In this document: one piece after another, positions 1 to 64,000 of the stretch | Layout of the letters: the number at the start of each line of letters is the position of its first letter | How positions within the stretch are numbered: the stretch's first letter is position 1 | Assembly (NCBI GenBank): GCA_964618975.1 | Contig: CAZUDI010000010.1 | Span: 4,378-68,377, forward strand | DNA from: an uncultured Bacteriovoracaceae bacterium | GTDB taxonomy: Bacteria > Desulfobacterota > Desulfomonilia > UBA1062 | Direction of reading: 5' to 3' | Length of the DNA stretch: 64,000 nucleotides | Position numbers and translations under genes: made by a program | The notes under the pieces: generated by a model | Database searches by the model: none | The model's input: the letters and a program-made list of their open reading frames with translations, nothing else | Told to the model about the DNA's origin: nothing

Positions 1-441
1 GGTGTTGAGCCCGGGATTTGCCTTTAACAGCCTGTCGTAATATCCCTTCCCATACCCCAGCCGGCAGCCTGTCCGATCAAAGGCCACCCCGGGAACGAGG
101 ATCAAATCGATCGCACCGGGGTCAACCACCACCGTTGAAATCGGCTCGGGAATCCCGTAGCTGCCGGTGGTGAAGTGATCCTTGCTGCCAGCCGGAGAAA
201 AAACCAGCGTGCTTCCCGCAACGCGGGGAAACACGCATTCCTTGTCTTGCTCACACCAGAGGGGACCGAGATCGACCTCCCCACGAATCGGCATGTAGAG
301 GGCGACAATGTGCGCCTCCAAAAAGGAAGGCGCCCTGCAGATATGCCTGCAGATGCTCTCTTCCCGGACAAGGCGCTCCGCGTGTGGCAGAGCGTTCCTC
401 CAGGAGAGCATCCGCTGCCTGATCTGCGTTTTTCCTTCCAT
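1..441 (-). CDS. 5-formyltetrahydrofolate cyclo-ligase, C-terminus runs off window start
   Basis: Minus-strand frame from ATG at 441 contains the family signature GYGKGYYDR (codons at 57..31). The ORF has no stop before position 1, so it is partial. E. coli-like synteny zapA-ssrS-ygfA supports the call. Confidence 0.75.
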   Translation of the reverse strand, partial: MEGKTQIRQRMLSWRNALPHAERLVREESICRHICRAPSFLEAHIVALYMPIRGEVDLGPLWCEQDKECVFPRVAGSTLVFSPAGSKDHFTTGSYGIPEPISTVVVDPGAIDLILVPGVAFDRTGCRLGYGKGYYDRLLKANPGLNT

Positions 442-469
442 ATCTCTCAGAGGAGAGGACCGCCATGCA

Positions 470-665
470 CGCAAGATATCAAGGGTGCCCCCGATGATGC
501 CGTGCCCCAGTGAACCTCGAGCCTGATCTATTCATCAGACCGGGCCTGACATGCTGCTTTTAAGGCTTTTCTCAAACGAGAACATGCACACCGCAGCTCT
601 TAAATCAGGCCACATCTTCTTCCAGTGTTGGCTCTGACGGGACAAAAAGGGATCACGGGCACCCC
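470..665 (-). ncRNA. ssrS: candidate 6S RNA (ssrS) in the zapA to 5-FCL intergenic gap
   Basis: The 236-nt non-coding gap lies between zapA and the cyclo-ligase on the same strand, which is the conserved position of ssrS in E. coli. The 3'-proximal segment (revcomp of 445-460, CCUCUGAGAGAU) resembles the E. coli 6S 3' end (CUCGGAGAU). Complementary GGGUGCCC/GGGCACCC segments sit at 655-662 and 496-503. Exact ends are not determined and the structure has not been folded. Confidence 0.35.
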
Positions 666-677
666 AGGGGCTCATTG

Positions 678-971
678 TTACGTCCGAGCATCGATCTGTT
701 GCAGCAGGGCGTCAATCCTTTCGGAAACCTCTTGCCTGAGGCTCTCCAACTCCGCCTTCGTCTGGGCAACATCATCTGCCATGTTCAACATAACCAAGGC
801 GATGAGTTCCGTGGTAGTGATTGCACTCCTTTGCTGTTGAACCTCCAACACCTTTGCATCGATATAATGCGACAATGAGCGCACATGCTCTGCATTGCCC
901 CCGGCCCTAACCTTATACGCCTGCCCCAATATCTTAATCGTTACCGTGTCTTGCAAAATGTTAAAACGCAT
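678..971 (-). CDS. zapA: cell division protein ZapA
   Basis: 97 aa with a ZapA-like N-terminal segment and a C-terminal coiled coil. Sits upstream of the 6S/5-FCL locus as in E. coli. Confidence 0.8.
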   Translation of the reverse strand: MRFNILQDTVTIKILGQAYKVRAGGNAEHVRSLSHYIDAKVLEVQQQRSAITTTELIALVMLNMADDVAQTKAELESLRQEVSERIDALLQQIDART

Positions 972-1173
972 CCAATGTGCTTATCAGTTGTGACACCTTC
1001 TGTTGGGTGTGTTCCCTCTCGGATGTGAGAGAGACGATCTCCTGTTTCAGCCCTCTTGCCTCTTCCTCCTTTTCCTTTAACGTATTTGCCAAGCCCTCAT
1101 TCTTCTGTTGCAGATCGTCTACCATTTCCAGTAAATGGATTATCTTTTTTTCAAGGATATCCAGCAACTCCAA
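961..1173 (-). CDS. zapB: ZapB-like coiled-coil cell division protein
   Basis: 70 aa, entirely heptad-repeat coiled coil (LEKKIIHLLEMVDDLQQKNEGL...). Directly upstream of zapA with an 11-nt overlap. Confidence 0.6.
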   Translation of the reverse strand: MELLDILEKKIIHLLEMVDDLQQKNEGLANTLKEKEEEARGLKQEIVSLTSEREHTQQKVSQLISTLDAF

Positions 1174-1518
1174 TCTTCTCTCCTTCTCAGTGCCTTATCT
1201 TTTAATTATACATCCAGTCTACCTACTTAAGTCAAGCGGCGAATGTGAAGACAATTTTCACAATCATGGGCATCATCTCCGGGACTAACCTTGGAACCCT
1301 CTTGATGCCACAAGCAGCTCAAGAGGCGCCCCAGAGTGATTTCCTCTCAAGATCTTCTACTCTCGCCCCCCCGAGGAAGCACCTGGAGGTCCACGTGGGG
1401 TATGGCCTTGGATTGCGACTTTCCCTTTTGCCTTCGGGTGTCGAACATGCTAAAGAATTCAGAAATCATCGGGATAGTTCCGATAGGTGTGATAAACGAA
1501 GCGCCGGGAGGACATACC

Positions 1519-2013
1519 ATGGAGCATTCCTATCTCGAAAAGGTCTACGATTTGGCCAAGGAACTCAATCGGGCCCTGGACATCAAATCCATCCTCGATA
1601 CCGTCACTGATCACCTGCCCGGGGTAATCGGCGCCAAATACTGCTCCCTGTTTGTCAGGAACGTCGCCTCGGGAGAACTGGAGATCAAGGCCCACAACCA
1701 CCCCGATATCGGCGAAGACCCCTTCATCCATGTCAACTCTGAGCAGGATAGCATCATGAACCTGGCGATCGCGCGCAACACCTCTCTTGTCATCCGTGAC
1801 ATCGAGGAGGAGATGGGCTTCCGGAACAAGGAAAAATACACCACGAAATCATTTATGTGCATCCTTCTGCGCCATGAGGACGAGATCAAGGGCATCATCA
1901 ATCTGGCCGACAAGACCAACAGTGGCTTTTCCCGGGAGGATATGATGATCGCCTCCACCATCGGGGAACTCCTCGGGGCGCTGCTCGCGCGCATCGACCT
2001 CGCCTCCATCTGA
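1519..2013 (+). CDS. GAF domain-containing protein
   Basis: Start chosen at ATG 1519 with a GGGAGG RBS 7 nt upstream. The longer ORF from 1336 has an Arg/Trp-rich, non-protein-like N-terminus. The remaining 164 aa show a GAF fold pattern. Confidence 0.6.
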   Translation: MEHSYLEKVYDLAKELNRALDIKSILDTVTDHLPGVIGAKYCSLFVRNVASGELEIKAHNHPDIGEDPFIHVNSEQDSIMNLAIARNTSLVIRDIEEEMGFRNKEKYTTKSFMCILLRHEDEIKGIINLADKTNSGFSREDMMIASTIGELLGALLARIDLASI

Positions 2014-2027
2014 CACCCTCAGATGCC

Positions 2028-3119
2028 ATGGGTTTCCTCTGCGGCATTGTCGGCATCCCCAACGCAGGCAAGTCCACCCTGTTCAATCTGCTCACACAGG
2101 CCGCCGCTCCGGCCGAAAACTACCCCTTCTGCACAGTGGACCCCAATATCGGGATCGTCACCGTGCCCGATGAGAACCTGGAAAGAATCGCCAGTCACAT
2201 CCATCCGGAAAAGATCACACCCACGACCCTGAAAATCTTCGATATAGCGGGTCTGGTTCAAGGGGCCCACCGCGGAGAGGGCCTGGGAAACCAGTTCCTG
2301 GGGCAGATCCGTGGGGTAGATACCATTATTCACGTGGTCAGATGTTTCGAAAACCCAAACATCAGCCATGTCTACAATGCGGTCAATCCGGTGCAGGACA
2401 TGGAGATCGTCCTCATCGAACTGGTGATGGCGGATCTGGAGATCGTCCAGCATAGGCAGGAAAGCGTCAGCAAGGCCCTGCGGGTAGGCAAAAGGGAACT
2501 TTCCCTCGGAGAGGAGGACCAGCTCTCGCGGATGAAGGACCACCTCTCCCGGGGCGAGCCCCTCTCAAGCAACTTACCTGTCGGTGAGCGCTCCCTCATG
2601 AAGGCCTGGGGAATCCTGACGGCCAAACCCGCCGTGATCGTTGCCAACATAGACGAAGACGACCTCACGGGCGAGTCCCCCCATCTGAAGCATATCCAGG
2701 ACTGGGGTCAGGCACACGGGGTCCCGGTGATTCCTATCTGCATACGCTTCGAACAGGAGGCCTCCCAGCTGGACCCTCACGAACGCTCCGCCTTCCTGGA
2801 GTCGGTCGGGATCACCAGTTCCGGCACGCACGATCTCATCCGAACCTGCTATGAACTCCTGGACCTCATCACCTTTTACACCCCGGTAGGACCTGAGCTC
2901 CGGGCCTGGACCCTGCAGAGAGGCCAGACCCTTCATGAAGCGGCAGGGCTTGTCCATACGGATATCCAGAAGGGCTTCATCAGGGCGGATGTCATCGCCC
3001 TGAAGGACTTTCTCGCCCACGGCAGCATAGCCCGGGCCCGTGAGGCGGGCGTCGTCTTGACCGAAGGACGTGAATTCGTGGTCAGAGACACGGATATTGT
3101 GGTCATCCATTTCAGATAA
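2028..3119 (+). CDS. ychF: redox-regulated ribosome-binding ATPase YchF
   Basis: MGFLCGIVGIPNAGKSTLFN P-loop, Obg-type GTPase motifs and a C-terminal TGS domain. 363 aa is the canonical length. Confidence 0.95.
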   Translation: MGFLCGIVGIPNAGKSTLFNLLTQAAAPAENYPFCTVDPNIGIVTVPDENLERIASHIHPEKITPTTLKIFDIAGLVQGAHRGEGLGNQFLGQIRGVDTIIHVVRCFENPNISHVYNAVNPVQDMEIVLIELVMADLEIVQHRQESVSKALRVGKRELSLGEEDQLSRMKDHLSRGEPLSSNLPVGERSLMKAWGILTAKPAVIVANIDEDDLTGESPHLKHIQDWGQAHGVPVIPICIRFEQEASQLDPHERSAFLESVGITSSGTHDLIRTCYELLDLITFYTPVGPELRAWTLQRGQTLHEAAGLVHTDIQKGFIRADVIALKDFLAHGSIARAREAGVVLTEGREFVVRDTDIVVIHFR

Positions 3120-3262
3120 GAGGACTATGCGCGGGGATAAGAAGATACAGCCCCAGGAAACAACTTTATTTTCCCGTTGACATTCCGCGTCAAACAGGTA
3201 TAGCGTTATGGTGAGTGAGCAGTCGCTCTCCACTGAACTCTGTATAAGATAAGGAGGCGCAT

Positions 3263-4006
3263 ATGGCCAGAGACAAGGTTTTAGCGCGTATCAATCTCGA
3301 TGCAATCCTCTCCAACCTGGAAATCCTGGCGGCCGAGGACCATGAGTCCGCATCGCTCGCTGCACGCTGGAACGGGTGCATCGCCTTCAAGGTGGGTACC
3401 CGTGGACCGCGCACAACCCTCACCTTCTCCGATGGGGCGATATCAGTGAGGGCAGGCGTTGCCGACACCTCGGGGATCGTGCTTTTTTTCCCCAGCGAAC
3501 GCATGCTGAACAATATGTTCAGCGGGGAAGGTATCGGATTCCCCTTACCGCTGAAGGGGCTAATCAAAATCAAGGGGCTCCTCACGTTCATGAAACTGGC
3601 CCAGCGTATGGAGAAGATCCTCAAGGGCGACAATCCGCCCCTTGAGCTCAAGGCCAAGCTCATGTTGAACACCATTGCCAGGACCATGGCCGTGGTGGCC
3701 AACCATGACGAGGCACTCAAACCGAGCGCCGCCGAACTGAGAGGCACGGCCGAACTCCGAATCAAGGATGGTTATGCGGTGCATGTGAAGTTCGGCGGTC
3801 CGGTCGTGAGCGGTCACAGGGGTGCCGCACCCGACCCGGACCTGATCATGGAATTCAAGAACTCCCAGTTCTTTCTGGATCTGGCGGACGACAAGGTGGA
3901 TACTATGGCGGCCATCTGTCTGGAGGACATGCATCTGACAGGAGACCTGCACATGGGTGATATCGTGAACGGTTTTCTCGATAAAATCGGTGAGTATCTT
4001 GCATAG
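3263..4006 (+). CDS. tandem SCP2 (sterol-carrier-like) domain protein
   Basis: AAGGAGG RBS. Two repeats of an SCP2-like pattern (MF.GEG..F.....IKIKGL...MKL and EFKNSQFFLDLADDKVDTMAAICLEDMHLTGDLHMGD). No catalytic motif recognised. Confidence 0.55.
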   Translation: MARDKVLARINLDAILSNLEILAAEDHESASLAARWNGCIAFKVGTRGPRTTLTFSDGAISVRAGVADTSGIVLFFPSERMLNNMFSGEGIGFPLPLKGLIKIKGLLTFMKLAQRMEKILKGDNPPLELKAKLMLNTIARTMAVVANHDEALKPSAAELRGTAELRIKDGYAVHVKFGGPVVSGHRGAAPDPDLIMEFKNSQFFLDLADDKVDTMAAICLEDMHLTGDLHMGDIVNGFLDKIGEYLA

Positions 4007-4017
4007 GAGGATCACAG

Positions 4018-5253
4018 ATGGCCTATACATTCGCTAAATCAAGGGATCTGTTCGTGAGGGCAAACAAGGTGATCCCCCAGGGGGTCTACGGACACTTCAA
4101 TTCGGCCACCACGGTCCCCGGGTCATACCCGTACTTCATATCCAAAGCCAAGGGCCCGCGCTTCTGGGACGTGGACGGCAACGAATATATCGACTATGTC
4201 TGTGCCTACGGCCCCATGATTCTTGGGTATGCCAACGATACGGTCGACAAGGCCTTTGCCCGTCAGGCCAAGAACGGCACGGCCACCATGCCGCCCTCGA
4301 CCCTGCTCATCGATCTGGCGGAGCGCATGGTGGCGGTCAACGATTGCGCCGACTGGGCGATGTTTGCCAAGAACGGGGCCGACACCACCTCCTGGGCCCT
4401 GTACATTGCCCGCGGTTACCGCAAGCGCAACAAGATCATCCTCACCAAGGGTGGCTACCACGGGACCCAACCCTGGGCCGGCAGCAATCACACTGGCATT
4501 TCCCCCAATGACACCAAGGATATCGTCCTGGTGCCCTGGGGTGACCCGGTGGCCTTCCAGCAGGCCGTGGAGGAGAACAAGGGTCAGATCGCCGGCGCCA
4601 TGTTCACGCCCTATCACCACCCGGTCTTCGCTCACTCGCAGCTTCCCGCCCCTGGCTTCTGGAACACCATCAGACGCATCTGTGACGAAAACGAGATCGT
4701 GCTTATCATCGACGATGTGCGAGCGGGATGGAGACTCGACCTGAAGGGGTCGGCCCACCTGTTCGGGTTCAAGCCCGACCTGGCCTGCTATTGCAAGGCC
4801 ATTGCCAATGGTTATCCCATATCGGCCTTGGTAGGCTCCGAGAAGATGAAGCAGACGGCCTCCAAGGTCTTCCATACCGGTTCTTACTGGAACAACTCGC
4901 CGGAGATGGCCGCGGCATTGGCATGTATCGACGAGATGGAACGCATCGACGCCCCCCGCATCTGCAGGGAACGCGGTGAGCAGCTGCGCGAGGGACTCAT
5001 TGCCCGGGCACAGGCGCACGGGCTTCAGTTCGAGGTTTCAGGCCCAATGGCGATGCCGTTCATCAAATTCGCCAACGAGACCAATTTCAAACGCTCCCAG
5101 CTCTTCTGCAAGGAGTGCTCGCTTAGGGGGGTGTATTTCCTGTGGCATCACAACATGTTCATCTCCGCCGCCCACACCGCAAAGGATATCAAGCAAACCC
5201 TGGAGGTGTCGGATGAGGCCTTCAAGATCGTGAAGAAGGAATTCGGTTCCTGA
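4018..5253 (+). CDS. class-III PLP aminotransferase (glutamate-1-semialdehyde aminomutase-like)
   Basis: AGGAGG RBS. Aminotransferase class-III fold with DDVRAGWR in the position of the GSA-aminomutase DEVMTGFR motif. 411 aa. Confidence 0.85.
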   Translation: MAYTFAKSRDLFVRANKVIPQGVYGHFNSATTVPGSYPYFISKAKGPRFWDVDGNEYIDYVCAYGPMILGYANDTVDKAFARQAKNGTATMPPSTLLIDLAERMVAVNDCADWAMFAKNGADTTSWALYIARGYRKRNKIILTKGGYHGTQPWAGSNHTGISPNDTKDIVLVPWGDPVAFQQAVEENKGQIAGAMFTPYHHPVFAHSQLPAPGFWNTIRRICDENEIVLIIDDVRAGWRLDLKGSAHLFGFKPDLACYCKAIANGYPISALVGSEKMKQTASKVFHTGSYWNNSPEMAAALACIDEMERIDAPRICRERGEQLREGLIARAQAHGLQFEVSGPMAMPFIKFANETNFKRSQLFCKECSLRGVYFLWHHNMFISAAHTAKDIKQTLEVSDEAFKIVKKEFGS

Positions 5254-5257
5254 GAAC

Positions 5258-5299
5258 GGCCTCTGCGCTTGCCCCCCCGAGGGGGCAAGCGCAGAGGCC
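5258..5299 (+). terminator. GC-rich 19-bp perfect stem-loop 5 nt after the aminotransferase stop
   Basis: ggcctctgcgcttgcccccc-cga-gggggcaagcgcagaggcc. No U-tract follows, so it is either a terminator lacking a T-run or an mRNA-stabilising hairpin. Confidence 0.5.
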
Positions 5300-5350
5300 G
5301 CAGTCCTGCCTGGTGCTATTTCGGCCTTCGTCCACAGCCCGCCCTGATCC

Positions 5351-5450
5351 CCTCGACGCTGCAAGTAGTAAGGGCATTGGTCCCATAGCGAATCAGGGGT
5401 CTAAACCCCAGGGCAAGCCTAAGGATCCTGCTTTCCGCTGCAAGCAGCGG
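5351..5450 (+). repeat. composite copy of the dispersed intergenic repeat family (hairpin+Y modules, then X+hairpin modules)
   Basis: cctcgacgctgcaagtagtaagggcattggtcccatagcgaatc, then ccccagggcaagcctaaggatcctgctttccgctgcaagcagcgg. Matches the copies at 21731, 52232, 54468(rc) and 61032. Confidence 0.8.
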
Positions 5451-5708
5451 TAAATTTGCCCCTCAGGCAATCAAAGGCCGCCCCTCCACCATGGGGGAGA
5501 TTGCGAGTCCTGCGCGAAAATGCTCTCCATAGGATCAAGCAAGTCGCCCCCGGGACAAAGGGGGCCTTACGGCAGATCTGCAGAACATCGCCCAACTCAT
5601 CCCCTGAACCCAGGACCCATGGTCCAGAGATAAGGTGTCTTGAAGTATCGGGCGAATCTGCGACTTCTGGGGATGGTGATCCCCAGGGTTTAAGCTTCAG
5701 GAAAACTC

Positions 5709-5741
5709 CGGCAGCCCTTCCCCCGCGGGGAAGGGCTGCCG
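5709..5741 (-). terminator. rho-independent terminator for the DUF3332 lipoprotein gene
   Basis: cggcagcccttcccc-gcg-gggaagggctgccg stem. On the minus strand it is followed by GAGUUUUCC. Confidence 0.6.
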
Positions 5742-5761
5742 CGTGAAGAAGCCTTTATTCT

Positions 5762-6304
5762 TTATTGGACGATGAGCCCCTGTCGCCCCTGCTCGACTTC
5801 CTGCGGCGAGAAGTATCTGATCAGGTGCTGGTTGCCGTCATACACAGAGACCCCTCCCAGCGTGTCGCGAGAAGAGGTGTAAAGGATCTTTCCGCCACCA
5901 TCGTGCATAAGCACTCCGGCAGGATCACGCTCCAGGATCAGCGCCCCGGGGGCACCCTCCGCCTCGATGGTGACTGTGTCCGCAATCTGGTCATAATGCA
6001 TGACGGCACCCTGTGCTTGCTTGCTCACCACATTGGTATTGCTGTTGCCTGAGGCCAGCGGATTCTCGCCGGTCCAGAACTCGATCGTATTGAATATCAC
6101 GGCATCACCGATCATGGCGATGCTGTAAACCGGCACGATCACGACTGCCAGGAAAATCAGCTCGTCCATCCATTTTTCCTGTTGCTGCCGGTGAATATCA
6201 TAAACGGCCCTGGTGAGCTTGAACGTGCCCGTACACCCGGTGAAGATCATACCGATAACCGCCAGTGCCACAACCAACCTTTTCATGAGATCCCTCCTGG
6301 TCAA
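5762..6304 (-). CDS. DUF3332-family lipoprotein
   Basis: Lipobox-like signal (LAVIGMIFTGC). Conserved DUF3332 core (YDIHRQQQEKWMDELIFLAVVIVPVYSIAMIGDAVIFNTIEFWTGENP). Confidence 0.7.
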   Translation of the reverse strand: MTRRDLMKRLVVALAVIGMIFTGCTGTFKLTRAVYDIHRQQQEKWMDELIFLAVVIVPVYSIAMIGDAVIFNTIEFWTGENPLASGNSNTNVVSKQAQGAVMHYDQIADTVTIEAEGAPGALILERDPAGVLMHDGGGKILYTSSRDTLGGVSVYDGNQHLIRYFSPQEVEQGRQGLIVQ

Positions 6305-6446
6305 AAGATTTAGTGCTTCAACGTATGGTTATAATCATTTCTGGTGGTGAATGCAACGGCTGTCCGGATACCTTTCCTGGCCTTTCGCCGCTGACACCCC
6401 AGGAAGCATGTCTGGGACCAGGACAGGGCTCCGAGGGAGCGGCACT

Positions 6447-6722
6447 TTACGGTTCAGCCCCTTTAAACCGGTTCATACGGTAGACGAAGGCCAGAATCTC
6501 GGCCACCACCTGGTAGAGTTCCTCGGGAATCTCTTCATTAATCTCAAGATGATAGAGGGCATCCAACAGGGCCTTGTCCCTCTGGATGGGTATATTGTTT
6601 TCCCGGGCCAAGGCGAGGATCCTATCCGCAAGGTCCCCGGCGCCCCGCGCCGTTACCCGCGGGGCTGGATCGCGCCCCCGTTCGTACCTCAGGGCCACCG
6701 CCTTGCGTCTTTCGCCATTCAT
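6447..6722 (-). CDS. FlhB C-terminal domain-like protein (YlqH/EscU family small protein)
   Basis: 91 aa. ARGAGDLADRILALARENNIPIQRDKALLDALY matches the FlhB/YscU C-terminal cleavage-domain fold. Confidence 0.8.
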   Translation of the reverse strand: MNGERRKAVALRYERGRDPAPRVTARGAGDLADRILALARENNIPIQRDKALLDALYHLEINEEIPEELYQVVAEILAFVYRMNRFKGAEP

Positions 6723-7471
6723 ACCAGCACATCCAAACCTGTCGGCCGGGGCCTGTGGAGTACTTCCAGCCGTTTGATACCCAAGGATTCGAGCCGTTCG
6801 AAGAGCTCGATGGCATGGTCCCGCAGAAGATCCGCACTCTCAGGTGTCTCGGTGAAAATCTCCACATCCAAACCGTCATCTAGCCGTGCCGTGGATTCGA
6901 TATGTCCCAGATGATCGGTGTGCATGTCAAAGCGGACGAGGTAGCCCCGGGATTGACCCCTCTCGATGGTCACCCGCGCCCTTCCTCCCGAGTCGTCGTC
7001 CACCACGGGGATAAGCAGGGTGGCCAAGGCCTCGGGGTGTCCCAGCAGATCATCCAGCAGGGTCCCAATGGCCTGTGCGTGAGAGGCGTCCTTGGGTGCC
7101 TGCAGGGCCTGTTCAAGGATGTTCTGAACGCTGAAGGAGCGCACCGGTCTGTCTCCCAGTCTGCCCACCAGACGCTCGACAAAGGCTTCAAGAATCCGTG
7201 TATTCTCCTGAGACCGGCTCGCTTCCGGCTCCACCTTGAGGACCACCCGGGGATGGACGGCCTGCACCTTCAGATTGAGGACCTCGCCCTTGACCAGTTT
7301 CATTGAGGTCTCGACGCTCAGCCTGCGGCCAAACAGGGACACCAGCACCTGTCCATTCTTTGGTCGGCCCAGCACCGTCACCACCACCCTTCTTCCCACC
7401 TGCAGTGAAGGGACCGCTTCGCGGACAAAGATTCTGCCGGATTTCGAAGAAGCAAGGGGGGTTATCTGCAT
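6719..7471 (-). CDS. hypothetical protein, possible FliK-like hook-length-control domain protein
   Basis: 250 aa ORF overlapping its neighbours by 4 and 10 nt, consistent with an operon. Sits immediately upstream of the FlhB-C-like gene, as FliK-like genes do in other genomes. The domain assignment is uncertain. Confidence 0.55.
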   Translation of the reverse strand: MQITPLASSKSGRIFVREAVPSLQVGRRVVVTVLGRPKNGQVLVSLFGRRLSVETSMKLVKGEVLNLKVQAVHPRVVLKVEPEASRSQENTRILEAFVERLVGRLGDRPVRSFSVQNILEQALQAPKDASHAQAIGTLLDDLLGHPEALATLLIPVVDDDSGGRARVTIERGQSRGYLVRFDMHTDHLGHIESTARLDDGLDVEIFTETPESADLLRDHAIELFERLESLGIKRLEVLHRPRPTGLDVLV

Positions 7472-7908
7472 CCGGATCCGCCCTCATCAGGGGCATTGAG
7501 CTTGATCATGAGCTGAATCTCTCCCAGGGGGATGCCGGTCAGACGTGCAATGTTTTCGGGTTTCGATCCTTCCCGGTAGAGGTTCATGACCTCAGCCTTG
7601 GAATAGTGCCTGGGCTGATGATCCCCTCTGTCTGCCGAGGGCCGCAACTGCTGTACGGCCTCATCCGCGTCCCGGATCCTCTTCTCGAGGTCCTGCATAA
7701 GGCAGGTGATGAAATCTGCCTTCTCCTGTACCTGACGTACGAATTCATCGGAGAGATGGCGGGCGTCCTCGATGGCCGCGCGAAGTGCATCTATGGCCTC
7801 GGGGGAAACTCGTCTTCTGCGCTCCCGCAATATGAGGATCACGATGAACATGAGCAGGACGATCTGGACAATGATTTGTGTATAAAGGACAATCCGGGAT
7901 GGATCCAA
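7462..7908 (-). CDS. membrane-anchored protein with C-terminal HTH (DUF2802-like)
   Basis: N-terminal transmembrane segment (IVLYTQIIVQIVLLMFIVILIL) and a C-terminal sigma-70 region-4-like HTH (NIARLTGIPLGEIQLMIKL). Confidence 0.55.
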   Translation of the reverse strand: MDPSRIVLYTQIIVQIVLLMFIVILILRERRRRVSPEAIDALRAAIEDARHLSDEFVRQVQEKADFITCLMQDLEKRIRDADEAVQQLRPSADRGDHQPRHYSKAEVMNLYREGSKPENIARLTGIPLGEIQLMIKLNAPDEGGSGCR

Positions 7909-7910
7909 GG

Positions 7911-8228
7911 CTATATCACCAGATCAATGAGGTGCTTCTCTTCCGTTTCAGGGGTGTTTGTCGCATCGGACGCCTCTTTCGCCTTTGCCGCTCCTGGCCT
8001 GCCCCGCGCGGTGCCGCTCCCGGACCGACGATCTTCGGTCTGAATGGCCTGCCCCTTCTTGGACGCATTCACCTCACGGTTGCGCCTGAGACGCTCACGC
8101 GCCTCTTCCTCGGTGAGGATCTGACGGCTCACTTCGGACTGGGCAAAGGGACTCTGATTGACCTTCTCTATCCTGCCCGCCTGGGACAGTATGGTCGATA
8201 TATCAGAGGGACCAGCCATCTCTTCCAC
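7911..8228 (-). CDS. hypothetical protein
   Basis: 105-aa ORF at the head of the minus-strand cluster. Low-complexity, charged C-terminus. No motif recognised. Confidence 0.4.
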   Translation of the reverse strand: MEEMAGPSDISTILSQAGRIEKVNQSPFAQSEVSRQILTEEEARERLRRNREVNASKKGQAIQTEDRRSGSGTARGRPGAAKAKEASDATNTPETEEKHLIDLVI

Positions 8229-8306
8229 CTCTTAAACATGTATCGACCATATTGCATATCACCTTAAATCCCTGTTGGCAATTCATTGATAGATCAAAGC
8301 ACCTTT

Positions 8307-8391
8307 GATCATGGGTATGAGTCTCTGGCAGCCCCGGCACCCTCCCCTCAAAAAGCCATAAGCAGCGGGGAATGCGGCCCTTAGCAATCGA
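8307..8391 (+). repeat. copy of the dispersed intergenic repeat family (X..Y modules)
   Basis: gatcatgggtatga...agcagcggggaatgcggcccttagcaatcga. Confidence 0.7.
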
Positions 8392-8419
8392 CTGTCCGCT
8401 TGTCGACGAGCGGACAGTC
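8390..8419. terminator. perfect inverted repeat abutting the repeat copy
   Basis: gactgtccgct-tgtcgacg-agcggacagtc. Confidence 0.45.
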
Positions 8420-8482
8420 ACGGCACAGACGGAACGAGGAGTTTCTCACGCTGCATGTTCCCCGGCACCGTCCATGGCTTGC

Positions 8483-9628
8483 TTATAGAGAATCACCCAG
8501 CAGTTCGAACAGATCAGCAATCTCCTGATCCGTGTGGGTGATCTCGACGGCCATGCCATCATCGTCACTCCTGAGCACCCGCCCCTCGACATTCATGAAC
8601 TGTCCGAAACGATCGCCGAAGAGGTTGGCGTTGACATACAACCCGGCCTCGAGGGGATGTCGCGTCCTGATGAACATCCCGTTCCGGCTGATGTTGGCCA
8701 GACGGGCCATCTCCTCGGAGACGCTCCCTTCGCGGCGATAAACCACCTGCGAATCGGCGTCGACGCGTCTCTCCCTGCGACGATCACTGGCGGCAAGGGC
8801 CTCTTCAGATGGTGCCAGCCCCCGCCCGGCAAGCCTTTCCTGGAGCCATTCGGTCAATCGGGGCGAGAGGCGGGAGAGGTAATAAATCGCCCGCCAGTTG
8901 TTCGTCAGGATGAGAAAGCGTCCTGTGAGCATACCACGCAGCAAGGCATCTGCCGCCTCATCGGGCGCAAGGGGTTTCATCCGCCGGGAGAGGGACCGCA
9001 ATCCCGGCCGCGGTGCAAGCTCGAGTTTTTCATGCAGAGGGGTCTTCGTGTTGTGAGGGCAGAATACCGACACCGAGATCCGGTGCGGTTTCATCTCCTG
9101 GCGCAGGGCCTGACTGAAACCGATAACGGCGGCCTTCGAGGCCCCGTAGGCGGCCAGGCTCCTGCCATTCATGATACCGGCACTGGCAGCCACGTTGACC
9201 ACATATCCACCATGTTCCTTCATCAGGGGAAGACAGGCCCGGCACATGTTCACTGTGCCGAAACAATTCACCCGCATCTGCCGCTCCATAATTTCCAGCG
9301 GCATGCCCTCGAAATAGGCCGCCCGGGCGATGCCGGCGCAGTTAAGGAGTATATCTACCGTCCTATTTTCCGTATGATAAACCTGAACCCACCGTGCCAC
9401 CTGTTCGTAATCCCCTACGTCAACGCTTGCCCACTGTATCTGCTGGGAGGGAAATCTTGTCCGGGACCTCACCTCCGCAGCCGCATCCCCCAAGGCATCC
9501 TCCCTTCTGGCCAGCAGGTACACATGCGCCCCCCCAGCGGCCAGCAGCCCGGCCGCCGCCTTGCCGATCCCGCTCGATCCCCCGGTGATAACGGCGTTCC
9601 TACCGCTGAATCTCTCGTAACCCTTCAT
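8483..9628 (-). CDS. SDR-family oxidoreductase fused to a C-terminal PilZ (c-di-GMP-binding) domain
   Basis: N-terminal TGGSSGIGKA Rossmann motif and a YxxxK-type SDR core. The C-terminus carries RRRERR (RxxxR) and NISRNGM (D/NxSxxG) PilZ signatures 22 residues apart. Confidence 0.85.
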   Translation of the reverse strand: MKGYERFSGRNAVITGGSSGIGKAAAGLLAAGGAHVYLLARREDALGDAAAEVRSRTRFPSQQIQWASVDVGDYEQVARWVQVYHTENRTVDILLNCAGIARAAYFEGMPLEIMERQMRVNCFGTVNMCRACLPLMKEHGGYVVNVAASAGIMNGRSLAAYGASKAAVIGFSQALRQEMKPHRISVSVFCPHNTKTPLHEKLELAPRPGLRSLSRRMKPLAPDEAADALLRGMLTGRFLILTNNWRAIYYLSRLSPRLTEWLQERLAGRGLAPSEEALAASDRRRERRVDADSQVVYRREGSVSEEMARLANISRNGMFIRTRHPLEAGLYVNANLFGDRFGQFMNVEGRVLRSDDDGMAVEITHTDQEIADLFELLGDSL

Positions 9629-9863
9629 AACGCCCCCCGTCTTTCGTCGCTTTGCCGGAACCCGTGTCTGACGAATAATTCAGAAGCACGAAGAGGAACA
9701 CGGAGTGGGCAAGACCGGGCTGCACACTCCGCACTATGTGAAATAATATGGGTAAGGTAACCTTCAGACCTGGAAAGTCAATATTGATGATTCGCGCGTG
9801 TAAGCGGCGCAGGTATTACCTCAATCGGTCGGATGATCGTCTGTCTTAACGTGATGCGGCGTA

Positions 9864-9905
9864 CCCTTCCCGGTGAATGCACTAAACATGCATTCACCGG
9901 GAAGG
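9864..9905. terminator. 18-bp perfect-stem hairpin, likely terminator of the DRTGG/nfn transcription unit
   Basis: cccttcccggtgaatgca-ctaaaca-tgcattcaccgggaaggg. Confidence 0.55.
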
Positions 9906-9942
9906 GGAAGACATCATAGTGTGCGTCCTTACAAGGTCTGCC

Positions 9943-10311
9943 TCATTCGCATTCATCCCCCACCTTGACGACAGAGCCCTGCATGCCGGCCTCGTACAGC
10001 CTGCCGCAAGCCTCGAACATGATGAAACGTGTGGCAAGCAGCGGGATCTGCTTCGTCTGCGCCAACTCGACAGCCTCGACCTGCGGACGTTTGCCGCGCA
10101 CGAAGATGATGGCACTCAGGTCCATGGTATCGGCGGTACGTACCACCAGGGGATTGGTCAAACCCGTGAGAAGCACCGAGCGTTCCTTGGAAAAAGAGAG
10201 CACGTCGCTCATCAGATCGGCGCCGAAGGCAATGCTCACATCCATTCCGAGCATCTCTTTGCCGACGATGACGTCCGCATCAAGGATCGCTCTGATCTCC
10301 TCAAGGGTCAT
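9943..10311 (-). CDS. DRTGG domain-containing protein
   Basis: 122 aa matching the DRTGG domain (SDVLSF....VLLTGLTNPLVVRTAD). Immediately downstream of nfnB. Confidence 0.75.
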   Translation of the reverse strand: MTLEEIRAILDADVIVGKEMLGMDVSIAFGADLMSDVLSFSKERSVLLTGLTNPLVVRTADTMDLSAIIFVRGKRPQVEAVELAQTKQIPLLATRFIMFEACGRLYEAGMQGSVVKVGDECE

Positions 10312-10324
10312 ATCCTTACTTCCC

Positions 10325-11731
10325 TTACTTCTTCGACATCACGTATTCGTGCATGGCCCGGGCGGCATTGCGGCCGGCCCCCATGGCCAGGATCACGGTG
10401 GCGGCGCCGGTAACGATGTCGCCGCCGGCATAAACACCCTCCCGGGAGGTCTCGCCGGTCTCTTCGTTGGCCACGATGTTGTTCCATCTGTTCACGTCGA
10501 GTCCCGGGGTGGTGCTCTGCACCAGCGGGTTGGCGCCGGAACCGATGGCCACCACGACCGTGTCTACATCCCAGAAAAATTCACTGCCCTCAATAGGCAC
10601 CGGCCTGCGCCGACCGGAATCGTCGGGCTCGCCGAGTTCCATACGCAGACATTCCATGGAGGTGACCCAGCCCTTGTCGTCGCCAATGTACCGGATGGGG
10701 GTGGTGAGCAGGTTCAGTTGCACGCCCTCTTCCTCGGCATGATGGACCTCTTCGATACGGGCGGGCATCTCATCACGTGAACGGCGGTAAACCAGGTAGA
10801 CGTTGTCGGCCCCGAGCCTCAGGGCGGTGCGCGCCGCGTCCATGGCCACATTGCCGCCGCCGATGACCGCCACGTTCTTGCCCTTGACTATGGGGGTGTC
10901 GTACTCTGGGAAACGGTAGGCCTTCATGAGATTGGAGCGGGTAAGATACTCATTGGCCGAGTAGACACCGTTGAGGTTCTCGCCCGGGATCTTCATGAAA
11001 CTCGGCGCACCGGCGCCTGTGCCCAGAAAGATGGCGTCGAATCCTTCGGCAAAGAGTTCGTCCACGGTGGCCACCTTGCCGATTACGTGCGAGGTCTCCA
11101 CCTTGACCCCCATGCCCTTGAGGAAGTCCACCTCGGCCTGTACGATGGCCTTGGGGAGCCGGAACTCGGGGATCCCGTACACGAGCACCCCGCCCGCCTT
11201 GTGCAGGGCCTCGAAGATGGTGACCTCATGTCCGAGCTTGATCAGATCGCCGGCCACGGTGAGCCCGGCGGGTCCGGATCCGACAATGGCGATGCGCTTG
11301 CCCGTAGGGGGGGCGATCGCGGGGATTTCCACCGCGCCCTGGGCGCGCTCGTAATCCGCCACGAAACGCTCGAGCCGTCCGATGGCCACGGGCTCGCCCT
11401 TCTTGCCGCGCACACAGAACTGTTCGCACTGGCTCTCCTGCGGGCACACCCGGCCGCAGACGGCCGGCAGGACGTTCGTTTCCTTGATCTTCTTGGCCGC
11501 CCCGATAAAATCACCCTCGGCTACCTTGGCAATGAAGGCGGGGATATCGATCTCCACCGGACACCCTTCCACACAGGGCTTGTTCTTGCACTGGATGCAC
11601 CTCAGGGCCTCTTCCTTGGCCATCTCCACCGTATATCCCAAAGGCACCTCGTCAAAATTCTTGGACCTGACCTTCGGTTCCTGTTCCGGCATGGGGTGAC
11701 GAAGGATCTTCATCCTTTCCTTCATATCCAT
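10325..11731 (-). CDS. nfnB: NADH-dependent reduced ferredoxin:NADP oxidoreductase large subunit (NfnB/GltD/SudA-like)
   Basis: Two 4Fe-4S Cys clusters (CKNKPCVEGCPV... CGRVCPQESQCEQFC) followed by FAD/NADPH GxGxxG motifs (IAIVGSGPAG, VAVIGGGNVAMD). 468 aa. Confidence 0.85.
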   Translation of the reverse strand: MDMKERMKILRHPMPEQEPKVRSKNFDEVPLGYTVEMAKEEALRCIQCKNKPCVEGCPVEIDIPAFIAKVAEGDFIGAAKKIKETNVLPAVCGRVCPQESQCEQFCVRGKKGEPVAIGRLERFVADYERAQGAVEIPAIAPPTGKRIAIVGSGPAGLTVAGDLIKLGHEVTIFEALHKAGGVLVYGIPEFRLPKAIVQAEVDFLKGMGVKVETSHVIGKVATVDELFAEGFDAIFLGTGAGAPSFMKIPGENLNGVYSANEYLTRSNLMKAYRFPEYDTPIVKGKNVAVIGGGNVAMDAARTALRLGADNVYLVYRRSRDEMPARIEEVHHAEEEGVQLNLLTTPIRYIGDDKGWVTSMECLRMELGEPDDSGRRRPVPIEGSEFFWDVDTVVVAIGSGANPLVQSTTPGLDVNRWNNIVANEETGETSREGVYAGGDIVTGAATVILAMGAGRNAARAMHEYVMSKK

Positions 11732-11732
11732 A

Positions 11733-12584
11733 TCAGTTCCCCCCCTTCTGTGCTGCGCAGGTGCAGTAATGATCCATACAGATCTTTTCCTCGCCCAGGT
11801 AGATGCACTGTCTGTTCACCAGTTCCTGGAAGTCCACCTCATGTCCGTCGAACTCGGGCCCGTCGACACATACGAACTTGGTCTTGCCGCCGACCGTCAC
11901 GCGGCAGGCCCCGCACATACCGGTCGCATCCACCATGATGGCGTTGAGCGAGACCAGGGTATGCACATCGTACTTCTTGGTTACCGAGCAGACCGCACGC
12001 ATCATCGGTACCGGACCAATGGCCACGACCAGGTCGATCTTGGTGCCCTTCTTGAGGTAGAGTTCCTCAAGGGCCTGGGACACGAACCCGTGAAACCCGT
12101 ATGAACCGTCGTCGGTGGTCACGACGATCTCGTCGCTGACGGCCTTCATCTCCTCCTCAAGAATGAGCAGACCCTTGTCCCGTGAACCGATGATCGAGAT
12201 CACATGGTTGCCGGCCTGTTTCATGCCCTGTGTGATGGGGTAGACCGGTGCCACGCCCACGCCTCCGCCGATGCACACCACGGTCCCGATCTTCTCGATA
12301 TGGGTGGGCGTGCCCAGGGGTCCAACCAGATCCAGGACCTCATCACCCACCTCGAGCCGGGAGAGGTGCTTGGTGGACTTTCCGACCGTCTGGAAGATCA
12401 GGGTCAGGGTTCCCTTCTTAGCATCCGCATCCGCTATCGTAAGGGGCACACGCTCTCCCTCTTCATGGATTCTCAGAACAATGAACTGCCCCGGTTTACG
12501 TTTGGCCGCGATCCTCGGGGCATCAAAGACCATCTTAAAAAGATTATCTGCCAGTTTTTCCTTTTCCAATACCTTCGCTGCCAT
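11733..12584 (-). CDS. nfnA: ferredoxin-NADP reductase-like small subunit (NfnA/SudB, PyrK-like)
   Basis: FNR-like FAD/NAD domains plus a C-terminal 2Fe-2S Cys cluster (CGACRV...C..C). Sits directly upstream of nfnB. Confidence 0.85.
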   Translation of the reverse strand: MAAKVLEKEKLADNLFKMVFDAPRIAAKRKPGQFIVLRIHEEGERVPLTIADADAKKGTLTLIFQTVGKSTKHLSRLEVGDEVLDLVGPLGTPTHIEKIGTVVCIGGGVGVAPVYPITQGMKQAGNHVISIIGSRDKGLLILEEEMKAVSDEIVVTTDDGSYGFHGFVSQALEELYLKKGTKIDLVVAIGPVPMMRAVCSVTKKYDVHTLVSLNAIMVDATGMCGACRVTVGGKTKFVCVDGPEFDGHEVDFQELVNRQCIYLGEEKICMDHYCTCAAQKGGN

Positions 12585-12602
12585 AAAGCCCTCCCTCTTT
12601 CC

Positions 12603-13190
12603 CTATCGTTTTTCCAAAGCTGCAAACAGACCGGTGAGAAGCCCCAGCGTCAGGAATGCACCGGGGGGCAGAATCATGACCAGTACCGGCTGAAAGGAGC
12701 TCCCGAAGATAGCCATATCGAAGATGGTACCGTTGCCGAACAGCTCGCGTATACTGCCCAGGATAACCAGGGCCAGGGTGAAACCCATGCCCATGCCGAT
12801 CCCGTCCGCAATCGAGGGCAGCAGGGAATTTTTCGAGGCAAAGGCCTCGGCCCGCCCCAGGATGATGCAATTCACCACGATAAGGGGGATGAACAGCCCC
12901 AGAGAGTGGTGCAGGCTTCGGAAATAGCCGCTCATCACCAGATCCACCACCGTCACGAAGGACGCGATGATCACGATGAAGACCGGAATACGCACCTTAT
13001 CCGGTACGAGGGGCCGTACGAGAGAGACCACCCCGTTAGAACATACCAGCACGAAGGTAGCCGCCAGTCCCATGCCCACTCCGTTGATCGCATTCGTGGT
13101 GACAGCGAGCACCGGACACATGCCGAGCACCAGCACAAACACCGGGTTTTCTTTCCATATTCCCTTGGTGAGTTCCTTACTGAACGACAT
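12603..13190 (-). CDS. rnfE: Rnf electron transport complex subunit E
   Basis: Start placed at the ATG preceded by GGAGG (MSFSKELTKGIWKENP...). RnfE/RnfA-family polytopic protein. Confidence 0.9.
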   Translation of the reverse strand: MSFSKELTKGIWKENPVFVLVLGMCPVLAVTTNAINGVGMGLAATFVLVCSNGVVSLVRPLVPDKVRIPVFIVIIASFVTVVDLVMSGYFRSLHHSLGLFIPLIVVNCIILGRAEAFASKNSLLPSIADGIGMGMGFTLALVILGSIRELFGNGTIFDMAIFGSSFQPVLVMILPPGAFLTLGLLTGLFAALEKR

Positions 13191-13752
13191 GTGCGCCTCC
13201 GAGAATCTGTGCCTTGGTCTCGGCATACCGATCAAGACCCTCTTTGACCGCCGCGGTTACCGCCCGCGGAGAGATGGTCGCGCCGGAGATCTGCTCGAAA
13301 TCGCCGCCATCCTTTTTCACGGCCCAGTTGACGTTGTCCAGGGTCTTGCCCTTGTACTGACCCTTGAACCTGTCTTCGGCGATCTTTGATCCCAGCCCCG
13401 GGGTCTCCTTCTGTTCCAGAATGCCGATCCCGATAATATTTCCTTCGGGCTGTACCCCTACCAGAACCCTGATCAATCCGCTGTAGCCCTTCTCCGTGGA
13501 GGTTTCGAAGGCCACCCCGTTGATGTCCGCTCCTGATCGGGAAAGATAGTATACCCTGTCCCCGACGGTAACCGTATCATTGTCGGGCTCGTTGTCATGC
13601 TCAGGCAACACCAGGTTCAGGGCCCGGAGTTTTTCCAGTTTGTCCTGATAGGCCCGCGCTCCGCGGGTGGCATCGTTCACGAATGACAGGCAAAGGCCGG
13701 ATATCATGCATACCACCGTCAAAACCGTTATGAGTTTCACCACTTCCTTCAT
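13177..13752 (-). CDS. rnfG: Rnf complex subunit G (FMN-binding)
   Basis: N-terminal transmembrane segment and an FMN-binding domain with the conserved SGATISPRAV motif. Confidence 0.9.
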   Translation of the reverse strand: MKEVVKLITVLTVVCMISGLCLSFVNDATRGARAYQDKLEKLRALNLVLPEHDNEPDNDTVTVGDRVYYLSRSGADINGVAFETSTEKGYSGLIRVLVGVQPEGNIIGIGILEQKETPGLGSKIAEDRFKGQYKGKTLDNVNWAVKKDGGDFEQISGATISPRAVTAAVKEGLDRYAETKAQILGGAHVVQ

Positions 13753-13755
13753 CGC

Positions 13756-14733
13756 TTACGCTCCAAACTTCCCTGGCCTGGTCGCCTTGTTGATCAGCGG
13801 CACAAAGGCGTTCATGATGAGGATGGCGAAGGAAACCCCTTCGGGGTAGCCTCCCCAAAGCCTGATGACCACGGTAATCAGGCCGCAGCCGACGGCAAAG
13901 ATGATCTTGCCGGAATTCGTGATCGGCGAGGTGACCATGTCCGTAGCCATGAAAAACGCGCCGATCATCAGTCCGCCGGAGATCATGTGAAAGGCCGGAT
14001 TTGCATAGAGAGTGGGGTCGATGAGCCAGAAGATGCCCGTAAAAAGCGCCACACTGCCGATGAAGCACACCGGGATATGCCAGGTTATGATGCGCCGCGC
14101 AATCAGGTAGATGCCGCCTATGATGAGTGCCAGGGCCGATATCTCACCCAGGGAACCCCCCACGTTCCCCAGGAAGGGATCCATGAGGCTGATCCCGGGG
14201 GCGGACTCAAGGCTTCCGTGCTCGAAAACGGCGTTCTTGAGCGCCCCCAGTGGGGTGGCGCTGCTCACCGCGTCGGTGCCCTGCTGGAAGAAGAAGGCCC
14301 GCGGGGCTGCCCAGGTGGTCATCTGCACCGGGAAGGAGATCAGCAGGAAGACCCGCGCCACCAGCGCCGGATTGAAGGGATTGTTGCCGAGTCCGCCATA
14401 GACGTGTTTGCCGAGACCCATGGCGATCACCGACCCGAGCACCACCAGCCACCATGGCGCCCCCGACGGCAGGTTCATCGCCAGCAGCAGACCGGTCAGA
14501 GCCGCGGAACCATCCGAGATGGTGATCGTCTTGCCGATGAGCTTCTGAATCAGGGCCTCTGAGGCTACACAGGTGACCACACAGAGGACGATGACCATCA
14601 GGGCCGGCAGGCCGAAAAAGTACAGGCCCACCAAGGCGCCGGGGATCAAGGCGTAGATCACTTGGCGCATGATCCACGGTATATCCTCAGGGGAATGTAC
14701 ATGTGGCGAACTGGAAATGTATAACTCTTTCAT
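13756..14733 (-). CDS. rnfD: Rnf complex subunit D
   Basis: NqrB/RnfD-family membrane protein, 325 aa. Confidence 0.9.
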   Translation of the reverse strand: MKELYISSSPHVHSPEDIPWIMRQVIYALIPGALVGLYFFGLPALMVIVLCVVTCVASEALIQKLIGKTITISDGSAALTGLLLAMNLPSGAPWWLVVLGSVIAMGLGKHVYGGLGNNPFNPALVARVFLLISFPVQMTTWAAPRAFFFQQGTDAVSSATPLGALKNAVFEHGSLESAPGISLMDPFLGNVGGSLGEISALALIIGGIYLIARRIITWHIPVCFIGSVALFTGIFWLIDPTLYANPAFHMISGGLMIGAFFMATDMVTSPITNSGKIIFAVGCGLITVVIRLWGGYPEGVSFAILIMNAFVPLINKATRPGKFGA

Positions 14734-14734
14734 C

Positions 14735-16054
14735 TCATGCCCCTTTTTTCTTGGCCGCCGCGGCCCTCTGCAGCGCCTTCAGATGCTTTACGAAATGGAC
14801 GATCGGACGGTGGGCAGGACAGACGTAGGTGCAACTGCCGCATTCCACACAATCGAGGAGATCGTAGGCCAGGGCATCTTCAAACCGTCCCTTCTCGCCG
14901 CATTTGCTCAGGGTAGAGGGGATCAGGCGCATGGGACAGGCCTCGACACAGCGGCCACAGGCGATGCATGAGGCAAAGTAACTCAGGTCGGTCTCTTCAG
15001 CGGTGAGGACCAGCACCCCCGAGGTCCCCTTCATGACGGGAATGTCCGTAGTGTACTGGGCAATGCCCATCATGGGACCGCCATAGATGATCTTGGCCGC
15101 CTCTTTAAGACCGCCACAAAATTCCAGGATCTCGCTTAGGGGCGTACCCACTCGCACCCGCAGGTTGCGAGGCTCGGCGATCCCCCGCCCGGTCACCGAG
15201 GTGATACGCTCAATCAGGGGCAGGCCTTTAGCGCAGGCGTCCCAGACCGCGGCCACGGTCCCGGTGTTCTGGACCAGGGCCCCCACGTCCATGGGGAGCC
15301 CCCCCGAGGGGACCTCCCTGCCCGTGATGGCGTTGATGAGCTGTTTTTCCGCCCCCTGCGGATATTTCACCTTCAGGGCCTCGACCCTGATCCCGGAGGG
15401 GACCTTCTCCCGCATGACCTTGATCGCTTCGGGCTTGTTGGCCTCGATCCCGATGACGGCGCTTCCAAGGCCCAGAATTCTCATCACCACCTGGATGCCG
15501 GCAATGACACGGTCCGGTTCTTCAAGCATGAGCCTGTAGTCCGCCGCCAGGTAGGGCTCGCACTCGGCCCCGTTGATGATGAAGGTATCGATGGGCTTGT
15601 CCTTGGGGGGAGAGAGCTTCACGTGGGTGGGAAAGGTGGCCCCCCCCATTCCCACCAGCCCTGCGGACTGTATGATCTTCAGGAGTTCCTCGCTGCTGAG
15701 CGCCAGGGGGTCCCGACTCAAGGGCAGGCCGTCCGCCCACTGATCATGACCGTCAGCCTCGAGAACGACGCAGGGGGCGAGCATCCCGGTCACGGGATGG
15801 ACGCAGCGGGCGATCTCCCTGATGGTCCCCGAGGTGGGGGCATGGACCGGGGCCGAAACAAACCCCAGGGGTTCGGACAAGACCTGCCCCTTCTTAACCG
15901 TGTCGCCCTTATGGACCACGGGCTTGGAAGGCGCACCAATGTGCTGTTGCAGGAGTATCCGATATTCCGCAGACAGCGGCATATTGACGAGCTCACACCC
16001 TTTTACGAGGTCCTTGTTTCCGGGTGGATGGACCCCTCCCTTGAATGTCTTCAT
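14735..16054 (-). CDS. rnfC: Rnf complex subunit C
   Basis: NADH-binding region and two 4Fe-4S motifs (CIACGRCVEACP, CVECGSCTYVCP). Confidence 0.9.
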   Translation of the reverse strand: MKTFKGGVHPPGNKDLVKGCELVNMPLSAEYRILLQQHIGAPSKPVVHKGDTVKKGQVLSEPLGFVSAPVHAPTSGTIREIARCVHPVTGMLAPCVVLEADGHDQWADGLPLSRDPLALSSEELLKIIQSAGLVGMGGATFPTHVKLSPPKDKPIDTFIINGAECEPYLAADYRLMLEEPDRVIAGIQVVMRILGLGSAVIGIEANKPEAIKVMREKVPSGIRVEALKVKYPQGAEKQLINAITGREVPSGGLPMDVGALVQNTGTVAAVWDACAKGLPLIERITSVTGRGIAEPRNLRVRVGTPLSEILEFCGGLKEAAKIIYGGPMMGIAQYTTDIPVMKGTSGVLVLTAEETDLSYFASCIACGRCVEACPMRLIPSTLSKCGEKGRFEDALAYDLLDCVECGSCTYVCPAHRPIVHFVKHLKALQRAAAAKKKGA

Positions 16055-17022
16055 GTATCAAGCCTCTCTATGGCGTCAGATGGGCACTTCGCCATGCAGA
16101 TCCCACAGCCGATGCACCGGCCGGTATCTACAGTGTAGGCCGCCTTGGGTCTTCCGGAGATGGCGTCCACAGGGCATACCTGCGCACAGATGCTGCATCC
16201 CTTGCATTTCTCTTCAATCACCCGCACCCTTGCTGGCGACACCGTGAGCTTGATCACACCCGTAGGACAGACACCGATACACAGTCCGCATCTGCGGCAC
16301 CGTTCCTGATCGATGAAGGCCGCGGCCGTCTTCGAGACCGTGATGGCATCATAGGGGCAAATCTGCTCGCAGAAACCGCATTTGATGCATCCCACCGCAC
16401 ACAAGGTCTTCATCTCCTTGGCGGGATCCTGGGAAATACACGCGACACACGCCACCGACCCGGCCGGAACGAGTTGGATGATGTGTCGCGGACAGGCATC
16501 AAGGCACTTGCCGCAGCCCACACAGACCTCTTTGTCCACATGCGGCAGGCCGTCCTCGCCCATGTGGATGGCCGCAAACGGGCAGGCCTCCACGCAACTT
16601 CCCAACCCGAGGCAGCCGAAGGCACACGCCTTTGATCCGCCGGCAATGAGCTGGGCCGCCTGGCAGTCCCGGGGGCCAACGTACTGATAGCGGTTTGCGG
16701 CCTGCTCCGGCGTGCCCGTACATCGTACGGCCGCCACCAGTGCCCCGCCCCCCCCGAGCTCCCGCTCGAGTATCTCCGAAAGCACCTTGATGGCCGCCTC
16801 GTTGACCGCCGGACAGGCCATTTCGGTCGCAGGATTGACGGTCAATTCGTGGGCAAAGGCCGCACAACCGGCATATCCGCAGGCTCCGCAGTTTGCCCCG
16901 GGGAGCTGATCGAGAACCGCCTTTTCTCGGGGATCCATCTTTACGGCAAAGGTTACCGCCGAGATCCCCAGGATCAGGGCGGCAATGAAGCCGATTCCAC
17001 CTACCATCACGACAGCTGTCAT
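16051..17022 (-). CDS. rnfB: Rnf complex subunit B (polyferredoxin)
   Basis: N-terminal transmembrane segment plus multiple CxxCxxCxxxCP ferredoxin motifs. ATGA overlap with rnfC. Confidence 0.9.
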   Translation of the reverse strand: MTAVVMVGGIGFIAALILGISAVTFAVKMDPREKAVLDQLPGANCGACGYAGCAAFAHELTVNPATEMACPAVNEAAIKVLSEILERELGGGGALVAAVRCTGTPEQAANRYQYVGPRDCQAAQLIAGGSKACAFGCLGLGSCVEACPFAAIHMGEDGLPHVDKEVCVGCGKCLDACPRHIIQLVPAGSVACVACISQDPAKEMKTLCAVGCIKCGFCEQICPYDAITVSKTAAAFIDQERCRRCGLCIGVCPTGVIKLTVSPARVRVIEEKCKGCSICAQVCPVDAISGRPKAAYTVDTGRCIGCGICMAKCPSDAIERLDT

Positions 17023-17023
17023 C

Positions 17024-17599
17024 TTATTTCACCAGTCCCGAAAATCCCATGAAGGCCAGGGAAAGGATCCCTGCGGTAATGAGAGCGATGGGCGTTCCCT
17101 TAAAGGCCTTGGGTATGTTGTTGTATTCAAACTCCTCACGCATTCCGGCAAACACGACCAGGGCGATCCCGAAGCCCAGCGAGGCCCCGATGGCGAAGAT
17201 ACACGCATCCAGGAGGGAGTACTTGAGCTGAATGTTCAGGATGGCGGCGCCGAGCACCGCACAGTTGGTCGTGATCAGCGGCAGGAAGATGCCCAGGGCC
17301 TGATAGAGCGGAGGGCTAACGCGCTGAATGATCATCTCCACGAGCTGAACCAGCGAGGCAATCACCAGGATGAAGGCGATGGTCTGAAGATACTGCAGAT
17401 CGAATCGGATGAGCAGGTAATAGTTGATCAGCCAGGTGACGAAACACGCCAGCGTCAGCACGAAGATCACGGCCATGCTCATCCCCACGGCGGTATCGAT
17501 CCGTTTGGAAACCCCCATAAACGGACAGATACCGAGGAAGCGCGAGAGCACGAAGTTGTTCACCAATGCAGCGCCAACGATCAGCAAGACATAATACAT
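17024..17599 (-). CDS. rnfA: Rnf complex subunit A
   Basis: RnfA/NqrE-family membrane protein, 191 aa. First gene of the rnfABCDGE operon. Confidence 0.9.
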   Translation of the reverse strand: MYYVLLIVGAALVNNFVLSRFLGICPFMGVSKRIDTAVGMSMAVIFVLTLACFVTWLINYYLLIRFDLQYLQTIAFILVIASLVQLVEMIIQRVSPPLYQALGIFLPLITTNCAVLGAAILNIQLKYSLLDACIFAIGASLGFGIALVVFAGMREEFEYNNIPKAFKGTPIALITAGILSLAFMGFSGLVK

Positions 17600-17632
17600 A
17601 AGTCTCTACCCCCCAGTTTTCAGGCCCTTCTG

Positions 17633-17660
17633 ATTATTCTAAAGATTCCTTTCCTGTCAA
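17633..17660 (-). promoter_or_regulatory. sigma70-like promoter of the rnf operon
   Basis: Minus-strand TTGACA (revcomp of 17655-17660), a 16-nt spacer, then AATAAT (revcomp of 17633-17638). It lies about 35 nt upstream of the rnfA ATG in an AT-rich island. Confidence 0.5.
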
Positions 17661-17679
17661 GATTTCTTTATAATTACTT

Positions 17680-17703
17680 GTTTAAAGATGACAAAATACT
17701 TCC
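17680..17703 (-). promoter_or_regulatory. GTTTAAAG-N8-ATACTTCC motif copy upstream of the rnf promoter
   Basis: gtttaaag-atgacaaa-atacttcc, 19 bp upstream of the -35. Same motif and orientation as 27225, 27293 and 29603. Confidence 0.5.
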
Positions 17704-17900
17704 AGCTAATGAATGGCTATTCAATTCAAGTATCTTCCTGCAGTGTTCCTCCCTCGTGCAACTCATACTTCAGGAAAATGGATCGGGGTTACTTCAGCTG
17801 CGCATGAAGGCATACGCAGGAGGTAGTGTGCCGGGGGGGTGTCCAGACAAAGACACAGGATCACCCCCCGGCCGAGATTCATGCCATCTAGACGGAAACT

Positions 17901-19202
17901 CTACTCATCCTCTCTCGGACCCGTCATGGCCGCATCATCCTGCACCGCACTGATCTGCCGGTAGACACCCCGGGCGAGGATCAGGGCAATGAAGAAGAGC
18001 AGGATCAGTGACACGATGACCACCGTAATGCTGGATTTCTGCCAGCGTGCAACCTTCTGCTGGATTTCCTTTACCTTTTCCTGACTGAGGTTGTGATATC
18101 GGTCGATATCCACCATCATGCCGACCCAACCGAAGCCCTGAGGCTTGCTGAGTCCGGCCCCATAAAAGGCGATCGGGGCATAGGCCGCAAAGATGCGGCT
18201 GTTCCCCAGGGTATAAGTGAAGGATCCGTTTTTGCCTTCCGAGGCCAGGGCATGCATCCGCGGATAATTCTCGTCCAAGAATCCCATCTTGGTGACATTC
18301 ATGGCCCCGTTGCCCGAGGCGAGCAGGGCCTCATAATTGTCCGCGTCCATGTCAGATACGGGCTGCTGATTCTCCCCGAAACCCTTGATCAGATAATCCG
18401 CCGGATGGGACAACACATAACCCTCCCGATCCACCAGGAAGGCATAGTTCTTATCCTCCATCTGCACGGCAGCATATACCTTACCGGCCTCGGTAGGGAT
18501 AATATGATCCGTGAATTCCATAACATGTACGAAATTCAGGGCCAATTCCACCACCCCGGCAAAACCCGTAGAATCAAAAACCGGCGCCGCCATGCGGATA
18601 ATGCCGTCAAAACGCTTGCCGCTATCGAACTCCGCCTTGCTCACATGCCGACCGGTTACGGGTCCCATGAAAAATTCACCGGGCGGCAGGGTCTTGGCCT
18701 GATCGAAATACCCCTCGCCCTGAACACCTTCCACGCCGGCCACATTCCGCAACTCACTAGCCGGCACTGGGCCATCGGCGTTGACCTTGAGGATCTCCAT
18801 ACCCTCCTTGTCGACGAAGGCGATCTCACGATAGATGGGGACGGGAATCTTCACTATACCTACATCGGAGGCCTTCACAACCCCCCTCACGTTGGAATTC
18901 AAGAACGTCGTGTATGACTCTACGTCCCGCGGAAGAATCGAGGCAATCCGGATGTCCTTTTCGCGTTCACTGAAGAACTGGGCGATCGCCTCGGCAATAT
19001 TGGCGGCACGCCCTTCGATGAGCTGCTTCTGACTCTCATCAAGAATACGCAGGTTCGCCTGCGTCGCTTCCTCCCCCACCTTCACCACCCCCTTGCTGAT
19101 CACCACTCCGGTAATAGCCAGGGGCAGCACGATGAGAATGATGAAGCTCAGCGCGATGCCTGCGAAGCTGAAACGGGTCTTTCCTTCCTGGTCCATATCC
19201 AT
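17901..19202 (-). CDS. Cache-like periplasmic sensor domain membrane protein with no output domain
   Basis: Two transmembrane segments (about residues 12-35 and 395-420) bracket a periplasmic domain of roughly 330 aa with a double-Cache-like pattern. The cytoplasmic tail is only about 20 aa. Confidence 0.65.
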   Translation of the reverse strand: MDMDQEGKTRFSFAGIALSFIILIVLPLAITGVVISKGVVKVGEEATQANLRILDESQKQLIEGRAANIAEAIAQFFSEREKDIRIASILPRDVESYTTFLNSNVRGVVKASDVGIVKIPVPIYREIAFVDKEGMEILKVNADGPVPASELRNVAGVEGVQGEGYFDQAKTLPPGEFFMGPVTGRHVSKAEFDSGKRFDGIIRMAAPVFDSTGFAGVVELALNFVHVMEFTDHIIPTEAGKVYAAVQMEDKNYAFLVDREGYVLSHPADYLIKGFGENQQPVSDMDADNYEALLASGNGAMNVTKMGFLDENYPRMHALASEGKNGSFTYTLGNSRIFAAYAPIAFYGAGLSKPQGFGWVGMMVDIDRYHNLSQEKVKEIQQKVARWQKSSITVVIVSLILLFFIALILARGVYRQISAVQDDAAMTGPREDE

Positions 19203-19379
19203 CTCCTGACCATGTTATTCAATTCGCAGCACAATGAATAACAAGCACTCTGTTGACCGGCGCGAGGGCGACCCCATGGATGGCAGGAGGGATGAGCCGC
19301 ACCTCACCCCCCGCGCATATCGATCCGGTGTTCCCGACGGTCCTCTTCCCTCTCGCGGAATCATATCTCCCTATCTGCA

Positions 19380-19739
19380 CTACCCCAGGATAATGGCCTT
19401 GTATGGATTGGCATAGAGAATAATGAGCGTGATAACCAGAGCATAGATGGCGATGGACTCGGTCATGGCCAACCCGACCATCATGGTCAGCATGATCTTG
19501 CCCTGAGAGCCAGGGTTCCGGCCTACGGCCTCAGACGCACCCGAGGTTGCATTTCCCATTCCAGCACCAGCGCCGATCGCACCGAGGCCCATACAGAGAC
19601 CTGCACCGAGGATCGATGCCGCGACATAGATGATCTTGGCCCAGTCGACAAATCCACCGGCCACATCAGCCGCCATAGCTGCACTGGAAACCGCAAACAG
19701 CATGAACGCCGCAAACACAAAAACTCGTAATCCTCCCAT
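19380..19739 (-). CDS. atpE: F0F1-type ATP synthase subunit c (proteolipid) with N-terminal extension, orphan gene
   Basis: GLGAIGAGAGMGNATSGASEAVGRNP...MTESIAIYALVI c-subunit hairpin. Start at the ATG with an AAGGAGA RBS (the ORF track's 19745 is a GTG two codons upstream). No other atp genes are nearby. Confidence 0.7.
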   Translation of the reverse strand: MGGLRVFVFAAFMLFAVSSAAMAADVAGGFVDWAKIIYVAASILGAGLCMGLGAIGAGAGMGNATSGASEAVGRNPGSQGKIMLTMMVGLAMTESIAIYALVITLIILYANPYKAIILG

Positions 19740-19915
19740 TAGCACTCTCCTTGTTAGTTAATATATTATACGCATGAATTCAGAGCATTATTCTGAACCA
19801 CGATTCATTAAATACACGATAGGGCAGCCTTATGCAAGTGAAATTTGCCGTGATATGAAAAATGATTCAGGGCTCAGAATGAGGGAATATCCCCTCATGA
19901 CAGGCCCTTAACCCC

Positions 19916-21469
19916 TCAGCGTTCCAGGAGAGCTCCGAACAGATCCTTGTTAAAAAAGGGCTCGTCCTCAAGACTGGCCCGGGGTATTTTGCCGGCCCTG
20001 ACGGCGAACGCCAAGCTCTCCTCGAGAGGAAAATACTCGCCCTGCAGGGAGGTGGCCTGCCCTTTGATATAGTAAATCTTGCCGTCTCTGATATAGGTCT
20101 GCACGCGCTTGGTCCCGATGAGCATCTCCCAGATGAGGATCTGCCTCTCATCGGTCCGGGCGCCAACCATGCGCTGGGAGAACACCCCCACGAGGGAGCG
20201 GGCGAACATGGCCTTCAGGTAGTCGTCTGAGAGCGTGGAGAGATACTGCTCCAGGGCGCTGAACACATCCGTAGCCGTAATGCCGGCGATGACGAGGATG
20301 CCCTTCTGGGCGGCGATGATGGATGCCTCCACCATGGAGCGGTTCTTGAGATTGGAGAGCACGAGCACATCCGGATCGTGCCGAAAGACGTGTTCGAAAA
20401 GCTGGGCGGAGTCCTTGCTGGTGTCGCGTCCGATCTCGCGCTGGTTGACATTGGAACGCTTGTGGTAATGCAGATATTCGATGGGGTCTTCGAAGGTGAT
20501 GATGTTACAGGTCCGGCTGGCGTTGATATGATCGACGAGGGCGGCGAGGGTGGCATCCTTGCCGTGTCCTCCGGGGGAACTCACCAGGAGGACACCCTTG
20601 CGCTCCAGTAGTGCAAGCAACCCTTCGGGGAGACCGAGGGCGGCGCTGCTAGGTATATCCTCCACGATCTTGCGTGCGGCCACCGCAATCTCCCCGCCCC
20701 GGTGCATATAGACATTCATGCGGTAGCGTCCCGTGCCGGCCCGGTTATAGGTATATTCGACCTCCTTGTTCTCACGCAGTTCGGCCTGCTGTTCCTGCGG
20801 TAGGATCTCCCGGATCAGGGAATCCATGAGCTCGGGGGTCACCATAGGCATGTTGCTTCTTACCAGGGTTCGGCCGCGCCTTAAGGCCGGCGGGATCCCG
20901 ATGGTGATGTGCAGGTCAGAATATTCGGGTTGCTCCAGGAGCCGCAGGATGTTGTCCGGGCTCATGTCCTGCACGGTTATGGAAGGGGTGCTCCGGGGCA
21001 CGTCCTTCAACACGAGGTCCTCCCGGCCGCAGCCGGATCGTTCTAGGGCCTTCAGGATATCCCGGATCTGCACCTGAGAGGCAAGCACAGGGGACACCTC
21101 GCGGTTGATCAGAAACTTGACGTTCTCCACCGAGACGTAATTCAGCGGGTCGGCAAAGGCCACGGTGGCAAGGCGCTCCTTGACCGCCAGGGGCACGACC
21201 AGCATTTCGTGCATGCGATCCTGGGGCAGAAGCACCTGGGCATCCTTCCTGATAACCCCCTCTTCCATGTCCAGGGTAGGCACATTGATGAGATTCTTGA
21301 GGATGCCGAGCACCTGGTCCTCTCTGAGGTAGGCCAGATGGATCAGGGTTTCCCCGAGCTTGAGATTGTGCTGCTGGGAAACCTCCAGGGCATGACGCAG
21401 CCGGTGTTCATCGATCAGACCCAGCTCGACGAGGACATCCCCCATGCGCCGGTTGTTTCTCTCTCCCAT
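19916..21469 (-). CDS. MshEN (c-di-GMP-binding) N-domain fused to a PilT-like type-IV-pilus ATPase domain with degenerate catalytic motifs
   Basis: N-terminus carries two MshEN repeats (LGDVLVELGLIDEHRLRHALEVSQQ, LGETLIHLAYLREDQVLGILKNL). The Walker A is SPGGHGKDAT instead of GPTGSGKST. The Asp and His boxes are degenerate (DPDVLVLSNLKN, VIAGITATD). Confidence 0.85.
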   Translation of the reverse strand: MGERNNRRMGDVLVELGLIDEHRLRHALEVSQQHNLKLGETLIHLAYLREDQVLGILKNLINVPTLDMEEGVIRKDAQVLLPQDRMHEMLVVPLAVKERLATVAFADPLNYVSVENVKFLINREVSPVLASQVQIRDILKALERSGCGREDLVLKDVPRSTPSITVQDMSPDNILRLLEQPEYSDLHITIGIPPALRRGRTLVRSNMPMVTPELMDSLIREILPQEQQAELRENKEVEYTYNRAGTGRYRMNVYMHRGGEIAVAARKIVEDIPSSAALGLPEGLLALLERKGVLLVSSPGGHGKDATLAALVDHINASRTCNIITFEDPIEYLHYHKRSNVNQREIGRDTSKDSAQLFEHVFRHDPDVLVLSNLKNRSMVEASIIAAQKGILVIAGITATDVFSALEQYLSTLSDDYLKAMFARSLVGVFSQRMVGARTDERQILIWEMLIGTKRVQTYIRDGKIYYIKGQATSLQGEYFPLEESLAFAVRAGKIPRASLEDEPFFNKDLFGALLER

Positions 21470-21730
21470 GACCTACCCCCCGTATTCTTTATTGTCCCTA
21501 TTATCGGAAACAAGGGCCCTGGGCCTTAATGGATTCTCCCCCAAGATGGGGCCTCCCTGCTGCACAACCCTGGCAGGGGTCCTGTTGTATGCATATCGCC
21601 CGTGACCAACCCCGAGGCCCCCAGGGCCTTCATTCATATTTCCTGTGGCACTTGGTTGGCGTCAATGATATGAAAAGCTTGGGCATGAATGCTAGGGCAG
21701 GCCTCGGAATCCCTGCTCGTCACAGACGGA

Positions 21731-21832
21731 GGGGCACGCGGCCCTTAGCGGATCATGGGTATGAACCCCAGGAAAAACCTGCCCCCCCCTCGACGCTGCA
21801 AGAGGCAGGGAATGCGGCCCATAGCGATTAAA
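21731..21832 (+). repeat. full copy of the dispersed intergenic repeat family, ending 3 nt before the histidine kinase start codon
   Basis: ggggcacgcggcccttagcg-gatcatgggtatgaaccccagg-...-ctcgacgctgcaagaggcaggg-aatgcggcccatagcgattaa. Confidence 0.85.
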
Positions 21833-21835
21833 ACT

Positions 21836-22762
21836 ATGAAAAATACCAAGAGATGGCCATCCATCACCATCTTCGTGATCATGCAGGTCGCCTGGGTGTC
21901 CGTTGTGACGCTCTGGATCATCTGGTATATCAAATATTGGTATGTCAAATACCACTATGCCCTCATCGAACACATCGGGGCCTGGGACATTGTCGTCATC
22001 GTCGAGGTATCCATCCTGCTGCTGCTGATTCTCATCGGCATCGTGATCCTCTTCGTACTTTACCAGCGCCAGGTTACCCTCACCCGCACCCAGACGCACC
22101 TCATCTCCGCCATTACCCATGAATTCAAGACCCCCCTGGCCACGACCCAGCTCTACCTGGAGACCATGCTGAAGCGGGAGCTGCCCGAGGAAACCCGGCA
22201 ACAACTCCTCACCGGCCTGCTCTCGGAAAATCAGCGGCTTAAATCCCTGGTGGAAAACTATCTGGAAAGCGCGCGACTGAGTTACCGGAACCGCTCTCAG
22301 AATCTCTCCCCACAGGCTATCAGCGAGATCATCTCGCGCTTTCTCAAGCGCCATGAGACGCTCGTCGGCCCGGTCGAGGTCTCCCTCGAGATCGAGGAGG
22401 GCCTGCTGGTCAACGTCGATGAAGACGCCTTTGATCTCGTCCTTTCCAACCTCACCGAAAACGCCATCCACTATTCCTCCGGTAGGGCACGCATTGACAT
22501 CCGTGCCTGGTCGGAGGCCAAGAGGACCTACATCGATTTCTCCGACGCGGGCATCGGCATCCCCCGCGAGCGGCATAAGGATGTATTCAAGATGTTCCAG
22601 CGGCTCCCGGAGGGGATCGCCCTGTGGGGAACAGGCACCGGTATGGGGTTGTATGTGGTCAAGGAAATTATCAAGGCCCATGGGGGCAAGATCAGGGTCA
22701 GGCCATCCTCGTCTGAGAACGGAACCTCGTTCCTCATCCAACTGCCGAGGGCGACAGCATGA
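21836..22762 (+). CDS. sensor histidine kinase
   Basis: Start at ATG 21836 (MKNTKRW). The upstream part of the long ORF is repeat-encoded. Two transmembrane segments, H-box ITHEFKTPL, N/G1/G2 ATP-binding motifs. Confidence 0.85.
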   Translation: MKNTKRWPSITIFVIMQVAWVSVVTLWIIWYIKYWYVKYHYALIEHIGAWDIVVIVEVSILLLLILIGIVILFVLYQRQVTLTRTQTHLISAITHEFKTPLATTQLYLETMLKRELPEETRQQLLTGLLSENQRLKSLVENYLESARLSYRNRSQNLSPQAISEIISRFLKRHETLVGPVEVSLEIEEGLLVNVDEDAFDLVLSNLTENAIHYSSGRARIDIRAWSEAKRTYIDFSDAGIGIPRERHKDVFKMFQRLPEGIALWGTGTGMGLYVVKEIIKAHGGKIRVRPSSSENGTSFLIQLPRATA

Positions 22763-23448
22763 GCATCAGATGGAGGGTACTCGTCATCGAGGATGACCAG
22801 GCGCTCGCCCTGGGACTGCGCATCAATCTGGAGGCGGAAGGTTATGCGGTGGTCCACGTCCTCACCGGCGAAGAGGGCCTTTCCGTAGTGCAGGACGGCG
22901 GTGTCGATCTGGTAGTGCTCGATCTCATGCTGCCGGGCATGGACGGCATCCAGACCCTGCAACGCATCCGGCGTGACGATCCGCGGATCCCGGTGCTGAT
23001 CCTGACGGCCAAGTCGGCCATGGAGGACAAGGTCACGGGGCTGCGCGCCGGTGCGGATGACTACCTCACCAAACCCTTCCATCTCGAGGAATTTCTCCTC
23101 AGGGTGAAGCGCATCCTCGACCGCTACGAATGGTACCGCTCCAGCGATATCCTGGAACTGGGCGCAGCCACGGTCGATTTCTCCACCCTCGAGGCCGTCG
23201 ACCCCCAGGGTCATAGACATCGCATCACACCGCACGAGGCCCGCCTGATCCAGTATCTCGTGGCCTATCAGGAACGCATCGTCACCCGGGCGGAACTCCT
23301 CAAAAACGTATGGGGCCTGGATCCCTCGCTGGAAACGCGCACGGTGGATACCTTTATCTCCCGTATCCGCCGCTATCTGGAACCCACCCCCTCACGGCCC
23401 ACGCACATCATCAGCATCCGGGGGAAAGGCTACCGCTACATCCCCTAA
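22759..23448 (+). CDS. OmpR-family response regulator
   Basis: Receiver domain (VLVIEDD...DLVVLDLMLPGMDG) plus a winged-helix trans_reg_C domain. ATGA overlap with the kinase gene. Confidence 0.9.
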   Translation: MSIRWRVLVIEDDQALALGLRINLEAEGYAVVHVLTGEEGLSVVQDGGVDLVVLDLMLPGMDGIQTLQRIRRDDPRIPVLILTAKSAMEDKVTGLRAGADDYLTKPFHLEEFLLRVKRILDRYEWYRSSDILELGAATVDFSTLEAVDPQGHRHRITPHEARLIQYLVAYQERIVTRAELLKNVWGLDPSLETRTVDTFISRIRRYLEPTPSRPTHIISIRGKGYRYIP

Positions 23449-23472
23449 GGAATCAAGGAGGACGCCATTTTC

Positions 23473-24219
23473 ATGAATTCTCTCAATGGATATGAACGCT
23501 TCAAAAAGTCTCTGGCCCGCTCGACCAGCCCGGCGGTCAACGATTTCCTCGTCTCGCGTCCCGATACGCTGCCGATGATCATCACGGGCGCTCCCAGTAC
23601 CAAGATCGATCTCACCACCATCACCACGGTGGGCATCGAAAATTTCTCGGTCAAACTCGTCCATGGTTTCGCCGTGATAGATGCCTCCCTGCACTGTCTG
23701 CTGGACAGTGCGCAGTATCTCGAACAACCCCCTTCTGGCACCTCACATCTCCACCGCATGCGCTACGTCTATATGCACATCGAACAGTATCTCAACGAGA
23801 CCTGCCTGCTCCGCGGCCGCATCAACGACTACCTGAAAGTGATCCCCCGGCTGTACCGCAGAGATCCGTGGTATCAGAGCCTGCTGGAGACCACGGCCAC
23901 GCTTACGGCACGTGTGAACGCCACCTTTGATCTCATTCTGAACGATGGCGACAATCATCTCGAAGAGACGCGTCAGAGGGATGCGCGCCTGGACACGCTA
24001 ATGGCCTTCGGCGCCTATCCGATCATCAAAACAGAGGCCTTCACCTCCATGTATACACGCGAGTTCCAGGCCATTCATGCACAATGGCTTCACCATGTCA
24101 TCGAGTACAATCAGCACATCACGGATCTGGCGGATTTATGCTTCGGGCAGCTCCATACCACCCTCTTCGATACCGAAGAGGCCCTGATCTATCCCAAACG
24201 TCTCGAGGTCTGCATCTGA
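23473..24219 (+). CDS. hypothetical protein (third gene of the two-component operon)
   Basis: GGAGGA RBS, 248 aa, no recognisable motif. Its amino-acid composition is protein-like rather than GC-skewed. Confidence 0.55.
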   Translation: MNSLNGYERFKKSLARSTSPAVNDFLVSRPDTLPMIITGAPSTKIDLTTITTVGIENFSVKLVHGFAVIDASLHCLLDSAQYLEQPPSGTSHLHRMRYVYMHIEQYLNETCLLRGRINDYLKVIPRLYRRDPWYQSLLETTATLTARVNATFDLILNDGDNHLEETRQRDARLDTLMAFGAYPIIKTEAFTSMYTREFQAIHAQWLHHVIEYNQHITDLADLCFGQLHTTLFDTEEALIYPKRLEVCI

Positions 24220-24322
24220 AGACAAGCCCTTCCCCCGCCGCGCACGAGAATATCCCATGCACCCAGGACCGCCCCCGATGCAACCCGTGGGCGGCAGGCC
24301 GCACATCCGGTGCATCTCGCCT

Positions 24323-24351
24323 TTGACAGAGCGGCGGCAATGCTTTATAGT
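24323..24351 (+). promoter_or_regulatory. near-consensus sigma70 promoter of the merR-family gene
   Basis: TTGACA at 24323-24328, an exact 17-bp spacer, then TATAGT at 24346-24351. An AT-rich dyad (tagctttaagctta) lies between the -10 and the RBS. Confidence 0.6.
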
Positions 24352-24391
24352 ATAGGTTATAGTTTAGCTTTAAGCTTAATAAGGAGATCCC

Positions 24392-25090
24392 ATGGGCATC
24401 AAGATCGGTGAGATTGCCAGGAGGAGCGGTGTCCCACCGTCGACCATCCGATACTACGTGCGTCAAGGTCTGCTGCCGGAGCCGGACAAGGTGAACAAGA
24501 GCATGGCCTACTACGACGAAGGCTGTATCGAGAAGATCCAGGCCATCCGTTATCTGCAGGAGACACGCTACTTCCCCCTGTCCGTCATCTGCAATATCCT
24601 GCGCCGAATGAACGATGGCCTCAGCCTGGAGGAGGCGGAGTCCATCGAAGATGCGGTCTTCGGTACCCAGGGAGACCTCATTGAGAGGGAGGGCTTCCTG
24701 CGGGCCACCGGACTGACGGGCGAGGAACTGGACCAGGCCGAAGGCATGGGTCTGCTCCTGCCCTATATCCAGGAACCCGGGCGCACCCGCTACAACCAGG
24801 AGGATATCCGTTTCGGCAAGGAGATCCTCAAGGCCTACCTCGACCTGGGAGGTGAGTTCAAGGACCTGGATTTCTACGTCACCCTCGGCAAAGAGATCAT
24901 GGACCACGAACAGAGCCTGCGTAAGAAGATGGTCCGCGGAAAAAACAAGAAGGAGAACATCCTCATCACCGCCGGCATCTCCAAGATCGCTGACTTCTTA
25001 AGGGGATACATCCTGAGACGACTATTTCAACGCACCGTCCAGGAAAGCATCGTCAAGAGTCTCGATAAGGACGCATCGCCTCCACGCTAA
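24392..25090 (+). CDS. MerR-family transcriptional regulator
   Basis: N-terminal MerR HTH (IGEIARRSGVPPSTIRYYVRQGLLPEP) and a long C-terminal effector domain. Confidence 0.85.
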   Translation: MGIKIGEIARRSGVPPSTIRYYVRQGLLPEPDKVNKSMAYYDEGCIEKIQAIRYLQETRYFPLSVICNILRRMNDGLSLEEAESIEDAVFGTQGDLIEREGFLRATGLTGEELDQAEGMGLLLPYIQEPGRTRYNQEDIRFGKEILKAYLDLGGEFKDLDFYVTLGKEIMDHEQSLRKKMVRGKNKKENILITAGISKIADFLRGYILRRLFQRTVQESIVKSLDKDASPPR

Positions 25091-25133
25091 AGCGTTTCCC
25101 CCCTTGTGGCCCATACAGACGCAATGTCGTCAC

Positions 25134-25160
25134 GGCTCAAGGGTCTGCCTCCCTTGAGCC
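25134..25160. terminator. hairpin between the convergent merR-family and fadH-like genes
   Basis: ggctcaaggg-tctgcctc-ccttgagcc. Confidence 0.45.
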
Positions 25161-25188
25161 ATGGCAAGGCACTGGGCACATCCAAGGC

Positions 25189-27207
25189 TCAGCCCTTGGG
25201 CGCCTCCCCGGCAACCCGATACCCGGCCTCAAAGCCCTCATGGATGGCCTCGAACGCCTTGCGGGGACGGCGTGCATCGCCCACCGTGACAACCTGCGGC
25301 ACATGGGGACGCACCTTCTCCACCAGGGAGTCATCCCTGCGTGTCCCCACGGCCAGGACCACCGTGTCACAGGCAATAAGGCGCTCAGATCCATCCTGTT
25401 CCACCAGGACACCCTCAGGAACGATCGCACTGGCCTTCGTACTGACCAGGGTATGCACATGGTAGCGCCTGAGCATCTGCAGTTCCACCCAGCGATTGCT
25501 GAGCCCGATATCGGTCCCCAGGCGCGGAAGCATTTCGATGATCGTCACCCCTTTGATGCCGCAGGTCGCGAGCCTTTTCAGCGTCTCCACCTCCTCGGCC
25601 TGATGCAGGAAGAGAAACTCGAGCGTCGCCGCATCGATCGTGCCGATCTGGGCCAGCAGGATCCCGGTCTCAATGCCCACCGCCCCGCCGCCAATGATCA
25701 CCACCTCCTTTCCTACGCTGGCCCGGCCTGCCAACACATCCCAGGCCTGCACCACATTCTGCCCCTCGGCTCCGGGGATGCCCGGCATGATGGGGCATCC
25801 CCCCGTGGCCACGACCACGGCCATGGGTCTTTCCTGTCCCACGCTGGCCGCATCCGCCCGGGTGCCAGTCCTGATTTCAACGCCGCTCAGGTGTGCCTGA
25901 CGCGTCAGGACCCGCACGAGGGTGTTGAATTCATCCCGCGACTGAAGCGCACCGGCCAGGTGCAACTGACCGCCCGGACGTTCACTTTCCTCAAAGAGCA
26001 CGACTCGCAGTCCCGCAGTGGCAGCGCTGATGGCGGCCGAGAGTCCCGCCGGCCCACCGCCCGCCACCACCAGCGTCTGCCCCTTTCCGGCCCCGGCCCG
26101 GGAAGGGAATTCCTCCTCGCGGCCCGCCCGGGGGTTGACCATGCAGGCCACCGACCCCAGACTTACGAGCCTGTCGAAACAGCCCTGGTTGCACCCGATG
26201 CAGGACACGATATCCTCGCATCTTCCCGCACGCGCCTTGTTCGGGAGCTCCGGGTCGGCGATGAGGCCACGGGCGAAGCCCACCATGTCCGCCAGGCCTT
26301 CGCGGATGATGGCCTGTGCCGCGCGGGGATCCGTGATGCGGTTGCAGGCGATCACGGGTTTTTTCACCGCCTCCTTGATGCCGCGGGCAAGGTAGACGTA
26401 AGCCCCGCGGGGTACCTCCATGGGTATCTGGGGAATACGTGTCTCATGCCAGCCCCCGGTGACATTGAAGGCGTCGACCCCGGCGTGCTCTAGCGCAAGG
26501 GCAAAGCTTTGCGCCTCGCGGTTGGTGTGGCTGCCCGGGATGAAGTCGTTGCCCGCGATCCTGAAAATCACGGGATAACCCTCGCCCACCGCGCCCCGGA
26601 TGGCCTCGGCCACCTCGATACCGAAACGCATACGGCGCTTCAGATCACCTCCGTAGGCGTCCCCCCTCAGATTCGTGACCGGCGATAGGAACTGCGAGAT
26701 CAGATAGCCAGCCGAGGCGATAACCTCCACCACATCCAGACCGGCCGCCTTGACCCGAGCCGCCGCCGTGGCATAGGCCTCGATGACGCCGTGAATCTCT
26801 TCAAGGGTCATCTCCCGCGGCTCTTCCCTGGTGAAATGGGAGGTCACGGCCGAAGGGGCCAGGGCCTGCCGGCCGATGAGGGCCGAGTGGGCGTAGCGTC
26901 CTGCCTGATATAGCTGGGCACCTATGCAGGCACCATGGGCCTTGACCGCCAGCGCCAGCCGCCTGAGCCCGGGGATGAAACGCTCATCGTCCAGGCCGAT
27001 GAGCCACTCTCCCCCGCTGTAGGCGTCGATGCGGCAGCCGCCGATCAGTATCAGGCCAGCCCCGCCGCGAGCGCGCTCCGTATAGAAGGCGATGAGCCGA
27101 TCGGTCACCTCGCCCGTGGGGGTATAGTTGAGGTGCATGGCCGGCATGACAATCCGATTCCTTAACATGGCATTCCCGATGCAAAGCGGGGAAAAAAGGG
27201 CATCCAT
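25189..27207 (-). CDS. 2,4-dienoyl-CoA reductase-like flavoenzyme (OYE-family FMN domain plus FAD/NAD(P)-binding domain)
   Basis: 672 aa. N-terminal Old-Yellow-Enzyme TIM-barrel motifs, a 4Fe-4S Cys cluster (CIGCNQGC) and a C-terminal GGGPAG dinucleotide fold, matching FadH/enoate reductase architecture. AGGAGG RBS. Confidence 0.88.
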   Translation of the reverse strand: MDALFSPLCIGNAMLRNRIVMPAMHLNYTPTGEVTDRLIAFYTERARGGAGLILIGGCRIDAYSGGEWLIGLDDERFIPGLRRLALAVKAHGACIGAQLYQAGRYAHSALIGRQALAPSAVTSHFTREEPREMTLEEIHGVIEAYATAAARVKAAGLDVVEVIASAGYLISQFLSPVTNLRGDAYGGDLKRRMRFGIEVAEAIRGAVGEGYPVIFRIAGNDFIPGSHTNREAQSFALALEHAGVDAFNVTGGWHETRIPQIPMEVPRGAYVYLARGIKEAVKKPVIACNRITDPRAAQAIIREGLADMVGFARGLIADPELPNKARAGRCEDIVSCIGCNQGCFDRLVSLGSVACMVNPRAGREEEFPSRAGAGKGQTLVVAGGGPAGLSAAISAATAGLRVVLFEESERPGGQLHLAGALQSRDEFNTLVRVLTRQAHLSGVEIRTGTRADAASVGQERPMAVVVATGGCPIMPGIPGAEGQNVVQAWDVLAGRASVGKEVVIIGGGAVGIETGILLAQIGTIDAATLEFLFLHQAEEVETLKRLATCGIKGVTIIEMLPRLGTDIGLSNRWVELQMLRRYHVHTLVSTKASAIVPEGVLVEQDGSERLIACDTVVLAVGTRRDDSLVEKVRPHVPQVVTVGDARRPRKAFEAIHEGFEAGYRVAGEAPKG

Positions 27208-27224
27208 GAGTTCCTCCTATTATA

Positions 27225-27248
27225 GTTTAAAGTTATACTTTATACTTC
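27225..27248 (-). promoter_or_regulatory. GTTTAAAG-N8-TATACTTC motif copy 1, overlapping the core promoter of the fadH-like gene
   Basis: gtttaaag-ttatactt-tatacttc. On the gene strand, CTTTAAAC directly abuts a TATAAT hexamer (revcomp of 27219-27224) and the AGGAGG RBS. Confidence 0.5.
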
Positions 27249-27292
27249 ATTATGCCTGCGGCCACACCCTGTCAAGTCCAAACCGTCAAAAG

Positions 27293-27316
27293 TTTAAAGT
27301 TAGACTTAATACTTTA
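27293..27316 (-). promoter_or_regulatory. GTTTAAAG-N8-AATACTTT motif copy 2, 68 bp further upstream in the same orientation
   Basis: gtttaaag-ttagactt-aatacttt. Confidence 0.45.
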
Positions 27317-27428
27317 TGTTTTGCTTGCATGCCACGCAAACTTGTGGCATTCTCATAAAATCATCATGCAAGGGACGCCATCACGGACCATACCGGTATG
27401 GCACTCTAATATCCTAAAGGAGCATGTC

Positions 27429-28478
27429 ATGAAAACACGCATTACAGAACTCTTTGGCGTCAAACACCCCATTATCCTCTCCGGCATGAGCTGGATCAGC
27501 GTGCCCAAGATGGTAGCCGCGGTATCCAATGCTGGCGGTTTGGGCATTCTCGCTACCGGCCCCCTGGACGCCTCCCAGACCAGGGCTGCCATCCGCGAGA
27601 TCCGCAGCTATACCGACAAACCCTTCGGGGCCAACGCCTCCCTGCTCTTCCCCGGGGCGGCCGACAATGCCAGGGTTCTTCTCGAAGAGCAGGTGCCGGT
27701 GATCAACTTCGCCCTCGGCAAGGGCGACTGGATTTGTGAAGCCGCGCACAAGTACGGCGGCAAGGTGGTGGCCACGGTGACCAACGCCCGACACGCCAAG
27801 AGGGCCCAAGATTACGGCACGGATGCCGTGATCGTCACCGGACACGAGGCCGCGGCCCATGGCGAGGCGGCCACGACCTTTTGCCTCATCCCAAGTATCT
27901 CCGCCGTGCTCGACATCCCGGTGATCGCCGCCGGCGGCGTGGGCGACGGTCGCGGTCTGGCCGCGGCCCTGGCGCTGGGCGCCGAAGGCGTGGCCATGGG
28001 GACCCGTCTCATGGCCACCCAGGAGAGCCCGCTGCACGAGAACTACAAGCAGCTCTCGGTGGAAAAACAGGTCTACGACACCCTTTTCTCCAAGCGCTTC
28101 GACGGTCTATGGTGCCGGGTGCTGGACACCCAGGGTGCCCGCAAGGCCGTCAAGCAGGGACTCAACCCCCGCAAACTGCTGGAGGCCATCCCCAACTCTA
28201 TGGATATTGCCCGGCAGCTGCATATGCCCTACCCCAAGCTCTTTATCGGCGTCCTGCTCTCCGGCTGGGAGAACGCCAGGCAGCTCGCCTTCCTGGCAAA
28301 CGCCTTCAAGCTCATCCGCATCGCCACCGAGGACGGGGACACGACCGAAGGTGTGCTGCCCGTGGGGCAGGTGACCGGCATCATCAAGGACATCCCTACC
28401 GTGGAACAACTCTTCGAGCGCACCGTGAAGGAGGCCGAGGGGGTCTCGAAAAGGCTGGCCAAGCAGGTCAAGGACTAG
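27429..28478 (+). CDS. nitronate monooxygenase / enoyl-ACP reductase II (FabK)-like FMN oxidoreductase
   Basis: Start at ATG 27429 with an AAGGAG RBS (MKTRITELFGVKHPIILSGMSWIS). NMO/NPD-family TIM barrel. Confidence 0.85.
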   Translation: MKTRITELFGVKHPIILSGMSWISVPKMVAAVSNAGGLGILATGPLDASQTRAAIREIRSYTDKPFGANASLLFPGAADNARVLLEEQVPVINFALGKGDWICEAAHKYGGKVVATVTNARHAKRAQDYGTDAVIVTGHEAAAHGEAATTFCLIPSISAVLDIPVIAAGGVGDGRGLAAALALGAEGVAMGTRLMATQESPLHENYKQLSVEKQVYDTLFSKRFDGLWCRVLDTQGARKAVKQGLNPRKLLEAIPNSMDIARQLHMPYPKLFIGVLLSGWENARQLAFLANAFKLIRIATEDGDTTEGVLPVGQVTGIIKDIPTVEQLFERTVKEAEGVSKRLAKQVKD

Positions 28479-28585
28479 CCCATTTCATCCGCAAGACCAA
28501 AACGGCCGCTGCGCCCCCTTAGGGGACGCAGCGGCCTGCAGCGGGGCCTCTCTGATGCACTCAGGCGCACCGCCGCACATGGTGT

Positions 28586-29575
28586 TCATGTCAGGCGGGC
28601 CTGTGTTTTCTGCAGGCAGGCCACGGCCTCGCTATGCATACGGCTGAGCAGTTGCTCGCAGGTCAGTATCTCGTGAATGAACCCAATGGACTGCCCCACC
28701 ATGAGCGGCGCCTCCTCGGGGTTCCCCGATTCCCAGGCCTCCTTGACGCGTTCGCCGCCGATGAGGGGTATAAGCTCTTCGAGCCCGCCACCGCGGGCCT
28801 CGATCTCCTGAACGGTCCGGGTGATGCGGTTCTTGAGCGACCGGCCCTGCAGGCCGAGCGACTTGCAAAAGATTGTGGTGTCGTTCTCTTGGCGCCGGAT
28901 GAGCTCGTCCTTGATGTTCCGGTGCACCTCGCATTCCTCGGTGGCGATGAACCGACTCGCCATCATCACGCCCTGAGCCCCCAGGGTCAGGGCCGCGGCC
29001 AGTGAGCGGCCGTCCGAGATCCCACCCACGCTCACCACAGGGATATTCACCGAGTCCACGATGCGCGGGGTCAGGACCATGGTGGTCACGTCGTCATCCA
29101 GGGGGTGTCCCCCCTCCTCGAATCCGGCGGCATAGACCCCGTCATAGCCGGCCTTCTGGGCATGCAGGGCGTGGCGCACCGAGCCCACCTTATGGAAGAG
29201 CTTCACACCCGCCTTCTTCAACTCTTCGACCCCCGCAGGCCCGGCCACCTTGTCGATGGGCGTGCCCGACACCTCGATCCCGGCCACCTGTTCCTGGGCA
29301 CATACGCGGATGTACATCTGGTGGTGTTCCTGCGTGATGCGGATAGAGGGCAGCAGGGTCAGCCCCACCATAAAGGGCTTGTCCGTAAGCGTTCGCGTCT
29401 CGCGGATGGCGGCGCGGAATTCTTCCTCGGTTTCGTAATTACCGGCGGTGAGGTTGCCCAGGCCACCGGCATTACTGATAGCGGCACACAGTTTGGGCCG
29501 GCAAAGCCACATCATGGCCCCGCAGATGACCGGATAGCGGATGGCGAACATGTCGGTAATAGCGGTCTTGATCAT
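28586..29575 (-). CDS. nitronate monooxygenase-family FMN oxidoreductase (second paralog)
   Basis: MIKTAITDMFAIRYPVICGAMMW and GGISDGRSLAAALTLGAQGVMMASRF are NMO-family motifs. GGGAGGA RBS. Confidence 0.85.
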   Translation of the reverse strand: MIKTAITDMFAIRYPVICGAMMWLCRPKLCAAISNAGGLGNLTAGNYETEEEFRAAIRETRTLTDKPFMVGLTLLPSIRITQEHHQMYIRVCAQEQVAGIEVSGTPIDKVAGPAGVEELKKAGVKLFHKVGSVRHALHAQKAGYDGVYAAGFEEGGHPLDDDVTTMVLTPRIVDSVNIPVVSVGGISDGRSLAAALTLGAQGVMMASRFIATEECEVHRNIKDELIRRQENDTTIFCKSLGLQGRSLKNRITRTVQEIEARGGGLEELIPLIGGERVKEAWESGNPEEAPLMVGQSIGFIHEILTCEQLLSRMHSEAVACLQKTQARLT

Positions 29576-29602
29576 AATTCCTCCCTGACGTTGGATAGGT
29601 AA

Positions 29603-29626
29603 GTTTTAAGTTGTACTTCATGCTTC
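29603..29626 (-). promoter_or_regulatory. GTTTTAAG-N8-CATGCTTC motif copy 3, upstream of the second NMO gene
   Basis: gttttaag-ttgtactt-catgcttc, 28-51 bp upstream of the start codon. Confidence 0.45.
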
Positions 29627-29790
29627 ATAATATCCGCGCATGCGCTTGTCAAGGTGATTCCTTGTTGGGACAAGGCGGTGCCTATGTCAGGAAGGAGCAA
29701 GCGTCTGTCATGCGGGGACACGCCCGGTTGCGGATGGAAGTCACCCTGCCAGTCGGCCCTTTCATCACCCCGGCAGCCATGGTACTATAT

Positions 29791-29830
29791 TGATTATGGG
29801 TATGAACCTCAGGACAGACCCTGGAATCCC
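29791..29830 (+). repeat. partial copy (X module) of the dispersed repeat family
   Basis: tgattatgggtatgaacctcagg. Confidence 0.5.
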
Positions 29831-30191
29831 CACTACACTGCCAGCGGCGGCGTATTCGCCTCACAACGATTGAATCTTGAAGAGATGGGGTTAATTAAAG
29901 GAGGGAGGTGCATGGGATGCATGGGAATATCTTGACCCAGATCGACAACACCCTGGAAAGGGCCCTCAGACGGGTTTGCCTAATACCCCATGGACGACGA
30001 CGTTCCCTGTCCCCGGAACCCGGCCGCTGTGAAGTCGGGCCCCTCCTGCAGTCTGGCGCTACGCTGCCACGCGCGCGTCGGCCCAAACACACCGAGGACC
30101 TACCCTTTAGCGCACCCTATCTCGTCCGGCATACTGAACCGCACTCCCCAGTCTTCCACGGGCCCCTTATCACCTTGCCGCAGGAGGATCA

Positions 30192-31184
30192 ATGCTGATC
30201 GTGGGAGATCTCGGCGCAACCAAGACCAGACTCGGGTTCTTCGAGCGTGGGTCCAACCCGCGCACCCCCCTCGTGGAGGTCACCGTGCCAAGTGCCGACT
30301 TCAGTGGGCTCGAGGACATGATCCACACCTTCATTTCCACCTACGACCTCCGTCCCGAGCGCGCGGTCTTCGGAGTGGCCGGTCCCGTGGTCGAGGGACG
30401 TGCCGTGATCACCAACCTGGGGTGGGTCATCGAGCAGGAGTCTCTGGCCTCCGCCCTGGGCTTCGAAGAGGTCCTGCTGATGAACGACCTCCAGGCGATC
30501 GCCTATGGTATCGGCCTCATGGAGGAACACGACCTGTTCACCCTCCAAGAGGGGCACCCCCTGTCGACGGGTACCCGCGCCGTGATCGCCCCGGGCACCG
30601 GTCTGGGCGAGGCCTTCCTCACCAGTTATGGATCACACCCCCAGGTGCATGCCTCCGAAGGCGGCCATGCGGACTTCGCCCCCATGGACGACCTACAGGC
30701 GCGGCTGCTGACCTTTCTGAGATCCCGCCTCGGGCACGTAAGCTACGAGCAGGTGTGTTCCGGACGGGGGCTGCCCAACATCTATGACTTTCTCAAGCAG
30801 TCTTCCCTGGCCGACGAGCCGGGCTGGCTTAAGTCCGACCTGAGCGCGGCGCCCGATCCGACCCCGGTCATCGTGCAGTCCGCGCTCGACAGGGAGCGAC
30901 CCTGCCCGATCTGCTCGCAGTCACTGCAGATCTTCGTATCCATCCTCGGGGCCGAAGCCGGCAACCTGGCCCTCAAGGTGCTCGCCACCGGGGGGGTCTA
31001 TCTGTGCGGTGGCATCCCCCCCCGCATCATCGAGATCCTCTCTCAGGAAGGCTTCCTGCAATCCTTCAGGGCCAAGGGCCGGCTCGCCCCTCTCATGGGC
31101 CAGATTCCGGTCAAGGTGGTCCTGCATCCCGACATCGCCCTCATTGGGGCCGCCAGTGCCGGACTGAAAACCATACCAGCATGA
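30192..31184 (+). CDS. glk: glucokinase
   Basis: [16 protein letters not shown]-terminal ATP motif of the Glk family. 330 aa. AGGAGG RBS. Confidence 0.85.
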
Positions 31185-31198
31185 ATGGAGCTTCTCTT

Positions 31199-33217
31199 AT
31201 GACTACCTCCCATGAACTGACTCAGGACGCCGTCAACACCCTGCGTTTCCTGGCGGCGGATATGATGCAACAGTCACATTCGGGCCGACCCGGACTGCCC
31301 ATAGGCGCCGCGCCCATGGCCTATGTGCTGTGGCTGAACCACCTCCGTCACAACCCCTCCAATCCCCGCTGGGTCGACCGTGACCGTTGCGTGCCCTCGA
31401 CCGGGTATGGCTCCATATTGCTCTATGCCCTGCTGCACCTCTCCGGCTACAGCCTATCCCTCGATGATCTCAAGACCTTCCGCCCATGGAACAGCCCCAC
31501 CCCCGGGTTGGAGGCCACCACCGGTCCGTTGGATCAGGGCATCGCCAACGCCGTAGGCATGGCGATCGCCGAGGCGCACCTGAGTGAGCGCTACAACCGA
31601 CCCGGCCACAGCATCATAGATCACCACACCTATGTCCTTTCCGGGGCCGGCGAGGACATGCAAGGCGCCTCGATCGAGGCCTGCTCGCTGGCCGGTCACC
31701 TGGGTCTGGGCAAGCTCATCCTCCTGTATGACGACAACCGCATCTCACTGGAGGGCTCCACCTCCCGGAGCTTCGGCGAGGACACCCGGGCCTGTCTGGC
31801 CGCCTACGGCTGGCACACCCAGATCGTTGCCGACGGTAACGATCTGGCCGCCATCGACGCGGCGCTCCTGCGCGCCCGGCAGGAGCTGGAGCACCCTTCT
31901 CTCATCGCAGTCAGGACCAGCATCGCCCCAACCAATCAGGGGCGCTCCACGGTGTACGGCAGTCCACGGGGGGAAGAGGAGCTTCAAGATCCCAAAAAAC
32001 ACCTGGGCTGGCAGCATGATGCACGCTTCCATATCCCCGACGAGGTCAAGAAACTCTTCCGCGGCGCACTCACCAGTGGACACGAACTCGAAGGCCAGTG
32101 GCAGCAGCGCTTCTTCCGCTACAGCCGGTCGTATCCGGACCTCGCTCAAGAATTCAAGCACAGGATCTCAGGAGCGCTGCCAGAGAAGTGGGATAAGGGC
32201 CTGCCGCATTTCACGTCACCCATCTCGACGAGTGCAGCCTCCGGGCAGATCATTCAGGGCCTCGCGGCCTCCCTCCCGGAGTTCGTGGGCTGCTCGGCGG
32301 ATCCGAACCCCTCCTCGCCCTCCAGGATCCAGGACTCTGGCGACTTCCAGTCACCCGCAGCCCATCACCAGAATATCGGGGACGCGGTTGACGCCCCCCG
32401 GGGGTATGCGGGTCGCAATCTGCACTTCGGGATGCACCAGCACTCCATGGGGGCCATCGCCTCCGGCATGGCCCTGCACGGAGGCCTCATCCCCTACATG
32501 TCGACCTTCCTCACCTTTTCGGACTACCTGCGCCCGGCCATACGCCTGGCCGCCCTGTCCGGACTGCAGGTTGTCTTCCTGTTCACCCACGACGGCAGCA
32601 CCCCCGGCGAAGACGTCCCCACACACCAGCCCATCGAGCACCTTATGTCTCTGCGCCTGATCCCCAACCTCACCGTCATCCGCCCCTGCGATGCCGCCGA
32701 GACCGTCGAGGCCTGGCGGGCGGCCATCGAGAACACGGCCGGCCCCACGGCCCTGATCCTCTCCCGCCAGGAACTACCGCTGCTGGACCGCCACCGTCTG
32801 GCGCCGGCCACAGGGCTCCGACAGGGGGCCTACATCCTGAAAGACTCCGGCAAGAAATCACCCCAGGTGATCCTCATCGCCACCGGCGCGGAGGCGCACC
32901 TGGCCCTGGAGGCCGCCGCCCGGCTGACCCGCAAGGGCCTGGCGGTGCGGTTGGTCTCCATGCCGAGTTGGGAGCTCTTCGCTCGCCAGACACAGCCTTA
33001 TCGAGACCAGATCCTGCCCCCGCAGTCACCGGTACGTATCGCCGTAGAGGCCGGAATCCGCCTGGGGTGGGAACACCATGTCGGCCTGGTCGGAGAGGTC
33101 ATTGGCCTGGACGGATTGGGGGCCTCAGCCCCGGGGCTCTTGGAGAGATCCGGCATCACCGCGGAGGAGATTGTCAGGGCCGCGGAGGCACTCCTGCGCC
33201 AGGTCCCGCGATCGTGA
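31199..33217 (+). CDS. tkt: transketolase
   Basis: Start at ATG 31199 ([39 protein letters not shown] aligns to the TktA N-terminus). An alternative ATG at 31181 overlaps the glk stop as ATGA. TPP-binding and transketolase C-terminal domains. Confidence 0.9.
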
Positions 33218-33518
33218 CGCGGACCGCAGTCCCGCAAAGAATGCACTCCAGCATCCTTCATCACCGCCCCCAGTTTCACATCGTCAGGGGAAGCGTCCCG
33301 CTCGGGGAAGAAGGGGTTCTAAGCATGGAATGACTCCGAAAGGGGGCCCTACCAGATCCAGCGGGGTGCATTGACATTCACGCAGGTCCCGTTATTTATA
33401 TTTATAATGGTTCCATGGACTTGTTCTCACAGCCACCCACACCCTGGTGAATAGCCTGCATGTTCCTTCCTGGAGTCCAGGCACCATCGGGACAGCACGG
33501 ATAAGGAGGCAAAACCCA

Positions 33519-33833
33519 ATGCAAGAGAGAAGAACGCAGAAACGGGTTAACATGAACGGACGTCTCAACGTGGACTTTTCCTCCCAGGACAATCCGGATC
33601 TCATCAAACGGGGACTACTGATGAATATCAGTAACGGGGGGATGTATATCCGCACCGTGGCCGCCTTGAAAAAGGGCGCCCTGATCTCCGCCTCTCTGAA
33701 TGCGGATGACCTGGGAAAGGTTATCCCGGTGCAGGGCTGGGTGGTAAGGAGTGTCTCCAACGGGCTGGCCATCGAATTCAGCGATGCGGATCAGCGGGGG
33801 ATTCACGAACTCATGTCACCGGCCTTTCCGTAA
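33519..33833 (+). CDS. stand-alone PilZ domain protein
   Basis: AAGGAGG RBS. RRTQKR (RxxxR) and NISNGGM (D/NxSxxG) signatures. 104 aa. Confidence 0.8.
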   Translation: MQERRTQKRVNMNGRLNVDFSSQDNPDLIKRGLLMNISNGGMYIRTVAALKKGALISASLNADDLGKVIPVQGWVVRSVSNGLAIEFSDADQRGIHELMSPAFP

Positions 33834-34128
33834 TAACCCCAGCCACATCGAGCGGCCTCGGACCATAAGCGTTTCCCTCCACTCGGGGCAGGGGTCTTAA
33901 CGGAAGGCTTCGCCGGCCCTTGCATCACGCGGCAAACGCCCCCCCAGCAGAGGCACAGAGCACCCGTTCCAGGCACAGCAGGCAGAAAACGCACCTCATG
34001 CCACCATCATCACCACCCCGGCATACCCCTATGCCTCAGTAGGCACCCAGCCCGAATCCGTCTGGCAGCTCGACCTTGTCCTTTTGCGGAGCCTGTGATA
34101 GGAAATAGGGCGCATATTTTTTGAGGAG

Positions 34129-35349
34129 GTGTTGGTCTTGAATTACCGTTTTTCCGTAGTGGACTACGTGGTGTTGATCCTGAGCTATCTCTTCTTCGGC
34201 CTGTTCGTGGCCGATCTGCAGGGCGTCATAGCCTTCGTCCTCCCGCTGGATGTCCCCTCCTGGATCTACCTCGTCATCGCCGGCGGCCTCAACCTCTGGA
34301 TCATCCCCATCCCCGGCATCCACCCGCGCACCCCCCCCATGATCACAGGGGAGACGTCCGCTGCCATGCAACTAGCCCCCCCCGAGGGCGCCCCCCATGT
34401 GGCCAGGCCTTCGAAACCCGCCCGGGAGCGTGTGCCCTCTTCCGGCGAGCGCCTGGCCAAGGGACTGAGCAAGACCCATAAGGGCTTCATCGAACGCATC
34501 TCGACCGTCTTCAGACAGTCGACCACCCTGGACGAGGAGGTGCTCACGCACCTGGAAGAGACCCTCGTGGGAACCGACATCGGAGTGAAGACCGCCTACA
34601 GGCTCTTCGAGGATATTCAGGGCAAGGCGGGCTCCATGGACGGACCGGAAGCAGCCATGGCCTTCATCAAGCAGGAGATCGAAGGCATCCTTGCCACCCG
34701 CGAAGAGCAGCTCGTCCTTCCCGTAGGGATTAAGCCCTTCGTCATCATGGTCACTGGGGTCAATGGCTCCGGCAAGACCACCACCATCGCCAAGATCGCC
34801 CGGCGGCTGATCAACGACGGCAAATCCGTGATCGTCGCCGCCGGGGACACCTTCCGGGCCGCCGCCATCGAACAGCTCGAGCACTGGGCCACCAAGGTCG
34901 GCGCCGACTTTGTCCGTTCGCAGGAAGGCGCCGACCCCTCTTCAGTCGCTTATGATGGACTCCAGGCGGCCATAGCCCGTGGCCACGATGTACTCATCAT
35001 CGATACCGCTGGCAGACTGCACACCAAGGAAAACCTCATGGAGGAACTCAAAAAGACCAAACGGGTGCTGAACAAACAGCAAGACGGCACCCCCCACGAA
35101 GTCCTGCTCGTGCTGGACGCCACCCTCGGTCAGAATGCCCTCGAGCAGACACGCCAGTTCAATGCTGCCCTGGGGGTAACGGGCATCGTCCTGACCAAGC
35201 TCGACGGTACGGCCAAGGGCGGGGTCATTGTCGGCATCGCCAATGAATTCGAGATCCCCATCCGTTTCATCGGAATTGGGGAGGATATGGACGATCTGCA
35301 GCCGTTTACGGCCCAGGACTTTACCAACGCCCTTTTTCTTGACAATTGA
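34129..35349 (+). CDS. ftsY: signal recognition particle receptor FtsY
   Basis: N-terminal membrane anchor and an SRP54-type NG domain (GVNGSGKTTTIAKIA, DTAGR, TKLD). The start is ambiguous: GTG 34129 overlaps the GAGGAGG RBS, and TTG 34138 has better spacing. Confidence 0.9.
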   Translation: MLVLNYRFSVVDYVVLILSYLFFGLFVADLQGVIAFVLPLDVPSWIYLVIAGGLNLWIIPIPGIHPRTPPMITGETSAAMQLAPPEGAPHVARPSKPARERVPSSGERLAKGLSKTHKGFIERISTVFRQSTTLDEEVLTHLEETLVGTDIGVKTAYRLFEDIQGKAGSMDGPEAAMAFIKQEIEGILATREEQLVLPVGIKPFVIMVTGVNGSGKTTTIAKIARRLINDGKSVIVAAGDTFRAAAIEQLEHWATKVGADFVRSQEGADPSSVAYDGLQAAIARGHDVLIIDTAGRLHTKENLMEELKKTKRVLNKQQDGTPHEVLLVLDATLGQNALEQTRQFNAALGVTGIVLTKLDGTAKGGVIVGIANEFEIPIRFIGIGEDMDDLQPFTAQDFTNALFLDN

Positions 35350-35367
35350 TCACCTTTACTAAATAGT

Positions 35368-36372
35368 GTGCAAATGCTCAGAATTGCAGAGCCCAGACTG
35401 ATCGAAATCCTGCATTCCATGCAATCCAAGACCATCATGGTCCTGGGTGATCTCATGTTGGACGAGTTCATCGAGGGGACGGTAGAGCGCATCTCCCCTG
35501 AGGCACCCGTGCCTGTGGTCCTGGTGCACAATGAATACTATCGACTCGGTGGGGCGGGAAACGTGGCCAACAACCTCATGAGCCTCGGGGCCAAGGTGGT
35601 CATGGCCTCGGTCACCGGGAGCGACGATCAGCACATGCGCCTCGAAGAACTGCTCCGGGCGCGGGGGATCGCCACCGACCACATCCTGGCCGACCCCGGC
35701 CGCCGGACCATTGTCAAGACCCGGCTCATCGCCGAAAAACAGCAGGTCGCACGGGTCGACCGGGAAGACCGCACCTCTATCAGTGCCGCACTGCGCGAGG
35801 AGTTGCTTGCGGCAGTACGCTCCCTCGCCCGCGAGCTTGATGCGATCATCATCTCGGACTATGGCAAGGGGGTTGTCAGTCGGGAGCTCATCGAAGCGCT
35901 GGTCTCCATTGCACATGAGCATGGGGTCATGGTTAACGTGGACCCCAAGGAACGCAACTTCCCCTTCTATCTCAAGGTCGACCTGATCACCCCCAATACC
36001 CGGGAACTCAGCTTCGGCGCCGGCATCAAGATCGAGAACGATCACGACCTAGTCGAGGCGGCCTCCAAGGTCAAATCCACACTTCACTGTCGCATGGTGC
36101 TCGTCACCAGGGGCGAACAGGGCATGAGCCTCTTCGGGGCCGACGGCGACCGGGTCGACATTCCCACCGCCGCTCTCGAGGTGTATGACGTGACCGGGGC
36201 CGGAGACACGGTGATCTCCTGTCTGACCCTGGCCATGGCGGCAGGTGCCACCCCCATCGAGGCGGCCACCATCGCCAATGTAGCGGCCGGACAGGTGGTG
36301 GCCGTACACGGCACGGCGCATGTCCAATGGGATGACCTATACCGCCGCTGTATGGAGAACATCCGTGGGTAA
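35368..36372 (+). CDS. D-glycero-beta-D-manno-heptose-7-phosphate kinase (RfaE/HldE domain I, PfkB family)
   Basis: VLGDLMLDEFIEGTVERISPEAPVPVV and DVTGAGDT are PfkB/RfaE-I motifs. The adenylyltransferase domain II is absent. Confidence 0.78.
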   Translation: MQMLRIAEPRLIEILHSMQSKTIMVLGDLMLDEFIEGTVERISPEAPVPVVLVHNEYYRLGGAGNVANNLMSLGAKVVMASVTGSDDQHMRLEELLRARGIATDHILADPGRRTIVKTRLIAEKQQVARVDREDRTSISAALREELLAAVRSLARELDAIIISDYGKGVVSRELIEALVSIAHEHGVMVNVDPKERNFPFYLKVDLITPNTRELSFGAGIKIENDHDLVEAASKVKSTLHCRMVLVTRGEQGMSLFGADGDRVDIPTAALEVYDVTGAGDTVISCLTLAMAAGATPIEAATIANVAAGQVVAVHGTAHVQWDDLYRRCMENIRG

Positions 36373-36898
36373 AGCGAGCCTCCCCCGCGATGTGCTGCTC
36401 TTTTCCAGCCTCCTCTATCGGGAGGAGGAGTGCGCGTTCAGCGCGTGCAAGGCCCTCGAAGCGCGCTTCGGTGCCCCCCGCTACACGAGCGCCCCCTTGG
36501 CCTTTTCCTTCAGCGATTATTATGCCCGCGAGATGGGCCACCCGCTTCAGAGGCGGGTGCTGGCCTTTGAAGATCTCGTGCCCCGGGATGCCCTGCCGGA
36601 GATCAAGCTCGCGACGAATGCGATCGAGGAGTCCCTGGCCAGAGAGAAGGCTCGCACGGTCAACATCGATCCGGGCCTGCTCAGTCTGGAAAACGTCTGT
36701 CTGGCAACCACCAAGCCCTACAGCCACCGCATCTATCTGAGGTACGGCATCTGGGCCGAGGTCACCCTCATCTACCGGGGGAACTCCTACCAGGCCCTGG
36801 AATGGACCTACCCCGACTATGCCTCCGATAATATGATCTATATCTTTAATTTATTAAGAGAAAAATACAGGGAGCAACGGCAATGCCCAGAAGCATGA
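36365..36898 (+). CDS. DUF4416 domain protein
   Basis: GTG 36365 with a GGAGA RBS, overlapping the upstream stop (GTGGGTAA). FSFSDYYAREMG is the DUF4416 core. Longer alternatives start at 36320 or 36332. Confidence 0.6.
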   Translation: MGKASLPRDVLLFSSLLYREEECAFSACKALEARFGAPRYTSAPLAFSFSDYYAREMGHPLQRRVLAFEDLVPRDALPEIKLATNAIEESLAREKARTVNIDPGLLSLENVCLATTKPYSHRIYLRYGIWAEVTLIYRGNSYQALEWTYPDYASDNMIYIFNLLREKYREQRQCPEA

Positions 36899-37746
36899 CC
36901 GGATTCGGACAGGCGGAAAGTGACGGCTACCGCATCGAGATCAAAGGCCTCAACCATCGTTATCGCGAGCTCAGACTCAAGCTTCCCCGTGAGTTGGGTT
37001 CGCTGGAGATGCTGCTTAGGGAACAGCTCACCGAGCAGATCAAACGCGGCAAGGTGGAGGTCGTCATCACCCGGAGTTCCCCGGCCGGCCAGGAAGGTGC
37101 CTTTGCCGTCAACTGGCCGCAGGCGAGGGCCTGTGAGCACGAGCTGCGGGCCATGGCCGCGGAGTTCGGCGGAGAGGTGAGCTTTCGGGAAATCCTCTGG
37201 ATCCCCGGGGTGATCCAGGAAACTCCCGGCGATGCACAGTCCGAACTGGCCAGGATCCAGACCTGTCTGCAACAGGCCATGCAGGACTTCAACGCCTCCA
37301 AGGAACGCGAGGGCGCGCGCCTTAAGACCGACATGGTCGGACGCATACAACAACTGCTCGCCCTGCAGGAGGCCATGCAGCGAGAGGCCGAACATGTCCC
37401 CCAAGTGTACCGCGAGAAGCTCGCTACTCGACTGAATGTCCTCCTAGCGGGACATGGCCAGGACATCGACGAGATGCGGCTGGCCCAGGAGGTGGCGATC
37501 CTGGCCGACAAGGCGGATATCACCGAGGAACTCGTCCGTCTCAAGAGCCATCTCTCCGGCTTCATCGAGGTGCTCTCCCAGACCAAGGAGCCCGTGGGCC
37601 GACGCCTCGATTTCATCCTTCAGGAAATCAACCGTGAGATCAATACAATCGGTTCCAAATCTCAGCTCGCGCCCCTCAGTCACCTGGTCATCGATGCCAA
37701 GACCGAGGCGGAAAAAATCCGCGAGCAGGTTCAGAATATCGAATAA
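36883..37746 (+). CDS. yicC: YicC/YloC-family stress-induced protein (endoribonuclease YicC)
   Basis: MTGFG N-terminus and a C-terminal YicC domain. 287 aa. Confidence 0.85.
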   Translation: MPRSMTGFGQAESDGYRIEIKGLNHRYRELRLKLPRELGSLEMLLREQLTEQIKRGKVEVVITRSSPAGQEGAFAVNWPQARACEHELRAMAAEFGGEVSFREILWIPGVIQETPGDAQSELARIQTCLQQAMQDFNASKEREGARLKTDMVGRIQQLLALQEAMQREAEHVPQVYREKLATRLNVLLAGHGQDIDEMRLAQEVAILADKADITEELVRLKSHLSGFIEVLSQTKEPVGRRLDFILQEINREINTIGSKSQLAPLSHLVIDAKTEAEKIREQVQNIE

Positions 37747-37776
37747 TTTTTTTCAAGAGGAGAAAGGAGCGCTATC

Positions 37777-38058
37777 ATGGGCCAGAACGACTACAAGCTG
37801 CTGAACATCGGATTCAATAATGGCGTGGTTGCCGCGCGCATAGTCGCCATCGTCAACCCTTCATCCTCCCCCATGAAACGCTTTCGCGAGGAAGCCCGTC
37901 AGCGCGGGCAGCTGATCGATGCCACCCAGGGGAGAAAAACCCGCTCCATCATCATCACCGACAGCTCGCACGTCATCCTGAGCGCCATCCAGGCCGAAAC
38001 CATTGCCAACCGCCTGCTGGACGGCGGCTCCAAGGATGGAGACAAGGAGAAGGCTTGA
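37777..38058 (+). CDS. remA: RemA/YlzA (DUF370) family protein
   Basis: [72 protein letters not shown] matches RemA. The yicC-remA-gmk order is as in Bacillus. Confidence 0.85.
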
Positions 38059-38651
38059 GGCTGCTTCTATCCGGCCCCTCCGGGGTCGGCAAATCTACCC
38101 TCATCAAGGAACTTCTCGCGCGGCAGGAGGATCTGGTCCTGTCCGTCTCCGCTACCACCCGTCCCCCGCGCCCGGGGGAACGCGAAGGCATCGACTACCA
38201 CTTCGTGAGCCGCGAGATCTTCGAGGAGATGCTTGCCCAGGATGCCTTTCTGGAGTGGGCCCGCGTTCACGACCACCTCTACGGCACCCCGCTGGCATGG
38301 ATCAGTGCGCAGGAGCGCGCCGGCAGGAATATCCTCTTCGACATCGACGTTCAGGGCGTGGCCCAGGCCCAAGAAAAACACTTCCAGGGCTGCTATGTCT
38401 TCATCGTGCCCCCCGATCTTGAGGAGCTCGAGAGGCGACTGAACCGGCGGGGGACCGAGGACACGGGGGCCCTCTCCCGGCGTCTGGCCAATGCCAGGCT
38501 GGAGCTCGCACGCTGGAGGATGTATGACTACGTGGTCATCAACCGGGATATCCCCCAGGCGCTGAAGGATATCGAGACAATCATGCGCGCCTACCGTCTC
38601 TCCACCCCCTTCGCACAGGAGCGTCTTCCATGGCTTTCAATGATAGAGTGA
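38055..38651 (+). CDS. gmk: guanylate kinase
   Basis: TTG start with an [20 protein letters not shown]-loop and the Gmk fold. Confidence 0.9.
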
Positions 38652-39361
38652 TCTTCGCCCTCGACGTGGGCAATGCCCGGGCAGCCCGGGATTGGGTAAG
38701 CCGGCTAGAATTCGAGGTGGGCTATTTCAAGGTAGGCCTCGAGCTCTTCACGGCCGAAGGCCCGCCCATGGTAGCCATGCTCAGGGATGCCGGCAGGCGG
38801 TGTTTCCTCGACCTGAAGTTCCATGATATTCCCAACACCGTGCGCGGGGCGGTGCAATCGGCCACTCGACTCGGCGCCGAGATCATGACCGTGCACCTCT
38901 CCGGAGGCATGGCCATGCTGCGGGCAGCCAAGGAGGCCTCGCTGGCCGAGGCCCATGCGCTCAGGATTGCCGCCCCCAAAATCGTCGGAGTCAGTGTGCT
39001 GACCTCACTGGCGGACGAAGACCTGCCGTCGCTGGGCATTGACGGCACCGTATCCGAACAGATCCTGCGCCTAGCCGACCTGGCCCGCGCCAGCGGCATC
39101 GACGGCATGGTCTGCTCGCCGGCCGATCTGAGTGTCCTCAGAAAGGCCGTGCCGCCGGACTTCCTACTCATCACCCCCGGGGTCAGACCGTCTGGGACGG
39201 GCAGGGGCGATCAGGCGCGCGTGGCCACACCCGGAGAAGCCATCGCTCTAGGCGCCGACCTGCTGGTCATCGGACGCCCCATCTCGCAGGCCGCCGATCC
39301 TGTCCTGGCGGTGAGGCATATCGTGCAGGAGATGGAGGCGTGCCACGGCAGCCGGCGCTGA
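38630..39361 (+). CDS. pyrF: orotidine-5'-phosphate decarboxylase
   Basis: IFALDV...DLKFHDIPNTV catalytic motifs. Confidence 0.9.
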   Translation: MAFNDRVIFALDVGNARAARDWVSRLEFEVGYFKVGLELFTAEGPPMVAMLRDAGRRCFLDLKFHDIPNTVRGAVQSATRLGAEIMTVHLSGGMAMLRAAKEASLAEAHALRIAAPKIVGVSVLTSLADEDLPSLGIDGTVSEQILRLADLARASGIDGMVCSPADLSVLRKAVPPDFLLITPGVRPSGTGRGDQARVATPGEAIALGADLLVIGRPISQAADPVLAVRHIVQEMEACHGSRR

Positions 39362-39480
39362 AGGTCCGCCCTGCGGGCCATCGTGGTCATATGGATCGAT
39401 TGGAACCTTGCATTTTGCCCCGGGCTTGAGTAAAAAGTGGCAGTCACCCTGATGACATATGATAAAGGATTACGTCTTTC

Positions 39481-40374
39481 ATGCTGGTACCAAACATTCT
39501 GAGCCAGAGAAGCATCACCTTCAGTTTTGAGTTCTTCCCGCCCAAGACCGAAGGCACCTGGGAGCGGCTCTTTCTGACTATCGCGGATCTCATGCCGCTC
39601 AAGCCCTCGTGGGTGAGCGTGACCTATGGGGCGGGCGGCTCCACTCGTGACCGCACCCATGACCTCGTGGTGCGCATCAAACGCGAGACCGACCTCACGG
39701 TGGTCTCGCACCTCACGTGCGTGGGCTCGTGCCGGGACGAGATTACGGGCATCCTCGATCGCTACGACGGGGCCGGGGTCCACAACATCCTGGCCCTCAA
39801 GGGCGACCCGCCCCAGGATGCGACGGACTGGAACCCCACTGGTGACGACTTCACCCATGCCGCCGACCTGGTAGGCTTTATCAAGAGGCACTTCCCCCAC
39901 ATGAGCGTGGGGGTGGCGGGATTCTGTGAGGGTCACCCGGCGACCCCCAATCGCATCCGCGAGATCGAGCATCTCAAGGCCAAGGTCGATGCCGGGGCCG
40001 ACTACATCATCACCCAGCTCTTCTTCGACAACCGCGATTTCTACGACTTCCGCGAGCGCTGCGAACTGGCGGGCATCCACGTGCCCATCATCGCGGGCAT
40101 CATGCCCGTCATCAGCCGTTCCGGCATGTACCGCATGGCCGAGCTCGCCGCCGGAGCCCGAGTGCCGGCGCGCCTGCTCAAGGCCATCTCGCGCGCCCAG
40201 ACCGACGAGTACGTGGAGAAGATCGGCATCCACTGGGCCACCGAGCAGGTGCGCGATCTCATCGACAATAACGTGCGCGGGGTGCATTTCTATACCCTGA
40301 ACAACTCCCGCGCCACCCTGAGCATCTACGAGTCGCTCGGGGTGCGCGATTCGCTCCAGCTCTCCGAGCCCTGA
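39481..40374 (+). CDS. metF: 5,10-methylenetetrahydrofolate reductase
   Basis: FSFEFFPPKT and THLTCVG MetF signatures. 297 aa. Confidence 0.9.
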   Translation: MLVPNILSQRSITFSFEFFPPKTEGTWERLFLTIADLMPLKPSWVSVTYGAGGSTRDRTHDLVVRIKRETDLTVVSHLTCVGSCRDEITGILDRYDGAGVHNILALKGDPPQDATDWNPTGDDFTHAADLVGFIKRHFPHMSVGVAGFCEGHPATPNRIREIEHLKAKVDAGADYIITQLFFDNRDFYDFRERCELAGIHVPIIAGIMPVISRSGMYRMAELAAGARVPARLLKAISRAQTDEYVEKIGIHWATEQVRDLIDNNVRGVHFYTLNNSRATLSIYESLGVRDSLQLSEP

Positions 40375-41366
40375 TGCACGCCTTGACGCCCCCGCCCCGG
40401 GTGAAGCGCCTTCCCGGAAGAAAGCCACGCGTCGCCGCACTCGCGGCCGTCCTCCTTGTGGTATGGTACGGCTTTGCCCCGGCCGGAACACAAACCGGCC
40501 TGGTGCAAGCAACCCTGACCCATGACGGCCTCGAGCGCACCTATGCCTACTACTGTCCGGCCGAACTGCCGCAGAAGGCCCCGCTCGTCTTCGTTCTCCA
40601 TGGTTCATATGGCTCGGGACGTTCCATCCGCAGGACCCTGCAGGGCCGCCTCGAGCAACTGGCCGACCAGGAAGGCTTCGTGGTCGTTTATCCCGACGGC
40701 TATCGGAAGCACTGGAATGGGTGCCGGACGACCCCTAAGGATGCGGCACACAAAATGAACGTGGACGATGAGGGTTTTTTATGCGCCCTCATCGATACCC
40801 TGGTCCGCAAACACGACATCGACCGCACCCGCGTCTATGCTGTAGGGTTCTCCAACGGGGGTCATCTGTGTTTTCGTCTGGCCCATGAGGCCCCCCTGCA
40901 TTTTGCGGCCCTGGCCACAGTGGCTGCCCAGCTCCCCGCCCCGCACAATTCTGCCTGCCGAAAGCCCCCCGGGGCCGTGCCGTTCCTGTTCATCAACGGC
41001 ACGCATGATCCCATCAGTCCCTTCGAAGGTGGGCAGGTACGCCTCTTGGGTCTCTGGAGTAAAGGGCACGTGCTCTCCGCCTGGGCCAGCGCTACCGAGC
41101 TCGCCAAGGCCAACGGCCAGCAGGGGGAGCCTTGCCGGATAGATTTACCGGACATGTCCACCCGGGACAGGTCCCGGGTGGAGTTGATCAGCTGGGACAA
41201 GGATGTGCACCTGTACGTAGTGCACGGCGGAGGGCATACCCTGCCCGGAGCGCGGCAGTATCTCCCGGCCCTGCTCGTAGGCAGGACGAACCGGGATATA
41301 TGTACAGCGGATGTGATCTGGAACTTCTTCAAACAACACCATGCACGGCCGGATACGGCGCCATGA
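40374..41366 (+). CDS. secreted alpha/beta-hydrolase esterase (PHB-depolymerase/LpqC-like family)
   Basis: Signal peptide, GFSNGG nucleophile elbow and a YPDGY motif. Confidence 0.7.
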   Translation: MHALTPPPRVKRLPGRKPRVAALAAVLLVVWYGFAPAGTQTGLVQATLTHDGLERTYAYYCPAELPQKAPLVFVLHGSYGSGRSIRRTLQGRLEQLADQEGFVVVYPDGYRKHWNGCRTTPKDAAHKMNVDDEGFLCALIDTLVRKHDIDRTRVYAVGFSNGGHLCFRLAHEAPLHFAALATVAAQLPAPHNSACRKPPGAVPFLFINGTHDPISPFEGGQVRLLGLWSKGHVLSAWASATELAKANGQQGEPCRIDLPDMSTRDRSRVELISWDKDVHLYVVHGGGHTLPGARQYLPALLVGRTNRDICTADVIWNFFKQHHARPDTAP

Positions 41367-41791
41367 TCCGCATTACCGACACGATCGGCCTTGACGAGAG
41401 GGAGGTGGTCGAGGAGTTCATCCGTGCCTCGGGTCCGGGCGGACAGAATGTCAACAAGGTGTCCTCAGCCGTGCAGTTGCGCTTCGACCTTGGCCACTCG
41501 AGCTGCCTGCCGGAGGAGGTGCGCACGCGAGTGATGCAGCTCGCCGGCAGACGTCTGACACGGGAGGGGCACCTCATCATCACAGCCCGCCGCTTCCGCA
41601 CCCAGCACCGCAACCGGCTCGACGCCTGGCAACGTCTCATCGCGCTCATCCGTGAGGGGACCTCCCCGCCCCGGGAGCGCCGCAGGACGCGCCCGAGCCG
41701 GGCGGCGCTGTCACGCCGGCGTGAGGAAAGGTGCAAGCAGTCCTTGCGCAAGGCGCGGCGCGCCCCAGTGGGATCACGGGACCGTGACTGA
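41363..41791 (+). CDS. arfB: alternative ribosome-rescue factor ArfB (peptidyl-tRNA hydrolase, GGQ class)
   Basis: Start at ATG 41363 overlapping the upstream stop (ATGA). SGPGGQNVNKV GGQ motif and a basic C-terminal tail. Confidence 0.85.
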   Translation: MIRITDTIGLDEREVVEEFIRASGPGGQNVNKVSSAVQLRFDLGHSSCLPEEVRTRVMQLAGRRLTREGHLIITARRFRTQHRNRLDAWQRLIALIREGTSPPRERRRTRPSRAALSRRREERCKQSLRKARRAPVGSRDRD

Positions 41792-41847
41792 AGGGGCCAG
41801 CCCCCTAAACTCTGCGCGCCGAGAAACCGAAGAGCTATGCTATGCAT

Positions 41848-41873
41848 CGTGGATGCGTCCAGACGCATCCACG
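41848..41873. terminator. perfect palindrome between arfB and the DHH gene
   Basis: cgtggatgcgtc-cag-acgcatccacg. Confidence 0.4.
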
Positions 41874-41898
41874 CGAAAGACAATGCAAGGAGTATGCT

Positions 41899-42819
41899 AT
41901 GAGACTTCTCACCCGTTCGGATTTCGACGGACTCGGCTGTGCTGTTCTGCTCAATGAGGTTGGTATCATCGACGAGATCAAGTTCGTGCACCCCAAGGAC
42001 GTGCAGGACGGCATGGTCGAGGTGACCGCCGACGATCTGCTGGCCAACATCCCTTATGTCCCCGGCTGCGGCCTGTGGTTTGACCATCACTCCAGCGAGG
42101 CCGAGCGCAGGGCCTTCGGCGCCTTTGCCGGGGCGAGTGACCCCGCGGCTCCATCTGCAGCCCGCGTGGTGTATGACTACTACAACGACGGGAAGCGTTT
42201 CCGGGACAAGCACTTTGAGGAGCTCGTTGCAGCGGTGGACAAGGCCGATTCGGCCGCTTTCACGGCCGACGAGATCCAGAACCCCACAGGGTGGGTGCTG
42301 CTCTCCTTTATCATGGATCCGAGAACCGGTCTGGGACGCTATCACGACTACCGCATCAGCAACTATCAGCTCATGATGGACATGATTGGATATTGTCGCA
42401 CCAGGCATATAGATGAGATCCTCGCCCAGGAGGACGTGCAGGAACGCGTGCAGCGCTACTTCGAGCAGGATCGGCTCTTCCGGGAGATGGTCACGGCCCA
42501 CACAACCATCCGCGGCAACGTCATCGTGCTGGACCTGAGGGACCAGGAAGAGATCTTCACGGGTAACCGCTTCCTGCTCTACAGCCTTTATCCCGCACAG
42601 AACATCTCCATCCAGGTGATCTGGGGTCTTAGACGGCAGAACGTCGTCATGACCTGCGGCCACAGCATCATCAACAAGACCTCCAAGACCGATGTGGGCT
42701 CCCTCATGCTGCGCTACGGCGGTGGCGGACATCACCGGGTGGGTACCTGCCAGGTTCCCACCCCTAAGGCGGATACCATACTGGAAGAACTCGTCTGCCA
42801 CATGAATGCGGACGGCTGA
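41899..42819 (+). CDS. DHH-family phosphoesterase (NrnA-like)
   Basis: Start at ATG 41899 with an AAGGAG RBS. DHH motif (DFDGLGCAVLL, GLWFDHH) and a DHHA1-like GGGGHHRVG. Confidence 0.7.
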   Translation: MRLLTRSDFDGLGCAVLLNEVGIIDEIKFVHPKDVQDGMVEVTADDLLANIPYVPGCGLWFDHHSSEAERRAFGAFAGASDPAAPSAARVVYDYYNDGKRFRDKHFEELVAAVDKADSAAFTADEIQNPTGWVLLSFIMDPRTGLGRYHDYRISNYQLMMDMIGYCRTRHIDEILAQEDVQERVQRYFEQDRLFREMVTAHTTIRGNVIVLDLRDQEEIFTGNRFLLYSLYPAQNISIQVIWGLRRQNVVMTCGHSIINKTSKTDVGSLMLRYGGGGHHRVGTCQVPTPKADTILEELVCHMNADG

Positions 42820-43017
42820 GCTTATAGACGTGGCCCATCCAGGAAAACCGCACAAGGAGATGCAATATTTCCCGTTGATATTCTCCGGGTCTTTCCTGTA
42901 AGAGGGGTGCTTGGCGCAAGCATGACGGGGTACGCCCCATATCCCTTATGAAACCATACGTGGCGGGGAAGGCGCCCCATAGCGGATGCGTGAGTAATAT
43001 CGAGGTAACATGAGAGA

Positions 43018-44082
43018 ATGAATACGAAACTGTCACCATCAATGTTCATCGGGATCCAGGGCGACGATATCATCTCCTTCGGTTCTGGGCAACCCGACCT
43101 GCCCCCCCCGAGCGCCGTCTACAAGATCCTGCCCGACTACAACAAGTTCAAATACGGGCTCGTCCAGGGACAGTCCAACCTGAGAGAGGCCCTGGCCCAG
43201 CAGTACCCCTACTCCACCGCGGACAGCTTTGTCATCACCAACGGTGCCTCCGAGGCGTTGGACCTTGTGCTGCGGGTGATCGCCCAAAACGGTTCCGGCA
43301 AGAAGAACAAGGTGCTCCTGACCCGCCCGTACTACTACTCCTATCTGCCCATGGTGCAGATGGCCGGCATGGAACCGGTCTTCACGGATCAGGTGGAAGG
43401 CCGGATCGACTTCGACGACTTCGCACAGAAGGTCCCCGAATGCAAGGCGGTCATCATCAACTCGCCCTCCAACCCCACGGGTCGGGTGGAGTCGGTGGAT
43501 ACGCTCAAGCGGATCGAGAGTCTCACGAGCGAGTTGGGGGTCTACGTGCTCTCGGACGAGGTCTACAAGGACCTCATCTATGTGCGCGAGAACTACCTGA
43601 TCAAGGGACCGCACGTGGTCACCATCAACTCCTTCTCCAAGACCTACGCCATGTGCGGCTTCCGCGTTGGCTATCTCTGGTCGCTGGATCAGGACCTGGT
43701 GGAGCGGGTCATCGAGGCCAAATCGCACACCTCCATGAACACGAACATCCTCGGACAGGAAATGGCCTTTGAGGCCACCAAGGTCCCGGAGAGCTTCATC
43801 AGCAACCAGCTCGAGATCTGGGAAAGCCGGCGTGACCTCATCTTTGAGGGCCTCAGATCGCTGGGCTTCGATCTCTGGAAACCCGAGGGAGCCTTCTACG
43901 TGCTGCCCAGGGTCAAAAACCCTGAAGACTTTGTCAGCACCATGTTTTACAAGTACAAGGTCATAACGTATCTGGGGGAATGGTTCGGGGCTCCCGAACG
44001 GGTCAGATTCTCCTATGCCCTGGATGTGGACAAGATCGAGGAGGGGCTCAGGAGAATCGAGCAGTATCTGCAGGAGGCCTGA
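43018..44082 (+). CDS. class I/II PLP-dependent aminotransferase
   Basis: NSPSNPTG and SFSKTYAMCGFRVGY (PLP-lysine region). Confidence 0.85.
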   Translation: MNTKLSPSMFIGIQGDDIISFGSGQPDLPPPSAVYKILPDYNKFKYGLVQGQSNLREALAQQYPYSTADSFVITNGASEALDLVLRVIAQNGSGKKNKVLLTRPYYYSYLPMVQMAGMEPVFTDQVEGRIDFDDFAQKVPECKAVIINSPSNPTGRVESVDTLKRIESLTSELGVYVLSDEVYKDLIYVRENYLIKGPHVVTINSFSKTYAMCGFRVGYLWSLDQDLVERVIEAKSHTSMNTNILGQEMAFEATKVPESFISNQLEIWESRRDLIFEGLRSLGFDLWKPEGAFYVLPRVKNPEDFVSTMFYKYKVITYLGEWFGAPERVRFSYALDVDKIEEGLRRIEQYLQEA

Positions 44083-44098
44083 CAGGCCAGGAGAGGCG

Positions 44099-44812
44099 AT
44101 GAAGGACAACAGGACCACACCGCCTGAGGATGGCTGCTTCTTTTCCGACAGCGACCTGACGGTTGCCGAACAGATCCATCTGTGCACCAACCTCATCCAG
44201 AACTGCGCCGTGGCCATCTTCGCCATCGACATGCATCATCTGGTGATCCACTGGAACAAGGCCTGCGAGGAGCTAACCGGCATTCCGGCATCCGACATGC
44301 TGGGAAGCAGCAACCACTGGAAGCCCTTCTACCGGCACAAACGCCGCTGTCTCTCGGACATCGTCATCGATCATGAGCGCAGCGCGAACGAGACCTACAG
44401 CGTCTACGGCCCCTCGGTGCTGATCCCCGGCGGCCTGCACGCCGAAGGCTGGTATGCCGACCTCGGCGGACACGACCGCTACATCATCTATGACGCCGCC
44501 CCCCTCCTGGACAACACCGGCAGGATACTCGGCGCCGTGGAATCCCTGCAGGACATCACCACGCTCAAGCGCATGGAAGAGGAGCGTACGCGCCTGTATA
44601 CCGAACTCAAAGAGGCCACCAACAAGATCAAGACGCTCAAGGGCCTCATTCCCATCTGCGCGGCCTGCAAGAAGATCCGGGACGATACGGGTTACTGGAA
44701 CCAGCTCGAGTCCTACCTTGAGCTGCACTCCGAGGCCGAGTTCAGCCATGGCCTGTGCCCGGAGTGCAAAAGGCGGCTCTTCCCCCCGGATTCCACCAAC
44801 GACCCGGACTGA
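44099..44812 (+). CDS. PAS-domain protein with Cys-rich C-terminal module
   Basis: Start at ATG 44099 with an AGGAGAGG RBS. PAS fold, a coiled-coil linker, then a conserved tail (IPICAACKKIRDDTGYWNQLESYLELHSEAEFSHGLCPEC). Confidence 0.75.
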   Translation: MKDNRTTPPEDGCFFSDSDLTVAEQIHLCTNLIQNCAVAIFAIDMHHLVIHWNKACEELTGIPASDMLGSSNHWKPFYRHKRRCLSDIVIDHERSANETYSVYGPSVLIPGGLHAEGWYADLGGHDRYIIYDAAPLLDNTGRILGAVESLQDITTLKRMEEERTRLYTELKEATNKIKTLKGLIPICAACKKIRDDTGYWNQLESYLELHSEAEFSHGLCPECKRRLFPPDSTNDPD

Positions 44813-45016
44813 GGCGCTGCCACGCGGCAGGACCTCAGTCCGACCGCAAGCAGGCAGGAACCTCCATCAAGCCCTGACCTCCTCTTCCATTCAACATACA
44901 GCCGGAAAGGCACCCCCCCTGCGGGCCCCATCAGATACGCCTTGTCACAGCTCAGAAGCGCTCCTTGCGACCCTCAAACGGGAATATCCTTCAAAATCAT
45001 TGTCCTGTATCTCGGG

Positions 45017-45113
45017 CAATGGTATGAGGAAGCAGGGGCATGGCGCCCAGGGCACACCCTGGCCCCCCGTTGACGAGCAAGCGGTAAGGGAATGGACCCC
45101 TAGCGATTAAGGG
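45017..45113 (+). repeat. degenerate copy of the dispersed repeat family, ending 10 nt before the nnr start codon
   Basis: caatggtatgagga...cgttgacgagcaagcgg...gggaatggacccctagcgattaaggg. The Y module runs into the GGGAGG RBS of nnr. Confidence 0.6.
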
Positions 45114-45122
45114 AGGTGGCAC

Positions 45123-46688
45123 ATGCAGGTGAGCACGGTCGCGGAAATGCGGGCCATGGACCGCTCGGCCAGCGAGGACTACGGGATTCCCGCACAACTG
45201 CTCATGGAAAACGCCGGACTGGCCTCGTTTATGGCGATCAGCCGACAAATGTCCGTTGCCGGCAGGAGCTTCCTCGTCTTATGCGGCCCGGGCAACAATG
45301 GCGGCGACGGCTTTGTCGTGGCACGCAAACTACACGCGGCCAAAGGCCACGTCAGGGTCCTGATCCTGGGCGAACCTCAGCGCTACCAGGGGGCCGCCCG
45401 GCTGAACTATGAGATCATCACCCGGCTGGGCCTCGAGATCAAACCGCAACCGGAAACGAGTGACCTGCGGCAGGCGCTTATGGACTGCGATGCGGTGGTC
45501 GACGCACTGCTGGGTACCGGACTGACCCGGGAGGTAAGCGGTTCCTTCAGGGAGGCTATCGACGGCATCAATACCTGCGGCAAACCCGTCTTCAGCCTCG
45601 ATATCCCTTCGGGAATCAACGGCGACACCGGTCAGGTCATGGGGGCCGCCGTGAGGGCCGAGATCACCGTCACCTTCGGGCTGCCCAAGCTCGGCAACCT
45701 GCTCTTGCCGGGCTTCGACCACTGCGGCCGGCTGATAGTGACCCGCATCTCCTTTCCGCCCGCACTGCCTGTACCCGGGAAGCTCCTGGTGGAGCTCAAT
45801 CGACCATCGGCCCTGCCACCGCGCAATCCCACAGGCCACAAGGGGACCTTCGGCGACCTGCTCTGTATCGCCGGGGCCAAGGGCTACTACGGGGCCCCGG
45901 CCTTCGCGGCACTATCCTTCCTGAAGGCCGGCGGCGGCTACGCGCGCCTGGCCGCGCCTGCGGGCATGCTCCCACACCTGGCCCCGCTTGCCAGCGAGGT
46001 CGTTTTCCTGCCTCAGCCGGAAACCGCCTCCGGCAGCCTGGCACGCTCCAGCCTGGAGGCACTGCTCGAGCTCGCGCAACGGGTGGACATGGTGGTGCTG
46101 GGGCCGGGCCTGTCCCTAAATGAGGAGACCGTCTCCCTGGTGCGCGAGCTGGCCGGACGCCTCCCCAGGCCTCTCATCATCGACGGGGACGGACTCACCG
46201 CCCTGGCGACCTCTCCCGAGGTCATCCGCGCGCGGGAGGCGCCGACCGTTCTGACCCCCCACCTGGGCGAGATGGCGCGTCTGACAGGGAGACCCGCCGC
46301 GGCGATCGAACAGGACCGGGTTGCCATATTGCAATCCAGTGCCCACGATCTCAAGTGTCACATCGTGCTCAAGGGTGCCCACTCGCTCATCGCCTGCCCT
46401 AACCGGCGCGTCTGCATCAACCTCAGCGGCAACCCGGGCATGGCCACGGCCGGCGCGGGCGACGTGCTTACCGGGACCATCGCCGCCATGTACGGACTGG
46501 GCCTGCCCTTCGAGGAGGCCGTCAAGAAGGGCGTCTTCATGCACGGGGCTGCCGGCGACCTGGCCGCCGAAGAGAAGGGTCAAGACGGCGTCATCGCCGG
46601 GGATATCCTAGCGGCGCTGCCCCGCGCGCTTCACCAGGAGCGGCAGGGGCTCCTTGATAAGCGCTATGCCATCGAGGAGATCCTTTAG
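45123..46688 (+). CDS. nnr: bifunctional NAD(P)H-hydrate repair enzyme (epimerase + ADP-dependent dehydratase)
   Basis: YjeF-N domain (LVLCGPGNNGGDG) plus YjeF-C carbohydrate-kinase domain (GAGDVLTG). 521 aa. Confidence 0.9.
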   Translation: MQVSTVAEMRAMDRSASEDYGIPAQLLMENAGLASFMAISRQMSVAGRSFLVLCGPGNNGGDGFVVARKLHAAKGHVRVLILGEPQRYQGAARLNYEIITRLGLEIKPQPETSDLRQALMDCDAVVDALLGTGLTREVSGSFREAIDGINTCGKPVFSLDIPSGINGDTGQVMGAAVRAEITVTFGLPKLGNLLLPGFDHCGRLIVTRISFPPALPVPGKLLVELNRPSALPPRNPTGHKGTFGDLLCIAGAKGYYGAPAFAALSFLKAGGGYARLAAPAGMLPHLAPLASEVVFLPQPETASGSLARSSLEALLELAQRVDMVVLGPGLSLNEETVSLVRELAGRLPRPLIIDGDGLTALATSPEVIRAREAPTVLTPHLGEMARLTGRPAAAIEQDRVAILQSSAHDLKCHIVLKGAHSLIACPNRRVCINLSGNPGMATAGAGDVLTGTIAAMYGLGLPFEEAVKKGVFMHGAAGDLAAEEKGQDGVIAGDILAALPRALHQERQGLLDKRYAIEEIL

Positions 46689-47652
46689 ACCGCAAGACAT
46701 GGGGGCGCGTCAGCAGCGGGAGGCCTTGAGGTATGCCGCGCCAGTGTCCAGATGCCACTATTGCGCCTGTGCGGGGTCTGCACATGGAGACAATCCCGTG
46801 ATCAATCATGGGGATACCCCCCAGGGCAAGCCTTGGACCCTCTTGGTCACCGCAAGTGGTGGGGAATGCGACCCTCAAACGATTCAAGGCTTCGAGCGGG
46901 GACTGCACCTGCGGGAGGTACAGGTTTCCCCCTCGCGCGGCACGATCCTCTATGTGCATGGCCTGGGGGAATCGGGCCAGTGCTTCGAGCCCCTCATGCA
47001 GAACGCCAGACTGGCCCCCTGGTCGCACCTGGCACCCGACCTGCCCGGTTATGGTCAGAGCCCGGACTTGCCCGGGGGACTTGCGGGCCATGCGGATCAT
47101 CTCTCCGACTGTCTGCGTCGACACTCGGCCCCGCCAGTGGTGGTCCTTGGCCACTCCATGGGAGGGGTGGTGGGGCTCCTGCTCTGCGAACGCCACCCTG
47201 ATCAGGTGGCCGCCTTCGTCAATGTGGAGGGCAATCTCACGCCTTCCGATTGCACCTTCAGCGCCCGCATCGCGACCATGGGGGCAGAGGCCTTCATCGC
47301 GCACGGTTTTAACCGGTTACGGCAGGACCTTGAGCAGATGGCCGTTTTAGACCCTGTGCTGCAGGGCTATCACGCGCGCATGGGACAGTGCGATCCCCGG
47401 CGTCTTTATGCCGACAGCCTCGAGCTTGTCGAGTATTCAAAAGCGGGCAGACTCGCTGATCGCCTGGCCGCGCTGTGCGTTCCCACCCTATATATTTCCG
47501 GATACCCGCGGGGCATAGGTGAACCCACCCGCGAAATCCTCAGGGTCAGCGGCCTGGCCTGGCAGGAGCTTCCCGGCGCCGGGCACTGGGTCTTCCTCGA
47601 CCAGCCAAGACGCTTCATCGACGCGCTCAAGGGATTCCTGGTCCGTCTCTAG
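46654..47652 (+). CDS. alpha/beta hydrolase
   Basis: LYVHGLGESG ... GHSMGG nucleophile elbow. The N-terminal roughly 75 codons of the listed ORF overlap nnr by 35 nt and are encoded by a repeat copy at 46801-46889. The true start is probably downstream (a candidate TTG sits at 46843). Confidence 0.75.
   Translation: MISAMPSRRSFRPQDMGARQQREALRYAAPVSRCHYCACAGSAHGDNPVINHGDTPQGKPWTLLVTASGGECDPQTIQGFERGLHLREVQVSPSRGTILYVHGLGESGQCFEPLMQNARLAPWSHLAPDLPGYGQSPDLPGGLAGHADHLSDCLRRHSAPPVVVLGHSMGGVVGLLLCERHPDQVAAFVNVEGNLTPSDCTFSARIATMGAEAFIAHGFNRLRQDLEQMAVLDPVLQGYHARMGQCDPRRLYADSLELVEYSKAGRLADRLAALCVPTLYISGYPRGIGEPTREILRVSGLAWQELPGAGHWVFLDQPRRFIDALKGFLVRL
46801..46889 (+). repeat. full copy of the dispersed repeat family, lying at or in the 5' end of the hydrolase ORF
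   Basis: atcaatcatggggatacccccagggcaagccttggaccc-tcttggtcaccgcaagtggtgg-ggaatgcgaccctcaaacgattcaagg. Confidence 0.75.
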
Positions 47653-47659
47653 AGAACCT

Positions 47660-48067
47660 TCAGGGGCAGAGGGGGGGCAGCGCCCTCTCGAGCGTGGAGA
47701 GGTATGCCACGATGACAGATAGCTCGTTTTCGTCAAGCACGGCACCTTTATCCCGCATACGCGTCACGGTCGTTTCCCACCCATCCGGGGCCTTGCTGCC
47801 GATTTGCTTACAGACCCGTGACACCTTATGGCAGACGCCGCAGCGCTGGGACACCAGGCGGGCGGTTTCTCCCTGGGAGGTATCACCGCCCAGGAGGGGT
47901 CCAGGCCGGACCAGCAGCGCCAGGGCCAGGAGAACCAGCAGCACGCCTCTCGGAGACCCTGACCCCTGACTTCTCCGGTATACCCCGGTGATGGTGGCCC
48001 CTTTGTCTTCTGCTGTTTTCGCGTCTCCATCGAGTGACATTTTCCACACCCATCCTTCTGTACTCAT
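47660..48067 (-). CDS. small putative c-type cytochrome (single CxxCH)
   Basis: Start at ATG 48067 with a GGGAGGAG RBS. Signal-like hydrophobic stretch (VLLVLLALALLV) and a CGVCH haem-binding motif. Confidence 0.5.
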   Translation of the reverse strand: MSTEGWVWKMSLDGDAKTAEDKGATITGVYRRSQGSGSPRGVLLVLLALALLVRPGPLLGGDTSQGETARLVSQRCGVCHKVSRVCKQIGSKAPDGWETTVTRMRDKGAVLDENELSVIVAYLSTLERALPPLCP

Positions 48068-48246
48068 CTGCTCCTCCCCTGAAAGCATGCATCCCAAGGC
48101 AAACCCTGGCACCCACATGCGACCGCCCGCATTAAGGGCATGCTACCCTTAGCGATTGTTGAGCCGGTGGCAGTGGACTGGCACCGGGGACCTGCCCGGA
48201 TTCGCTGAGCCTCGAGGACGGCCTCGGACGAGCAGCCCTCGGAGCT

Positions 48247-48939
48247 TCAGAAACGCGGGTTACAATCCGGATCGTGGATCTCCCCGTTGGCCACCAGCCA
48301 CGGCAGGACGAACAGAAAGGTCCGCAGGATCTCCCGCAGGGTCCAGATCTCCTGCCGGCCAACCTCGAGCACGTAATCCCCGGCTGAGTCTCCCCCTATC
48401 TCAGGCACCCAGACATAGATGTAGTATATCCCGCTTTTCCCGGGGTTTTCCCAGATGAAATCCGGCCCGCCGAAGTACCATTTGTGCGCAAAGAACTCGA
48501 AGAAGGTATCTCGTACCTGCCCCCCGGCCAGATCATAGTTCTCGACGATCACGAGCGGATCGTCGCTGATGAGGTTCTCTTCCAGCCGGGTGTATCCGAG
48601 AGCCTTTACCTCTTCCCGCTTCAGCGCCCCGGGATATCCTTCAAGGCCCGCACCGGCCACAGCTATGTAGGGCAGAAACGCCGCATAACACTCGCAACGC
48701 GGCACAAGGGAGGAGACAAAAACCAAGGACTCATCCCCTCTGAGCGTGAAACAAAAGACATCCACATCGTCCACGTCCTCGAGCCAGGCATAGACGGCGA
48801 TGGATTTCTCCACCGTGCCGGCGATAACTCCCGGTTTGGCGGCGCTGAAGTCTGAACATTCAATGACCGGCACATGCGCCTGAGCTGTCGAAACCAGGCC
48901 AATGACCACGACGCCTATCAAAACGACCGTGCGCTGCAT
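48247..48939 (-). CDS. secreted hypothetical protein
   Basis: Start at ATG 48939 with a GGGAGG RBS. Signal peptide (MQRTVVLIGVVVIGLVSTAQA). No motif recognised. Confidence 0.6.
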   Translation of the reverse strand: MQRTVVLIGVVVIGLVSTAQAHVPVIECSDFSAAKPGVIAGTVEKSIAVYAWLEDVDDVDVFCFTLRGDESLVFVSSLVPRCECYAAFLPYIAVAGAGLEGYPGALKREEVKALGYTRLEENLISDDPLVIVENYDLAGGQVRDTFFEFFAHKWYFGGPDFIWENPGKSGIYYIYVWVPEIGGDSAGDYVLEVGRQEIWTLREILRTFLFVLPWLVANGEIHDPDCNPRF

Positions 48940-49220
48940 GGGCACCTCCCTTCCCGGCCATATCCTGGGGGCCATCCGTGACAACCTCAAGCTCGAGGCC
49001 CCTGCCCTCACAGACAAATCTGTCGACCCTCTGCCTCACATGCTAACGCGGCCCTGAGACCTCACGGACCATAAACGCCACAGCCCGGCCGGTTGAGAAT
49101 GAATGATAAGCCCCTGGGGTTCAATGTCAATGAAAGCCGCAGCCTTTTCGCACAGGCGCACAAGCATGCCTTTGCAGCTAAGGTCTCTGGTATACACGAA
49201 AGCCCCTGGGGGGTATAACT

Positions 49221-49255
49221 AAGGGCGGCCCCGGTCCAAGACCGGGGCCGCCCTT
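49221..49255 (-). terminator. GC-rich hairpin terminator downstream of the SDR gene
   Basis: aagggcggccccggtc-caag-accggggccgccctt. Confidence 0.5.
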
Positions 49256-49281
49256 AGTGCGTTCAGGACGCCCGCGGCATT

Positions 49282-50112
49282 TCAGCGGTTGTAGGCGTCT
49301 TTCCTTCCGGTCATATGCTGCGACGACTGGGCAATGCCCAGGAGCCGGCAGACGAAATCCATGACAAAAGGCGGCAGGATAACCTTGATCACGGGCAGGA
49401 AGTACACCGAGGAAGGCACACCGATCATGGCGCGGTTGTCCTTGATGCCCGCAATCACCTTACGCGTCACATCCTCGGCCGTGAGCATGCGGGTGCCCTT
49501 CACCGGGGAGGCCCCCTCGAACATGCCCGTGGACACGGTATTGGGGCACACATGGCTGAAATGGATCCCACGGTGTCCGGCAAGCTTCATCTCCTGCCGC
49601 AGCGACTCGGTCAATCCCACCACGGCAAACTTGGTGGCACAGTAATCGCTGATATAGGGCACCCCCAGCAGGCCACCGGCCGAGGCAAAGTTCACTACAT
49701 GTCCCTGCCCGCGCTGCATCATGCCCGGCAGAAAGGCCCTGATGGTCCAGAATATGGCCATCAGGTTCACCCCTACGGTACGCTCGATCATCGCATCGCT
49801 TTTCTCCAGGAAGGGCCGTGAATTCACGATACCGGCCACATTCACCAGGATATCGATGGGCCCAAACTCCCGCTCCACCGTCTCCGCCATCTGGGCAATC
49901 TTCTCGCGATCGGAGACATCGCACATATAAGCGGCGATGCGCCCCCGGGAGGCCAGTTCCTCGCGTGTGCGCTCAAGTTCGTCGGCTCTAACATCCACGA
50001 TCGCCACCGCCGCGCCTTCCTCCAGGAATAACTCCGCCAGCGAGCGACCCATTCCCATGGCCCCGCCCGTGATGAGAACATTCTTGCCTCGAATCTCGGT
50101 TTTCTTTCTCAC
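49282..50112 (-). CDS. SDR-family oxidoreductase
   Basis: TGGAMGMG Rossmann motif and the NxAG, Y, K catalytic pattern. Confidence 0.9.
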   Translation of the reverse strand: MRKKTEIRGKNVLITGGAMGMGRSLAELFLEEGAAVAIVDVRADELERTREELASRGRIAAYMCDVSDREKIAQMAETVEREFGPIDILVNVAGIVNSRPFLEKSDAMIERTVGVNLMAIFWTIRAFLPGMMQRGQGHVVNFASAGGLLGVPYISDYCATKFAVVGLTESLRQEMKLAGHRGIHFSHVCPNTVSTGMFEGASPVKGTRMLTAEDVTRKVIAGIKDNRAMIGVPSSVYFLPVIKVILPPFVMDFVCRLLGIAQSSQHMTGRKDAYNR

Positions 50113-50185
50113 CTTCTATGTCCCTCCCCTATCTTTGATCTTTTTGTCCTCAAACGTGCGGCCATCCATGCACCGCATCACTCCC

Positions 50186-50250
50186 AATCATGGGGGTGAC
50201 CCCCAGGGCAGGATTCCCTTGACGCCACAAACCTTAAGGGAATTAGCCAC
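50186..50250 (+). repeat. partial copy of the dispersed repeat family
   Basis: aatcatgggggtgacccccagggcaggattccc...cttaagggaattagcc. Confidence 0.55.
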
Positions 50251-50258
50251 ATAAGGCC

Positions 50259-50942
50259 CTATTCGTCCGGCCCCACCCACTCCCTGGGTGGCCCAATGAG
50301 CACGAAGGGGCCGGGATTGAGGGGACCACCTCCCAGGGACATGTAGCCCGCACAGATATAAAGTCGCTCGTTCACCCGGCGCACCTCATCGTGCATGGAA
50401 TGGACCACATCGTCGTTGTAGGGTCCGTAGTCCAGATGATATGCATCCCGGCCGTCCTTGCCGATCGTGGTGGGCCCGACCCAGTTGTTCATCCTGCGCC
50501 GACGCAGGGTCTGCGTTGTGCCGTCCGGCCTTCTGACGTTGAAGATGTTGTATCCCCAACCTCGGTTGCGGCCCTCAGGGTTGAAGGCCTTGCCCTCCCA
50601 GCTGGCCTTGAGAATCGGCCTGCCCGAGGGGAAGACATGGTGCGTAAAGAGGGCCGTGGGGCGACCCAGCAACCCGCCGCTCAGGACCCGGGCCTGATAC
50701 TCGCCCTTCATCTCCTGGAACTCGGGCACCTCGGCGGCATAGAACAACTGCATGGTGTCCCGGCGTGAGAGCCGTTCGACATCCTCCCAGGTTGCCTGCC
50801 TGGGATCCTTCCCCAGGATCTGTGCCATGGTCCGGCCGTCGGGCCTGCGGCTGCCCGCCTGCAGGATGTTGATCAGCAAACCTGTCAGATTGGAGAGCAG
50901 CACCCCTGCCGCGACGAAAATCACCTTGTGGAACACCTTCAT
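50259..50942 (-). CDS. hypothetical N-terminally anchored protein
   Basis: Start at ATG 50942 with an AAGGAGG RBS. N-terminal transmembrane or signal segment. In an operon arrangement with the SDR gene downstream of marR. Confidence 0.65.
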   Translation of the reverse strand: MKVFHKVIFVAAGVLLSNLTGLLINILQAGSRRPDGRTMAQILGKDPRQATWEDVERLSRRDTMQLFYAAEVPEFQEMKGEYQARVLSGGLLGRPTALFTHHVFPSGRPILKASWEGKAFNPEGRNRGWGYNIFNVRRPDGTTQTLRRRRMNNWVGPTTIGKDGRDAYHLDYGPYNDDVVHSMHDEVRRVNERLYICAGYMSLGGGPLNPGPFVLIGPPREWVGPDE

Positions 50943-51161
50943 ATGCACCTCCTTGATTGATCGCCTTCGATAATCATCATCCACCCCCCGGCCTTCCTCC
51001 CCAGAGGAGAGAGGGCAGGGGCGAGAACGTGGTCACGCATGCACATGCCCACATCATCACAGGAGGACTCCCCTCCGAATCAATCCGGAACAGCAAGGCG
51101 GATATGGGACATTTATCGCCATGGGTCGCCTTTCCCGTCGCCCTTCACGGCAAAAGGGCCT

Positions 51162-51680
51162 TCACCCCTCATCAGGGGGTGGATCTGCCTTTTCTTCAAG
51201 GGCCCCCTCGTCCGGATCACCCGCGGCCGGGACCCTGAGAAGATGCTTCAGCCCGGCGGCGGTGCGTACGAAGGCCTCTGTCTCGACCGCATTAAAGCGT
51301 CCAAGGTTGCGGGTAACTATCGCATGGGTGTGATCCTCCACCCGGCGCACGATACGCTCCCCGGCAGGCTCGAGCGAAACCAGGATATTGCGCTTGTCGT
51401 GCGTGTCGCGCCGGCGGGACACCAGGCCTCTGGCCTGCAGGCGGTCGACGAGGCGCGTGGCGGTGCTGACGGGGATATCCATCTCGCGGGCCACCTCCTT
51501 CATGCGCGCCGAGGAACGGCGGCGCAGGAACTGCAACAGGTAAATCGTCGTATAGTCCAGTTCGAAGCAGGATACCTTAGAGCGCTCGAAGCGATACATG
51601 GCCACCATGGCTTCGAAAAGCAGCTGATCGAAATCCTCCCTGGTCAGTTCCAGTATCCCGGGAATCCGATCCCATTCCAT
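51162..51680 (-). CDS. MarR-family transcriptional regulator
   Basis: Winged-helix MarR core (LLQFLRRRSSARMKEVAREMDIPVSTATRLVDRLQARGLVSRRRDTHDKR). Confidence 0.85.
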   Translation of the reverse strand: MEWDRIPGILELTREDFDQLLFEAMVAMYRFERSKVSCFELDYTTIYLLQFLRRRSSARMKEVAREMDIPVSTATRLVDRLQARGLVSRRRDTHDKRNILVSLEPAGERIVRRVEDHTHAIVTRNLGRFNAVETEAFVRTAAGLKHLLRVPAAGDPDEGALEEKADPPPDEG

Positions 51681-52231
51681 GTTTAGACCTTAGCATTTTT
51701 ATTTGCATGCTGCAATCTTTTTCTTATGGCCTTCGATTGACAGGCATAGTCCGTCATGCCTGAGAGGCTGACCCATCCCGCCAAATCCGCTTCAATCATG
51801 GAAATGAACCCCGGGGCCTGGCAGGACTCCCTCAAGGATGCCCCGGGTGTTGCGCAAAGCGATTCCGGACGTCTGCAACAGGACTGGCCTGCCTGCCCAC
51901 GAATCCCTTGAAGGCCGCGGTTACATTGCCCGTGACGTTGTGTACCTCATCATGCACACCGGAAAGACCACCGGCGTCGATCAACCGGTGAGGCCCTGGA
52001 GTCTGAAACAACAGAGGCTTCGTTTGCGTTATGCAATCAATAATATCGGCTGTGTCCTTGACCGTAAATCATATCGATTGCATCACGGCCGTACCATCGA
52101 TATTATCAATGATATGACATGAAAGGCTTCTCCGTCATGGTATGCTCACAGGAGACCACCGCCCGGCGGTCTTTCCCGGGGCAAGCCCTGCAGCCTGTGC
52201 AAACTGCCAGCGGAGAGGGAGACATGTCTTT

Positions 52232-52312
52232 CAATCATGGGTATGAACCCCGGCAAGCCCAGGCATCCTCTTGTTAACGCTAACGGCGGGGACCTCGACC
52301 CATAGTGATAAA
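52232..52312 (+). repeat. full copy of the dispersed repeat family, ending 15 nt before the carboxylesterase start codon
   Basis: tcaatcatgggtatgaaccccggcaagcccaggcatcc-tcttgttaacgctaacggcgg-ggacctcgacccatagtgataaag. Confidence 0.8.
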
Positions 52313-52327
52313 GAAGGGGGTAAAAGC

Positions 52328-54367
52328 ATGAAGCGTTTCATTATCCTGGTCACGCTGATGTGTCTGTTGTCTTGCGGGTGCCAGATCTCCGGGACGGTGC
52401 GCCTGGATGACGCCGGGCTCTCCGGCGTCCCGGTGACCCTTTCCGGCGACACAACCCGGGCCACGCTCACCGACCATCAGGGCCGCTACGTCTTCAGGGG
52501 CATCACAAGCGGCCACTATACGGTCGCGGTCGCCGCCGAGGACGACTGGTGCCGATCCGCAAGCCGCCACATCGAGAAATCGCAGGCCTGGCAGGACCTG
52601 ACGGACGTGGACTTCACGGCCCACAGCGCCACCCGGCGCAGCCTCACGAGCGGCACGCTCATCGGCTCCGTCGCCGAGAGCGGGGCGCATATCTGGCGGG
52701 GCATCCCCTATGCCGCTCCTCCCGTGGATGATCTGCGCTGGCGTGCCCCGCGCCCGGTCGGGGCCTGGGAAGGCACCCTGCCGGCGCTGACCAGGGCCCC
52801 CCTGTGCACCCAGTTCACCGGCATCCTCACGAGTGACGACACGGAGCGCTACGGGCAACCCATGGGCTGCGAGGACTGCCTCTACCTCAATGTCTACGCC
52901 CCGCCCGAGGCGGCCTCCGCCGGGGAGGGCGGCCTGCCGGTCATGGTCTGGATCCACGGCGGCGGCAACACCATCGGCCACGGCGGAGGGTATGACGGAC
53001 AGGACCTGGTCCTCAGGCACGACACAGTCGTGGTGACCTTCAACTACCGCCTGGGCCCCCTGGGCTGGTTCAGCCACCCGGCCCTGCACGACGAGGAGGA
53101 CTCTTTGCTCGACCGTTCGGGCAATTACGGCACCCTGGACATCGTTCAGGCCCTTGAGTGGGTGCAGGACAACATCGGCGCCTTCGGCGGCGATCCGACC
53201 AACGTGACCGTCTTCGGCGAGTCCGCCGGCGGCCTCAACACCCTCACCCTGCTGCTCTCGCCCCTGGCGCAGGGCCTCTTCCAGCGCGCCATCGTGCAGA
53301 GCGGCGGGCTGGAAGCGGCCACCATGGCCGAGGCGCAGAACTACCGCGACGACCCCGAGCCCGGCGATCCCTTCAGCGCGCGGGAAGTGGTCAACCGGCT
53401 GCTGATCCGAGACAGGCTCGCCTCCGGCAGGGAGGCGGCCCGCAAGGTGCAGGAATCCCTTTCCCTGCCGGAGCTGGCCGCCTATCTCAGGGACAAGGAT
53501 GCCGGCGAGATCCTCATGGCCTATGAGTACGGCTACGGCGGCATGTTCTCCATGCCCAAGGTGCTGCGCGACGGGGTGGTCCTGCCCGCGGGGGACTTCC
53601 TCGAGGTCCTGTCGACCCCGGGGGCCTGCAACCGGGTGCCCGTCCTGATCGGCAGCAACCGTGACGAGCAAAAGCTCTTCATGGTCCTCGACCCCCTCTA
53701 CGTGGAAGAGATCTTCGGGCTGCCGCTGATTGTCAAAGACCCAGTCGAGTACGCCCTCGTGGCCAGCTACCTGAGCGACGCCTGGAAGGCGCGCGGGGTC
53801 GACTCCATCGCCGAGCGCCTCTCATCCCTCCAGCCCGACGAGGTCTTCGCCTACCGCTTCGACTGGGACGAGGAGACCTGTCTTCTGGGTGTGGACGTGG
53901 GCTTCATGCTCGGCGCGGCCCACAGCGTGGAGATCCCCTTCATCTTCTGTGATTTCAGCTCGTTCATCTCTTCGGCACTCACCCCGCTCATCTTTCCCGA
54001 CGAGAGCGCCTTGCCCCGGGATACCCTCTCGCAGGCCATGTCGTCCTACTGGGTGGCCTTCGCCCGCGACGGCACACCCGGGACCGGCCTGAGCGGGGAG
54101 CTGCCCCCCTGGCTGCCCTGGGAGACCTCCTGCGGCAGGTTCATCGTCCTCGACACCGCCAGCGGGGGCGGCATCCGCATGTCGCACAACACCGTCACGC
54201 TTAAGGCGCTCAAATACCGGCTGCTCTCCGAGACCGGATTTAGCCGCCAGGAAAAGCACTGCGAGATGTACGTGCGCCTCTTCTACGGCAGCGCCTTGTG
54301 GGATGACGAGGAGTACGCGCACCTGGGTGAGTGCGGCTGCAGCGCCTATGCCCCGCAGGATTTTTAG
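52328..54367 (+). CDS. type-B carboxylesterase lipoprotein with N-terminal carboxypeptidase-regulatory-like domain
   Basis: Start at ATG 52328 with an AAGGGGG RBS. Lipobox (LLSCGC), a CarbopepD_reg-like beta-sandwich, then a carboxylesterase B core (GIPYAAPP, GESAGG). Confidence 0.9.
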   Translation: MKRFIILVTLMCLLSCGCQISGTVRLDDAGLSGVPVTLSGDTTRATLTDHQGRYVFRGITSGHYTVAVAAEDDWCRSASRHIEKSQAWQDLTDVDFTAHSATRRSLTSGTLIGSVAESGAHIWRGIPYAAPPVDDLRWRAPRPVGAWEGTLPALTRAPLCTQFTGILTSDDTERYGQPMGCEDCLYLNVYAPPEAASAGEGGLPVMVWIHGGGNTIGHGGGYDGQDLVLRHDTVVVTFNYRLGPLGWFSHPALHDEEDSLLDRSGNYGTLDIVQALEWVQDNIGAFGGDPTNVTVFGESAGGLNTLTLLLSPLAQGLFQRAIVQSGGLEAATMAEAQNYRDDPEPGDPFSAREVVNRLLIRDRLASGREAARKVQESLSLPELAAYLRDKDAGEILMAYEYGYGGMFSMPKVLRDGVVLPAGDFLEVLSTPGACNRVPVLIGSNRDEQKLFMVLDPLYVEEIFGLPLIVKDPVEYALVASYLSDAWKARGVDSIAERLSSLQPDEVFAYRFDWDEETCLLGVDVGFMLGAAHSVEIPFIFCDFSSFISSALTPLIFPDESALPRDTLSQAMSSYWVAFARDGTPGTGLSGELPPWLPWETSCGRFIVLDTASGGGIRMSHNTVTLKALKYRLLSETGFSRQEKHCEMYVRLFYGSALWDDEEYAHLGECGCSAYAPQDF

Positions 54368-54412
54368 GAACAGGTGCATGACAGGAAACATGACATAAGA
54401 GGCCTTGCTGAA

Positions 54413-54458
54413 TCTGTCAGGGGAAACCTTCCGGATAAGAAGTTTTCCCCTGACAGAC
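54413..54458. terminator. bidirectional rho-independent terminator between convergent genes
   Basis: tctgtcaggggaaa-...-ttttcccctgacaga, a 14-bp stem with a T-run. Confidence 0.6.
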
Positions 54459-54467
54459 CCCTTTCAA

Positions 54468-54556
54468 GAAGCTTAAGGACTATGGGTCTGATTCCCCGCT
54501 GCTTGCAGCGGAAAGCAGGGGCCTTAGGCTTGCCCTGGGGTTCATAACCATGATTG
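54468..54556 (-). repeat. full copy of the dispersed repeat family in inverted orientation
   Basis: The reverse complement reads atcatggttatgaaccccagggcaagcctaaggcccctgctttccgctgcaagcagcggggaatcagacccatagtcc. Confidence 0.85.
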
Positions 54557-54590
54557 GCCTGAGGGTCGCATTCCCCGCCGCTGGCGGTGC

Positions 54591-56729
54591 CTAAGTGGGG
54601 TCTTTCGCCTTACAGCCCCGCCCTTTGCCGGGCTGACCGGCGATGCGCATGCGGGCGTCCAGGGCCAGCACGCCCTGCCCGTTCACCATCACGCGCACCG
54701 GGTTGAGATCGAGCTCGCCTATCTGCGGAAAGGCCGCCAGCAGGTGCGAGACGCGCACCAGGAAATCGACGAAGACCGGCAGGTCGCTCTTGACCCCGCC
54801 GCGGGCACCGGTGAGCAGGGGGAAGCAGGCAAGCCCCATGAGGCGCTGCATGATCTCCTCGCGCGGGGCCGGGCACAGACAGCAGGCCACATCGCGGAAA
54901 ATCTCCACGTAGATGCCGCCCAGGCCGAAGTAGAGCACCGGTCCGAAAGAGGCATCCTGCGTACCGCCCACGAACATGTCCACCCCCGCTGGCGCCGTCG
55001 CCTGCAGGCGCACCCCGTCGAAGCGGGCCTGCGGCAGGCTGACTTCAAGGTTTTCCCGCAGGCGCGCGAAGGTGCGCCTTACCCCCTCCTCGTCGGCCAC
55101 CCCCAGGGCCACCCCGCCCACCTCGGTCTTGTGCAGGGCCGCAGGCGAGATCACCTTCATGACCACCGGGAAACCCAGTTCGCCGGCCGCCAGGACGGCC
55201 TCCTCCGGGGAGGTGGCCACCCGGGAGGCGGCCACCCGCATCCCGAAGGTCTCGCACAGCTCCAGGGCCTCTTCGCCGCAGTCACCGCCTGCGCCCTCCA
55301 GCCAGGCCCGGGCACGCGCCTGATCGATGCCGTCGGGTGGCCGGGGTGGCGCATAGGGGGTGCGGGTGTGGAAATGCATCTGCATGGCCATGGCGCGCAC
55401 GAGCTCCTCAGGGCTGTTGAAGATGGGGAAATTCACCGCCTTCTTGGTCTGCAAGGTCAGCTTGGAAGGGCCGAAGAGGCACACCCCCATAGGCTTGCCG
55501 GCCGAGAGGATCGCCCCCCAGGTCTCCTTGGACAGGTCGGTCAGGAACATGCGGTGAAAGACCGTGTCGCCGGGGGGCATGTGGGGATACTGGGTCACGA
55601 GCAACGCCCCGTCGATCTTCTCCGAATGCATCACCGAGTAGATGACATGCGCGGTGAGCTGCGGGTCGTAGATATCGCCCATGTCCAGCGGGTTCGAGAA
55701 GCGGATGACCCCGGCGTTGCCGTAGTTCCTAAGCCCCTCGTAGAAATCCCGGCCCGGATCGGCGAAGGCGAAGCCCGCCTTCTCGCACAGATCGGCCGTG
55801 ATCACCGAGAACCCTCCCGCCGGGCTCATGACCATGACCCGCCGGCCGCGCATGGGCGGCAGGCTGAAGGCCTTGGCCGCGGCGAAGAAGTCATGGTAGT
55901 TGTGGATGCGCAGGATGCCGGCACGCTCGAAGGCGGCATCGATGATCTCTTCGTCGTTGCTCAGAGCCGCGGTATGGCTCATGGCCGCCTTCGCTCCGGC
56001 CGGGGTGGAGTTGGCCTTGTAGACCACGATGGGCTTGTCGATGTGGGATGCCGCCTCGATCAGCGCCTGGCCGCGTTCGATGCTCTCCACATACAGGCAG
56101 ATGACCCGGGTCTCGGGGTCCCGGCCATAGTATTCCAGGAAGTCCACCTCGTCCAGATCGAGCTTGTTGCCGATGCTGGCGAACTTGGCGATCCCGATGT
56201 TTTCGTCCACGAGGTAGTTGAAGATCATGATCGAGACGCCCCCGCTCTGCGAGATGATGGACATGCCGCCCTTGGGCGCCCGGCACAGGGGGATGAAGGG
56301 CAGGCACAGCCCGCTGGAGGTGTCCGCCACGGTCAGCCCGTTGGGCCCCACGATGCGCACCCCGAAGGCACGGGCCTGCTCCAGGGTGAGCGCGGCCAGC
56401 TGCTTGCCTTCCGCGCTGAACTCGGAAAACCCGCCCGAGGGCACGGCCATGTGCCGGATGCCGAAGCGCCCGCAGCGTTCCACCATCTCGGGCACGTGCC
56501 GCGCCGGGACCAGGCAGAAGGCCAGATCGGGCACCACGGGCAGGTCCTCGATATCCCGGTACATGCGGATACCGTCCACCTGCTCCTCCGTCCCCTTAGG
56601 GTTGACCCCGAAAATGCGCCCGCGATACCCCCAGCGCAGGGTGTTTTCGAGCGTGATGCGGGGGATGTTGTTCGGCTTGGACGACAGACCGATGATCGCA
56701 AGTGATGCGGGCGCAAACAGTTTCTCCAT
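54591..56729 (-). CDS. acetate/acyl-CoA ligase (ADP-forming) family protein (CoA-binding + ligase-CoA + ATP-grasp)
   Basis: Start at ATG 56729 with an AAGGAGG RBS (MEKLFAPASLAIIGLS CoA-binding N-terminus). C-terminal ATP-grasp domain. 712 aa. Confidence 0.9.
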   Translation of the reverse strand: MEKLFAPASLAIIGLSSKPNNIPRITLENTLRWGYRGRIFGVNPKGTEEQVDGIRMYRDIEDLPVVPDLAFCLVPARHVPEMVERCGRFGIRHMAVPSGGFSEFSAEGKQLAALTLEQARAFGVRIVGPNGLTVADTSSGLCLPFIPLCRAPKGGMSIISQSGGVSIMIFNYLVDENIGIAKFASIGNKLDLDEVDFLEYYGRDPETRVICLYVESIERGQALIEAASHIDKPIVVYKANSTPAGAKAAMSHTAALSNDEEIIDAAFERAGILRIHNYHDFFAAAKAFSLPPMRGRRVMVMSPAGGFSVITADLCEKAGFAFADPGRDFYEGLRNYGNAGVIRFSNPLDMGDIYDPQLTAHVIYSVMHSEKIDGALLVTQYPHMPPGDTVFHRMFLTDLSKETWGAILSAGKPMGVCLFGPSKLTLQTKKAVNFPIFNSPEELVRAMAMQMHFHTRTPYAPPRPPDGIDQARARAWLEGAGGDCGEEALELCETFGMRVAASRVATSPEEAVLAAGELGFPVVMKVISPAALHKTEVGGVALGVADEEGVRRTFARLRENLEVSLPQARFDGVRLQATAPAGVDMFVGGTQDASFGPVLYFGLGGIYVEIFRDVACCLCPAPREEIMQRLMGLACFPLLTGARGGVKSDLPVFVDFLVRVSHLLAAFPQIGELDLNPVRVMVNGQGVLALDARMRIAGQPGKGRGCKAKDPT

Positions 56730-56951
56730 GATCTCCCTCCTTGATGAGAACCTCCATCCCTGACGCCAGGCGCAGGTATCGAAGCCGACCTCCGTGGGGG
56801 GTGGGCATTTCCGCCCCCCACACAGGTATGCCCGGCCTCCCTTTCGAGCCTCCTTACCGCAGACGCATGCCGCCCATGGATATGCGGCGTCCATATCAAT
56901 GGCCCGGCGTCACCACCTTTTGACGCCGGGCCGACCCCCTTTTTGCTCTCT

Positions 56952-58796
56952 TTATGAGGCGAAACTCTCCAAAGCGATTTCCATAACCGAGAGGTCCTCA
57001 CTCTTGATGGCCGTGCAGGCGGCATCCGCCTCGGGCAGCACGTGGTTGATAAAATACTTAGCCGAAGCGAGCTTGCCGGCGTAGAAGGCGGCTTCCCGGT
57101 TCTCACGGATGAACTCCGCATCGAGTTCCTTGCCTTGGCTGGTCTTTTCCAGATTCTCCTGGGCCACGCGGGCCTGCCACAGCAGCAGCCAGGCACACAC
57201 CACCTTGCCCATCAGCATCAGGAAGGGGTAGGCATTGGTCAGCGGCACGAGGAATTTGCCCTCACGCCCGCATTGGCCGAAATACAGCGCCAGCTCTGCC
57301 AGGGAATCGATACGCTGCTGCACCTTGCCGGCCAGGTCCTTCAGGGACGGCTGCCCGGTGCAGGCGGCCACGGTGGCGTTCATCTCGCCCAGCAGGTTCA
57401 TGAAATAGCGGCCCTTCTTCATGGCGAGCTTGCGGCCCACGAGGTCGAGGGCCTGGATGCCATTGGCCCCCTCGTAGATGGAGGCAATCTTCTCGTCGCG
57501 CAGAAACTGCTCCACCGGGTACTCGGCACAGAAGCCATAACCGCCGTAGACCTGCACCGCGTTCTCGCACACCCTGAAGGCCACATCCGAGCAATAGGCC
57601 TTGCAGATGGGCGTGAGCACCTCCAGGATACCCTGCCACTTGTCCTGTTCCTCCTCGCCTGCGGCGGTGCGTTCGCGATCGACGGCCAAGGCGGCGTAGT
57701 ACATCAGTGCCCGCATGCCCTCGACGTTGGACTTCATCCACAGCAGCATGCGCCGCACGTCCGGGTGCTGGATGATGGGCACACGCGGGGCCTGCGGGTC
57801 CTTGAAGTCCATGAGCGATGAGCCCTGGAGGCGTTCCTTGGCGTAGCTCACGGCATGCAGATAGGCGATGGAGGCGCTGCCCAACCCCTGCATGCCCACC
57901 AGGATGCGGGCCTCGTTCATGAGCTGGAACATGACCTTCATACCCTCGCGTTCCTGCCCCAGCAGCTCGGCATAGCACGCGCCATTGTCGCCGAAGTTGA
58001 TCAGGCAGGTGGAGCTGCCGTGGATGCCCATCTTCTCCTCGATGCCGGCGATCTCGAAGTCGTTGCGCGCCCCCAACGTCCCGTCGTCGTTGACCAGGTA
58101 CTTGGGCACCAAGAAGATGGAGATGCCCTTGGTGCCGGGGGGATCGCCCTCAATACGCGCCAGCACGGGATGGATCACGTTGGGGGTGATGTCGTTGTCG
58201 CCGGCAGTGATGAAAATCTTGGTGCCCTGGATGCGGAAGGTGCCGTCCGGCTGCCGGATGGCCTTGGTGCTCAGATTGCCCACATCGCTGCCGGCGCCCG
58301 GCTCGGTCAGGCACATGGTGCCGCCCCACTCGCCGCTGACCATCTGCGGGTGGTACTTGCGCAACTGCTCCGGGGTGCCGTAGGTCTCCACCAGGTGCGC
58401 CGCCCCCTCCCCCAGCCCGGGGTAGGACATGAAGGCGAAATTGTGGGCGAACCACTCATGGGCCGCGGTCTTGATGATCTCGGGCAGGCCCTGGCCGCCG
58501 TGCTCGGGGGGCACGCCCATGGCATTCCAGCCGCCCTCACAGAAAAGCCGGTAGGGCTTGTGGAAGCACTGTGGCACGTAGACCTGCCCGTTCTCCAGCC
58601 GGCAGCCCACCTTGTCCGATTCGGCCAGGGTGGGAAAGACCACACCCTCGGCGAATTTCTGGGCCTCGCTGAGAATCATGTCGAACATGTCCGGCGCAAA
58701 GTCTGCGTACCTCTGGCTCTGACAGAGCTCCTCCACCTTGAGCATCTCGTTCAGCACAAACCGCTGGTCCCGCTCATCCACAATCAGACTTGACAT
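56952..58796 (-). CDS. acyl-CoA dehydrogenase (long form, about 600 aa)
   Basis: ACAD N, middle and C-terminal domains (GSSTCLINF, YGGYGF, IYEGANGIQ) with an additional C-terminal extension. Confidence 0.9.
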   Translation of the reverse strand: MSSLIVDERDQRFVLNEMLKVEELCQSQRYADFAPDMFDMILSEAQKFAEGVVFPTLAESDKVGCRLENGQVYVPQCFHKPYRLFCEGGWNAMGVPPEHGGQGLPEIIKTAAHEWFAHNFAFMSYPGLGEGAAHLVETYGTPEQLRKYHPQMVSGEWGGTMCLTEPGAGSDVGNLSTKAIRQPDGTFRIQGTKIFITAGDNDITPNVIHPVLARIEGDPPGTKGISIFLVPKYLVNDDGTLGARNDFEIAGIEEKMGIHGSSTCLINFGDNGACYAELLGQEREGMKVMFQLMNEARILVGMQGLGSASIAYLHAVSYAKERLQGSSLMDFKDPQAPRVPIIQHPDVRRMLLWMKSNVEGMRALMYYAALAVDRERTAAGEEEQDKWQGILEVLTPICKAYCSDVAFRVCENAVQVYGGYGFCAEYPVEQFLRDEKIASIYEGANGIQALDLVGRKLAMKKGRYFMNLLGEMNATVAACTGQPSLKDLAGKVQQRIDSLAELALYFGQCGREGKFLVPLTNAYPFLMLMGKVVCAWLLLWQARVAQENLEKTSQGKELDAEFIRENREAAFYAGKLASAKYFINHVLPEADAACTAIKSEDLSVMEIALESFAS

Positions 58797-58859
58797 AACG
58801 TTCTTTCCTCCTTTAGCTGTTATTTCTATCTCTTGTTGTCTTGTACATCTCTAAGGGTG

Positions 58860-60266
58860 TTATATTGCCGCAACAGCCACAGGCTGATCTGCATCCTGGC
58901 AGACCCCCAGCTTCTTCGTGAGTGCTCGTGAATATTCATGGGAGACGACCAGGGCCCGCACCGCCTCCTCCGGTGAGAGGAAGACCGGGATCTGGTGCGT
59001 ACTGCGGATATCGAGGATCTTCTCCACCGTGTTGGGGATGTAGATGGCAGCAGGCTTGCCGAATTCACGGCACATGGCCACCAGCTCCCGCGTGGCATCG
59101 ATGATGAAATCCTGCCAGACATTCGGGATGGGCAGCAGCCCGTCCACGCTGTCCGACGAGAGCAGGATCTCGTAGATATCGAGGAAGGTCTGGATGTTCA
59201 GGGCCGGCCCGAGGTCGATGGGGTTGGCGGCGTTGTAGAGCTGCCCGACCTTGCGCAGCCGTGACTGGACATCCTCGCTCAGACGGGCCATCTCGAGCCC
59301 CCCAGACACGAGCAGGTCCGCCGTGATGCCACCCAAGGCCCCGGTATTCGAAATCACGGCGATGCGCCGACCCTTGAGGGGCGGCATGGTGGTGAAGATC
59401 TTGGGCAGGCTGAAGAGTTCGCTGATGGCCTGCACGCGGATCAGCCCTCCCTGGCGACAGGCGTTCTCGAAGACCACGTCGTTGTTGGCCATGCCGGCGG
59501 TATGGCTCAGGGCGGCCCGGGCGCCGGCCTCGGTCCGGCCCACCTTGTAGACCAGGATGGGCTTTCTCACGCGGCGGGCGGTCTGAAGCAGCTTGGTGCC
59601 CTGACGCACGTTCTCCAGGTACATGCCGATGACCTCGGTATTATCGGAGGCGAAATAGGCCAGCAGGTCGGCCTCGTCGATATCCGCCTTGTTGCCGATG
59701 GAGACCAGCTTGTTGATCTTGGCCACATCCCGTTCCATGGATTCGAGAATCAGCGCCCCCACCCCCCCGCTCTGGACGATGTACGAGCAGGTTCCCGGGT
59801 GGGCAAAGACGTCGCCGTACTTCTCAGGCGCCCCGCCGAAGAGGCAGCAGAAGCGGCTGTGCGCATCCAGCAGGCCCAGGCAGTTGGGGCCGATGAAGCG
59901 CATGCCGAAATGCCCTGCTATCTCATCCACCTCGGCCTGTAACCGACGCCCCTCCGGTCCCTCCTCGGCGAATCCCGCCGACTGGATGATGAAGCGGCGG
60001 ATTCCCTTGACGCCGCAGGCGCGCACCGTCTCGGGGACCAGACGTGCCTGGATGATGATCACCGCCAGATCCGGGCATTCCGGCAGGGCCTCCACCGCGC
60101 TGAATCCGGGATAGTCGTGCGACGGCTCTCCCCGGGGGTTGACCACGCAAACCTTCCCGGCATAGTCGATATGACGCAGCAGCTTGCAGATCGTGGAGCC
60201 GAGGTTGAAGGGGCTGTTCGAGGCGCCCACGATCACCACCGACCGCGGATTGAAAAACTTATCCAT
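58860..60266 (-). CDS. CoA-binding domain protein (alpha-subunit-like part of an ADP-forming acyl-CoA synthetase, lacking ATP-grasp)
   Basis: Start at ATG 60266 with an AGGAGG RBS (MDKFFNPRSVVIVGASNSP). Succinyl-CoA-synthetase-like CoA-binding and ligase-CoA domains. Confidence 0.85.
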   Translation of the reverse strand: MDKFFNPRSVVIVGASNSPFNLGSTICKLLRHIDYAGKVCVVNPRGEPSHDYPGFSAVEALPECPDLAVIIIQARLVPETVRACGVKGIRRFIIQSAGFAEEGPEGRRLQAEVDEIAGHFGMRFIGPNCLGLLDAHSRFCCLFGGAPEKYGDVFAHPGTCSYIVQSGGVGALILESMERDVAKINKLVSIGNKADIDEADLLAYFASDNTEVIGMYLENVRQGTKLLQTARRVRKPILVYKVGRTEAGARAALSHTAGMANNDVVFENACRQGGLIRVQAISELFSLPKIFTTMPPLKGRRIAVISNTGALGGITADLLVSGGLEMARLSEDVQSRLRKVGQLYNAANPIDLGPALNIQTFLDIYEILLSSDSVDGLLPIPNVWQDFIIDATRELVAMCREFGKPAAIYIPNTVEKILDIRSTHQIPVFLSPEEAVRALVVSHEYSRALTKKLGVCQDADQPVAVAAI

Positions 60267-60309
60267 CAAGGCCTCCTGGTTGCATACGCATGTCTTGAGC
60301 CCACGGCCC

Positions 60310-60843
60310 TTATATGTCACCCGCTGGGGGGGAAAGGGATCTCCGGCGGAGTTCCTCCGCATATTTCGCCTTGAGCCCCTCGAGCATGTCGATGATGGTC
60401 AGCAGCACGAAGCGCCCGTTCTCGTCGGCCACCTCGCAGGTCTCAATCTCCATCTGCCGCAGGTCCTCGAGCTGTTCGTCCAGGGCGGAGATCTCGGAGA
60501 CGAACTGCTCGAGGATCTGTCCCCCCTCGAGGAAACGGAAGAAGAAGGCCCGCGTAAGGAAGTCGATCTGATAGTCCACCGGCGTGGGCGCGGCGGTGAG
60601 CTTCTTGTAGAAGAGCTCCCGGCCCTGGGTCGTGACCGTATAGACGTGCTTGTTGGGCTTGCCGGTCTGAATGACTACCTCCTTGCGCACCAGGTCGGAC
60701 TCCTCGAGTTTGCGCAGGGCGGGATAGATCTGATTGAGACTGAGGTTATAGGAAACCATCATCTTGCCCGAGATACGCTTGATCTTGTAGCCGGTCTTGG
60801 GTCCGGACATGAGGAAGCCCAGGATCATCAGTCCTGTATCCAT
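60310..60843 (-). CDS. PadR-family transcriptional regulator
   Basis: PadR winged helix (ILGFLMSGPKTGYKIKRISGKMMVSYNLSLNQIYPALRKLEESDLV). Confidence 0.85.
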   Translation of the reverse strand: MDTGLMILGFLMSGPKTGYKIKRISGKMMVSYNLSLNQIYPALRKLEESDLVRKEVVIQTGKPNKHVYTVTTQGRELFYKKLTAAPTPVDYQIDFLTRAFFFRFLEGGQILEQFVSEISALDEQLEDLRQMEIETCEVADENGRFVLLTIIDMLEGLKAKYAEELRRRSLSPPAGDI

Positions 60844-60892
60844 CTCAATACTCTCCGTAACAACTATTTCAATTTAAATTGCTTTATATGAA

Positions 60893-60913
60893 TATACTTT
60901 ATTTGAAAGTATA
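60893..60913. promoter_or_regulatory. AT-rich inverted repeat upstream of padR (candidate PadR operator)
   Basis: tatacttt-atttg-aaagtata (8 of 9 dyad positions), 50 bp upstream of the padR start. Confidence 0.45.
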
Positions 60914-61031
60914 CCTGTTCCCCTTGCCTGTCAAGTACCATCATCCACCCAGGGGCGCCCGGACGTTTCAAACTCAGGGTCCGTACAGACGGCCTGCCCT
61001 CCGGAAAGATAACGCCTTCGTTTATTTCGCG

Positions 61032-61116
61032 TAATCATGGGTATGAACCCCAGGGCAAGCCTAAGGACCCAGCTTTTTGCTGCAAGCAGCCAGGGAATTC
61101 GACCCATAGCGATTAA
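61032..61116 (+). repeat. full copy of the dispersed repeat family (closest to consensus)
   Basis: taatcatgggtatgaaccccagggcaagcctaaggacccagctttttgctgcaagcagccagggaattcgacccatagcgattaac. Confidence 0.85.
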
Positions 61117-61238
61117 CACGTTTAAAAAAAAGCCAACCAGTGGTATGTTTAAAACAATGTAGTGAGGTATGAATTGGGGATTGTTGGTGCCGTGGGGGGG
61201 AGAGCCATGCAGGTAAATCTCGGGGGTGATCGCACACC

Positions 61239-63635
61239 ATGAACAGAGTCGTGCGCTTAAGTGTCTATCACCCTCTCTGGGTCATCGCCGTCATAACGTT
61301 AATCTCGGTGCTTTTTGCCCTCGCGCTGCCCGGAATCCGCATCGACAGCCGTATCGAAATCTTCATCCCCACCGACAATCCGGTGCGGATGCTCTATGAA
61401 GAGAACCGCGCGGCATTTGACTCCCGCGAGGAGACCATCATCGGCATGGTGGCCGACTCCATCTATACCCCGGGCACCTTAAACAAGATTCACGCCATGA
61501 GTGAGGCCATCAGCGCGATCCCCCTGGTGGACCAGGTGACGAGCATCCTCACGATCGACTCCATCACCGGGGACGCCACGGGGATCACGGTGGCCCCTCT
61601 GGTGGACGAGGATAGCCTCCCGCAGAGCGCCCCGGAGATGGAGACCCTGCGGCAGAAGATTGAGGCGTGGGATTTCTATGAGGGCCTGGTCGTCACCCCG
61701 GACGCCCGGGGGGCGCTGATGGCGGTGACCTTCGAGCAGGGCACCGAGACCGACGCGATCACCCCGGTCTATCACGAGCTCGAGGCCATCGCCGACGCCT
61801 ATCGCGGCCCCGAGCATATCTTCATCTCGGGTGTGCCCGTGGTCAGCGCACTGACGGGCGAGTACATGCTGCGTGACATGCAGATCTTCGTGCCCTTCGT
61901 GAATCTCGTGATCATCGTTTCACTCCTGATCTTCTTCCGGCGGCTGGTCGGCGTGGTGCTGCCCCTGCTGACGGTGAGTATCTCCACCCTGTGGACCTTC
62001 GGGCTCATGGCCCTGCTCGGAATCCCCATCACCACGGTCACAAGCGCCTTGCCGGTGATCCTCGTGGCCCTCGGCAGCGCCTACGGCATCCACGTGCTGG
62101 AGAGCTTCCTCTCGGAGTATGCCGGCCAGGAGGCCGGCAGGGAGGGCGTCGTGCGCGCGGTCGAGCGCGTGAGCGCCCCCGTGATCATGGCCGGGCTTAC
62201 CACCATGGCGGGCTTCGCCTCGCTGCTGACCTCGGAGGTGGTGCCCATCGCCCAGCTCGGCCTGCTGGCAACCTTCGGTACCGGCGTGGCCTTCTGTGTC
62301 TCGCTGAGTCTGATCCCCGCCATCCTGTCACTGTGGGTCGGCCCGGGGTCGCGACGCGTCCCCGGGGTGCACTCCCGACACGACCTGATCGGGCCGATCC
62401 TGGGGCAGCTGTCGCGCCTGGTTCGCTCTCACAGCCGGGGTGTGCTCGCCTTAAGCGCGCTAGTCCTGGCCCTCTCCCTCGTTGGATCACTGCGGCTTGA
62501 GAGCGATATGGATCCGGTCAAACATTTCCGCACCGACAGCCCCCTCCGCCAGGCGGATGATGCCCTCAACGAAATCTTTGGCGGGACTTCCATGTTCAAT
62601 GTGGTTATCCAAGGCGAGGATCCGGACGCCGTCAAGGACCCCGAGGTACTGCACCTGATCGATGCGCTCCAGCGCAAGCTGGCCGCCATCGAGGGGGTCG
62701 GCAAGGCCGCTTCCCTCGTGGACCTCATCAAGAGGATGAATCAGGCCATGCACGCGGGCGACCCGGCCTTTTATACCATCCCCGAATCCCGGGACCTCGT
62801 GGCCCAGTACCTGCTGCTCTACTCCTTTGCCGGCGGCAGCGGGCTCGAACGTTTCGTGGACTACGATTATCGTTCTTCCCAGATCGTGCTGCAGCTCAAG
62901 TCTCAGAGCGGACTGCTGGCCGAGAAGGTCCTCGCGTCCCTTGAGGAATTCCGGCGTGCCGAGGCACCTGTGTCCAACCTCGAGATCTTCGCCACCGGGA
63001 TTGCGGCCATCACGCGCGAATTCAACCGCATCGTGATCAAGGGCCAGATCGCGAGCTTCATTACCTCGCTGGTCCTGGTTCTGCTCATCACCACGCTCAT
63101 TTTCCGCTCGCTGAGACTCGGGGCTTTCAGTCTGCTGCCGCTGTGCGTGCCCATTATCCTGAACTTCGCCGTCATGGGGATTACCGGCATCACCCTGAAT
63201 GCGGCCACGGCCATGATCGCCTGCGTCACCATCGGGGTGGGCATCGACTATTCCATCCATCTCATCGCGCGCTGGCGGCACGAGGTGCGCGCGGGCCACG
63301 AGCCCGAAGACGCCATCTATATCGCCATCGGCACTGTCGGCCGGGCCATCTTCTACAACGCCCTGGCGGTGGCCGCGGGATTCCTGGTGCTCCTGCCTTC
63401 GAAGTTCGTGCCCATCGTGCAGATGGGGCTGCTCACCGCCCTGGTGATGCTGGCCAGCGCCGTGGCCGCCGTCACGCTGCTGCCGGCAGCGCTGAAGCTG
63501 TCCATCCCGTACCTGTCCGGGAAGGAGAGATACGGGCGTCAGGCAAACATGGCCTGGGAAAAACATGCCACCGGTCCTCAGAAAACGGGAACTCAGAGAC
63601 ATGCCGTTGGTGCCAGGAGAATCAAGCCTCATTGA
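61239..63635 (+). CDS. MMPL/RND-superfamily exporter (HpnN-like)
   Basis: 798 aa with two 6-transmembrane bundles separated by periplasmic loops. MMPL/SSD pattern. Confidence 0.85.
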   Translation: MNRVVRLSVYHPLWVIAVITLISVLFALALPGIRIDSRIEIFIPTDNPVRMLYEENRAAFDSREETIIGMVADSIYTPGTLNKIHAMSEAISAIPLVDQVTSILTIDSITGDATGITVAPLVDEDSLPQSAPEMETLRQKIEAWDFYEGLVVTPDARGALMAVTFEQGTETDAITPVYHELEAIADAYRGPEHIFISGVPVVSALTGEYMLRDMQIFVPFVNLVIIVSLLIFFRRLVGVVLPLLTVSISTLWTFGLMALLGIPITTVTSALPVILVALGSAYGIHVLESFLSEYAGQEAGREGVVRAVERVSAPVIMAGLTTMAGFASLLTSEVVPIAQLGLLATFGTGVAFCVSLSLIPAILSLWVGPGSRRVPGVHSRHDLIGPILGQLSRLVRSHSRGVLALSALVLALSLVGSLRLESDMDPVKHFRTDSPLRQADDALNEIFGGTSMFNVVIQGEDPDAVKDPEVLHLIDALQRKLAAIEGVGKAASLVDLIKRMNQAMHAGDPAFYTIPESRDLVAQYLLLYSFAGGSGLERFVDYDYRSSQIVLQLKSQSGLLAEKVLASLEEFRRAEAPVSNLEIFATGIAAITREFNRIVIKGQIASFITSLVLVLLITTLIFRSLRLGAFSLLPLCVPIILNFAVMGITGITLNAATAMIACVTIGVGIDYSIHLIARWRHEVRAGHEPEDAIYIAIGTVGRAIFYNALAVAAGFLVLLPSKFVPIVQMGLLTALVMLASAVAAVTLLPAALKLSIPYLSGKERYGRQANMAWEKHATGPQKTGTQRHAVGARRIKPH

Positions 63636-63676
63636 AAGAAAAACCAGGTCCTGTGACCGGGGGGAGAGGAGGAACC

Positions 63677-64000
63677 ATGAAAGGCAAATCCACCTGTATG
63701 AAGATGCTCTTGGGTGCCGGCTGCCTGCTGATTTTTGCGGGCAGCGGCTGGGGCACGGAGCCCGACGCTTACGGGATCGTACGCCAATCACGGGACCTGA
63801 TGGACCAAGCCCGTGACAGTGTGGCCGAGATGACCATGACACTCGTCAACCCCAAGGGGGGGCAGCGTCTCCGAAAGCTGATCACCTATGCCCGGCGGGA
63901 TGAGGACGGCCGGGATAAAAGCCTTCTGGTCTTCAAGTCCCCGCCGGACGTCAAGGGCACGAGCTTCCTCGTCTGGAGCGATCCCGAGGGGGATGCGGAC
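63677..64000 (+). CDS. outer-membrane lipoprotein-sorting (LolA-like) protein, runs off window end
   Basis: GAGGAGG RBS and a signal peptide (MKMLLGAGCLLIFAGSGWG). Family members typically partner MMPL transporters. Truncated at position 64000. Confidence 0.7.
   Translation, partial: MKGKSTCMKMLLGAGCLLIFAGSGWGTEPDAYGIVRQSRDLMDQARDSVAEMTMTLVNPKGGQRLRKLITYARRDEDGRDKSLLVFKSPPDVKGTSFLVWSDPEGDAD

Follow-up and report, generated by a model that had tools for sequence, protein, structure and literature searches.

ATPases of the secretion superfamily that carry an MshEN domain, known as a c-di-GMP sensor, have been described in several bacteria. V. cholerae MshE, PA14_29490, PilF of Thermus thermophilus and the PilB proteins of M. 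xanthus and C. thermophilum are hexameric ATPases in which this domain (also called GSPII), with its two 24-residue motifs, stands at the N-terminus, and all of them are extension or secretion motors of the GspE/PilB type with intact catalytic motifs. PilT and PilU (TIGR01420; structures 5fl3, 6ojx, 2ewv, 3jvv and 9n32) are the retraction-type ATPases, and a study of the PilT paralogs of M. xanthus found intact motifs in all of them. In a different line, FimX, LapD and PelD are c-di-GMP receptors built on degenerate enzyme domains, in which the dead enzyme has been kept as a ligand-controlled interaction module and the degenerate EAL/GGDEF domain is itself the c-di-GMP site. FimX acts on the pilus motor PilB (PMC5595344).

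The gene described here, which we call pPilT, lies in a 64-kb stretch of Desulfomonilia DNA (the window) and brings these elements together in another way. Like the MshE and PilB group it begins with an MshEN domain, but this is joined to a PilT-type retraction core that has lost its catalytic residues, and the terminal Gln of both MshEN motifs is replaced. With PilT and PilU it has in common the fold, the Asp box, the NQRE motif and the conserved Arg residues, and it differs from them in its extra 170-residue N-terminal MshEN region, in degenerate Walker A, Walker B and His boxes, in a family score below the cutoff and in an AIRNLIRE motif that is only partly kept. Unlike FimX, LapD and PelD, its putative c-di-GMP site (MshEN) would be separate from the degenerate domain, the PilT-like ATPase. 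Altogether, pPilT is a set of known parts newly combined and not a new kind of system. Our literature search found no paper combining 'PilT' and 'pseudo-ATPase'.

Architecture, family and catalytic motifs

The gene is an open reading frame running from ATG to stop, and an identical 517-aa protein is annotated as a gene on an ENA contig. Its parts are as follows.

19916..21469, minus strand: pPilT, MshEN domain fused to a degenerate PilT-like domain; complete ORF of 517 aa with Pfam and NCBIfam matches
21032..21454, minus strand: MshEN domain, residues ~6-146, four-helix N-subdomain and alpha/beta C-subdomain; aligned to MshE 5htl, PilF 6f8l/9g1w and M. xanthus PilB 3jc8
21377..21448, minus strand: MshEN 24-residue motif I, residues 8-31, RMGDVLVELGLIDEHRLRHALEVS, aligning to MshE R9-Q32
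21290..21361, minus strand: MshEN 24-residue motif II, residues 37-60, KLGETLIHLAYLREDQVLGILKNL, aligning to MshE R38-Q61
19919..20956, minus strand: PilT-like region, residues ~172-517, an N-terminal PAS-like domain, a RecA-like ATPase domain and C-terminal helices; from TIGR01420, PDB PilT and Foldseek
20549..20578, minus strand: degenerate Walker A, residues 298-307, SPGGHGKDAT
20474..20503, minus strand: intact Asp box, residues 323-332, IITFEDPIEY; from alignment to PilT and family conservation
20342..20377, minus strand: degenerate Walker B, residues 365-376, DPDVLVLSNLKN
20267..20305, minus strand: degenerate His box, residues 389-401, KGILVIAGITATD

The layout proposed in the preliminary description of this DNA, an N-terminal MshEN and a C-terminal PilT-like domain, is borne out by Pfam, NCBIfam, alignment to PilT and the predicted fold. 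Pfam places MshEN (PF05157) at residues 62-144 (40.7 bits, cutoff 23.1) and T2SSE at residues 286-436 (69.9 bits), and the MshE-related c-di-GMP motif model NF053729 of NCBIfam matches residues 8-58 (47.6 bits, cutoff 38). The core is of the PilT type, since TIGR01420 (pilT_fam) reaches 234.7 bits over residues 173-471, under its cutoff of 319.1, compared with 94.6 bits for PilB, and PilT entries of the PDB match the PilT-like region down to E=1e-54. The AF2 model has a mean pLDDT of 89.4, with the MshEN helices at residues 9-15, 21-34, 38-44 and 50-61 (pLDDT 86-97), and Foldseek superposes it on PilT2, PilT4 and PilU with target-normalised TM-scores of 0.84-0.89 and an rmsd of 2.5-3.7 Å over ~355 residues at 25-33% identity. 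We are confident that the PilT fold, as modelled, is complete.

Orthologs form a compact clade of 50-62% identity in 37 species genomes, and Desulfomonilia MAGs are the only place where this analysis found it. All 37 genomes have an intact reading frame. Purifying selection on the clade is strong, with a dN/dS of 0.05-0.12 for either half of the protein; across 24 members the columns average 66% identity, and many positions are invariant. A search of representatives at 50% identity gathered all clade members in a single one (832 bits), followed by a next match of 433 bits. In a neighbour-joining tree of the PilT domain, the clade is sister, on a long stem, to MshEN-PilT proteins with intact motifs (P0072-P0081; loci L046-L088 of Nitrospirota/Thermodesulfovibrionales). 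These fusions have the same two-domain layout (519-542 aa), but they share only 29-35% identity with pPilT, they keep GxxGxGK[ST], GE(M/L)RD and usually the His box, and they lack the c-subunit and dCache neighbours of pPilT.

The motifs were scored by residue-by-residue alignment to solved PilT structures, and the family counts come from 66 full-length members. Where PilT has GPTGSGKSTT, the Walker A of pPilT reads SPGGHGKDAT, so the GxxGxGK[ST] pattern is broken: the first Gly is Ser (S298 in 65/66), the Ser/Thr after the Lys is Asp (position 305 is D in 53 members and N in 9), and the Lys itself is retained (K304, 63/66). The Walker B reads DPDVLVLSNLKN in place of the DPDVIMVGEMRD of solved PilT, with Ser-Asn instead of Gly-Glu, and DPDVLVLSN departs from the atypical Walker B pattern DPDhhhhGE at the catalytic Glu. 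This Glu is present in 9/10 proteins of the sister clade and in 6/6 PilT, whereas the six commonest residues at the equivalent position 373 within the family (N35/D8/K7/H5/G5/S3) do not include it; position 372 is S in 46 members and T in 16. The same region reads VTELKG in one member (P0065). In the His box, KGILVIAGITATD compared with TGHLVLSTLHTLD of solved PilT, I391 and T398 stand where PilT has its two His (GILVIAGITAT); I391 is found in 63/66 members, position 398 is mostly N (N48/S8/L6), and G396 and D401 are invariant (66/66).

Essentially all 66 full-length members lack the Ser/Thr of Walker A, the catalytic Glu and the two His of the His box. Judged from the alignments, the altered motifs are shared across the family, with new residues conserved in place of the old ones, and are not the product of random decay. 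The comparison with PilT that the preliminary description had suggested as a check finds neither of the Walker motifs nor the His box intact, in agreement with its reading of SPGGHGKDAT and of a His box without histidines. What it had called the Asp box, DPDVLVLSNLKN, is in fact the Walker B; the true Asp box, where ExxDPIE is present as ITFEDPIEY, is intact and conserved in the family (E327 in 65/66, E331 in 61/66). Catalytic residues lost across the family, a predicted PilT fold that is kept and strong purifying selection are the features expected of a pseudoenzyme, and together they make the pseudo-ATPase reading of pPilT well supported.

The MshEN motifs and c-di-GMP

The preliminary description rightly recognised two MshEN repeats, separated by a canonical 5-residue spacer (QQHNL), and its word 'textbook' was mistaken. 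The strict consensus is RLGxx(L/V/I)(L/V/I)xxG(L/V/I)(L/V/I)xxxxLxxxLxxQ, and an extended version allows R/K/L at position 1 (PMC11731258). Motif I departs from both at L2M and Q24S, and motif II at G10A, position 11 (Y), L17V and Q24L; MshE itself has F at position 11 of motif II. Applied by eye, the relaxed pattern of Wang et al. 2016, [RKPN]hGxxhhxx[GAS]hhxxxxhxxxhxx[QNKRYWST] (PMC5013675), is satisfied by motif I and violated by motif II only at its last position, L60.

In MshE-type domains, the terminal Gln supply four hydrogen bonds to the ribose and phosphate of c-di-GMP. They are replaced by S31 and L60 in pPilT, and the whole family follows (S36/A18/Q8 at position 31, L65/F1 at position 60), the sister clade having more often Q or a polar residue at these sites. 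Other ligand-related positions are kept. G10 and G39, at motif position 3, are invariant; in MshE, the G11I mutation abolishes binding. Position 8 is limited to R/M/K/L and position 37 to K/R/H, classes that match the extended consensus of PMC11731258; the hydrophobic triads are conserved, and D107 (MshE D108) is at least 90% conserved. Much of this conservation may reflect folding and not the ligand, as most of these positions also belong to the core that holds the helix bundle together.

A close precedent is the GSPII-A domain of PilF from Thermus thermophilus, in which both terminal Gln are likewise replaced (H33 and R62). [quoted passage not shown] There are also differences: at key sites of its motif II GSPII-A has S39 and A41, and its helix 1 is N-cap-extended, whereas pPilT keeps K37 and G39. 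The window also encodes two PilZ proteins, which indicates that the organism uses c-di-GMP. Because both terminal Gln are replaced, as in the non-binding GSPII-A, c-di-GMP binding by the MshEN domain of pPilT is plausible but not secure; of the 'c-di-GMP-sensing pseudo-ATPase' of the preliminary description, the second half is well supported and the first is weaker than claimed.

The strongest rival to a ligand-controlled protein is that the MshEN-like domain no longer binds c-di-GMP and serves as a protein-interaction module, as in GspE/XpsE, which would leave pPilT as a doubly degenerate structural adaptor. The family-wide replacement of the ligand-contacting Gln (S/A at 31, L at 60) points in this direction, together with the non-binding GSPII-A and with XpsE, where binding was lost through changes including Q61V (PMC5013675). 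On the other hand, a single mutation of Gln32 in MshE shifts the affinity by less than ~fivefold (PMC5013675), pPilT retains the two Gly as well as the hydrophobic triads, its match to NF053729 clears the cutoff, and folding alone hardly explains why the surface-exposed stacking positions 8 and 37 should be so restricted or D107 so conserved. We regard the adaptor as possible, though with appreciably lower odds than a protein that still responds to a ligand.

The conserved neighbourhood

Downstream of pPilT, on the same strand, the window contains the following elements.

19864..19913, minus strand: terminator-like hairpin right after the pPilT stop codon, followed by AUCAUUUUUCAU; folding energy -23 kcal/mol, z = -1.6
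19809..19837, minus strand: promoter-like element belonging to the c-subunit gene, TTGCAT, 17 nt, TATTTA; conserved in an alignment of 18 loci, function inferred
19778..19798, minus strand: palindrome GTTCAGA-N7-TCTGAAT, downstream of the promoter-like element and ahead of the c-subunit start; may be an operator or a hairpin in the 5'-UTR
19380..19739, minus strand: orphan F-type ATP synthase c subunit, 119 aa from ATG; Pfam ATP-synt_C
17901..19202, minus strand: dCache membrane protein with two transmembrane helices and a periplasmic dCache domain, no cytoplasmic output domain; weak Pfam dCache_1 match
17633-17660, minus strand: strong sigma-70-like promoter next to the rnf genes, TTGACA-16-AATAAT, 11/12 matches
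12603..17599, minus strand: rnfA, B, C, D, G, E; Pfam
9943..12584, minus strand: nfnA-like and nfnB-like genes, then a DRTGG-domain protein; Pfam

The orphan c subunit and the Cache sensor had already been named as neighbours, and the Pfam matches agree. Among the ~60 ORFs scanned across the window there is no pil, gsp or tad gene, in keeping with the earlier remark that no pilus or type II secretion genes flank pPilT, and no other ATP-synthase gene. The rnfABCDGE genes, the nfnAB-like pair and the class-wide conservation of the neighbourhood had escaped the earlier description; the nfn/DRTGG gene order also occurs in orthologous loci.

The c subunit scores 45.9 with TIGR01260 (cutoff 43.95), begins with a signal-peptide-like stretch and still has the ion-binding Glu. 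Aligned to the c subunit of I. tartaricus it retains E65, S66 and Y70, with Met at the equivalent of Q32 (Q32M), which leaves the Na+ signature incomplete, and Na+ specificity was accordingly discarded. Since relatives among the Syntrophales have stand-alone c genes together with an atpZ-atpI-atpB set that lacks one, we took seriously the idea that this could be the only F-type c gene of the organism, away from atpB. It was rejected for this class in view of the related Ca. Phosphitivorax anaerolimi F81, where the pPilT ortholog is SCFA_v1_420036 and the linked c gene is the fourth of its type, the other three atpE lying inside their own atp gene sets (PMC7082340 supplement). The dCache protein is modelled by AF2 with a pLDDT of 85, its Foldseek matches are the dCache ligand-binding domains of kinases and chemoreceptors, and only ~20 of its residues are cytoplasmic.

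The order pPilT, c subunit, dCache holds without exception in the 31 species loci whose downstream DNA is long enough, with spacers of near-constant length (~145 nt and ~182 nt) and variable upstream genes. In the P0046 sub-clade the c-dCache module adjoins pPilT on the opposite strand. The downstream gene encodes a PATAN/DUF4388-DnaJ-TPR protein in one sub-clade. One locus (L043) that had been considered an exception to this synteny has the same downstream genes as L005 and is none. The only conserved genomic association of pPilT is with bioenergetic genes, not with pilus genes.

A pPilT-c subunit operon, as the main reading, was rejected in view of the hairpin after the stop codon, the own promoter and palindrome of the c gene, and the gap in sample values described below. 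In orthologous loci the stems of the hairpin differ in sequence, are equally complementary and lie in the same place (e.g., GTACGAGCCCTCGTT/AACGAGGGCTCGTAC in L009). The palindrome has a single match in the window, and in the form TGATTCAGA-N7-TCTGAAT it is exact in 31 loci, always at the same position. In the values listed for 15 samples of F81, pPilT lies ~10-20 times below the c and dCache genes, which co-vary. pPilT is a separate, weakly transcribed unit, these values coming from one dataset. A sigma-54 promoter upstream of the c gene of the window was discarded for its wrong GG-to-GC spacing; the proper TGGCAT-N5-TTGCA is found only in c-dCache operons of Syntrophales, where the pair occurs under this promoter without any pPilT. 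Nothing credible was found for a riboswitch or other known RNA between positions 9000 and 26000.

The products of the adjacent c-subunit and dCache genes are a second candidate for the partner of pPilT, behind the type IV pilus motor platform, and we consider it rather unlikely. By docking on the membrane module of the c-ring and/or the dCache protein, pPilT would let the state of c-di-GMP or ATP act on ion flux, or else on the Rnf/ATP-synthase energy economy of these syntrophs. The fixed gene order beside variable upstream genes, the constant spacers and the sub-clade in which the module stays adjacent on the other strand all argue for such a partnership, as do a c gene that is extra in F81 and a dCache protein without output domain of its own. 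Against it stand the signals separating the two units, the lower values of pPilT in F81, the Syntrophales pairs without pPilT and the ~20 cytoplasmic residues that the dCache protein offers for contact; moreover, no PilT-family protein is known to bind a c-ring. More speculative still, and in our opinion improbable, is that a pPilT hexamer, an orphan c-ring and dCache form one Desulfomonilia-specific membrane complex, in which c-di-GMP/ATP status and a periplasmic dCache ligand would gate ion flow through a c-ring outside the ATP synthases of the genome, tuning the Rnf/Nfn energy economy. If true, this would be the first link between a protein of the secretion-ATPase family and an F-type rotor ring. 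The strict adjacency of pPilT to an extra c subunit and to a dCache protein lacking an output domain offers a concrete, testable lead.

A degenerate retraction-type core and its possible role

Two further readings concern the catalytic activity itself. pPilT could be an active ATPase with non-canonical residues, for instance with D305 (Asp in 53/66) coordinating Mg2+ and an Asp-box Glu acting as the base. In its favour, pPilT retains the P-loop Lys, the two Glu of the Asp box and the conserved Arg (R248 in 65/66, R250 in 66/66). The NQRE motif is kept as well (Q343 and R344 in 66/66). The catalytic-Glu site is, however, the most variable of all motif positions (N, D, K, H, G, S), both His-box His are lost and the score does not reach the cutoff of the PilT/PilU family. 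In P. aeruginosa and M. xanthus, PilT no longer functions once the Walker B Glu or the His box is mutated. We thus see very little chance for an active enzyme, although weak residual activity is possible in some members, as 8/66 have Asp at the catalytic-Glu position. As for a decaying, non-functional PilT relic, which the lost motifs and the very low transcript values of the one dataset examined might evoke, it is refuted by the frames intact in 37 species genomes, the low dN/dS, the column conservation and the confident AF2 model.

The explanation that we favour, with moderate confidence, is that pPilT is a functional but catalytically inactive PilT paralog with an MshEN-type domain, working as a ligand-controlled switch via protein contacts. 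The protein would still bind nucleotide in the P-loop pocket without turnover, and its MshEN domain would bind c-di-GMP, probably more weakly than MshE given that both terminal Gln are missing; with nucleotide held in this way and c-di-GMP bound, pPilT would act as a switch or scaffold through protein contacts and not as a motor. Its most likely partner, named here tentatively and at somewhat less than even odds, is the type IV pilus motor platform. A dead PilT-like ring or a mixed hexamer would there take up the place where PilT and PilB dock, and retraction would be damped at high c-di-GMP. Two sequence-based observations would fit a link to pili. The genome of F81 carries a full pilMNOPQ and pilB-pilT-pilC set, whose PilT is canonical and which has an HD-GYP gene as a neighbour (PMC7082340 supplement), and the PATAN protein is encoded downstream of pPilT in one sub-clade; PATAN regulators bind the pilus motor in Synechocystis (10.1101/2021.06.11.447907). 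Several points weigh against the favoured explanation: both terminal Gln are replaced, the window contains no pil gene, the AIRNLIRE motif of PilT is only partly kept (KRVQTYIRD in pPilT, PRIQKYIRD in the family consensus), the conserved linkage is bioenergetic only, and 8/66 members have the Asp mentioned above.

MshEN domains, known as c-di-GMP sensors on active extension and secretion motors, thus occur on retraction-type PilT cores as well, and an entire bacterial class has kept a fusion of this sort after its ATPase chemistry was lost. The representative search also returned several other, independently degenerate MshEN-PilT-like proteins, and the class may be broader and have been overlooked because databases call such proteins simply 'twitching motility protein PilT'. 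If pPilT binds c-di-GMP, it would be a natural 'dominant-negative' PilT and a new c-di-GMP route to pilus control without a direct change in motor activity. It would do this in the syntrophic Desulfomonilia, where electron transfer between species makes aggregation and pili important.

An MshEN domain joined to a degenerate PilT-like ATPase

The pPilT gene (19916-21469, minus strand) encodes a protein of 517 aa in a frame uninterrupted from its ATG, which a G-rich ribosome-binding stretch precedes, to the stop codon. An identical protein is annotated as a gene in a public metagenome contig, and the feature is real and far above chance. Pfam placed an MshEN domain at residues 62-144 and a T2SSE domain at residues 286-436, and the NCBIfam model for the MshE-related 'c-di-GMP motif' matched residues 8-58 with 47.6 bits, over its 38-bit cutoff. 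The NCBIfam PilT/PilU subfamily model, in contrast, aligned with residues 173-471 at 234.7 bits, well under its cutoff of 319.1 bits, and pPilT also differs from PilT and PilU in missing three catalytic motifs. An AlphaFold2 model built on a 66-sequence alignment reached a mean pLDDT of 89.4, and Foldseek comparison with the PDB gave TM-scores of 0.84-0.89 across ~355 residues for T. thermophilus PilT2, Geobacter PilT4, the PilT proteins of A. aeolicus and P. aeruginosa, and a PilU. These values show a complete PilT fold in the C-terminal 350 residues and the two-subdomain MshEN fold in the N-terminal 150, the architecture that a preliminary description had proposed.

ATPase motifs of PilT and pPilT (correspondence read from HMMER alignments to the solved PilT structures 5fl3, 2ewv and 2gsz)
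Walker A: PilT GPTGSGKSTT; pPilT SPGGHGKDAT
Asp box: PilT IITIEDPIEF; pPilT IITFEDPIEY, intact
Walker B: PilT DPDVIMVGEMRD; pPilT DPDVLVLSNLKN
His box: PilT TGHLVLSTLHTLD; pPilT KGILVIAGITATD

In Walker A the first P-loop Gly is lost and Asp replaces the Ser/Thr that follows the P-loop Lys, the Gly-Glu of Walker B, including the catalytic Glu, has become Ser-Asn, and both histidines of the His box are gone. PilT needs its Walker B Glu and its His box to function. The residues listed in the preliminary description were right, and the alignments agree with its altered Walker A and His box, but the string it had called the Asp box is Walker B, and the true Asp box is not altered. pPilT keeps its nucleotide-contacting residues, namely K304 (the P-loop Lys), the two Glu of the Asp box, the NQRE motif and, as conserved Arg, the pair R248/R250 together with R344. 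The protein would retain nucleotide binding without hydrolysis.

Protein searches with pPilT recovered about 70 clusters at 49-61% identity, with full-length members of 509-531 aa, those with names coming from Desulfomonilia, 'Deltaproteobacteria' or Desulfobacterota MAGs and carrying database labels such as 'twitching motility protein PilT' or 'TadA'. The gene occurs in 37 GTDB representative genomes (one per species; 50-62% identity), among them Ca. Phosphitivorax anaerolimi Phox-21. Essentially all 66 full-length members share the same degenerate motifs, and the replacement residues are themselves conserved (S298, D/N305, S/T372, I391, G396 and D401), the most variable motif position being that of the former catalytic Glu (N, D, K, H, G or S). 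When 1.84 billion representatives were searched exhaustively with a profile, the family amounted to one 50%-identity representative, at 832 bits, with the next protein at 433 bits. A second MshEN-PilT group (proteins P0072-P0081 and the Nitrospirota/Thermodesulfovibrionales loci L046-L088), 29-35% identical to pPilT, retains Walker A and B and, for the most part, the His box in intact form. Neighbour joining on the PilT domain makes the pPilT family one monophyletic clade with a long stem, and the intact group is its sister; as the tree carries no bootstrap, this arrangement is suggestive only.

In eight other full-length MshEN-PilT-like proteins among the global-library representatives (P0355, P0362, P0364, P0377, P0397, P0399, P0450 and P0464), Walker A, Walker B or the His box has degenerated independently, but the MshEN motifs are canonical, terminal Gln included. 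PilT-like proteins that are inactive and sense c-di-GMP may therefore form a class that recurs and has gone unnamed.

The MshEN repeats and c-di-GMP

When aligned to V. cholerae MshE (5htl), motif I spans residues 8-31 and motif II spans 37-60, the two being 5 residues apart, as in MshE. Both had been described as textbook repeats, which is overstated. Against the strict/extended consensus (PMC11731258), motif I has Met for Leu at position 2 and Ser for Gln at position 24, and motif II has Ala for Gly at position 10, Tyr at position 11 (Phe in MshE itself), Val for Leu at position 17 and Leu for Gln at position 24, so that the terminal Gln of the MshEN family is missing from both. Under the relaxed pattern used by Wang et al. 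for database counts (PMC5013675), motif I matches and motif II is mismatched at its last residue only. In MshE the terminal Gln makes two hydrogen bonds apiece to ribose and phosphate, and the single Gln32 mutation shifts affinity by less than about fivefold (PMC5013675); in the GSPII-A domain of PilF, restoring the consensus was insufficient for c-di-GMP binding (PMC12002112). Across the pPilT family, the position-3 Gly of both motifs is invariant, the Asp that corresponds to D108 of MshE is conserved, and the solvent-exposed stacking position 1 admits only R/M/K/L (motif I) or K/R/H (motif II), residue classes that agree with the extended consensus. Altogether, the motifs lean slightly in favour of c-di-GMP binding, probably with reduced affinity.

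A conserved neighbourhood with an orphan c subunit

The genes around pPilT are as follows:
8483-9628, minus strand: SDR-PilZ fusion (adh_short residues 11-202, C-terminal PilZ residues 282-369)
9943-12584, minus: nfnAB-like pair and DRTGG protein, downstream of rnfABCDGE
12603-17599, minus: rnfABCDGE, downstream of the dCache gene
17901-19202, minus: dCache protein, 433 aa: two transmembrane helices, dCache fold on the periplasmic side, only ~20 residues in the cytoplasm
19380-19739, minus: F-type ATP synthase c subunit, 119 aa, first gene downstream of pPilT
19778-19837, minus: promoter-like TTGCAT-17-TATTTA followed by a palindrome, conserved, upstream of the c gene
21755-23448, plus: histidine kinase/OmpR-type response regulator pair, divergent, upstream of pPilT
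33447-33833, plus: stand-alone PilZ protein, 128 aa, just upstream of an FtsY-like SRP54 GTPase gene

As the preliminary description had it, an orphan c subunit and a Cache sensor adjoin pPilT, and no pilus or type II secretion genes flank it. Among the roughly 60 ORFs scanned over the 64-kb window, no pilus, secretion or further ATP-synthase genes were found. The order pPilT, c subunit, dCache holds in 31 of the 31 species loci with sufficient downstream DNA, followed by rnfABCDGE-nfnAB-DRTGG or directly by nfnAB-DRTGG. In one sub-clade (L005, L032, L043) the c-dCache-rnf block adjoins pPilT on the opposite strand, and at L018 and L020, where the sequence ends just past pPilT, the c-gene palindrome is still there. 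Genes upstream of pPilT vary among species, and the c subunit, dCache and rnf neighbours are absent beside the intact sister group. Across loci L009-L045, rnfABCDGE is present between dCache and nfnA in some Desulfomonilia species and cleanly missing in others (e.g., L026, L030, L033, L035-L041), where nfnAB-DRTGG directly follows dCache, which implies that the rnf operon was gained or lost in its entirety at one fixed site.

The supplement of PMC7082340 lists for Ca. P. anaerolimi F81, a related genome with a pPilT ortholog (SCFA_v1_420036), three sets of F-type ATPase genes, with an atpE of its own in every set, and two V-type sets; the c gene adjoining pPilT is therefore truly an orphan, the fourth copy in F81 and outside all atp gene sets. 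Compared with the c subunit of I. tartaricus, the orphan keeps the ion-binding Glu, the next Ser and the Tyr, with Met at the Q32 equivalent. Syntrophales carry dCache orthologs (38-41% identity) directly after a c-subunit gene, with a ~55 nt gap, a sigma-54 promoter and an adjoining sigma-54-dependent two-component system, and pPilT is absent beside them. The pair (17901-19739, minus strand, in the window; 7566-9311 in L092, 7562-9305 in L095 and 7409-9305 in L094) is thus both older and more widespread than pPilT, and only in Desulfomonilia did pPilT join it. We know of no described function for a c subunit paired with an output-less two-TM dCache protein.

About 145 nt separate pPilT from the c gene, a distance that hardly varies between loci. 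This spacer starts with a hairpin whose stem sequence varies among species with complementarity kept; in the window the hairpin has a folding energy of -23 kcal/mol, and a T-run follows it. The palindrome TGATTCAGA-N7-TCTGAAT after the promoter-like element is exact, once per locus and only there, in 31 loci, with a G-U-compatible stem change in one species, and could be an operator or a 5'-UTR hairpin. The rnfA gene has its own strong sigma-70-like promoter. The F81 tables list the orthologs of pPilT, c, dCache and rnf together as 'Rnf1', and their values in the most active sample set are 1-4 for pPilT, 19-22 for c, 57-63 for dCache and 1-8 for rnfA (PMC7082340 supplement). According to these tables, the c and dCache genes act as one unit, and pPilT is separate and weakly expressed; the hairpin, the promoter-like element with its palindrome and the F81 values argue against a single pPilT/c-subunit operon.

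Several neighbours stand apart from this block. The kinase-regulator pair is also divergently upstream of pPilT in the nearest relatives (L020, L027), and many intact Nitrospirota loci (L050, L052, L054, L058, L067, L082) have such a pair upstream on the same strand; since similarity is low (22-38%), the association with MshEN-PilT loci may be generic. The SDR-PilZ fusion is possibly a c-di-GMP-regulated enzyme, and a FliK-like hook-length domain protein and a DUF2802/DUF6115 protein (6719-7908, minus) indicate flagellar genes nearby in a c-di-GMP-using organism. Three ORFs of 397-508 aa lacking Pfam matches (39211-40608, 41329-42855 and 43039-44232, all minus) overlap annotated-looking genes on the opposite strand and are probably not genes but shadow ORFs, the genome being GC-rich.

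Possible roles of pPilT

pPilT probably signals via protein contacts. The reading we favour, tentatively, is that its target is the pilus motor platform, where it would be a naturally occurring equivalent of dominant-negative PilT mutants. F81 encodes pilM-like/N/O/P/Q, and its pilB-pilT-pilC cluster has an HD-GYP response regulator for a neighbour (PMC7082340 supplement), so the class includes at least one member whose gene content provides for a type IVa pilus together with a canonical PilT, of which pPilT is there an additional, divergent paralog. In the sub-clade of P0046, a pPilT subgroup, pPilT is immediately followed by a gene for a PATAN/DUF4388-DnaJ-TPR protein (L005, 9655-10986, plus; L043, 1091-2440, plus). 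[quoted passage not shown]

Action on the adjacent c-ring/dCache module, whose genes keep their order beside pPilT in Desulfomonilia and stand without it in Syntrophales, is doubtful and less likely than action on the pilus motor platform. That pPilT, with its nucleotide-contacting residues kept and three catalytic motifs lost, is an unconventional active ATPase is improbable. The frame is intact at every locus examined and dN/dS in close pairs (Nei-Gojobori) is 0.05-0.12, the MshEN half being as low as the PilT-like half, which marks purifying selection; a decaying relic has a negligible chance of being the answer.

FimX, LapD and PelD are c-di-GMP receptors that reuse dead enzyme domains, a likeness that we propose for pPilT, which also shares with MshE and PilB the MshEN sensor. 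No description of an inactive PilT paralog or of an MshEN-PilT fusion was found in the literature. Rather than a new type of system, pPilT is a pseudoenzyme, clean and conserved, whose genomic association is unexplained yet testable.

Follow-up and report, generated by a model that had tools for sequence, protein, structure and literature searches.

In the window analysed here (one 64-kb stretch of DNA of 64,000 nucleotides), an intergenic repeat of approximately 85 nt ends almost at the start codon of a histidine kinase gene, and further copies lie close to other start codons. This raises the question of whether the repeat supplies the genes that follow with promoter, ribosome-binding site (RBS) or 5′-UTR signals or with a structured leader, as suggested by a first-pass annotation, or whether it has come to lie there for other reasons.

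Copies and structure of the repeat

The repeat comprised two modules, X (AATCATGGGTATGAACCCCAGGGCAAGCC…) followed by Y (…GCTGCAAGCAGCGGGGAATGCGGCCCATAGCGATTAA). Searching the window with nhmmer identified 11 full copies (E 1e-12 to 1e-24) and seven to eight partial or degenerate ones (Table 1). Copies were present in 13 of the 31 intergenic regions of at least 40 nt (~40 %) and accounted for 1257 of 8417 intergenic nucleotides (~15 %), and the repeat sequences of the window recurred in four independent assemblies. The genome has a G+C content of 60 %. Its total number of copies is an extrapolation from the density in the window, which gives the hundreds of intergenic copies used as a criterion for REP elements. 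A tRNA/tmRNA scan detected neither type of gene in the window.

Table 1. Positions of the repeat copies and of the histidine kinase gene in the 64-kb window
Feature	Position	Strand	Context
Degenerate Y remnant	~1225–1260		5′ of copy 1261–1342
Copy	1261–1342	+	Divergent intergenic region between zapA and GAF-protein gene; 60 nt before GAF-protein start called at 1402
Partial and intact copy	5341–5389 (partial), 5390–5475 (intact)	+	Convergent region, 3′ of strong hairpin after aminotransferase gene
Copy	8306–8392	+	Both neighbours on minus strand; antisense to them
Degenerate full-length tandem copy	21676–21750	+	Directly 5′ of intact copy at 21751; 23 bits; junction ...CCCTTAGCG/GATCATGGG
Intact copy	21751–21832	+	X ~21751–21788, Y ~21795–21832; 67 bits; 3 nt before histidine kinase ATG 21836
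Histidine kinase gene	21836–22762	+	Start by conserved MKNP(K/R)RWP N-terminus
Copy	29791–29874	+	Divergent region; ~35 nt before AAAGGAGGGAGG RBS and start region ~29908–29913
Partial copy, mostly Y	42927–42987	+	30 nt before aminotransferase ATG 43018
Copy	45030–45111	+	GATTAA end abuts GGGAGG RBS of nnr (ATG 45123)
Copy	46803–46887	+	In frame within 5′ end of alpha/beta-hydrolase ORF
Degenerate copy	48085–48158	+	Between two minus-strand genes; antisense
Copy	50185–50259	+	Two minus-strand neighbours, antisense; 3′ end touches stop codon of gene 50259–50942
Degenerate copy	51793–51865	+	647-nt divergent intergenic region between MarR and carboxylesterase genes
Degenerate and intact copy	52171–52231 (degenerate), 52232–52313 (intact)	+	Ends 14 nt before carboxylesterase ATG 52328
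Intact and partial copy	54472–54556 (intact), 54559–54598 (partial)	−	Sole minus-strand locus; convergent; directly after stop of gene 54591–56894
Copy nearest consensus	61032–61117	+	80 bits; 121 nt before MMPL transporter ATG 61239

Individual copies were 67–87 % identical to the consensus and 49–85 % identical to each other (median 63 %), and their divergence was star-like from a single consensus. The observed median was close to the pairwise identity of ~60 % calculated for copies that decay independently of each other from a single master, and no block of invariant positions was found in the copies apart from the G/C runs of the hairpins. Four small hairpins (H1–H4) of the form GGG-N6–8-CCC were recognized. 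H1 (GGGTATGAACCC) resembles H4 (GGGGAATGCGGCCC) and has the same (direct) orientation, both having stems of only 3–4 bp that were 76–91 % paired across copies, whilst H2 and H3 have a CAAG loop in common and the loops of H1 and H4 are similar on one strand. The termini of the repeat are themselves complementary over a short distance in most copies (AATCATGGG ... CCCAT-AGC-GATT; 77–87 % paired), and this pairing closes most of the minimum-free-energy folds. Interpretation of the repeat as a coding micro-ORF (MGMNPRAS...) was rejected, since indels put the copies out of frame with one another and its overlaps with two ORFs are in different phases.

Gene starts and expression signals

Public gene calls place the start of the kinase at ATG 21812, within module Y. 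All 11 kinase orthologues (53–64 % identity), however, begin with MKNP(K/R)RWP, which aligns to ATG 21836; judged by this conserved N-terminus, ATG 21836 is the true start, and the called start is eight codons too early. The AAGAGG-N6-ATG 21812 found inside the kinase copy is probably spurious as an RBS and start. No Shine–Dalgarno sequence of its own precedes ATG 21836, and the same is true of an element-free kinase orthologue (L048). For the alpha/beta-hydrolase, whose start the first-pass annotation had described as made ambiguous by a copy at the 5′ end of the ORF, the public calls differ between GTG 46798 and ATG 46699, and the copy does occupy the sole frame able to supply the N-terminus. 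It encodes residues ~3–30 (~27 residues) of the annotated 284-aa protein, for which homologues have no counterpart, and when a protein database was queried with the chimeric open frames of the repeat the only match was the hydrolase itself. The copy has probably displaced a start codon rather than been inserted as an internal peptide. The repeat, which lies on translation-initiation regions and contains in-frame ATGs, misleads automatic start calls for both the kinase and the hydrolase.

The close placements reported by the first-pass annotation were reproduced. In the kinase copy GATTAA (21827–21832) is followed by ACT and then ATG 21836, at nnr GATTAA runs into GGGAGG-TGGCAC-ATG(45123), a distance of 12 nt, and the carboxylesterase copy likewise ends just before its ATG. 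As a rule for the family, a position directly 5′ of start codons held only in part. Three repeat blocks preceded a co-oriented start by ≤15 nt, and five by ≤40 nt. Both counts exceeded chance, whether position and orientation were randomized together inside these intergenic regions (P=0.017 and 0.0095, respectively) or orientation was preserved and position alone randomized (P=0.007 and 0.002, respectively). Other copies are 30–121 nt away, antisense or convergent. Three copies (8306, 48085 and 50185) run antisense to the gene on either side, and two loci (5341–5475 and 54472–54598) separate the 3′ ends of converging genes. In each of the five divergent regions the copy adjoins the co-oriented gene, and 10 of the 13 loci are sense to genes (P=0.046). 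The genes downstream of the copies had no common functional theme.

Signals that could be delivered to these genes were not detected in the repeat. None of 25 sigma-70-like promoter hits and none of 38 terminator-like hits in the window overlapped a copy, and the Shine–Dalgarno sequences of nnr and of the carboxylesterase, aminotransferase and MMPL transporter genes are located outside the repeat, downstream of its boundary, the one exception to this placement being the probably spurious AAGAGG before ATG 21812 in the kinase copy. The copies were shown to possess no recognizable promoter, terminator or RBS. What stands of the proposed contribution to 5′-UTRs is a matter of position: in seven to eight loci the repeat fills the last 3–120 nt before a co-oriented start and must form most of the 5′ leader unless the promoter is inside the repeat; expression signals were not found in this sequence.

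The suggestion of a structured leader fared no better. Searches of Rfam 15 with the window, a consensus-like copy and the Bacteroidales loci described below gave nothing relevant at the gathering score or at E ≤10. The hairpins did not covary (77.0 % paired cells compared with 76.4 % in shuffles, with 207 of 500 shuffles reaching the observed value), departures from the stems were balanced between G-U-type (19) and A-C-type (20) with no strand-specific excess of wobble pairs, and fold z-scores were weak or near zero on both strands. Selection for RNA structure is not seen at the level of individual copies, and three of them are antisense. Look-alikes of sigma-54, hammerhead, twister, pistol and c-di-GMP-I motifs were rejected because the core motifs were missing by eye and the Rfam search was negative.

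Strand, flanks and occurrence elsewhere

Twelve of the 13 repeat loci were on the plus strand (P=0.0034). GC skew was negative in 31 of 32 2-kb bins, whatever the orientation of the genes, and the window contains no replichore switch; the proposed active strand is the G-rich strand. As there are 13 loci in a single stretch of 64 kb, strand bias and partial gene co-orientation are confounded. Replication bias alone does not predict a copy beside the co-oriented gene in all five divergent regions.

Tandem pairs were arranged head-to-tail with a consistent polarity, the 5′ copy being degenerate and the copy adjoining the ATTAA-like flank intact in all four scored pairs (23/67, 23/65, 16/73 and 11/63 bits for the degenerate/intact copies), and their junctions were at one fixed position (...AGCG/AATCA). 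The remnant at 1225–1260 makes up a fifth tandem-like locus. The 3′ flanks of the copies were ATTAA, ATTGA, ATTCA, ATAAA and similar, whilst the 5′ flanks were mutually unrelated; on the minus strand, a TNAAT-like pentamer accordingly stands before every copy (TTAAT in three cases, TCAAT, TGAAT, ACAAT, TTTAT and others). Insertion on the plus strand, with a target 5′ of AATCA, was rejected as the left flanks have nothing in common. Target-site duplications (TA, TTAA or others) were found at no copy. A Pfam search of the 64-kb window revealed no transposase, including no Y1_Tnp-like gene, and there was no TnpA or TnpB near the copies in the window. The tandem polarity fits re-use of one target, and the strand bias together with the intact copy beside ATTAA fits repeated strand-specific insertion at an AT-rich target. 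The conserved ATTAA could, however, represent the last bases of the element itself and not a target.

Comparison of orthologous loci, as proposed in the first-pass annotation, identified three kinase loci in relatives that lacked the element, indicating an insertion rather than ancestral leader sequence. The nnr loci of relatives (64 % identity) had no copies and no synteny. Module X was used as a pattern to scan GTDB species genomes, JGI metagenomes and IMG/VR, and the repeat was compared with plasmids and phages by blastn; none of these collections, with 185,579 species genomes, the JGI metagenomes, plasmids and phages, gave a multicopy match. The pattern scan gave 17 hits per large collection, with a rough chance estimate of ~17 for the genome scan. 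Real matches to X were L003 and L008, from Bacteroidales metagenome-assembled genomes (MAGs), and L036 and L037, from AT-rich metagenome contigs, L036 being a duplicate of L003. The 38-nt X module was ~90 % identical to these single-copy sequences in Bacteroidales MAGs. In L008, X is followed by a terminator-like hairpin and a T-run. Two of three Bacteroidales copies are antisense to the flanking genes, and the GC skew of these loci was uninformative. The near-identity of X exceeds what would be due from a decaying selfish repeat and may point to functional constraint or to a mobile source in common. Literature searches for the repeat sequence, and for REP elements in Syntrophales, found no papers.

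Origin of the repeat

The repeat looks like decaying selfish DNA and not like a delivered promoter, RBS or regulatory RNA. The best explanation, to which a probability of about 0.6 was assigned, is that it is a lineage-specific, non-coding and non-autonomous REP/MITE-like interspersed repeat that has spread by single-strand insertion and has not been selected for expression signals. Insertion would be strand-specific, beside an AT-rich ATTAA-like target (TNAAT on the minus strand), and the active strand would be on the G-rich strand as lagging-strand template. We infer that the mobilizing enzyme would be of the IS200/IS605 or REP-RAYT type (HUH Y1 transposase). In this genome AT-richness is highest in the 30 nt that precede start codons, with 66 all-A/T pentamers per kb compared with 26 in other intergenic and 7 in coding DNA. 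A preference for AT-rich targets, combined with purifying selection that removes insertions from promoters and coding sequence, would leave copies directly 5′ of starts. Such copies would be passively co-transcribed as the long 5′ leaders of several genes, and one would be translated as an N-terminal extension; delivery of expression signals would not be what they were selected for.

Two other explanations concern the expression of the downstream genes. That the repeat acts on translation initiation, either in cis as a structured 5′ leader (protein-binding RNA or riboregulator) or as an sRNA-like module recruited to many genes, would be in keeping with its ending at an RBS or start codon, with the excess of copies near co-oriented starts and beside the co-oriented gene of every divergent region, with the loops shared by H2 and H3 and by H1 and H4 on one strand, and with the conservation of X in Bacteroidales, where L008 resembles an sRNA. 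It is nevertheless improbable, given the negative Rfam and covariation results, the balanced stem substitutions and near-zero fold z-scores, the antisense and convergent loci (including the antisense Bacteroidales copies), the mixed functions of the downstream genes and the decay of the copies. The stronger claim of the first-pass annotation, an outward-facing promoter or RBS, could draw on TTGAC(G) in the spacer of some copies, on the acceptance of AAGAGG-N6-ATG(21812) by gene callers and on the lack of a Shine–Dalgarno sequence at ATG 21836. TTGAC is, however, not conserved and has no −10 partner at 16–18 nt, no sigma-70-like hexamer pair overlaps a copy, the RBSs of four downstream genes are outside the repeat, the orthologues put the kinase start at 21836 and not 21812, and L048 lacks a Shine–Dalgarno sequence without having the element; this claim has very little probability.

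The remaining explanations concern the DNA itself. A classical cut-and-paste MITE of the Correia or ERIC type, mobilized in trans by a DDE transposase through short terminal inverted repeats (TIRs), would account for the complementary termini (AATC-ATGGG / CCCAT-(AGC)-GATT), which also fit a TIR-type element, and a repeat of ~85 nt that is intergenic and high in copy number has the habit of this class. Orientation is irrelevant to such a symmetric mechanism, which does not predict the strand bias, and the absence of target-site duplications, the head-to-tail dimers with their fixed junction and old/new polarity, and the lack of matching IS ends in the plasmid, phage and genome scans also make it an unlikely origin. 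Clustered binding sites for a nucleoid-associated protein or global regulator, kept for chromosome organization, could be suspected from the density and strictly intergenic position of the copies, from a one-strand bias that recalls architecture-imparting sequences and from a 5′ end (AATCAT) that reads partly like an IHF half-site. Neutral decay that leaves no invariant block but the G/C runs of the hairpins, a unit of 85 nt accompanied by partial tandem copies, which is atypical of a protein operator, and relatives lacking the repeat render this highly improbable.

The selfish-repeat reading places the family near several known systems. Like the REP/BIME/REPIN sequences of E. coli and Pseudomonas, which are mobilized by RAYTs (TnpA-REP Y1 transposases) encoded by a cognate single-copy gene that the repeats flank, the repeat is short (tens to ~100 nt), abundant, strictly intergenic, non-coding and lineage-specific, with small imperfect hairpins, composite arrays and presumed co-transcription with neighbours. 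The REP hallmark is a conserved GTAG 5′ of the hairpin foot of a 20–40-nt imperfect palindrome (PMC3333891). GTAG is absent here, where AATCAT or GCAGCG (plus strand) and CGCTAT or CCCTG (minus strand) precede the foot, the arrays are head-to-tail and not alternating REP/iREP, and there is no sequence similarity. IS200/IS605 elements make use of subterminal hairpins, favour the template of the lagging strand and place their left end 3′ of a defined tetra- or pentanucleotide (PMC5027513, PMC3333891). With these elements and their non-autonomous derivatives (such as PATEs) the repeat shares the lack of target duplication and may share similar small hairpins near both ends on the same strand, an apparently fixed short AT-rich flank at one end only and a strong one-strand bias consistent with lagging-strand-template targeting (PMC5027513); repeated insertion at one target would also give head-to-tail copies. 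At 85 nt it is, however, far below the size of known derivatives, its hairpin-to-end spacings differ from those of IS608, its termini are mutually complementary, TnpA and TnpB are not nearby, and its target and cleavage sites are putative.

Other short repeats offer partial parallels. Correia elements (CREE/NEMIS) of Neisseria are also intergenic repeats (100–150 nt), often just upstream of genes and co-transcribed with them, and are known to alter expression and annotation; their 26-bp TIRs, TA duplication, IHF site and demonstrable promoters were not seen here, and a one-strand bias has, to our knowledge, not been reported for them. BOX elements of Streptococcus pneumoniae and MIRUs of Mycobacterium resemble the repeat in having modular A-B(n)-C or tandem units in intergenic positions near gene starts, and MIRUs, first seen in the operon of a two-component system, share the orientation of the operons in which they lie. 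They have no sequence relationship to the repeat, of which three copies are antisense, and the small ORFs by which MIRUs overlap flanking stop and start codons are not reproduced on a reading of the sequence: the frames differ between copies, and those opened by element-borne ATGs vary in where they end and in their phase with respect to downstream genes. The copy lying in frame within the hydrolase ORF and annotated as protein recalls Rickettsia palindromic elements, but it is a single case at the extreme N-terminus and has no sequence similarity to them.

As a fact about the genome the repeat is modest, one more lineage-specific REP/MITE-like family, in an uncultured Desulfomonilia/Syntrophia-like, sulfate-reducer-like host. 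If the proposed mechanism is true, strand-specific insertion at AT-rich sites immediately 5′ of starts would explain why such repeats so often seem to deliver 5′-UTR signals, and the repeat would offer a Y1-type transposase a compact natural substrate. Of its features, only the near-identity of X in Bacteroidales could raise its importance. It might reflect a new cross-phylum class of ~85-nt elements mobilized as single-stranded DNA or, alternatively, an undescribed conserved RNA module that was amplified in this lineage, a tentative reading that is itself rather unlikely. In the former case X may be near-invariant between the Desulfobacterota-like genome and the Bacteroidales MAGs through recognition by a conserved HUH-type enzyme or an RNA- or DNA-binding factor, and the targeting of AT-rich initiation regions would mean that 5′ leaders, and sometimes N-termini, are systematically rebuilt.

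A family of interspersed two-module repeats

The stretch at 21731-21838 was found to be the 3' portion of two tandem copies of an element with the consensus AATCATGGGTATGAACCCCAGGGCAAGCCTnGGACCC (module X), a variable spacer and GCTGCAAGCAGCGGGGAATGCGGCCCATAGCGATTAA (module Y). Copies were identified by repeat search, alignment and an nhmmer profile made from the copies themselves, and 11 full-length copies were present in the window (E values 1e-12 to 1e-24). The window is part of a chromosome assembled from a metagenome, with matches to ENA MUDA16-1 scaffolds and to an NCBI contig. Identical copies were found in four independent assemblies and are therefore not assembly artefacts. Identity to the consensus was 67–87 % across copies, and the median pairwise identity of 63 % was near the ~60 % calculated for copies that decay independently of each other from a single master. 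The neighbouring genes are ordinary housekeeping genes (among them those for Rnf, flagellar proteins, nnr, transketolase and two-component systems), with no transposase among the genes around copies within the window; the nearest protein homologues (53–64 % identity) were labelled Desulfomonilia, Syntrophales and Thermodesulfobacteriota. By kind the element is nothing unusual: it forms a new family within the REP/MITE-like interspersed repeats.

Positions of repeat copies, X-module loci and other features
Feature	Position	Strand	Basis or remark
Full-length copies	1261, 5390, 8306, 21751, 29791, 45030, 46803, 50185, 52232, 61032	plus	nhmmer
Full-length copy	54556-54472	minus	nhmmer
Partial/degenerate copies	21676, 5341, 42927, 48085, 51793, 52171, 54598-54559, about 1225		repeat search, alignment, nhmmer
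X-module loci	L003:4898-4938, L008:2850-2887		Bacteroidales MAGs
X-module loci	L036:984-1024, L037:1750-1685	minus (L037)	AT-rich contigs from metagenomes, carrying genes of Bacteroidales type; L036 duplicates L003
27-nt repeat	24354-24380, 27224-27250, 27291-27317, 29602-29628		three places
G+C-rich hairpin	5257-5298		related arm sequence at 1341-1381
Short ORF with strong RBS	29899-29934		upstream of glucokinase
Direct repeats	55931-56193, 59459-59718		72–73 % identity

The first-pass annotation had named orthologous loci in related genomes as a point of comparison, and no copy was found at the kinase (60–63 % identity) or nnr (63–64 % identity) orthologue loci in related MAGs. One of these sequences, L050, retains the dCache/ATP-synthase-c/kinase/response-regulator neighbourhood, with a kinase intergenic region of 81 nt, where the window has 366 nt. 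The repeat is thus an insertion peculiar to the window's lineage.

Scans of genomes and metagenomes with the X pattern gave about the number of matches expected by chance, with the exception of four loci that were not chance matches. These read AATCATGGGTAT(G/A)AACCCCAGGGCAAGCCC(A/T)GGA(C/T)CC, matched the 38 nt of X at ~90 % identity and were single copies in AT-rich intergenic DNA, two of the three distinct ones being antisense to adjacent genes. The X module was followed by a weak terminator-like hairpin and T-run in L008 and by a second X-like hairpin module in L003 and L037. Conservation of X across phyla exceeded that among the window's own decaying copies, and could be due either to a common mobile source or to constraint on X as a recognition module.

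Several other features of the window were recorded. A second, unrelated 27-nt repeat, AGTTTAAAGTTATACTTTATACTTCAT, has AAGT-N3-ACTT half-sites; one site lies just past a near-consensus promoter that precedes a MerR-family gene (24392), and the others lie in promoter regions of genes for nitronate-monooxygenase-like and old-yellow-enzyme-like proteins. This 27-nt repeat probably tags the operators of a small MerR regulon. The very strong hairpin GGCCTCTGCGCTTGCCCCC-CCGA-GGGGGCAAGCGCAGAGGCC, without a T-run, directly follows the aminotransferase stop. The direct repeats correspond to paralogous CoA-ligase/ATP-grasp genes (54591-56894 and 58860-60362) on either side of an acyl-CoA dehydrogenase gene. 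The first of these, acetyl-CoA-synthetase-like, is split into two called genes in the ENA scaffold by an N-gap and ~90 nt of foreign sequence (L001:20428-20517; window 55533-55550), a scaffolding artefact absent from the window. Upstream of glucokinase, the strong RBS AAAGGAGGGAGG precedes a 7-codon ORF (ATG GGA TGC ATG GGA ATA TCT TGA), which is overlapped by a putative 96-aa ORF with no family match.

Position relative to gene starts and candidate functions

Distances to start codons given in the first-pass annotation were right on rechecking. The intact kinase copy (21751-21832) ends in GATTAA, followed by ACT and then the ATG at 21836 (3-nt gap); the end of the nnr copy is 12 nt upstream of ATG 45123, with GATTAA running straight into GGGAGG, and that of the carboxylesterase copy is 14 nt upstream of ATG 52328. 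Placement immediately 5' of starts held for these three genes, but not as a general rule: other copies were 30–121 nt from a start, three (8306, 48085 and 50185) were antisense to both neighbouring genes and two loci (5341-5475 and 54472-54598) lay between convergent 3' ends. Position was assessed by Monte Carlo simulation, each block being put at random within its own intergenic region. Three blocks lay ≤15 nt (P=0.017; 0.007 with orientation fixed) and five ≤40 nt (P=0.0095; 0.002 with orientation fixed) from a co-oriented start, indicating that the closeness to start codons is real.

Delivery of promoter or RBS signals by the repeat, as had been proposed, was not borne out, since none of the 25 sigma-70-like matches in the window fell on a copy and the Shine-Dalgarno sequences of nnr and the carboxylesterase, aminotransferase and MMPL genes were all downstream of the repeat boundary. 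The kinase copy holds AAGAGG-N6-ATG (21812). None of the 38 terminator-like matches in the window fell on a copy. The proposed structured leader was negative on every test. The consensus shows four small hairpins plus terminal pairing; searches of Rfam 15 were negative at the gathering score and, at E≤10, brought up no relevant family, and single-sequence fold energies of the copies were about equal to those of shuffles on both strands. Covariation was lacking in 17 X modules (paired cells 77.0 %, compared with 76.4 % in column shuffles; 207 of 500 shuffles reached the observed value), and stem departures from Watson-Crick pairing were balanced between G-U (19) and A-C (20) types, the pattern of neutral dsDNA decay rather than of selection on one RNA strand. 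No functional theme was common to the genes downstream of copies.

Mode of spread

Twelve of the 13 repeat loci were on the plus strand (P=0.0034). GC skew was negative in 31 of 32 bins irrespective of gene orientation, which makes the minus strand the G-rich strand and, by the usual rule, the lagging-strand template. The 5' flanks of copies were mutually unrelated, while the 3' ends of all copies ran into ATTAA, ATTGA, ATTCA, ATAAA or similar (TNAAT on the minus strand); no target duplication was seen in the flanks inspected in the window. Five of the 11 intact copies have an older copy upstream, joined at one fixed position (between AGCG and AATCA). Tandem polarity was constant, with the degenerate member 5' and the intact member adjoining ATTAA (bits 23/67, 23/65, 16/73 and 11/63), as repeated insertion 3' of one fixed minus-strand target would yield.

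Taken from the sequence pattern, the one-strand bias, ATTAA-like 3' flank and tandem polarity point to a strand-specific, site-specific mechanism. This pattern matches the insertion behaviour of IS200/IS605 elements. In these, the left end goes in 3' of a tetra- or pentanucleotide particular to each element, recognition of the subterminal hairpins is confined to one strand, and insertion favours the lagging-strand template (PMC5027513, PMC3333891). The hallmark GTAG of REP is absent from the repeat. A classical MITE is also in play as an alternative to single-strand insertion, the termini of the repeat being mutually complementary. All-A/T pentamers were densest just upstream of starts (in the 30 nt preceding a start they number 66 per kb, against 26 in other intergenic DNA and 7 in coding DNA), so a preference for AT-rich targets would explain the closeness to start codons. 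Target preference and tolerance, rather than signal delivery, best account for the positional bias.

Consequences for gene-start annotation

Public gene calls (ENA, NCBI and Logan) place the kinase start at ATG 21812, inside the repeat, giving a product of 316 aa. All 11 kinase orthologues begin MKNP(K/R)RWP, aligned to ATG 21836, which is confirmed by this comparison as the real start; the public call is therefore eight codons too long, a mis-annotation caused by the repeat.

Copy 46803-46887 lies within the alpha/beta hydrolase reading frame, as the first-pass annotation had stated, and the ambiguity it noted in the start was upheld. Alignments with family profiles and with 150 homologues begin no earlier than residue about 25–35 of the annotated 284-aa protein, and the homologue N-termini map onto the 3' end of the repeat; residues 1 to ~27 (46798-46890) are repeat-encoded and without counterpart in homologues. 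No canonical in-frame start occurs between TTG 46843, inside the repeat, and GTG 46954, inside the catalytic domain, ATT 46882 being the sole start-like codon where homologues begin. The repeat thus appears to have displaced the native start, and either the ~27-residue extension would be translated or a non-canonical start used. The repeat has practical consequences for gene-start annotation.
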